Positions 1 to 64,000 of a stretch of DNA of 64,000 nucleotides are shown in pieces. Position numbers and translations under genes: made by a program. The notes beneath the pieces are model-generated. The model was not told the DNA's origin. It worked only from the letters and a program-made list of their open reading frames with translations, and searched no databases. This stretch comes from Isurus oxyrinchus (taxonomy: Eukaryota). Position 1 is the first letter of the stretch. Every line of letters begins with the position of its first letter. The stretch covers positions 3,658,001 to 3,722,000 of the forward strand of contig JANJGN010000052.1 of the NCBI GenBank assembly GCA_026770705.1, written 5' to 3'.

Positions 1-222
1 GAAGCTTTCACAGTACCCACCCACCATCAGTACAGCAGGTCCTCAGTACTCACCCTCCAACAGGGCAGCACTCCCTCAGTACTGACCCTCCAACAGTGCA
101 GCACTCCCTCAGTACTGAACTGAAGAGTCTGCCTGAATGATGTGCTTTGTGGTGAAGGATTGATATTACACCTTTAACATTGTCAGGGTCTCTGAAAGTA
201 ACTGATCTTTATTTGTTTTTAG

Positions 223-504
223 ATGCACCACAGAATCTCTCAATTACTTTTCATGATATGATTAACGCTTCATCGATCAATATAATTGAGGGGAATTCTG
301 CAGAGATAATCTGCTCTGTCGAGAGCTTCCCAGCTTCTAACCTGACGTGGCGACATCTTAATGTCCCAATGAACAGAACAAGTTCCAACAATGAGCTGTG
401 GTTGGTGATTCCTCACGTTACATCCAGGGACACTGGAGACTATCAGTGTGTGGCAGAGAATGAACATGGAGCAGTGGAGGGGTTCATAACCATCACTGTG
501 GAAC
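223..504 (+). CDS. Gene A: Ig (I/C2-set) exon DAPQNLSITF...GDYQCVAENEHGAVEGFITITVE of a Siglec-like receptor
   Basis: AG at 221-222, GT at 505-506; 282 bp, phase 1/1; Ig C...W...DxGxYxC pattern; four N-glycosylation sequons (NLS, NAS, NLT, NRT). Confidence 0.9.
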
Positions 505-1169
505 GTGAGTTAACACAAATTGCAATAACACTGTCACATACAGACGCACACACACACACATAGACATACACATGCACACACACTCACTCATGAACAGATG
601 TATACAAACAGGCACACNNNNNNNNNNNNNNNNNNNNNNNNNNNNNNNNNNNNNNNNNNNNNNNNNNNNNNNNNNNNNNNNNNNNNNNNNNNNNNNNNNN
701 NNNNNNNNNNNNNNNNNNNNNNNNNNNNNNNNNNNNNNNNNNNNNNNNTCCTCTCTCAGTGCTGCACTGGAGTCTCGGTATCAGCCCTGATTCTGTGTTG
801 AAGGAAGGTAAACTCCAGATCAACAAGACCCTGAATTGGATGAGCAAGCTCCTGAACAGTGAATTTTATATTTACCCCTCAGTGCTCCATCAATCAAATA
901 CAATTCATTGCCTGTCAAGCCCTTGGCGAATTCCTGAAGATGTGAATGGAACTTTCTTTCATTCTAGATTGACAGCACCTCAACTGGTGGGAGAATGCAA
1001 CTGCAGTGTGACAGTTTACATAGGCAGTGTCCATTATAAATGTGACAGAGGAACTTATTCTGAGGAAAGGTGCCTGGAAATGCATTCAGACATCAGATTC
1101 AAAGAGATGATACATGGAGTCTTGCTGTGCACTGCGCTTGCTCACTCTAAAATCTTTATATGTTTATAG

Positions 1170-1451
1170 ACGCACCACAGAATCTCTCAATTACTTCTCT
1201 AGATATGATTAACACTTCATCAATCAATATAATTGAGGGGAATTCTGCAGTGATAATCTGCTCTGTTGAGAGCTTCCCAGCTTCTAACCTGACGTGGCGA
1301 CATCTTAATGTCCCAATGAACAGAACAAGTTCCAACAATGAGCTGTGGTTGGTGATTACTCACGTTACATCCAGGGACACTGGAGAATATCAGTGTGTGG
1401 CAGAGAATGAACATGGAGCAGTGGAGGGGTTCATAACCATCACTGTGGAAC
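1170..1451 (+). CDS. Gene A: second, near-identical Ig exon
   Basis: AG at 1168-1169, GT at 1452-1453; 282 bp; only about 6 aa differences from exon 223-504. Confidence 0.9.
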
Positions 1452-1489
1452 GTGAGTTACACAGAATTGAACGTTCTCGTGTTATTAGC

Positions 1490-2530
1490 TCATGGGATGT
1501 GGGCATTGTTGACAAGACCAGAAATCATTGCCCATCTGTAACTGCCCCTTGAGAAGGTGGTGGTGAGCTGCCTTCTTTAACCACTGCAGTCCATGTGGTG
1601 AAGGCACACCCACAGTGCTGTTAGGGAGGGAGTTCCAGGATTTTGACCCAGCGACGGTGAAGGAACGGCCGATATAGTTCCAAGTCCCAGGGCAGACCAC
1701 CACCTCAAGTTCGCCTCCAAGTCAAAGCCCTCACTGACTTGGAACTGTCTTGGTGGAAGAGGTTAAGTGTTTGGAAGGTGCTGTCGAAGGAGCCTTGGTG
1801 AGTTGCTGCAGCGCATCTTGTAGATGGTGCACACACTGCTGCCATTGTGTGCCAGTGGTGGAGGGTATGAATGTTTATGCTGGTGGATTGGCTGTCGATC
1901 AAACAAACAGCTCCTGGATGGTGTCGAGGTTCTTGAGTGTTGTTGGAGCTGCACTTATCCAGCCAAGTGGAGATTATTCCATCACACTCCTGACTTGTGC
2001 CTTGTCCGATGGTGGACAGGCTTTGGGGAGTCAGGAGGTGAGTTACTCACCGCAGAGTTCCCAGCCTCTGACCCGCATTTGTAGCCACATTATTTCCTGT
2101 TGCCGGGCTGTTGCCAGGGCCAATAGCCTTTGCTGTATCCAGTATCATCAGCTGATTCCTGATGTCACGTGGAGTCAATCGAATTGTCTGAAAGCTGACA
2201 TCTGTGATGCTGGGACCCTCTGGAGGAGGCCGAGATGGATCATCCACTCAGCACTTCTGGCTGAACATGGTTGCCAATGCTTCAGCCTTGTCATTTGCAC
2301 TGATGTGCTGAGCTCCCCCATCATTAAGGATGGGGATATTTGTGGAACATCCTCCTCCTGTTAGATCTTTAATTGTCCATCACCATTCATGACTGGATGT
2401 GGCAGGACTGCAGAGCTTAGATCTGACCCGTTGGTTGTGGGATCGCTTTGCTCTGTCTATAGCATGTTGTTTCCGCTGTTTGGTGTGTATGTAGTCCTGT
2501 GTGTCACCTCAGCAGCTTGGCACCTCTGTT
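1490..2530 (-). mobile_element. Rearranged non-LTR retrotransposon (CR1/Jockey-group) fragments
   Basis: Same 3' sequence recurs at 37735-38200, 40340-40805 and (opposite strand) 44600-45055; RT-like remnant 'LMILDTAKAIGP'. Confidence 0.7.
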
Positions 2531-2718
2531 ATATGTGAATCCTCCTTATAGAAACCTGCATGTACATGGATATTATCAATAAATATTACATAGATAAATG
2601 TTATTTGTATAGACCTTTCATGCATAGACAATATCACTTCACAAGTTCAGAATTACTACATGTACATAGGGAACCATTCTCAAACTGTACCGGAGTCATT
2701 CATTGGCTGATTTTACAG

Positions 2719-2815
2719 GGCGAGATTCCAATGAATGGAAAGCAGGATTGCTTGGAGCTGGAATCTGTTTGAGTGTTGGACTGAGTGGATTCTTCATCTT
2801 CAAGTGTGTGAGAAA
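2719..2815 (+). CDS. Gene A: transmembrane exon (R)RDSNEWKAGLLGAGICLSVGLSGFFIFKCVRK
   Basis: ttttacAG acceptor, GTAAG donor; 97 bp, phase 1/2; same length as and homologous to gene E TM exon 37513-37609. Confidence 0.85.
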
Positions 2816-3439
2816 GTAAGTGTGAAGGTTTAATTGGTTGTTTTCAAAAATGTTTTCTTCAAACTTCTCTCCTTATAGAAAGAACTTGCATTTCTATAAC
2901 ACCTTTCACAACCCAAAACCCTTCACAACCCCTGAAGAGCTTTGATGTTCACTCACTGTTTCACATCTCATCCAACACTCACTGTTTCACAACGCAGTCC
3001 TGTAACTGGCAGTGTTGACCTGGACCATAAAATACCTTGTGACTTCCTGAGGATGTGAAAGGGGATATATAAATGAAGACATTTCTTTTGTTAGTGAATG
3101 CAATCTCTTTCCATTTTCAGTGTCTAATTCACTCTCTCTCTTACCTCCACTAATGCTCTCCTTCTTATTCTCTCTCTCTCTCATTCGCTCTCTCTCCAAT
3201 CTCCACTAATGCTCTCCTTCTCATTCTCTCTCTCTCTCATTCACTCTCTCTTATCTCCACTAATGCTCTCCTTCTCATTCTTTCTCTCGTCCTCTTACAC
3301 ATTGTTCAGTATCTCACAATTTTAAGGAGCGCTGAGCAACGTCTGCTCCATCAGAAGATCCACCTCAACACCTGGAGCGAGCAGTGAATTGAAACTCGCT
3401 CAACGACTGTTCAGATTTACACAGGAATCACGACACAGA

Positions 3440-3665
3440 GTCAGGACACAAAGGGTTAACAGTTTGCTTACAACACAACACTAAGGCCTTACGTTTCAGT
3501 GAAAGGGTTTTCACAATTGTTCCCCAATTCCTCATTTTGTCTCACAGAGATACATCAACCCTTTCTCATTAAATACACAGAGGGAGCAGCACAGGAAGAG
3601 GTCATTCAGCCCAGTCAGAGCGTGTGGGCAGTTCCTCCCCAGGCGAGCAGTCGGACAGGTACTGG
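3440..3665 (+). promoter_or_regulatory. Copy B of the cluster promoter/non-coding exon-1 module (no leader exon follows)
   Basis: Homologous to 8240-8450, 10478-10683 and 21930-22072, including the GG|GTAAGT donor and ~160 bp of following intron. Confidence 0.65.
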
Positions 3666-3829
3666 GTAAGTAACGGAACGATTGGTACTCACTTCCACCA
3701 CCAACACCGTCCTTTGTTGATGTTGTGACTTTATAAAGACAGATTCCAATGATTGATGCCTTTGAAAGATTTCTACTGATTATTGAGATCTGGGTGTGAG
3801 GCTCAGGTCTGTTGTACAGAACATCTTTC

Positions 3830-4105
3830 TGGGTAAATTATGCAGACAGGTTACACACAGTCTACGATTATATTCCCTCAGGTCTAGAAGATTAAGGAGT
3901 GATCTAATTGAGGGATTCAAAATGATTAAACACTCGAAAGGGTCGATAGAGAGAAGCTATTCCCTCGGGTGGGGGTGGGTGGTGGGGGTCGGGTGGAGTC
4001 CAGAACAAGGGGGCCGGAACTTCAGATTGGAGCCAGGCCATTCAGGGGTGATTTCAGGAAGCACTTCTTCACACAAAGGGGAGTGGAAATCTGGAACTCT
4101 CTCCT
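3830..4105 (+). mobile_element. CR1-like LINE 3' fragment
   Basis: 'LYSLRSRRLRSDLIEGFKMIK' and 'FRKHFFTQRGVEIWNSL' are typical CR1 ORF2 C-terminal motifs. Confidence 0.75.
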
Positions 4106-4176
4106 CAATAATCAAACCCAACACCGAATACACATCATGTTGATTGTCACTCTGTCCATTTCCATCTCTATTACAG

Positions 4177-4281
4177 AAGAGAGGTGAGGGGAAAGCAGGA
4201 ATCAAATCGAACCACCGTGTTGATGAATATCGAGATCCTGTTTATGAAAACTGTGAGTGTGGTTGGGCTTTGAGGAATCAG
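4177..4281 (+). CDS. Cytoplasmic exon KRGEGKAGIKSNHRVDEYRDPVYENCECGWALRNQ
   Basis: Pyrimidine-rich ttacAG acceptor, CAG|GTGAGT donor; 105 bp, phase 0/0; paralogous to exon 5299. Confidence 0.75.
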
Positions 4282-4410
4282 GTGAGTCACACACCACAGG
4301 ATCCCCAGCCTCTCAGCTGCTCCAGTAGCCTGGTTATTGATATGGCTGCTCCAGTCCTGTATCTGCAATGTTTTATACAGTCACTCCCAAACCCAACCAA
4401 ACTCACACCC

Positions 4411-5203
4411 AACACCGTTCAGAATCAATAATCAAACCCCGTTCAGTATCAATAATCAAACCCCGTTCAGTATCAATAATCAAACCCCGTTCAGAATCAA
4501 TAATCAAACCCCGTTCAGTATCAATAATCAAACCCCGTTCAGTATCAATAATCAAACCCCGTTCAGAATCAATAATCAAACCCCGTTCAGAATCAATAAT
4601 CAAACACCGTTCAGAATCAATAATCAAACCCCGTTCAGAATCAATAATCAAACCCCGTTCAGTATCAATAATCAAACCCCGTTCAGAATCAATAATCAAA
4701 CCCCGTTCAGTATCAATAATCAAACCCCGTTCAGAATCAATAATCAAACCCCGTTCAGTATCAATAATCAAACCCCGTTCAGAATCAATAATCAAACCCC
4801 GTTCAGTTTCAATAATCAAACCCCGTTCTGTATCAATAATCAAACCCCGTTCAGAATCAATAATCAAAACCCATTCAGTTTCAATAATCAAACCCCGTTC
4901 AGTATCAATAATCAAACCCCTTTCAGAATCAATTATCAAACCCTGTTCAGTGTAAATAATCAAACCCCTTCCAGTATCAATAATCAAACCCCGTTCAGAA
5001 TCAATTATCAAACCCCATTCAGAATCAATAATCAAACCCCGTTCAGAATCAATTATCAAAACCTGTTCAGAATCAATAATCAAACTCCGTTCAGAATCAA
5101 TAATCAAACCCCATTCAGAATCAATAATCAAACTCCGTTCAGTATCAATAATCAAACCCCGTTCAGTATCAATAATCAAACCCTGTTCAGTATCAATAAT
5201 TAA
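4411..5203. repeat. 24-bp intronic minisatellite (AATCAAACCCCGTTCAG[A/T]ATCAAT), ~33 copies
   Basis: Direct tandem repeat; gives 8-aa periodic ORFs in several frames. Confidence 0.95.
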
Positions 5204-5298
5204 TGTATCTATTGTGGGTGGAATTTTTGATTTGGATCAATAATACTAAACACTGATCACTCTGATTGTCACTCTGATCATTTCTGTTTCTATTACAG

Positions 5299-5415
5299 AA
5301 GAAAGATGAGAAGGATCTGGAAATGAAATCTAACCGCGGAGTCAATCCTGATACAGATGATGATCTTTACGCAAACTGTGAATTTGCTGAGGATTCTGTT
5401 TATGGGAATTTATAA
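5299..5415 (+). CDS. Terminal cytoplasmic exon KKDEKDLEMKSNRGVNPDTDDDLYANCEFAEDSVYGNL*
   Basis: ttacAG acceptor at 5297-5298; in frame with exon 4177; TAA at 5413-5415; AATAAA downstream at 6189 and 6357. Confidence 0.8.
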   Translation, partial: KKDEKDLEMKSNRGVNPDTDDDLYANCEFAEDSVYGNL

Positions 5416-6469
5416 ACTGAGCAAGAATGAGACCCACACAGTGTGGGGAGAATACAGAACGGGAGAATCATTCAAAACTCTAACTTACCTTCCTACTATC
5501 CACAGGAACTCACTCCCAGGAAATAGATTTAAACCTCTTGTTACAATCTGATGGAATTTCTTCGGAATGATCTATCCAGGATGATTGTCTGTGGGTTTCA
5601 ATTCGAACATCCTCCTTCAGAATTGTCCCTCACTGTTGGAAAAATCCTTCTCTCCAATCTGATTGTAAATGTCTTTAGATATCGTTCGATGATGTACCAG
5701 GACAGAACGGACAAATTCAATCCCGTGTCCTTGATTATGAGTTAATTTTCATTCTGTTATTCACCTTCCTGTCTGTCAGTGTTTACAGAATATTCATCAG
5801 CCAGTGTAGACTTCAGGAAATGCAGGATCGGTGGATAATTGGAGCAGAGGAGATTGGTAAAATTTACTCACCATTTTGTAGTCAAATGTATTTTCAGAAA
5901 TGTATTTTGATTTTACACTTCATCGTTAAACAGTGAAACGAACAACAATCTGGGAAACAGGGAAACAATTTGTTTGGAGATTTGAGAAGTTCTCTGCAGC
6001 TCAGAGGATAACAGATGTGCTACAGTGCCACCACTGGTGGGAGGACATCATTTCAGCGTGACATGTTTACATTGATGTTGCCAATGAACATTGGAAATTA
6101 TGATGTCAAAAATTGGTTCCAGCTTTACCTTCTTCAATATGTCATGGATGGATGAGACAGCTTTGATAACAGAATGAAATAGAGCTGCAATAAACCACCA
6201 TTTTAGTCTTTCACACTTGGAGAGTACAATTAGCATCCATTCTGAAGGCTGAGTGGATGGGTGGACTGTGCGATGTGTTTCAGATTACAGAGACCAACTT
6301 CCTTGATCCTGGTTCTGCTCTATGTTTGATGACATTCTTGGATGAAAGATTGGGAAAATAAATAATCCTCCGGCCTTAACCTGTAACTGGTCTCTCCATC
6401 TGTCAATGTCCTGAGGACAGAATTGGGTTTGAGGTCCAAAATCAGACGCATACTTTGACTGCCCATTGA

Positions 6470-8200
6470 ATAGGAACAGGAGGAGGCCATTCAGCCCCCT
6501 CGAACCTGTTACACAGGAACAAGAGAGTACCTGAAATAAAAACAGAAAATGCTGGAGAAACTGAGTAGGTCTGGCAGCATCTGTGCAGAGATAAACAGAA
6601 TTAACATTTCGAGTCCGTATGATCCTTCTTCGGAGTCTATAAGCAAGAACTCGGTTTATCTCTCCACAGCTGCTGCCAGACCTGTTGAGTTAAGGCAGCA
6701 TTTTCTGTGTTTATTTAAGATTTACAACATCTGCGGTATTTATTTTTAATGAGACGAGGACATTCAGCCCCTCGACCCTGTTACACAGGAACAGGAGGAG
6801 GCCCATTCAGTCACACAAGCCTCTTACACAAGAACAGGAGGAGGTCCATTCAGCCCCTCAAGCCTGCTACACAGGAACAGGAGGAGGCCCATTCAGCCCC
6901 CTCGAGCTTGTTACACAGGAACAGGAGGAGGCCATTCAGCCCCCTTAAGCCTGTTACACAGGAACAGGAGGAGGCCATTCAGCCCCAAGAGACTGTTATA
7001 CAGGAAAAGGAGGAGGCCATTCAGCCCCTCAAGCCTGTTACACAGGAACAAGAGGAAGCCCATTCAGCCCCTCGAGCCTGTTACACAGCAACAGGAGGAG
7101 GCCCATTCAACCCCTCGAGCCTGTTACAGAGGAACAGGAGGAGGCCCATTCAGCCCCTCGAGCCTGTTACACAGGAACAGGAGGAGGCCATTCAGCCCCT
7201 CAAGCCTGTTACACAGGAACAGGAGGAGGCCCATTCAGCCCCTCGAGCCTGTTACACAGCAACAGGAGGAGGCCCATTCAGACCTTCAAGCCTCTAACAC
7301 CAGAACGGAATGAGGTCATTTCAGCCCCATGAGCTTGATGAACAGGAACAGGAGGAGGTCCATTAAGCCCCTCAAGTCAGTTACATAGGAACAGGAGAAG
7401 TCTCATTCAGCCACACGAGCATCTTATATAAGAACATGAGGGGGCCCAAACAGCCCCTCAAGCCTCTTACACAAGAAACGGAGGAGGAGGTTCATTCAGT
7501 CCCTCGAGGCTGTTACACAGGAACAGGAGGAGGCCCATTCAGCCCCTCAAGCCTGCTACACAGGAACAGGAGGAGGTCCATTCAGCCCCTCAAGCCTGCT
7601 ACACAGGAACAGGAGGAGGCCCATCAGCCCCCTCGAGCTTGTTACACAGGAACAGGAGGAGGCCATTCAGCCCCCTTAAGCCTGTTACACAGGAACAGGA
7701 GGAGGCCATTCAGCCCCATGAGACTGTTATACAGGAAAAGGAGGAGGCCATTCAGCCCCTCAAGCCTGTTACACAGGAACAGGAGGAAGCCCATTCAGCC
7801 CCTCGAGCCTGTTACACAGGAACAGGAGGAGGCCCATTCAGACCTTCAAGCCTCTTACACCAGAACGTAAGGACGTCATTTCAGCCCCATGAGCTTGATG
7901 AACAGGAACAGGAGGAGGTCCATTAAGCCCCTCAAGTCAGTTACATAGGAACAGGAGAAGTCTCATTCAGCCACACAAGCATCTTATATAAGAACATGAG
8001 GGGGCCCAAACAGCCCCTCAAGCCTCTTACACAAGAAGCGGAGGAGGAGGTTCATTCAGTCCCTCGAAGATGTTATACAGGAACACGAGGAGGTCCATTC
8101 AGCCACACAAGCCTCTTACACAATAACAGGAGGAGGTACATTCAGCCCCTCAAGCCTGTTACACAGGAACAGGAGGAGGCCCGTTCAACCCCCTCGAGCT
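6470..8200. repeat. 42-43-bp tandem repeat (ACAGGAACAGGAGGAGGCCATTCAGCCCCTCAAGCCTGTTAC) with a ~560-bp higher-order duplication
   Basis: Tandem units; a variant block at 7281 recurs at 7841; unit resembles the antisense CR1 3' tail seen at 14785 and 30545. Confidence 0.9.
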
Positions 8201-8239
8201 TGTTGCATGTGAAAAGTCGATGGCCCTTCAGCCACATTC

Positions 8240-8450
8240 TTGGCACACAAAGGGTTAACAGTTTTCTAACTGTGCGAGGCAAAGAGATGCTTTCTAACTT
8301 GGTACTAACCACTTCCTCATTTTGTCTCAAAGTGACACATCCACCCTTTCTAATTAAATACACAGAGGGAGCAGCACAGGAAGAGGTCATTCAGCCCAAG
8401 CAGAGCGTGTGGGCAGTTCCTCCCCAGGCGAGCAGTCAGACAGGTCCTGG
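8240..8450 (+). promoter_or_regulatory. Module C: promoter and non-coding exon 1
   Basis: ETS/PU.1-like CACTTCCTCATTTT at 8310-8323; AT-rich box; donor GTAAGT at 8451; followed by a leader exon as in D and E. Confidence 0.65.
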
Positions 8451-8893
8451 GTAAGTAACGGAACGATTGGAATTCACTTCCACCACCAACACCGTCCTTT
8501 GTTGATGTTGTGACTTTATAAAGACAGATTCCAATGATTGATGCCTTTGAAAGATTTCTACTGATTATTGAGATCTGGGTGTGAGGCTCAAGTCTGTTGT
8601 ACAGAACATCTTTCTAGCTCAAGGGATGAGGGAAGAGCAGGGACATGAGCTTTGGGGTGTCCTGAGCAGGTGAAAGGCGATATAGAAATGCAAGTCCTTC
8701 ATTGTGTTACTTTCTTAAAGCCTTGTAACTCTCTGCAGAGCAACTATCATCCCACAGAGAATGAAATTAGTCTGTGAAGACATTGTCTAAAAGTGGTTCT
8801 GATCTCTCGAGAGGTGTCGGACAAGAGGTGAGGTCTCGTTAACTCATTTCTCTTTCACAGCTTGAGAACCAATGAAATACCTGGGAGTGGACA

Positions 8894-8933
8894 ATGATCA
8901 GGAAATCTTACTTCCTCCTGTCACTTCTCCAAG
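8894..8933 (+). CDS. Module C: orphan signal-peptide exon MIRKSYFLLSLLQ
   Basis: Acceptor at 8859-8860, ATG 8894, G|GTAAT donor, phase 1; near-identical to the D and E leaders; no V exon before the next promoter. Confidence 0.75.
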
Positions 8934-9717
8934 GTAATATCATTGTCAGCTCGGATAGATTTATGGCTAATCATCTTTGTAAAACATAATTCTTATTGAG
9001 TGTGATTGGGAACAGATTCAGCAGTGAGCCAGTGTACCATCTCACACCAAGTCCCATTCACCCATCACCCCTGTGCTCACTGATATACACTGACTCCCTG
9101 TCTGACAGCAGAATTGGAGGAGAGCAGAGGACTTTGAGGTTTGCATGGTTGGAGGAGAAAGTGATTGGAGAAGAGGAATGGAGGGAATGGAAATTGAGGA
9201 TGAGAGTCTTAAACTCGAGGCTCTGCTGGACTGGGAGCCAGTGCAGGTCAGCGAGTGGCAGAGGGTGTGAGGTGTTGAGTTGAGAAACAGTGATAAATAC
9301 TGGGGGATGAAGTCTATCCTGATGCTTGGACGCCGATAGCAAAGGAATGAAATTTGTGTCTTTTGCTGATTTTAATCAGAATTTCCCATGAAGACAACAC
9401 AGCAGCTCCTAGAATAGACAGGCTGTTCAGTGTCACACTTCCTGTCCATTCTCACCATGCTAGATACTTCAATAAGGGAGCAAGATAACTGAAAGAGAGA
9501 AGGAAGGTAAAGCTGTCCATGTGTAAAGGTGTCAATATTCAGTTTGTATATTTGTCTTTCTCTCGACACATGCAGAGCTCAGGCTAGAGGCACTTTGTTA
9601 GTGTGTTTCACAGTGTCTGCTGGAGTAGGGTCAGTGCTGAGCTTGGGGACAAGTCAGTCTACAATGCTGCATCGGAATCAACAATACAACAATATGGGGT
9701 TTGGATCAGAAATAATC

Positions 9718-9982
9718 CCTTAGACAATGAGGATCCAACGAGATTCCATAGACAATGAGGATCCAAAGAGATTCCTTAGACAATGAGGATCCAAAGAGAT
9801 TCCTTAAACAATGAGGATCCAAAAAGATTCCTTAGACAATGAGGATCCAAAGAGATTCCTCAGACAATGTGGATCCAAAGAGATTCCTTAGACAATGAGG
9901 ATCCAAAGAGATTCCTTAGACAATGAGGATCCAAAGAGTTTCCTTAGACAATGAGGATCCAAAGAGATTCCTTAGACAATGA
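9718..9982. repeat. 28-bp tandem repeat (TTAGACAATGAGGATCCAAAGAGATTCC), ~9 copies
   Basis: Head-to-tail units with no spacers. Confidence 0.95.
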
Positions 9983-10477
9983 ACATACAAAGTGCACCAA
10001 TCAGATTGAATCAGATTAACCAATCAGCTGTGTTGAGGAGCAGACAGGAATGTTAGGCTAATTAGTGATTCATGACGGTGATAATGGGGGAGTTCTGAGG
10101 GCTCCTAATCCATTGTCCTGTCTTGTAAATCAGCACCTTAATACTGACCCTCCAACAGTGCAGCACTCCCTCAGTACTGATCCTCCAACATTGCAGCACT
10201 CCCTGATTAATGTCCCTCTGACACAGCAGCACTCCCTCAGTACTGACCTTACAATAGTGCAACACTCGCTCAGTAATGACCATCTGACAGTGCAGCACTC
10301 CCTCAGTACTGACACTGGGGAGTTTCAGTCTACTCTGTGGGGCAGACGTCCCCTGAATCGGGTCTTGAACCCCACAACATTCTGACCCCCTGAATTTGGC
10401 TGTGAAACCCACTGACCCACAGGAGAAATTCCTGGTCAATGACTGTCCACCTGTGAGCAGAAATATCACCACAGGGT

Positions 10478-10683
10478 CAGGACACAAAGGGTTAACAGTT
10501 CACCAACATCTCAAAACATGAGCTGCTCTGTCACTTTGATCCAACTTCCTTATTTTGAATCACAGAGACACATCCCCCCTTTCTAATTAAACACACAGAG
10601 GGAGCAGCACAGGAACAGGTCATTCAGCCCAAGCAGAGCGTGTGGGCAGTTCCTCCCCAGGTGAGCAGTTGGACAGGTCCTGG
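10478..10683 (+). promoter_or_regulatory. Gene D promoter and non-coding exon 1
   Basis: Same module; AACTTCCTTATTTT at 10543; donor GT at 10684. Confidence 0.65.
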
Positions 10684-11134
10684 GTAAGTAACAGAACAAT
10701 TGGAATTCACTTCCACCACCAACACCATCCTTTTTTTGATGTTGTGACTTTATAAAGACAGATTCCAATGATTGATGCCTTTGAAAGATTTCTACTGATT
10801 ATTGAGATCAGGGTGTGAGGCTCAGGTCTGTTGTACAGAACATCTTTCTAGCTCAAAGGATGAGGGAAGTGCAGGGACATGAGCTTTGGGACATCCTGAG
10901 GTGGTGAAAGGTGCTATAGAAATGCAAGTCCTTCATTGATTTATTTTTTTAAAGCTTTTTAACTCTCTGCGGAGCACCTATCATCCCACAGAGAACCAAA
11001 TTAGTCTGTGAAGACATTGTCTAAAAGCAGTTCTGATCTCTTGAGAGCTGTCGGACAAGAGGTGAGGTCTCATTAACTCCTTTCTCTTTCACAGTTTAAG
11101 AGTCAGAAGCTAAAGGAATATCTGGGAGTGGACA

Positions 11135-11174
11135 ATGATCGGGAAATCTTACTTCCTCCTGTCACTTCTCCAAG
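11135..11174 (+). CDS. Gene D leader exon MIGKSYFLLSLLQ
   Basis: Acceptor at 11093-11094, ATG 11135, donor GT at 11175, phase 1. Confidence 0.85.
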
Positions 11175-11254
11175 GTAATAACATCGTCAGCTTGGACAGA
11201 TTTATGGCTAATAGTCTTTGTAAAAGAACATTCTTATGGAGCTCTGATAGGGAA

Positions 11255-11526
11255 CCAAGACCTTTAGAGATTTAAAGAAATAAATTAAAATATTTGTCAT
11301 CAAAATAAAAGATTTTAAGCACATACATAAGACTACAATGACTGCTATAATAACTCCTAAAATTCCTAATTAACCTGACTCCCAGTTACACTCCCTTTAA
11401 GGCAACAGACCAAAAATAGATGTTAGATTTAAAACAAACTCAGCAAGTTAACACAATGCCCTGGACAGTGGAATTCCAAATGGATTTTCCCCAACTTCAG
11501 TTCTGTTGGATAGCAGGTTGTGCACA
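11255..11526 (+). mobile_element. Fragment of the LTR-like element found whole at 27231-28156
   Basis: Strong similarity to 27365-27650. Confidence 0.7.
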
Positions 11527-11744
11527 AACAGGGTCCTGAGGACCATCAGCCAATGTAGAATGAACTTGTCCACTCCTGTGTCCAGGATTCTCTTCCATCC
11601 ATTGTGATACCTTGTGGAGTTCCTTGTGTGTCCTGTAGATGGTCCAAACTGCAGCCACTGTGCCCCAGTGATGGAGGGGGTGGATATCGAGTCTAGTGGA
11701 TCTACGAACCATCCAGAGTTTAATATTGATATTTCTCTCCCCAG

Positions 11745-12122
11745 TTGGACTGTCACAAGAGTGGAAAGGTGACAGTCCCCGAGAGGTGACAGCGCAGGAA
11801 GGTTCATGTGTACAGATTCCATGTCATTACAGTTACTCATCACATTTGGTAAAGAAAACACATGTCGGAATCTGGTATATGAGGAGGTACATACAGAACA
11901 AATGGTCTAAATGGTCTATAGCCTTTCACTCCAAGGATCACAGTCACGAGTTACCACGGTTCCACCATCGGACACGGCTGTCTGGAGACCTGAAAGATGG
12001 CGACTGTTCCCTGATTATAAACAACATCAGACGGGAAGATGAAGGACCTTATTTTTTCAGAATAGAATTTGACAATGGTCCGAGCCATAACTATTACCCT
12101 GAAACCCAGCTTCAGGTTTCTG
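11745..12122 (+). CDS. Gene D V-set domain 1 (Siglec sialic-acid-binding type), open frame
   Basis: 378 bp, phase 1/1; EGSCVQIPC, GIWY, GDCSL (E-strand Cys) and GPYFFRIE with the essential F-strand Arg. Confidence 0.92.
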
Positions 12123-12384
12123 GTAAGTGCTGTGTTATAATTACTCAACAATTCACATCCAACACTCAATGGGAAATAATAGTGTTTGATTTGCTTGTTT
12201 TTTGGCCATGTTAACCAGCGTCACTATTTTTAATGATTTGTCTATTTCTGCTCCCAGATCCATGATCTTATTGTGTGTGATTGAATCCACATCATAGCTG
12301 TAACATAAACCGAGCTGAGGGGTGATGACACATCCCCCCTGAGTGAAGTGTCTCCTCCCCACTACACCTTCCACCCCTCACACT

Positions 12385-13996
12385 GTCCGTGTAAACCCCC
12401 GTCCCATCTCCAGCCTCTCTTTCCCCTCCAAAGTCCTTGAACGTGTTTCCATCTCCCGAATCCGTCCCCATCTTTCCCGGAACTCCATGTTTGAATCCCT
12501 CCAATCAGGTTCCCACCCCAGCCACTGTGCTGAAACAGTTCTTATCAAGGTCACAAATGGCATCCTGTGTGACTGTGACAAAGGTCAACTTTCCCTCCTC
12601 GTCCTTCTCGATCTGTCTGCAGCCTTTGACACGCTCGACCACACCATCCTCCTCCAACACCTCTCCACTGTCGTCCAGCTGGGTGGGACTGCTCTCCCCT
12701 GGCTCCATTCTTATCCATCTCATCGTAGCCAGAGAATCACTTGCAATGGCTTTGCAGCATCATCTGAACAGTGTTAGTTTTCACCTGTCCACTGAGGATC
12801 CCCAGCTCTACCTCACCACCACCTCTCTCGACTCCTCCACTGCTGCTAAATTATCAGGCTGCTTATCCGACATCCAGTACTGGATGGGCAGAAATTCCCT
12901 CCAATTAAATATTGGAAAGACTGAAGCCATTGTCTTCATTCCCCGCTCCAAACTCTGTTCCCTCGCTACCAACTCCATTCCTCTCCCTGACAGCTCTCTG
13001 AGATTGAAGCCAATCTGTTCACAGCTTTGTTGTCCCATTTGATCCTGAGATGAGCTTCCGGCCTCATATCTGCGCCCTCACTAACACCGTCTATTTCCAC
13101 CTGCGTAACATCGCACGACGTCACCCTGTCTCAGCTCATCTGCTGCTGAAACCCTCATCCACACCTTCATTACCTCCAGACTCGACTGTTCCAACACACG
13201 CTCTACACTCCATAAACTTGAGGCCATTCAAAACTGCTGACCACGTCCTTACTCACACCAGGTCCCGTTCCCTTATCACCCGCTCTGCTCGATGACCGAG
13301 ACTGGCTCCTGGTCAAGCAAAGTCTCAATGTCCAAATTTACATCTTTGTTTCCTCACTATCCCTGTAATCTCCTCATCCTCCTCCAGTACCTACAACCAT
13401 CCCATTCTCTGTAACCTCTTGAAGTATCTACCGCTTCCCTATATCTGCAAATTGATCCTGCCCAACAAACCTACCAATCTCTGCAACCTCCTCCAGCCAC
13501 TACAACCCTCCCTATTTCTGTAACTTCCTCCTGCCCCTAAAAGCTTCCCTATCTCTGTAGCCTGCTCCAGTCCCGACAACTTTCCCTGCCCCTGTAACCT
13601 GCCCCAGTCACTACAACCCTCCCTACCTCTGCAAACTCCTCCAGACCCTACACTCTCCCAATCTCTCTTAACTTTTCCAGCCCCTACAAACCTCCCTATC
13701 TCTGTAACTTCCTCCTGCCCCTAAAAGCTTCCCTATCACTGTAGCCTGCTCCAGTCCCGACGACGTTCCCTACCTCTGTAACCTGCCCCAGTCACTACAA
13801 CCTTCCTTCTCTCTGTAACCTCCTCCAGCCCCTCCAACCCTCTGAGGTCTCTGTGCTCATCCAATTCCAGCCTCTTGACCATCCCCCGATCCCATCACTC
13901 CAACATCGGCGGCCATGCCTTCAGCTGCCTGGGGCCCGAGCTCTGTAATACCCTCCCTCAACCCCTCTCCGTCCCTCTCTCTCACTCTCTCCGTCC

Positions 13997-14030
<34 letters not shown>

Positions 14031-14225
14031 ATCTCTATCTCTCTCTCTCTCACTATCCATTTCATCCCTCTTTGAAGATTCTCCATAACACCGACCTCTT
14101 CTGGTCAGCTGTCGCTAATATCTCCACATGTGTCTGGGTGACATACTTTGTTTTATGACACTCCTGTGTAGCACTTTGGGGTGATTTGTCATGTTAAATT
14201 TGTTGTGTAAATATAACTTGTTGCC
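12385..14225 (+). mobile_element. L2-type LINE RT fragment with 37-bp internal repeats and 3' end
   Basis: 'ETVLIKVTNGILCDCDKGQLSLLVLLDLSAAFDTLDHTILL' and 'LQLNIGKTE' L2 RT motifs; duplicated at 29190-30380. Confidence 0.85.
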
Positions 14226-14769
14226 CTTTGACCCTCGACCCCAGCTCGAGTCTTATTTTAGAGGGAATGTACAACCTCCTTAGATTTCTGACCAAAATGT
14301 CATTTGATTATTTTTATTGAGCGAATGCCAAGCCCCGATACCGAGCGAGAGCCTCCTCATTTGCTGAGTTTAAGGTGTTGAGTCAGCCCCTTAGTCCGTA
14401 GAGGGGATTCTCCTCAGTAATGTGCAGCCTTGTTTGTGTCTCTCCACAAGCGCATGAGGGGTTTGTACAGAGGCTGCAGCGCTGGAGGGGGTCTGCACAG
14501 GGGTCCTGGCCTGTCCTGAGCCGGTTTTAGCAAGGACCACTCTGGCCTTGGCAGCTGAAAGCCAGCCATTGGACAGACGGGGCCTGTCACAAGGAGCCTG
14601 TTAGTCACTCCCCCCCGTGTCTCCTGTGCTCGGATCCAGACCATGTTGGCTGGTGGACCTGGCTCAGGAAGAGTCCTCCCCATGGGACCCCCAGATGGAA
14701 GGTGGGTCGAGCGGGTCAGTCACTTGCATGTTTATTCTGCAGCTTTAATATTTTAAGAAGGTAAGAATG

Positions 14770-15480
14770 TAGGAACATAAGAAATAGGGACAGGAGCAGG
14801 CCATTCGGCCCCTCGAGCCTGCTCTCACTGATCTGGTTGTGGCCTTAACTCCATTTTCCTGCCTGTCCCCCAAACCCTTGACTCCCTTGTTGATCAAAAA
14901 CCTGCCTCACTCAGCCTTGAGTCTATTCAATGGCCCAGCCTCCACTGCTCTCTGGGGAAGAGAATTCCACAGGCTAGCGCCCCTCTGAGAGAGGAAATTC
15001 CTCCTCATCTCAGTCTTAAATGGGAGAGCCCTCATTCCGAAACTGTGCTCCCTGGTTCTAGATTCCCCCACGAGGGGGAAACATCCTCCCAGCATCCACC
15101 CTGTCAAGCCCCCTCGGAATCGGATATGTTTCAATAAGGTCACCCCTCATTCTTCTAAATTCCAATGGATACAGGCCCAACCTGCTCAACATTTCCTCAC
15201 AGGACAAACCCTTTAATCCCAGGAATCAGCCCAGTGAAGCTTCTCTGAACTGCCTGTACACAATGTTCGTGTTACAATCTCACTAACGCCCTGTGCAGCT
15301 GTTGCAAGACTTCCCTCCTTTTATACTCCATCCGTTTGCAATAAAGGCCAACATTCCACTTGCCTTCCTCATTCCGTGGTGTTCCTGAATGCTGACTTTC
15401 TGTGATTCATGTACAAGGACACCCAGATCCCTCTGTACTGCATTCTGCAGCCTGTCTCCATTTAAATAATATTCTGCTTA
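14770..15480 (-). mobile_element. CR1 LINE 3' fragment
   Basis: 'FKTEMRRNFLSQRGASLWNSLPQRAVEA' motif; duplicated at 30520-31240. Confidence 0.85.
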
Positions 15481-15618
15481 TCTATTCTTCCTGCCAAAAT
15501 AATTTGTTGCCATTCTCCTCAGTATTGACCATCCCCCCAATTCAGCCTCATCAGTAAATATCGGGTTCAGTGGATCCATAAAACATCCAGAGTTAAATAT
15601 TGATATTTCTCTCCCCAG

Positions 15619-15984
15619 CTGAACCCTCACAAGAGTGGAAAGGTGACACTCCACGAGAGGTGACAGCGCAGGAAGGTTCGTGTGTACAGATTCCATGTCA
15701 TTACAGTTATCCATCGTGTCTGGAAAACCAACCACGAGGTGGAGTCTGGTTTAATAATGAGGAACGGAGAACATTGTCTATAGCCTTTCACTCCAAGGAT
15801 CACAGTCACGAGTTACCACGGTTCCACCATTGGACCCGGCTGTCTGGAGACCTGAAAGATGGTGACTGTTCCCTGATTATAAACAACATCTGACGGGAAG
15901 ATGCAGGACCTTATTTTTTCAGAATAGAATTTGACAACAGTAATAGTTACAGCTACTATCCTGCAACCCAGCTTCACATTTCTG
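15619..15984 (+). pseudogene. Gene D V-set domain 2 with premature stop
   Basis: 366-bp exon; TGA at 15891-15893 where the three paralogous V exons have AGA; YFFRIE retained after the stop. Confidence 0.9.
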
Positions 15985-16711
15985 GTAAGTGCTGTGTTAT
16001 AATTACTCAACAATTCACATTCAACACTCAAGAGGAAATAACGCAAACTGTGACGTTTACATATTAACACAAAACACAGTTTATTATAACACACTGTCTG
16101 ATTCTCAATAACCTGGTGATAGCTTCCAGTTCAGTCCTAAAGCAACCTCTAATACTTGTTTAATATCAATGATTAAATGTATTGACTGTGTCCATCAATG
16201 TTATCAGGTTATCCACTCGCGTCGATCTCTCTAATCCTGTCTCGAAGTCTGACATATCGACAAAAGAAAGATTCACATTTCTATGGAGCCTTTCACCACC
16301 TCAATATGTACCAAGTCACTTCACAGCCAATGAGCTGATTCCTGAATTGTAGTTACTGTTGTAATGTGAGAAACACAGCAGCCAATTTGCGCACAGCAAT
16401 CTCCCACAAATTGCAAAGTAATAAATGGCCCAGATCGCTGAGGGACTGATGGGGTAGTGCACTCCAAACTCTGGTCTGCTCCTCCACCCTCACCCACTAT
16501 TATCACTTCAAGTGTCTCGGAATGAACGTGTATTAAGCTGAGAGACAGAAACACCAAAGTCTTAAAGCAGGAAATTCTCTCCTGATCGTTGTAACCTCTC
16601 AGTTCTGATATCATCCTTGTAAAAGTGCTTTCTCTTGTGGGACTGTGATTTCTCTTTGAACTAATGCTTCACGTTATATTTCTCTAAAAGGATCCATTCT
16701 CTGTCTGTTAG

Positions 16712-17007
16712 AATTCACAGATAAACCCACGATATTCCCTGTGAAATTATTGCAGGAAAGCGTGTGGATGTAAGCTGCACCTTCAACACAACGTGCAATG
16801 GAACAGCAGCACCTGTCTTAACCTGGGACACTCCCACTGACGTACCTGGATCAGTCTCAAACACTGTAACTCAGCATGGTGTCACTCTGACCTATACTTC
16901 TGTTCTGACCCTGACCCCATCACTCAAACACCACGGACACACTCTCAGCTGCAGAGTGAGATATCCATCTGTTTCATCGGAGCGGACCCTCGTACTAACT
17001 GTACAAG
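16712..17007 (+). pseudogene. Gene D C2-set domain exon with 1-bp frameshift
   Basis: 296 bp versus 297 bp in gene E; CCT GTGAAA versus CCT GCT GAA at ~16741 leads to an early TAA. Confidence 0.88.
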
Positions 17008-17345
17008 GTAAGTACGGACACCCTTCATTCTACATCAGCACTCCCTCAGCGCTGACCCTCTGACAGTGCAGCCCGTTCTCAGTGTCCACATTCTCATGCC
17101 TCTCAAAGTGCTTCACAGTCGATAGAAGTTAACTGATCTTTATTTGATTGTTGCTGAATGAAGAGACAAGCTGTTTAAACTTTAAATCTCACACACATTA
17201 TTTTCCATGGCAACACCTCCACCTATCAGAGACCACTTGCCAACCAATCAGCACTCTCTTCCCTTTAAATATAAATTGTTGTTCACTCTCTGTTGGTAAA
17301 CATGCGATCTGTCTTGTTGAGTCCTGCCCTGATATCTGGATATCA

Positions 17346-17483
17346 CAATGAACAGAACAAGTTCCAACAATGAGCTGTGGTTGGTGATTCCTCACGTTAA
17401 ATCCAGGGACACTGGAGACTATCAGTGTGTGGCAGAGAATGAACATGGAGCAGTGGAGGGGTTCATAACCATCACTGTGGAAT
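17346..17483 (+). pseudogene. Gene D 5'-truncated DAPQN-type Ig exon
   Basis: 3' half (MNRTSSNNELW...ITITVE) and donor intact; acceptor remnant at ~17128-17145 is followed by ~200 bp of unrelated sequence. Confidence 0.85.
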
Positions 17484-19166
17484 GTGAGTGCACACAGATT
17501 TCATCATCTGTCTCAGATTGAAACATGACACAAACACACACAAATATACAGACCTAAATAGACACCTGCAGATACACAATCCCTCGTATATGAGCACACA
17601 CAAAGACACCAACAAACACACTAGCACAATACTCCCCAGTGGGTTACCTGACCTCCCTCAGTGCTGCACCGGAGAGTTGACCTGGATTCTGAGATTTCTG
17701 TTCCCTTTCATGTTTATGGAAGAATATGGAAATTGCAAAGTCTATTACAGACACTCAGATGCATAGAGACACTCACAGATACTCTCTGTCTCTCCAACTC
17801 TCTATCCTCCTTTAAGAAGCTTCCTGAAACCTAACCCTTTGACCAGTCAATTGTCCCAACTCCTCCTTACGTGAATCTGTGTGAAATTTTGTTTGAGTAT
17901 CTGAGAGTAAGAGAGAGGTGGAGAGGTTTAGGAAGGGAATTCCTGTTGGTGAAAAGCTTACATCATATTCTCACTTTTCCACTGCCCGTATTTCACCTGA
18001 TGTCCAATGTCCTTGTTTATAATAGGGATTGCCTATGTAAACGTCACGCTGTAGTTACACTGTACCACCAGTGGTGCACAGTAGAACTTAACCCTTGCAT
18101 CTCTCAGCTTTTCAAGCAAATCCACTTCCCAGTTTGCCTCACAAGCTGTGAGTTCATCGGAATTAAATTATTTCTCAAACGGTAGATTTGATGTCATTTT
18201 ATTGAAAACTTCCTCAGTGCCTCCCTGAAGGGTTTACACTCTCTGGGAAGCAGGAATAGGCTGGATGTTGGGGAGTTCATCTTTTCCCTGAGAGTAGTGA
18301 TCCTCGGGAATGTGCTGTCAGTGGGTGTGGTGGTTGCTGTTTCTCTGTCGCCTTCAAGAGGGATCTGGAGTGGTTACTGACTGGGGGAGAGATCATGGAA
18401 GCGGAGAATGATACAGCACAGGAGGAGGCCATTCAGCCCATTGAGCCTGTGCCAGGTCTTTCAATGTTCTATCCCATCAGATCCACTAACCACCACTCCA
18501 CTTTGCCCCCATCTTCCTCCTTCAAGTGTTTATCCAATTTCCCTTTCGAAAGTTCCTATTGAATCTGCTTCCACCGCCCTTTCAGGCAGCACCTTCCAGA
18601 TCACAACAACTCGCTCTGTCAAAACAAATTCTCCTCATCTCCCCCTCCGGTTCGTCAATCTGTGTCCCTCTGGTTACCGACCCTCCTGCCCCGTAAATAC
18701 ATCGATACTGTTCACCTCAACCACTCCCAGAGGGAGCGAGTTCCACATTCTCCCCTCTCTCTGGGTAAAGATTGGAACTGTTTATTAAGCGGGGGGTGTA
18801 AGTCCATGGGGGAGTCCATCTCGATCCTGCCCGATTCGCACACACGTCCGAGATGGATTTCCATCCTTCACAAAACGTTTCCAGAATTTTCTACAGCACA
18901 ATCCTGTACACAGCGATGGAGAGAAACATTGGACAGGGAGTCCAACAGCACAATGATCCATTCTCACCAATGTTCCACGCTAAGGGGAAAGTTCCGATTG
19001 TCCACTCTTAGAGTGTTTACAATGAAAACATTCATTCCACATTGAATCCCAGTGGATGGGTCAATATTACAGCAAATGTTGCAGTGATATGAAGCTTGAT
19101 TGTTCAGCCAGAGTGAGAGATTGAAAGCGGAGAGTCAGTGATGATTTCTTTCTGTGTGTTCTCTAG

Positions 19167-19306
19167 ACAGTGGAGGAGAGATTCTGCACGTGATCCTGAT
19201 CCTGGGAATACGAGCTGTGATATTCCTTGTGGCTGTGGTTATCACTATCGCTGGAGTCTGTGTCTGGGAGGAACAAACAGTGAAAGGAAGTCGACAGACT
19301 GTTTGA
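19167..19306 (+). CDS. Gene D transmembrane exon with intramembrane Arg and short Tyr-free tail: SGGEILHVILILGIRAVIFLVAVVITIAGVCVWEEQTVK(GSRQTV*)
   Basis: ttctctAG acceptor at 19165-19166, phase 1; long hydrophobic run broken by one R; possible degenerate donor G|GAAGT at 19287; read-through stop at 19304-19306. Confidence 0.75.
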
Positions 19307-19329
19307 AGCATTGTACAGCAACAATCTCA

Positions 19330-19935
19330 TCATGGAACAGAAGAACGGCATTTGGCCCATCGACACCATGCTGTCTCTCTGTAGAGCAATCCAGTCAGTT
19401 CCATTCCCCCACTCTATCCCTGTATCTCTTCAAGTTCATTTCCCCTCAAGTGTCCATCCAATTTCCTTTTGAAATCGTTCATCGTCTCCGCTTCCACCAT
19501 CCTCGTAGGCAGCGAGTTCCAGCTCATTACCACTCGCTGTGTTAAAAGGTTCCTCCTCACATCCCCCCTCTGCCCAAAACCTTCAATCTGTGTCCCCCAG
19601 TCCTTGTACCATCAGCTAATGGCAACAGCTTCTCTTTGTCTACCGTTATCTAAACCCATCATCATCTTGTACACCTCGATCAGATCCCCCCTCAATCTCC
19701 TTTACTCCAAGGAGAACAACCCCAGCTTCTCCAACCTAACCTTGTAGCTAAAATCCCTCATCCCTGGACCCATTCTGCTCAATCTCCTCCCCACCCTCTC
19801 AAGGACCCTCACTTCCTTCCCAAAGTGAGGAGACCAGAACTGGACACAATACTCTAGTTGTCACCTAACCAGAGCTTTATAAATGTTCAACATAACCTCC
19901 CCGTGTTTGTTCTCAATCCCTCGATTTATGAAAAG
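19330..19935 (-). mobile_element. CR1 LINE 3' fragment
   Basis: Antisense CR1 ORF2 end and 3' UTR, similar to 14770-15480 and 18405-18780. Confidence 0.7.
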
Positions 19936-20074
19936 CTTATTCTTTCCATCAGCACAAACAGCAATTTCCAAGCGGACTCCCATCAGCAGACAGAGTGCAG
20001 TGAAACATCGGCATGCCTGCTTCTTAATGTACGGAGAGAAACCTGGAACGAGAGATTCTCCTTCTTCTCCTCAG

Positions 20075-20295
20075 CAAGCTGAAACTTTTCCTTATACCTG
20101 GTGCTCCCCAGTCCTGCTGTGTGGACACATCATAACCACGGCATTATCTGGCTGTGTGCAGCCAACATGGTCGAATAGGAATGAACAGAACTGTGACGTT
20201 GCTAAACTCTGTTCTCTGATTGGAATGTGCTTTCTGAATACTGCACCTTTTTCGTGCTGCGATAGATTGTAGGAGGCATTTGGGTTATGAATAAA
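20075..20295 (+). other. Gene D probable terminal exon (A-S-stop) and 3' UTR with polyA signal
   Basis: ctccttcttctcctcAG acceptor, CA AGC TGA; UTR homologous to gene E UTR 42790-42930; AATAAA at 20290-20295. Confidence 0.55.
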
Positions 20296-20649
20296 ATTAC
20301 ATTGATTAACTCAAGTGATTAAAATGCTCAGCCTGTTCTGTAGATATTTATAGATTAAAATTCTTATTTTGCAGCCAAATTCTTGGCTCAAAGACATTAC
20401 TTCATGTTGTCACATTTTCTCCATCATATGAATTCCATTGCCCATCTTTATAATAGAAATTTCCAATGTAAACATGTCACATTGTGGTTGCACACTCCTG
20501 CCAGTGGTGGTGCCATTCCAAAGCTGTCTTGCTGCACAGACACAGTGAGAATTATTCTCGACGTGTACATGATGTTGTTGTTACACAGACATCAGGCGGA
20601 ATCTTGGGCAGTGCCTAGAATGCACTTAGGACATTGCGGACCACACTCA

Positions 20650-21705
20650 GAACTGACAGTGCAGCGTTTCCTCAGTGCTGACCCTCCGTCAGTGCAGCGC
20701 TCCCTCATTACTGTCCCTCTGACAGTGCTGCACAACCTCATTATTGACCCTTTTCAAGTGCAGCACCCCGTCAGCACTAACCTTCTGACAGTGCAGCATT
20801 CCCTCATGGCTGACAATCTGACAGTGCAGCACTCCCTCAGTACTCACCCACCCACAGTACAGCACTCCCTTAGTACTGATTCTCTGACACTGTATCCCTC
20901 CCTCACTACTGACCTTCCGACAGTTCAGCACTCCCGTGGTACAGACTCTCTGACAGTGCAGCACTCCCTCAGTACTCACCCTCCCACAGTGCAGCACTCC
21001 CTCAGTACTCAACCTCCCACAGTGCAGCACTCCCTCAGTACTCAACCTCCCACAGTGCAGCACTCTATCAGTACTCACCCTCCCACTGTGCTGCGCAAGT
21101 TGTTTCAATCAAGACTGGTGCCCAAAGAGGGAGGTTTCATTGCTACATCATTGAAATCAGTGAAAATTATTTTTAGGCTTACGGGAACAAGACTTAGTTC
21201 CCCAAATCCTTTCTTTTGCAATAACACACAGTACAAGAATCTCTGTTTAAATAAATTCCAGTTAAACTTTGCCATGAAAGGATATCTGCTCTTACTCCGC
21301 TCTACCTCAGTATTAACCATCCCACAGTCCGGCACCCCCTCAATACTGAGCCTCCGACTGTGTGGAACTCACTCAGTACAGACACGCTGACTGTTCAGCA
21401 CTCCCACATTACTGACCATCTGATAGTGCAGCACTCCCTCATTACTGACCCTCTGACAGTGCAGCACTCCCACATTACTGACCCTCTGACAGTGCAGCAC
21501 TCCCTCACTACTGTCCCTCCTACATTGCAGCACTCCCTCATTACTGAACCTCTGACAATGCAGCACTCCCACATTGCTCACCCTCTGATATTGCAGCACC
21601 CCCACATTACTGACCCTCTGCTAGTGCAGCACTCCCTCAGTACTGACCCTCCCACAGTGCAGCACTCCCACAGTACTGTCCCACTGACAGTGCAGCACTC
21701 CCTCC
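20650..21705. repeat. 33-bp satellite (CAGTGCAGCACTCCCTCAGTACTGACCCTCTGA); also at 10-120, 10135-10315, 39000-39390, 42205-42395, 52540-52905, 54890-55000
   Basis: 11-aa periodic ORFs (VQHSLSTDPLT / SVLRECCTVGG). Confidence 0.9.
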
Positions 21706-21929
21706 GTAATGATAACAGGGATCGTTGAAATGAATCATAAGGCCAGAGACCTGTATTGGGAACTCTTATCGCCTGAGTTTCAGCCTCCGAGGTGAGGGGG
21801 AGGAGTCTAATCCCACGGAGCCAATGGAGAAGCTTCATGACTATAGATGCCCATATATGAGCTGACAGATCATCAGATGGTAAACGTTTTGCTGAGAGCA
21901 CAAAACATCCTCGATCTTCTCACTGATTA

Positions 21930-22072
21930 CCCACTTCCTCATTTTGTCTCACAGTGACACATCCACCCTTTCTAATTAAACATACAGAGGGAGCAGCACA
22001 GGAAGAGGTCATTCAGCTCAAGCAGAGCGTGTGGGCAGTTCCTCTCCAGACGAGCAGTCGGACGGGTCCTGG
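21930..22072 (+). promoter_or_regulatory. Gene E promoter and non-coding exon 1
   Basis: CACTTCCTCATTTT at 21932-21945; donor GT at 22073. Confidence 0.65.
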
Positions 22073-22522
22073 GTAAGTAACGGAACGATTGGAATTCACT
22101 TCCATGACCAACACTGTCCTTTGTTGATGTTGTGACTTTATAAAGACAGATTCCAATGATTGATACCTTTGAAAGATTTCTACTGATTATTGAGATCAGG
22201 GTGTGAGGCTCAAGTCTGTTGTACAGAACATCTTTCTAGCTCAAGGGATGAGGGAATTGCAGAGACATGAGCTTTGGGACGTCTTGAGGTGGTGAAAGGT
22301 GCAATAGAAATGCAAATCCTTCAATGTTTTTCTTTCTTAAAGCCTTGTAACTCTCTGCAGAGTACCTATCATCCCACAGAGAATTAAATTAGTCTGTCAA
22401 GACATTGTCCAAAAGCAGTTCTGATCTCTTGAGAGCTGTCGGACAAGAGGTGAGGTCTATTTAACTCCTTTCTCTTTCAGAGTTTGAGAGTCAGAAGCTT
22501 ATGAAGTATCTGGGAGTGGACA

Positions 22523-22562
22523 ATGATCGGGAAATCTTACTTCCTCCTGTCACTTCTCCAAG
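22523..22562 (+). CDS. Gene E leader exon MIGKSYFLLSLLQ
   Basis: ATG 22523, donor GT at 22563, phase 1. Confidence 0.85.
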
Positions 22563-24049
22563 GTAATATCATCGTCAGCTTGGACAGATTTATGGTTAAT
22601 AGTCTTTGTAAAAGATCATTCTTATTGAGCTGTGATTGGGAAACGATTCAGCAGTGAGCCAGTGTACAAACACAGAGCAAGTCCCATTCACCCATCACCC
22701 CTAAGCTCACTGATATACACTGACTCCCTGTCTGACAGCAGAATTGGAGGAGAGCAGAGGTCTTAGAGGGTTTTAGGGTTGGAGGAGGTTACACAGATAG
22801 AGAGTGTAGAGGGGGGATGGTGTGGTAAGAAATCGATGATGAGAATTTGAAATTTGAGTCATTGCTGTACTGGGAGTCAGTGTAGGTCAGTGAGTGACAG
22901 GGGAGCGATCGGCTGAATAGAGAATCAGGGATAAAAACTGGGGGTTGAGGTCTATCCCGATGCTAGGACACGGATAACAATGCCCTGAAATTTTGTGTCT
23001 TTTGCTGATCTAAGTCAGGACTTCCCATGAAGACAACACATCAGCTCCTAGAATAGACAGGCTGTTCAGTGTCACACTTCCTGTCCATTCTCACCTTGCT
23101 AGATACTTCAATAAGGGAGCAAGATAACTGAAAGAGAGAAGGAAGGTAAAGCTGTCTGTGTGTAAAACTGTCAAATATTCTGAGTTATCATAATTGTCTC
23201 TGACCTGCTGCAGAGTTTAAATTTCACAGAATCTGAGCACTTTGCAGCTCAGAGAGAGACCATTGACTCACTGCCTGAAAGGCCGGTGGAAGCAGATTCA
23301 ACAGGAACTTTCAGAAGGGGAACTGGATAAATACTTGAAGGGGACATTTTGCAGGGCTGTGGAGGAGAGAGCAGAGGTGAGAGTGGGACTAATTGGACAG
23401 ATCTTTCAAAGGCCCAGCGCAGGCTCGATGGACCAAATGGCTTCCTTCTGTTCCAGATCATTCTACAATCTGACAAATTAAGCCCCACATCAATAACTCT
23501 TCAGCCTCCCGCTGCAGGGATGGATCTTTGAGAAGGAGAGGGAACAAGAGGTTTCTGGTAACATTTTCATAATTCTTGACAATTACATAAATGTATAGAT
23601 CTGTTGAATATTTAAGTCTCTAAAGCATAGAGGTAATTTGCTGTTACGCCCAGGTCTTGTGGTGGGAACCTTGTCTGGAGGTGTCTTTAATTGCTCACAT
23701 TGATCTGTGGGATTGTCATTCTTCGATGTTGCCCCTTGTTTCAATTGGCATTTTACCCTTGATGCAACTGGGGAGGCTTTAAACTAACATGGCAGGGGAT
23801 GGGATCCCAAGAAGAGGTTGACCAAAGGGAGATGCACAGCCAAAATTAGAAGAGAGAGCAAATGAACGTGGAAGGCAGAGAAATTATTGGCAGAAGATAG
23901 AATGGCAAAGTTGGATTGCAATTATTTTAATGCAAGGAGTCTGACAGACTTGCATTCTCCTGCAGGTGTAATGTTGCAGCTCCCATGAACCTGCCAATAT
24001 TGTTGAATCTGTCTGCATATTTCAATGTTATGTCATGAACTGAGCTGAT

Positions 24050-25740
24050 GGGATAGTTTCTGAGACTGGGACAGACATAAATCCATTGGCTTTCGGCCGG
24101 ACCGGACAATCCTGGCAGTGGGTGGGGCCAGCAAATCCCACCCCTTGGGACATTTTCAGTTTATTTGATGTGCCCAGAGAGATCAATAAAGACCTCAATC
24201 CACAATTTATTGGCAAGCCACGTCAGGATATGTGTGAGAGGTGGAGTATCGATCACCGCTCCTCGTCTCACCGTGCACATCATCGCCATTTCCTGGTTTG
24301 TCAGTCACCACATGTCTATGTTCCTGATGGGATAGCGGATGGTCATTCTTATTGCTTGAAGGTTCCCCGTTGTGCAGGGTTAGTTTGGATCAGCGCACAG
24401 CTCTTTGTAGCGGCATCAGCCTTTGCTCTAGTGCCCTGCCGCTGTCAATGGCCCTTTCTGCCACAAGCCTTGCAGGATTGGTGGAAAGCTGGGCATTTCC
24501 TTGGTGCTTGCAGAAGGCCACACCTTCCACACATCTCACTAGGTCTGGATGTTCTAGTGAGTGTGTCAACAATTGATGTTGTACTGAGGACCTGTAAGCT
24601 TTGTTGACCTGTGAGGATCACTTCGTATTTATGTCCATCCTTGAGTAGCTCTTCAATGCTGTAGGTTTTGGTCTTATCTAGCAGATCTTTCTGGAAGGCT
24701 TCCATGGGAGTGGATGCGATCACCAACTCAACAACTGTGTCTGCAGGCTCTGTGTTTGAAATCACAGTGCGTACCCTTTTCTCTACATCGGCTGATGAAG
24801 TGGTCTATGGATTGTGTAGGCTGATGAAATGACATAAACTCTAGTTGATGAATATGAAGTTTAACCTGATTCTGAACCTGTCTTCCAATGTCGTCCATAT
24901 CTATTGGGGATCCTTTCGCTCTTCTGCTGTTAATCCTGACGTGTTCAGCCTGTGTAGACCTTCATTCCCAATCGCGAGGTGAATTCTTATGGCTTGCTCG
25001 TCTGGTTCAGTCACACCTGAATCAGGAAACCAGAGCTCTGTACGCTGTTTAAACATTCTGAATTCAGATAGTCGGTCAGCTACATCCCAGTTCAAACTGG
25101 GGAATTTCGTGGACATTCTGACAATATTCCTTTGACCTTCCTTCTCCTACAGGATCTGGGATGAGTGTCGCTTTAGCCCCTTTCGTGCGCTTTTCCGAAG
25201 CTCCGCCCACGGAGACGGGTTGTGGCAGGAACACACCACAGAGTAAAGGAGTCTTTGTTTTTTATTCAATTTGCTGTTCAGCAATCTCGAAGCCGCCCGT
25301 TATAATCACTAACTTCTCTGGGCTGATTTTATAATGGTTTTTGGGTGTTTGACTCTCCCTCGCTCACTATCGATCCAGCCCACACTCTGGTCACTCGCCT
25401 TCCCTGACTGAGCTAACCCGCTGCTGGTCCTGGCGATACACACTGTCGCACTCACTGACCTACAGGCCGTGTGCTGTAATCTCACCACGAGGGATCCGTC
25501 TGCTCCCCAGCTCTTTACTTGAGCTCTTTCCCGTCACTGTGTCTTCAAAGGTTTCCTGAGCAGTCAGTACACTGCGATTTCAACCCTCTCTGATGCTGTG
25601 TCTCTGTTCTGGTCTGACCAAAGCGTCGAGGGTCGTCTCATGTCATGTAGCTCGATCTAAGGCTGTTCACCACATCATACCTGTACTGAATCTTGCTGCC
25701 AGAATGTTTGGCCACCGCTGATCACCATGTTGTGTTTTTA
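24050..25740 (-). mobile_element. Degenerate Gypsy-type LTR retrotransposon (gag region)
   Basis: gag-like ORFs 24901-25116 and 24445-24765 with zinc knuckle CGRCG...CPA...CKACGRKGH; LTR-end/PBS-like ACA|TGGTGATCAG on the minus strand at ~25718-25730. Confidence 0.8.
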
Positions 25741-27230
25741 TAATGATATAAAGGCACCAGCCACTGATACGGAATTGGGTAAATGCATTGTGGGTTCATT
25801 TATTTAGAACAGGGACATGAGAACAAGGATAGAAAGCTGGGAGACACCTGCGGCCAAACTGTGTGAGCTGTGTTCTGCTCACAGGCCAAAGTGAAACTTG
25901 GACTGGATGGTGTTATCATCCCAGCTGATGTTACTACTGGGCAAGTCAGATCCCAGGGTGGAGCTCAGCTTGATAGGTCCTAACTTTTATTTTTTATTTA
26001 GGAATGTGGAGTGCGGCTACTGAACAGAGTCACAGGAATCATCTGATGACCTTCTAACAAAAGAATAAAACATTTATTAAATTAGGAAAGACAAACTATA
26101 TTACATTACTCCTTCACCCAGACCTATACATTTACAGATTCATAAGTAGAATACAAGTTACAATAACTATCTTATACTCTCATGTTCACACTAAGTACAC
26201 AGTTCATGCAAACCAATAGACGACCTGGTGTCAGGGACACCACATTCTGTAACCAAGTGATAGACCCCAATTGGAACAAATGCTATGGGTTTCAGCTCAA
26301 CTGACTCCAGACACTTGTTTCACCATGAGGCAACTGGTCTTACAAAACTGTATCTTTCACATGAGAGTTTCCAATCTCTACTCGTCAAGTGCTCTCTTTG
26401 GAATCTTCTCCAACATGACACTTTCACTCAGAGACCTTCCACAAGGGTCCACTTCCATGATTTCAAACTCTCCTTCCCATGTTCGTGTCCCCTGGATCGC
26501 CACATGCATTCAGCCTTCCTTCTACGCGTTGTCTCTCCAATGCTCAGTCATGCCAATGGAACACCATGGCTTCACATGGCCGTAGTAAGAGACATCAACA
26601 TTTGGCTGTCTCCTATGATCTTCTGGCTTCTAATCAGCCTTTTTTGCTTTAGGTCTGTGTCCTTTTGCTTTTTCTCTTTTAGCTTGGATCCCTCCTCTGC
26701 TCCTCAATCTTATCTCGACTTAACAGGACCTTTTTCAGATTCCTGATCTTCTTTGGAGTAGAAGGTCTTCTTGGCTCTTTCTCCTGTTCCACTCGATAGT
26801 TTTGGCTTCTTCTTTACTTTGGGACTGACTATCTGTCCCGCTCCTTTGCTGCTTCTCCTGGCAACTCCTTTCAACCAAACTGAAAGCACATTTCTGTTTT
26901 TCTCTGTCTCTATGAGTCCGTCCCTATGGATCACTGTTGCTTAGCAATAGCACAGTTTCTTACACCTTGTGTTTGTTTTGACTTTCCTTCAAGAGACATC
27001 AAACCCCATTAGATTGCTAAATGAAAATGAAACCAAAACTGAAGTTTCCCCCTTTCTTAACACACAAATACAGAAATCAAACTAAACTTGAACTTAAAGA
27101 TAGACCTTAAACCCTAACACACACAAATACACATAGAACTTACTTAAGCTATCCCCAGTTCTAAAATCACATGACACACTTCCCCTCGAGTGATGTCATG
27201 CTGCTGTCCCTGAAAGGCATATTACAATAG

Positions 27231-28156
27231 TGTTATCACTTGGCAGGTGATGTGTGCCAGGCAGACCAAGTCCATGAGAGAAAGGTGGTCACACTATCAT
27301 AATGATTTTGCAATTTGTATTTATTATGAGATGTGTGCACTGAATTCAGAAGCAATAATTACACCAAGACCTTTAGAGATTTGAAAATTAAATTAAAATT
27401 CTTGCTCTCAAAATAAAAGATTTCAAGCACATACATAACTCTACAATTACCACTATAATAATTCTTAAAATTCCAAATTAACCTGACTCCCAGTTACACT
27501 CCCTTTAAGGCAACAGACTAAAAATAGAGTTTATATTTAAAACAAACTCAGCAAGTTAACACAATATAAAAGCAATACCCTGCACAGAGGAATTCCAAGT
27601 GGCTTTTCCCCAACTTCAGTTCTGTTGGATAGCAGGCTTGTGCACAAATGCTTGAGGTTTCATTAAGACTATATCACACACTCGTGTTAGATCTTACATG
27701 GCATTCTGACACATAGCCTTTCATTCTCCCTGATAGATATATATTTCTCTCTTTGTAACATGAAAATTCTATTTTTCCAAATGTTTTTGAAACTGTCTCT
27801 TCCTCATAACAAATTCTTTCGTGGTGCCCATATTGCCAGGAGTCTTTGAGAAAAATAAACACATTCCTTAGTCTTGCTTATCTGGCTAGTTGTAAACAAG
27901 CTAAGATTCCTTTGAAATCCAACAACCCCTTCATTGAAATAAAAATGCAAATTCTCTTCATACCTTCCATGCTAAGCAGCATCCATGTTTCCTCAATAGC
28001 ATGTCAAGCACCTAGCTCCTTTTGATCATTTTAAACTTCCAATCTTATTAACTCCAAATGTACTTAAATCACATGCAGACCCATCATGCGTACCCCCATA
28101 AACCTACTTCACAATATACTATAAAATATTATGAAAATTATTATACTTACATCACA
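27231..28156. mobile_element. Solo LTR-like element, 926 bp, with 4-bp TSD
   Basis: TGTTAT...ATCACA termini; ATAG at 27227-27230 and 28157-28160; related copy inverted at 43054-44015. Confidence 0.8.
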
Positions 28157-28559
28157 ATAGGAACCACTGCCTTAGACACTGAGGATCTAGGACAGCTAGG
28201 CCAATTCATGATTCATGATGGTGATAATGGGGGAATTCTGAAGGCTCTAAATCCATTGTCCTACATTGTAAATCAGCAGTGAACTCACTTCAATCAGTGC
28301 GTCTTGTAGACACTGTGTTGGGTGGCAGACTGACTTCACTAAATAGGTTCCTGAGGGCCATGAGCCAATGTAGAATGAACTTGTCCACTCCTGTGTCCAG
28401 AATTCTCTTCGATCTGTGGTAAAACCTTGGGGCATTCATTGTGTGACCTGTGGATTATCCAGACTGCAGCCACTGTGCCCCAGTGATGGAGGGGGTGGAT
28501 ATTGAGTATAGTGGATTGAGAAAACATTCAGAGTTAAATATTGATATTTCTCTCCGTAG

Positions 28560-28934
28560 TTGGACTATCACAAGTGTGGAAAGTCAACACTCCACGAGAG
28601 GTGACAGCGCAGGAAGGTTCGTGTGTACAGATTCCATGTAATTACAGTTATCCATCATATTTAGTAGCGAGATCACCAGTCGGAATCTGGTATATGAGAA
28701 GGAATTGGGAAACATGGAATGAACGGTCTATAGCCTTTCACTCCAAGAATCACAATGGCAAGTTAACACGGTTCCACGATCGGACCCGGCTGTCTGGAGA
28801 CCTGAAAGATGGCGACTGTTCCCTGATTATAAACAGCATCAGACGGGAAGATGCAGGACCTTATTATTTCAGAATAGAATTTGACAATGGTCCGAGCCAT
28901 AACTATTACCCTGTAACCCAGCTTCACGTTTCTG
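28560..28934 (+). CDS. Gene E V-set domain 1 (Siglec type)
   Basis: 375 bp, phase 1/1; EGSCVQIPC, GDCSL, GPYYFRIE (essential Arg). Confidence 0.93.
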
Positions 28935-29189
28935 GTAAGTGCTGTGTTATAATTACTCAACAATTCACATCCAACACTCAATGGGAAATAATAGTGTTTA
29001 ATTTGCTTGTTTTTTGGCCGTGTTAACCAGCGTCACTATTTTTAATGATTTGTCTATTTCTGCTCCCAGATCCATGAGCTTATTGTGTGTGATTGAATCC
29101 ACATCATAGCTGTAACGTAAACCGAGCTGAGGGGTGATGACACCTCCCCCCTGAGTGAAGAGTCTCCTCCCCACTACACCTTCCACCCC

Positions 29190-30380
29190 TCACACTGTCC
29201 GTGTAAACCCCCGTCCCATCTCCAGCCTCTCTTTCCCCTCCAAAGTCCTTGAACGTGTTTCCATCTCCCAAATCCTTTCCCATCTTTCCCGGAACTCCAT
29301 GTTTGAATCCCTCCAATCAGGTTCCCACCCCAGCCACTGTGCTGAAACAGCTCTTATCAAGGTCACAAATGGCATCCTGTGTGACTGTGACAAAGGTCAA
29401 CTTTCCCTCCTCGTCCTTCTCGATCTGTCTGCAGCCTTTGACACGCTCGACCACACCATCCTCCTCCAACACCTGTCCACTGTCGTCCAGCTGGGTGGGA
29501 CTGCTCTCCCCTGGCTCCATTCTTATCCATCTCATCGTAGCCAGAGACTCACTTGCAATGGCTTTGCAGCATCATCTGAACAGTGTTAGTTTTCACCTGT
29601 CCACTGAGGATCCCCAGCTCTACCTCACCACCACCTCTCTCGACTCCTCCACTGCTGCTAAATTATCAGGCTGCTTATCCGACATCCAGTACTGGATGGG
29701 CAGAAATTCCCTCCAATTAAATATTGGAAAGACTGAAGCCATTGCCTTCATTCCCCACTCCAAACTCTGTTCCCTCGCTACCAACTCCATTCCTCTCCCT
29801 GGCAGCTCTCTGAGATTGAAGCCAATCTGTTCACAGCTTTGTTGTCCCATTTGATCCTGAGATGAGCTTCCGGCCTCATATCTGCGCCCTCACTAACACC
29901 GTCTATTTCCACCTCCGTAACATCGCACGACTTCAACCTGTCTCAGCTCATCTGCTGCTGAAACCCTCATCCACGCCTTCATTACCTCCAGACTCGACTG
30001 TTCCAACACACACTCTACACTCCATAAACTTGAGGCCATCCAAAACTGCTGACCACGTCCTTACTCAAACCAAGTCCCATTCCCTTATCAGCCGCTCTGC
30101 TCGATGACCGAGACTGGCTCCTGGTCAAGCAAAGTCTCAATGTCACAATTTTTGAATATTTTTCCTCCCCATTACAGTAATCCTCACCTCTTGCTTCAGC
30201 CATGGCAACCCTCCCTATCTCTGTAACATCCTCCAGCCCCTACAACCCTCCCTATCTCTGTAACCTCCTCCAGCCCCTACAATCCTCTGAGATCTCTGCA
30301 CTCCTCTGATTCCGGTCTCTTGAGCTACCCCCGATTCCCATCGTTGTGCCATTGGAAGCCATGCCTTCTGCTGCCTGGGG
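29190..30380 (+). mobile_element. L2-type LINE fragment (paralog of 12385-14225)
   Basis: Near-identical RT ORF fragments. Confidence 0.85.
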
Positions 30381-30519
30381 CCCCGAGCTCTGGAATTTTA
30401 TCTCTACACCTCTCCCCACCTCTCCCTCTCTCTCAATCTCTCTCTCACTCTCTCTCTCTCACTCTCTCCCTCTCTCTCTCTCGCTATCCCTTTTATCCCT
30501 ATTTTAATATTCTTCATAA

Positions 30520-31240
30520 CACAACAACATAAGAACATTAGAAATAGGAACAGGAGCAGGCCATTCGGCCCCTCGAGCCTGCTCTCGCTGATCTGGTTGT
30601 GGCCTTAACTCCATTTTCCTGCCTGTCCCCCAAACCCTTGACTCCCTTGTCAATCAAAAACCTGCCTCACTCAGCCTTGAGTCTATTCAATGGCCCAGCC
30701 TCCACTGCTCTCTGGGGAAGAGAATTCCTCAGGCTAGCGCCCCTCTGAGAAAGGAAATTCCTCCTCATCTCAGTCTTAAATGGGGGAGCCCTCATTCCGA
30801 AACTGTGCTCCCTGGTTCTAGATTCCCCCACGAGGGGGAAACATCCTCCCAGCATCCACCCTGTCAAGCCCCCTCGGAATCGGATATGTTTCAATAAGCT
30901 CACCCCTCATTCTTCTAAACTCCAATGGATACAGGCCCAACCTGCTCAACATTTCCTCACAGGACAAACCCTTTAATCCCAGGAATCAGCCCAGTGAAGC
31001 TTCTCTGAACTGCCTGTACACAATGATCCTGTTACAATCTCACTAACACCCTGTGCAGTTGTTGCAAGACTTCCCTCCTTTTATACTCCATCCCTTTGCA
31101 ATAAAGGCCAACATTCCACTTGCCTTCCTCATTCCATGGTTTTCCTGAATGCTGACTTTCTGTGATTCATGTACAAGGACACCCAGATCCCTCTGTACTG
31201 CATTCTGCAGCCTGTCTCCAGTTAAATAATATTCTGTTTT
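30520..31240 (-). mobile_element. CR1 3' fragment (paralog of 14770-15480)
   Basis: Near-identical sequence at the same intron position. Confidence 0.85.
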
Positions 31241-31378
31241 TCTATTCTTCCTGCCAAAATAATTTGTTGCCACTCTCCTCAGTATTGACCATCCTCCAAA
31301 TTCAGCCTCATCTGTAAATATCGGGTTCAGTGGATCCACAAACCATTCAGAGATAAATATTGAGATTTCTCTCCCCAG

Positions 31379-31747
31379 TTGGACTGTCACAAGAGTGGAA
31401 AGGTGACACTCCACGAGAGTTGACAGCTCAGGAAGGTTCGTGTGTACAGATTCCATGTCATTACAGTTATCCATCGTGTCTGGAAAACCAACCGCGAGGT
31501 GGAGTCTGGTTTAATAATGAGGAACAGATTCCCTGGGCTCCCATAGCCTTTCACTCCAAGGATCACAGTCACGAGTTACCACGGTTCCGCCATCGGACCC
31601 GGCTGTCTGGAGACCTGAAAGATGGCGACTGTTCCCTGATTATAAACAGCATCAGACGGGAAGATGCAGGACCTTATTTTTTCAGAATAGAATTTGACAA
31701 TGGTCCGGGCCATAACTATTACCCTGTAACCCAGCTTCACGTTTCTG
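31379..31747 (+). CDS. Gene E V-set domain 2 (Siglec type), intact
   Basis: 369 bp, phase 1/1; all Siglec V motifs including YFFRIE; extra Cys in PSCLEN. Confidence 0.93.
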
Positions 31748-32560
31748 GTAAGTGCTGTGTTATAATTACTCAACAATTCACATTCAACACTCAATGGGAA
31801 ATAACACAAACTGTGATGTTTACATATTAACACAAAACACAGCTTATTATAACACAATGTCTGATTCTCAATAACCTGGTGATAGCTTCCAGTTCATTCC
31901 TAAAGCAACCTCTAATACTCACTTTAATATCAATGATTAAATGTATTGACTGTGTCCATCAATGTTTTTGGGATATCCACTCCCACTGATCTCCCTAACC
32001 CTGTTTGACAGTCTTACATATCGACAAAAGAATGATTCACATTTCTTTAGCACCTTTCACCACCTCTGTAGGTCGCAAATGGATTCACAACCAATGAAAT
32101 AATTCTTGAAATGTAGCCCTTGTTGTAATTTGGGAAACACAGTAGCCAATTTATTCACAGGAATCTCCCAGAAACAGCAATGTGATCAATAACCTGATCG
32201 TCTGCTTTAGATGCCGGTTCAGTGATTGGTTCAAATGGATTCTCTCCTGCTGGGAACTGGATAGAATTTAAATCTGGCAGATTTCGGAGAAAGTAACAAG
32301 CCAGTGTGTCAGGAACTGTGAGCTGCTCCCCCACCCTCACCTGGGATTGTCAATTCAATTGTCTCAAAGTGGAAGTGAATTCATCTGAGAGACAGAAACT
32401 CCACTAAGTCTGAAAATAGGAAATTCTCTCCTGATCATTGTAATCTCTCAGTTCTGATATCATCCTTGTAAAAGTGCTTTCTCTTGTGGGACTGTGGTTT
32501 CTATTTGAACTGATGCTTCACGTTATATTTCTCTAAAAGGATCCATTCTCTGTCTGTTAG

Positions 32561-32857
32561 ATTTCACAGATAAACCCACGATATTCCCTGCTGAAATTAT
32601 TGCAGGAAAGCCTGTGGATGTAAGCTGCACCTTCAACACAACGTGCAATGGAACAGCAGCACCTGTCTTAACCTGGGACACTCCCACTGACGTACCTGGA
32701 TCAGTCTCAAACACTGTAACTCAGCATGATGTCACTCTGACCTATACTTCTGTTCTGACCCTGATCCCATCACTCAAACACCACGGACACACTCTCAGCT
32801 GCAGAGTGAGATATCCATCTGTTTCATCGGAGCGGACCCTCGTACTAACTGTGCAAG
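32561..32857 (+). CDS. Gene E Siglec domain-2 C2-set exon DFTDKPTIFPAEIIAGKPVDVSCTFNTTCNGTAAPVLTW...LSCRV...LTVQ
   Basis: 297 bp, phase 1/1; extra Cys six residues after the B-strand Cys, as in Siglec D2 (interdomain disulfide partner). Confidence 0.92.
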
Positions 32858-33049
32858 GTAAATATGAACACCCTTCATTCTATACTAGCTGTAATAGGAT
32901 ACATTGTGCAGAGCAAGATCCCACAAACTTCACTGGGTTGAAGACAAAACTGGTCCTTTTTTAATGAGTGATATTGAGCAGGGAGAGCTCTTCCTTGTAT
33001 TGACCCTTGGGATTGTTAATCCCAACCTGATAGGGCAGAGGGGGCCCAG

Positions 33050-33121
33050 GTTGTGACTATCAGTGTGTGGCAGAGAATGAACATGGAGCAGTGGAGGGGT
33101 TCATAACCATCACAGTGGAAT
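33050..33121 (+). pseudogene. Remnant (last ~22 codons) of the DAPQN-type Ig exon in gene E
   Basis: DYQCVAENEHGAVEGFITITVE with T|GTGAGT donor; 5' part deleted; a cryptic CAG at 33047-33049 would be in frame. Confidence 0.75.
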
Positions 33122-33439
33122 GTGAGTGTGGAGATACATTTGTTTGTTTGTTGTCTCCGTGGTCTCCGTGGAGCCATTGGGATCGTGTTGTTTTTAATCC
33201 AGTTTTCTTCAATCCTCGCTCAGTCCACGTTATCCACACACCCAATTTTTCCTCTCCCTTTCTGTTTTTGCTCTCAGTTTCTCCTTCAATGGTTGTCAGG
33301 ACAAGGCTGTCAGGTCTTCGTTTCCAATCTCCGTACTTGACGACCTTTCTCTCTCTAACTGTCCTGAACAACCCTTTTAATTGCTGAACATCTCCTCTTG
33401 ATCTAAGTCACTCATTGGTCTTTCTGTCCATCCAGCTGA

Positions 33440-34660
33440 TTCTGAGCATCTGGCAGCATCTGTGGAGAGAAAGACAGGGTTAGTGTTTGGAGTCTGTAAG
33501 ACTCCTCTTCAGAGCTAAAGGGAAGTAGACATGTGGTGAAATATATCCTGTCTAAGGGGGGGCGATGGGACAGGTGGAGCTGGATAGAAAACCAGCGATA
33601 GGTGGAGGCAATGGAGAGATTGTGGAAGATGTCATAAACAAAAGGTCAAAGGGTTGTTAACAGTGGTGGTATTGGATAAAGGAGGTGCTAATGGTGACAT
33701 TAAGCAGAGTGTGATAATGGGCGGACCAGGGTAAGCACTCTGGAAAGAGACAGATGGCCTTCGTGAGGGTGTGGCAGGGGGAGGGGACGGTGGAGGGAAT
33801 AAAGATCGAAAATAGACTAAAATCTGTGGATAAAACAATCAATAAAAATGGAAATGAATTTCAAATAATAATAATAAAAATAAGTGGAAAAAAATTAACA
33901 AGTAAAACAATTAAAATGTATATATTAAAAAATCGGGTCAAAAAGCAGTGAAGATCGAGGAGAGAGTTCATGATCTGAAATTGTTGAACTCAATATTCAG
34001 TCCGGAAGGCTGTAAAGTGCCAGGTCGGAAGATGAGGTGCTGTTCCTCCAGTTTGCGTTGGGCTTCACTGGAACAATGCAGCAGGCCAAGGACGGACATG
34101 TGGGCATGAGAGCAGGGTGGGGTGTTAAAATGGCAAGCGACAGGGAGGTCTGGGTCGTTCTTGCAGACAGACTGAAGGTGTTCTGAAAAGTGGTCACCCA
34201 GTCTGTGTTTGGTGTCTCCAATGTAGAGGAGACCACACTGGGAGCAGTGAATGCAGTAGATTATATTGAAGGAAGTCTGCATGAAGCGCTGCTTCACCTG
34301 GAAGGAGTGTTTGGGTCATTGGACAGTGAGGGGGGAGGAAGTAAAGGGGCAGGTGTTGCACCTTCTGCAAATGCATGGGAAGATGTCATCGGAGAGGGTT
34401 GAGGTGCTAGGGGTGATGGAGGAGTGGACCAGGGTGACCTCGAGGGAATGATCCCTATGGAATGCCAACATGGGGGGGGTGGGGGGGGTGCGGATGTGGT
34501 GAAGGGAAGATGTGTTTGGTGGTGGCATCATGCTGGAGTTGGCGGAAATGGCGGAGAATGATCCTTTGAATGAGGAGGCTGGTGGGGTGAAAAGTGAAGA
34601 CAGGAGGGACCCTTACATTGCTCTGGGAGGGAGAGGAATTTGCAAGGGGGGATGCGCGGG
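33440..34660 (-). mobile_element. Penelope-like retroelement fragment (GIY-YIG endonuclease)
   Basis: ORF 33968-34297 'NIIYCIHCSQCGLLYIGDTKHRLGDHFSEH...PVACHFN...EQHLIF...GLN'. Confidence 0.88.
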
Positions 34661-34992
34661 AGATACACAATCTCCAACTCTTTCTCAACCATTAAGATGC
34701 TCCTTAAAACCATTAAGACACACCGTTAAAACCTCCTGCTTTCAGCGAGCTTTTGCTCACCTCTCCTAATATCTCCTAATGTGACTCGGGGTCAGATTTT
34801 GTCCGAAGGAGGTGAGAAATGATGGAGGGAATTCCAGAGGTTAGGGTCCAGGCAGCTTAAGGCACGGCCGCCAGTGGTGGAGAGATGGGAATGGGAGAAT
34901 GTGCAAGGGGTCAGAATTGGAGGAGCACAGAGATTTCGGAGAGCTGTGGGGTGTGGGGATTATCTGCTGATTGTTCTCTGTCTTTGTTCCAG

Positions 34993-35268
34993 ATCCCCCA
35001 CAGGAGACGATGGTGTCCATCAGCAGATCCTCAGGTGGGATAAGAGAGGGAAGCAATATCACATTAACCTGCTCCAGTGAAAGTGTCCCACCGATATCTC
35101 ATTACACCTGGTTCAGGATCGAGGGGAACACCAGCACCCAGTTAAACACAAGTAGCCGCACTCTCTCCTTCACTCCTGTAACACGGGAGAATGATGCAGG
35201 TTTCTACTGCACAGCGAGGAACCCAGTGGGTAACAGCACCTCCAACATCACCCACCTGAACGTACAAT
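34993..35268 (+). CDS. Gene E Ig exon (D/Y)PPQETMVSI...EGSNITLTCSSESVPPISHYTWF...DAGFYCTARNPVGNSTS...LNVQ
   Basis: 276 bp, AG/GT, phase 1/1; canonical Ig motifs. Confidence 0.92.
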
Positions 35269-35399
35269 GTAAGCATTTTACTCCCCCTGTCTCTGCTTAA
35301 AACTCAAACACTTTCTGTCTGAGGGCAGCTTCCTTGCTGTGGTTTAGCATAACTAGCATCACCACCCTGCTTTTTTCACCCTGCACCTCTCCGAGATAC

Positions 35400-36230
35400 A
35401 TAAGGCGATATCAGAACAGGGACTGAAAGCTCAGAGAAAGAGGCCAGATTTTAAGGAGTGTCTGAAATGAGGAGAGAGATAGACATGGAGAGGTTTACGG
35501 TGGGAATTCTAGAGCTCGGGGCCCAGGCAGCTGAAGGCACGGCCGCCAATGGTGGAGCGATAGGAATCGGGGGATGGTCAAGAGGCCGGAATTGGAGGAA
35601 CGCAGAGACCTCGGAGGGATGTAGATGCTGGAGGAGGTTACAGAGATAGGGAGGGTTGTGGGGTCTGGAGGAGGTTACAGATATAGGGAGGGTTGTGATG
35701 GCTGGAGGAGGTAACAGAGATAGGGAGGGTTATAGGGGCTGGAGGAGGTAACAGAGATAGGGAGGGTTGTGATGGCTGGAGGAGGTAACAGCGATAGGGA
35801 GGGTTATAGGGGCTGGAGGAGGTAACAGAGATAGGGAGGGTTGTAGATGCTGGAGGAGGTAACAGAGATAGGGAGGGTTGTGGGGTCTGGAGGAGGTTAC
35901 AGAGATAGGGATGGTTGAAGGGGCTGGAGGAGGTTACAGAGATAGGGAGGGTTGTAGATGCTGGAGGAGGTAACAGAGATAGGGAGGGAGTAAGGAGGAA
36001 TTTGAAACGATGTAAATTTTAAAATTGTGGCATTGTCGGACCGGGAGCCAGTGTAGCTCAGTGACCAACAGGGAGTGATGTGTGAACGGGACTCGGTGTG
36101 AGTTAGGACATGGGGACAGCAGAGTTTGGGATGAACTGATGTTTCCGGAGAGTGGAAGATGGGAGGTCGGGCAGGAGAGTGTTGGGATAGTCGAGTGCGG
36201 AGGTAACAAAGGCAGGAATGAGTGTTTCAG
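35400..36230 (-). mobile_element. L2-type 3' region with 37-bp tandem repeat (GGAGGGTT...GGCTGGAGGAGGTTACAGAGATAG)
   Basis: Inverse of 13150-13960. Confidence 0.75.
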
Positions 36231-36298
36231 TGTTAAGATTCTATCTTACGCTCTAACTTTGCTATGAAGTTGTCTCATTGTTGTCCTTCCCTCCTCAG

Positions 36299-36592
36299 AT
36301 AAGCCGGAGATTTCCCAGCAGTCGGAGTGCACTCGGAGGTCAGAGGGGGTCACCTGCGTCTGTGTGGCCAACTCCAACCCACCCGGAGACCTCACCTGGC
36401 ACCTGCTCAGTGCCAACATCAGTGGTAACCAAACACACGGAGGTTTTGTGTCGTGGCAGGTCAGAGATGGGCATCTGGTGACTGGTTCCCTCACCCTGAT
36501 GAGACCCCAGGATGAGGGGGGAGTGATGGCATCCTGCTCGGTTCAAAACCCACACGGGGAAGCCATGTTCAAGATGTATCTGTGGGTCAAAG
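36299..36592 (+). CDS. Gene E membrane-proximal C2 exon YKPEISQQSECTRRSEGVTCVCVANSNPPGDLTW...ASCSVQNPHG...WVK
   Basis: 294 bp, phase 1/1; C-x8-C-x-C...SNP pattern as in MAG domain 5 and membrane-proximal domains of long CD33-related Siglecs. Confidence 0.92.
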
Positions 36593-36939
36593 GTGAGAGA
36601 CTCGCTCAGGATCGATCTCCACTCAGCTGGATTGATCCCTAAACTCGATAATTCCCTCCCTCAACCTCTCCACCTCTCTCTCTACCTCCTCTAAGATGCT
36701 CTTTACAACTGACCCCTTTGACCAAGCTTTGAATCGCCTGACCTCATGTGACAATGGCAACACTTGGTCAAATTGGAGCCAGGCCGTTCAGGGGGTGATG
36801 TCAGGAAGCACTTCTTCACACAAAGGGGAGTGGAAATCTGGAACCCTCTCCCCCAGATAAGCTGCTTCATTGGGTGCAAGACAGAAAGCTTTGACAAAAT
36901 GTCCTTTCTCAGCAATACTCAGGTTCTCCTCCCAAACGA

Positions 36940-61925: not shown

Positions 61926-62514
61926 AGGACAGAGAGGGACAGACAGAGTCGAGAGACACCCAGAATGAAAAAAACACAGTAAACACTGGAAAATAAACAT
62001 TCTGGTCTGATCTGGTCTTGTATACCTTCAAATGGAACACCAGTAAAACAGGGAAATAAGAGTACTGGGCCAAACTGTTAGAGAGGGGCACATTTAGAGA
62101 GAGAGAGAGAGAGAGAAAGAGGGAGACACTGAAAGAGATAAGGACAAGGAAAGAAAGAGTGACAGAGAGAGACAGACAGAGACACACAAAGAAGTAGAAA
62201 GAAAGTGATAGAGATGAAGCAGGAGAGAATGAGGAGAAAGATAGATAGATAGAGAGAGAGGATGGTAGAGAAAGAGAACGAGAGGAAAAGAGACAAAGGC
62301 AGAATGTGATGGAACACTGAATCCTTGTCTATGCGTTTTGAAATCCAGCCCAGAACTATCATTGGAAGATTCAGCGAGTGTCCAGTACAGGGGACCCAGC
62401 CCAACCTTCTCATCCTGACCTTCCCAGTGGGGCTGAAGAGGGCAGAGAGGAAACCTTCCTCTGTTATTCTGTTGTCGAATAAACACAACAATTCTGGAAC
62501 TCTGCCCTTTCTAT

Positions 62515-63105
62515 CTCACGGATTAGAATATAAGGGGGCAGAGGTCATGCTTCAGTCTACATAAAGCCCTGGCTAGACCACACCTGGAGTCACTGTGAGA
62601 CATTCTGGGCCCCACACCTTAGGAAGGATATATTGACCTCGGAGGGAGAGCAGTGTCAGTTTACCAGAATGAGACCGGGACTCCAAGGGTTAAATCACAA
62701 GGAGAGATTAAACACAAACTCGGCTTGTATTCCCTGGAAGTTAGAATGTTAAGCAGGAGATTTGATGAAAGCTCGCATGATATTAAGGGGAACAGATTGG
62801 GGGCGATAAAGAGAAACCATTTCCCCTGGTTGGGGGGAGTCTGGGACTCGGGGTCAGAGCCTAAAAAGGAATTAAATTAGGAAGTACAAAGGGTGGGAGA
62901 AATTTGGAACTCTCTTCCCCAAACAGGAACTGATGCACGATCAAGTTGTTCATTTTAAACCTGTGAGACTGATAGATTTTTGTTATCCAAAGGTATTAAA
63001 GGAGATGGGACAAAGGCATATGGGGCTAGTTTGCAGATCAGCCATGATCTCATTGAATGGTGGAGCAGGCTCGAGGGGCCAAATGGCCTCCTCCTACCCT
63101 TATGT
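62515..63105 (+). mobile_element. CR1 3' fragment
   Basis: 'KLGLYSLEVRML' motif and 3' UTR AATGGTGGAGCAGGCTCGAGGGGCCAAATGGCCT. Confidence 0.8.
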
Positions 63106-64000
63106 AATAGAAACTTACCTGTCAGAAGCCAGTTTATGTTGATGTGAGTCTGAGTCGATGACTGAACCCAGTTGGTAACTTGTTCCATACAAAGCAAGAA
63201 CGTTCATGCCCTTCAATGTTCCTGGATAAACCATTAACAAAGCTGGTGACAGACAGTCTCCACATGGTAAACACTGACCGATCAACACATGACATGGCTG
63301 TTAACCCCTAAACCTCAGCGTAAATCAGTTCCCCCTCGAGGCCCCTTGTCCGAAATAAAAGCAACGCACACAATTTGTAAAATAGTAAGTGTCTGGCAGG
63401 AAGGAGGAGCAATGAGAGGAGTAAGGGGTTAGGGGGCGTGCGCTTCACCTGATTTGCCGACATAAGAACCAGCCCCTATGTTTTTGCTATGTTGTGTTGC
63501 ATCAATATGAACACATATTTGCACAAGGTGAAGGGCGTTGCGGAGGGACTGATAGTTCTCGGCGCCAGACAGTCAATGTCCCAGTGACCTTACTGCTGGT
63601 CCCAGTCCAGTGGGACAGGGAACATCGACACTGCAATATCCAGAAATGGGTGTGATACCACACAGCTACCCACCCGCGGCTGTCCCCTTCAAGTGTTTCA
63701 GGTATAAGAGCAGGAAGCTCCTCTAGTTACAAACCAAAGCATCAAAGCAGAGCCAGAAGATCAGAAGAGACAGGCAGAGATGGGAAGCTCCCAGATGAAA
63801 TGGCGACTTGTCTTGTTCACTCTGACTTTGCTGCTCTCCCTGCAGCTGAGTCACTTCTTCTCCTTGTCGAGGTTAAGCTAAGAGATGTCCCTCTGGGTGA
63901 GGTGTTTCTTGCACATGACTCTACGTCTACCACCCAGATAGACTGGTCTCTTCCGCAGTTTGATATTATGTTCGTGCCTTTAATATTGTCGCCCTCTATG

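What the first reader, a model, noticed from the sequence alone, without database searches (positions are those of the whole stretch)
11745..31747. Hypervariable ligand-binding loops inside near-identical flanks, plus patchwork gene conversion among four V exons
D-V1 and E-V1 differ strongly in the B-C and C-C' loops (SSHLVKKTHV/YIQNKWSKW versus PSYLVARSPV/NWETWNER), while their framework and the downstream intronic L2 are almost identical. The exon is therefore more diverged than neutral intron. The 3' halves sort by gene rather than by V position: D-V1/D-V2 share INNI; E-V1/E-V2 share INSIRREDAG and HNYYPVTQLHVS. D-V1 shares WKGD and KDHSHELPRF with both V2 exons. This suggests positive selection and ectopic conversion, as known for CD33-related Siglecs.
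Basis: partly seen in the sequence, partly recalled or inferred. Interest (0 to 1): 0.7.

Follow-up and report, generated by a model that had tools for sequence, protein, structure and literature searches.

The report
Shuffled shark Siglec-like receptor repertoire
These four exons belong to a shark immune-receptor family of about 480 gene copies in this assembly whose sugar-binding-type domains are patchworks of swapped segments; old, distinct loop variants are likely kept apart by selection while the rest is homogenised, but faster-than-neutral change in the two flagged loops is not shown.

Summary
All motifs are where stated. The four exons come from two Siglec-like genes: D (activating-type membrane anchor, broken by a V2 stop and a C2 frameshift) and E (open, inhibitory tail). 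They sit in an array with 480 C2 and at least 657 V exons. Mosaic exons are real: PHI-type p<0.001, segment trees reject each other, and E-V1 carries a V2-type 3' tract. B-C plus C-C' dN/dS is 1.27 (p=0.29). Site-model support falls to p=0.056 once site rates vary, and 3 of 29 conversion-only simulations matched it. The best selection signal is the F strand, where 47 of 99 V1 exons lost the binding arginine (family-wise p about 0.05). V1 and V2 differ almost only in a ~96-nt loop island. The scan noted this array before in other windows; five literature searches found no description.

The parts
11135..11174 (+). Gene D leader exon (MIGKSYFLLSLLQ)
   Evidence: leader-to-V joint in RNA contigs of the family
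11745..12122 (+). D-V1, open V-set exon, V1 type, keeps the F-strand Arg; about 9 near-identical copies elsewhere
11831..11917 (+). B-C loop, C strand and C-C' loop of D-V1: most of the divergence island (alignment columns 33-64) that separates V1 from V2
11974..11980 (.). Step in D-V1/E-V1 divergence from about 17% (left, includes upstream intron) to about 2% (right)
15619..15984 (+). D-V2, V2 type with B-C loop Cys; premature TGA at 15891-15893
16712..17007 (+). Gene D C2 exon, 296 nt (297 in E), frameshifted near 16741
   Evidence: nearly all laid RNA contig depth carries the extra base
19167..19306 (+). Gene D membrane-anchor exon with Arg in the helix and a short tail (activating type, inferred)
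   Evidence: C2-to-anchor joint in 4 of 4 runs
22523..22562 (+). Gene E leader exon
28560..28934 (+). E-V1, open V1-type exon; 5' half from the NWETWNE lineage
28813..28909 (+). V2-type tract inside E-V1 (E-F to G region), including the rare AGC (Ser) at 28836 shared with the E-V2 lineage; patchy (28866 and 28897 differ from E-V2)
31379..31747 (+). E-V2, open V2-type exon with B-C loop Cys
32561..36592 (+). Gene E C2-type exons 32561-32857, 34993-35268, 36299-36592
   Evidence: V-to-C2 joint 31746/32560 in RNA contigs
37513..42764 (+). Gene E anchor exon 37513-37609 and two tandem tail cassettes; the distal one carries LLYANI (ITIM) and TEYAQI (ITSM-like); whole chain open, about 693 aa

Best explanation
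The four exons are mosaic V-set domains of a very large family of shark Siglec-like receptors with activating-type and inhibitory-type tails, in which exchange between copies likely homogenises most of each exon while selection likely preserves old, distinct loop and F-G variants and so reshuffles the binding surface. Shown: family size, three tail types, mosaic exons, a V2-type tract in E-V1, a ~96-nt island (B-C to C-C') that alone separates V1 from V2, purifying selection on the core (dN/dS 0.31). Inferred: that the exchange is gene conversion rather than double crossover; that the island persists because V2 needs its B-C Cys and V1 needs variable loops; that diversifying selection acts on V1, best on the F/G strands at the sialic-acid site; that the driver is pathogen mimicry of self sugars, as argued for primate paired Siglecs. 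Gene D is likely a non-functional or V1-only copy that can still act as a donor.
For: Family: 657 exact matches of a 26-nt V framework word, held by 226 of 281 fetched exons and 26 of 29 in an unselected 400-kb block; 480 C2, 220 Arg-anchor and 215 inhibitory-E anchor matches. Recombination: PHI-type test p=0.0005 for 55 V1 and for 64 V2; each of three segment alignments rejects the other two trees (AU p<=0.0012); E-V1 is identical to its nearest V1 relatives up to about exon nt 170, then 15-21 differences in one 60-nt window where exact matches are V2 exons; 5' and 3' modules occur in several combinations. Island: net V1-V2 divergence 0.28-0.36 in columns 33-64 and 0.001-0.04 elsewhere; synonymous V1-V2 difference 0.355 inside, 0.05-0.09 outside, the 'peak of divergence' pattern described in PMC3924837 (passages). 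B-C Cys in 79 of 81 later-position V2 exons and 0 of 119 V1 exons, and in later V domains of other sharks. Old loops: the same loop lineages in Carcharodon and Cetorhinus proteins. Selection: M2a/M1a LRT 30.9, M8/M8a 29.5 with three segment trees; F strand dN/dS 7.9, F+FG+G 1.9, core 0.31; Arg codon replaced in 47 of 99 V1 vs 1 of 93 V2, by T, M, S or G.
Against: B-C+C-C' dN/dS 1.27, p=0.29; with site-rate variation the site test drops to LRT 5.8, p=0.056. 3 of 29 simulations without positive selection reached LRT 30.9 (0 of 12 at light conversion, 2 of 11 at heavy conversion, 1 of 6 with rate variation). F-strand result matched by 2 of 39 null runs after taking the best of 11 regions; F+FG+G by 1 of 39. 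Pairwise piN/piS over three V1 loops 0.92-1.13, intervals span 1. Cross-species protein distances did not show frameworks grouping by species in most sharks. Upstream intron windows reach the same diversity as the loops. Copy counts may include both haplotypes or assembly duplicates. No ligand binding tested.
Confidence: 0.62

Rival explanations
1. Relaxed constraint plus conversion, no positive selection: surface loops tolerate any residue (dN/dS about 1), short low-similarity stretches simply escape conversion, and the patchwork is a by-product of a young unstable tandem array with many dead copies.
For: Loop dN/dS 1.05-1.59, not above 1 statistically; M1a puts 64-84% of sites at neutrality; conversion-only simulations can reach the observed LRT; 31 of 281 V exons carry a stop or frameshift; gene D broken in 5 copies.
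Against: Core dN/dS 0.31, p<1e-7; 250 of 281 V exons open, 15 of 16 C2 exons open in the unselected block; loop lineages kept across genera; Arg loss confined to V1; F strand has many replacement codons and almost no silent variants.
Confidence: 0.22
2. One reading: D-V1 and E-V1 are recent duplicates whose two loops were driven apart by positive selection, and conversion ran within each gene between V1 and V2.
For: Loops exceed both introns in divergence; the rare INSI site links E-V1 with the E-V2 lineage; some loop sites (H39, W62) have high site posteriors.
Against: Upstream intron is 16% diverged and synonymous loop sites are as diverged as replacement sites; both loop types have their own multi-gene lineages and relatives in other genera; D-V1/D-V2 sharing is the majority state.
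Confidence: 0.1
3. Assembly artefact: chimeric long-read consensus and uncollapsed haplotypes create the mosaics and inflate the copy number.
For: Array split over at least 16 contigs; several identical exons at different places.
Against: One 4.17-Mb contig alone holds 64 Arg-anchor and 66 inhibitory-E anchor matches; module combinations recur in several distinct copies and in other species' proteins; spliced family transcripts in three studies.
Confidence: 0.06

Closest known systems
Primate paired CD33-related Siglecs, Siglec-11/16 and Siglec-5/14 (PMC5701461 and PMC6288428, passages read; PMC4042635, search listing only)
   Same: V-set plus C2 ectodomain, inhibitory ITIM/ITSM-like tail versus charged-anchor activating form, gene conversion of ectodomain exons, null copies, loss of the essential Arg in some lineages.
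   Different: Two-gene pairs homogenise the V domain to keep ligands matched; here about 480 gene units exchange sub-exon segments, also between tandem V1 and V2, and keep a divergent loop island. Orthology not tested; PMC5701461 itself reports relaxed constraint, not positive selection, in the converted exons.
Siglec-12/XII (PMC6288428, passages; its two V domains are recalled and also named in scan note e1-9575185)
   Same: Tandem V domains; Arg loss in the outer domain.
   Different: Single gene; here 1 to 7 V exons per gene and a B-C loop Cys marking the inner V.
Divergence peaks under conversion (opsin exon 5; MHC, R-gene and pseudogene-donor models; PMC3924837, passages read)
   Same: Short island of high silent and replacement divergence inside homogenised flanks; broken copies kept as possible donors.
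   Different: Here the island lies between two exon classes of one gene family with hundreds of members, not between two genes.
RefSeq-predicted 'sialic acid-binding Ig-like lectin 10/12/13' proteins of sharks and rays
   Same: 82 hits, all elasmobranch, 53-77% identical to E-V1; multi-V models and the same three tails.
   Different: Automatic names only; no study of their evolution was found.

Membership tests
Siglec (I-type lectin) | N-terminal V-set domain most similar to Siglec V domains | tested here: met
   Pfam V-set and Ig_CD22 above cut-off; best PDB sequences Siglec-5, -7, -8, MAG, CD33; model pLDDT 70.5, best folds MAG, sialoadhesin, CD33
Siglec (I-type lectin) | Essential F-strand Arg | tested here: met
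   Present in all four window exons and aligned to Siglec-5/7; absent from 47 of 99 V1 paralogs
Siglec (I-type lectin) | B-E intra-sheet Cys pair plus extra V and C2 cysteines for an inter-domain bond (feature recalled) | tested here: met
   CVQIPC, DCSL and CTFNTTC present; bonds themselves not shown
Siglec (I-type lectin) | Binds sialic acid | not testable with these tools
   needs glycan array
CD33-related Siglec subfamily | Proximal ITIM plus distal ITSM-like motif, or charged membrane anchor | tested here: met
   LLYANI and TEYAQI in gene E; Arg anchor in gene D
CD33-related Siglec subfamily | Orthology or synteny with the mammalian cluster | not tested
   no tree with mammalian Siglecs, no synteny analysis
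Gene family under ectopic exchange | Discordant trees along the exon and bounded tracts | tested here: met
Gene family under ectopic exchange | Paralogs group by species across related genomes (concerted evolution) | tested here: inconclusive
   protein-level only; in 8 of 9 species V2 framework was as close or closer to this genome's V2 than to the species' own first V
Positively selected ligand-binding loops | dN/dS significantly above 1 in B-C and C-C' loops | tested here: not met
   1.27, p=0.29; pN 0.354 vs pS 0.333 for the pair
Positively selected ligand-binding loops | A site class above 1 that survives controls for recombination and rate variation | tested here: inconclusive
   LRT 30.9, 5.8 with rate variation, 3 of 29 nulls as high; F strand 2 of 39 nulls

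The most novel reading that the evidence does not exclude
Lamniform sharks carry a germline, antibody-like repertoire of several hundred Siglec-type receptors: the outer V domain is assembled by conversion from interchangeable loop and F-G modules, the inner Cys-linked V keeps sugar binding, and inhibitory members preferentially discard the outer sialic-acid Arg (21 of 34 vs 7 of 36 activating-linked V1) to escape sialylated pathogens while activating members keep it as a trap.
Probability: 0.3. Interest if true: 0.8.

Novelty: new variant of a known kind. Interest (0 to 1): 0.52.

Why it matters
Humans have about 15 Siglecs (abstract listing of PMC8615218) and conversion there is known for two pairs. 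A vertebrate with hundreds of activating and inhibitory copies that shuffle sub-domain modules would be the largest natural test of the paired-receptor arms-race model and a third, non-rearranging source of receptor diversity in sharks. The window finding alone (four exons) is an ordinary sample of that array and overstates the case for loop selection.

Tried and rejected
D/E-specific conversion of the downstream L2 intron: rejected, 40 of 55 V1 share it. Positive selection in V2: LRT 17.2 lies inside the null range; no V2 region significantly above 1. My prior guess that activating receptors lose the Arg: opposite trend. Mutually exclusive V exons: not favoured, a V-to-V2 loose end is seen in one run and RefSeq models join V domains, but leader-to-V2-type joints also exist and could be skipping or V2-first paralogs. 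RNA contigs cannot be assigned to D or E themselves, and the runs are only guessed to be RNA. Far-flank diversity mixes non-homologous introns and was not used. Cross-species concerted evolution at protein level: not shown. Sixteen open exons were dropped by my strict filter before the codon work, and six gappy C-C' columns were dropped from all models. Literature searches siglec+shark+expansion+cartilaginous, siglec+chondrichthyes (30), siglec+elasmobranch+paired receptors (56), siglec+sharks+gene cluster+CD33 (65, 0 papers), siglec+shark names (69) gave no description of this family; the library lacks most subscription journals, and a review on CD33-related Siglec evolution (PMC3015071) was not held. 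No supplements were read.
Full report
What the window holds. They belong to two head-to-tail genes. Gene D is leader 11135-11174, V1 11745-12122, V2 15619-15984, C2 16712-17007, a half Ig exon, and an anchor exon 19167-19306 with an Arg in the membrane helix and a short tail. Gene E is leader 22523-22562, V1 28560-28934, V2 31379-31747, three C2-type exons, an anchor and tail exons with LLYANI and TEYAQI; it reads open for about 693 residues. The V exons score as Pfam V-set and Ig_CD22, match Siglec-5, -7, -8, MAG and CD33 best among solved structures, and a model of E-V1 (pLDDT 70.5) matches MAG, sialoadhesin and CD33 folds. All 82 longer relatives found are shark or ray proteins, the closest from Carcharodon and Cetorhinus, so the source is likely a lamniform shark. 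Gene D is broken: V2 has TGA at 15891 and C2 is one base short; five copies share both lesions while others with the same V1 are open.

The family. The window is G000:C52:3658001-3722000. Protein searches gave 1052-1074 first-look candidates, 150 scored each. A 26-nt V word has 657 exact matches; it is held by 226 of 281 fetched exons and 26 of 29 in an unselected 400-kb block, which scales to roughly 730-820 V exons (inference). Exact words for C2, the Arg anchor and one inhibitory anchor match 480, 220 and 215 times; a third, inhibitory-type anchor was not counted. These counts may include both haplotypes, but contig C52 alone lists 64 and 66 of the two anchors. I fetched 400 kb contiguous plus 100 targeted 10-kb stretches and 90 search loci, giving 281 V exons at distinct places; 250 are open, 234 passed a strict filter, 192 are unique (99 V1 type, 93 V2 type), thinned to 55 and 64 for models. 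The sample is biased towards relatives of the three query exons. Contigs of runs guessed to be RNA, from three studies per call, show leader-to-V, V-to-C2 and C2-to-Arg-anchor joints and one V-to-V2 loose end; they show that the family is spliced, not that D or E is.

Checking the observation. D-V1 and E-V1 differ at 22 of 66 loop nucleotides, 17 of 161 other 5' exon nucleotides, 5 of 148 in the 3' exon, 27 of 1216 in the downstream intron and 39 of 241 in the upstream intron. The picture is a step at about 11974, far beyond permutation, with loop peaks on the diverged side. The downstream intron is therefore a poor neutral yardstick: 40 of 55 V1 exons share it within 5%, while only 5 of 55 share the upstream intron that closely. 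Inside the exon, one site sorts by gene, 15 by V position and one crosswise. INNI, WKGD, KDHSHELPRF and HNYYPVTQLHVS are common family states; only INSI is rare.

Exchange between copies. A PHI-type test of my own rejects clonal descent for V1 and V2 (p=0.0005 each), and three segment trees reject each other. E-V1 is identical to its nearest V1 relatives through the upstream intron and the first 170 exon nucleotides, then switches between 28813 and 28909 to a V2-type sequence that includes the rare Ser codon of the E-V2 lineage, and returns to a V1-type intron. The tract is patchy, so more than one event or donor is likely. Across the family, 5' and 3' modules occur in several combinations and on different tails. 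V1 and V2 classes differ almost only in columns 33-64 (net divergence 0.28-0.36 against 0.001-0.04), and silent differences follow the same shape (0.355 against 0.05-0.09). PMC3924837 (passages) describes such a peak as the mark of selection resisting conversion. The island carries a Cys in 79 of 81 later-position V2 exons and none of 119 V1 exons; I looked at this after reading scan note e1-9575185, which proposes a V1-V2 disulfide (untested). Against: protein distances across species did not show frameworks grouping by species.

Selection. For the pair, loop pN is 0.354 and pS 0.333. The same loop lineages occur in Carcharodon and Cetorhinus proteins, so they predate D and E. With my own codon models on segment trees, M2a beats M1a by 30.9 and M8 beats M8a by 29.5 (omega 2.6-2.8 at 19% of sites); six segments give 23.8. 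Simulations without positive selection but with conversion reached 30.9 in 3 of 29 runs, none of the 12 at the lighter rate that best fits the observed incompatibility profile. Allowing site rates to vary cut the real test to 5.8, p=0.056. By region, B-C is 1.05, C-C' 1.59, together 1.27 (p=0.29); the core is 0.31; the F strand is 7.9 (p=0.004) and F to G 1.9 (p=0.015). The F-strand value was matched by 2 of 39 null runs taking the best of 11 regions. The binding Arg is replaced in 47 of 99 V1 and 1 of 93 V2 exons, and in 21 of 34 inhibitory-linked against 7 of 36 activating-linked V1 proteins; these come from about four lineages, so the Fisher p of 0.0005 overstates it. Diversifying selection on V1 is thus likely but not established, and its best trace is at the sugar site, not in the two loops flagged.

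Comparison and novelty. The system works like primate paired Siglecs, where conversion, null alleles and Arg loss are documented (PMC5701461, PMC6288428, PMC13358205; passages). Membership of the CD33-related subfamily by descent was not tested. What differs is scale, tandem V domains and sub-exon shuffling around a protected island. Five searches found no account of this shark family; the whale shark genome paper mentions Siglecs once (passage). The scan has met this array in many other windows of the same genome; no note held all my selection-related words. Verdict: observation partly confirmed, conversion supported, loop selection unproven; new variant of a known kind; interest 0.52.

Noticed in passing
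G000 contigs C52, C71, C121, C150, C189, C323, C385, C546, C557, C646, C724, C838, C926, C1130, C1184, C1343 (about 14 Mb summed): The whole array: 480 C2, 220 Arg-anchor and 215 inhibitory-E anchor matches, i.e. activating and inhibitory types in similar numbers; a few outlying copies on C25 and C34.
   Followed up: partly
G000:C52:1875167-1886920; L215, L221: Runs of up to six near-identical V2 exons at 2.3-kb spacing behind one V1, suggesting receptor length varies by unequal crossover.
   Followed up: no
V1 exons family-wide, F strand: Essential Arg replaced by Thr, Met, Ser or Gly in 47 of 99 V1 exons, more often on inhibitory tails; few independent origins.
   Followed up: partly
window 38333-42764: Gene E has two tandem tail cassettes; the proximal one has weakened motifs (FLYANP, TELAQI), the distal one full ITIM/ITSM-like motifs, so alternative last exons could tune inhibition. 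Same layout recurs in paralogs.
   Followed up: no
window 223-5416: 3' part of a neighbouring gene with a third tail type (DLYANC, SVYGNL).
   Followed up: partly
window 8896-8935 area: Orphan leader exon and 5' non-coding exon with no V exon before gene D's own leader; the same doubling occurs in D-like paralogs.
   Followed up: no
window 57485-58650: A distant V exon of another Siglec/MAG-like type (about 31% to E-V2) with its own leader, cut off in the F strand and followed by retroelement-like sequence; two more copies in C52:1-400000.
   Followed up: no
window 17331-17486 and 33055-33124: 5'-deleted remnants of an Ig exon sit behind the C2 exon in most activating-type and some inhibitory genes; RNA joints skip them.
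   Followed up: partly
C189_28655, C52_3994111, C724_24069 and relatives: A V lineage with IRC/MRC instead of IPC and a distinct B-C loop (PAYFENKRQV), also seen in a Carcharodon protein; left out of the models by my filter.
   Followed up: no
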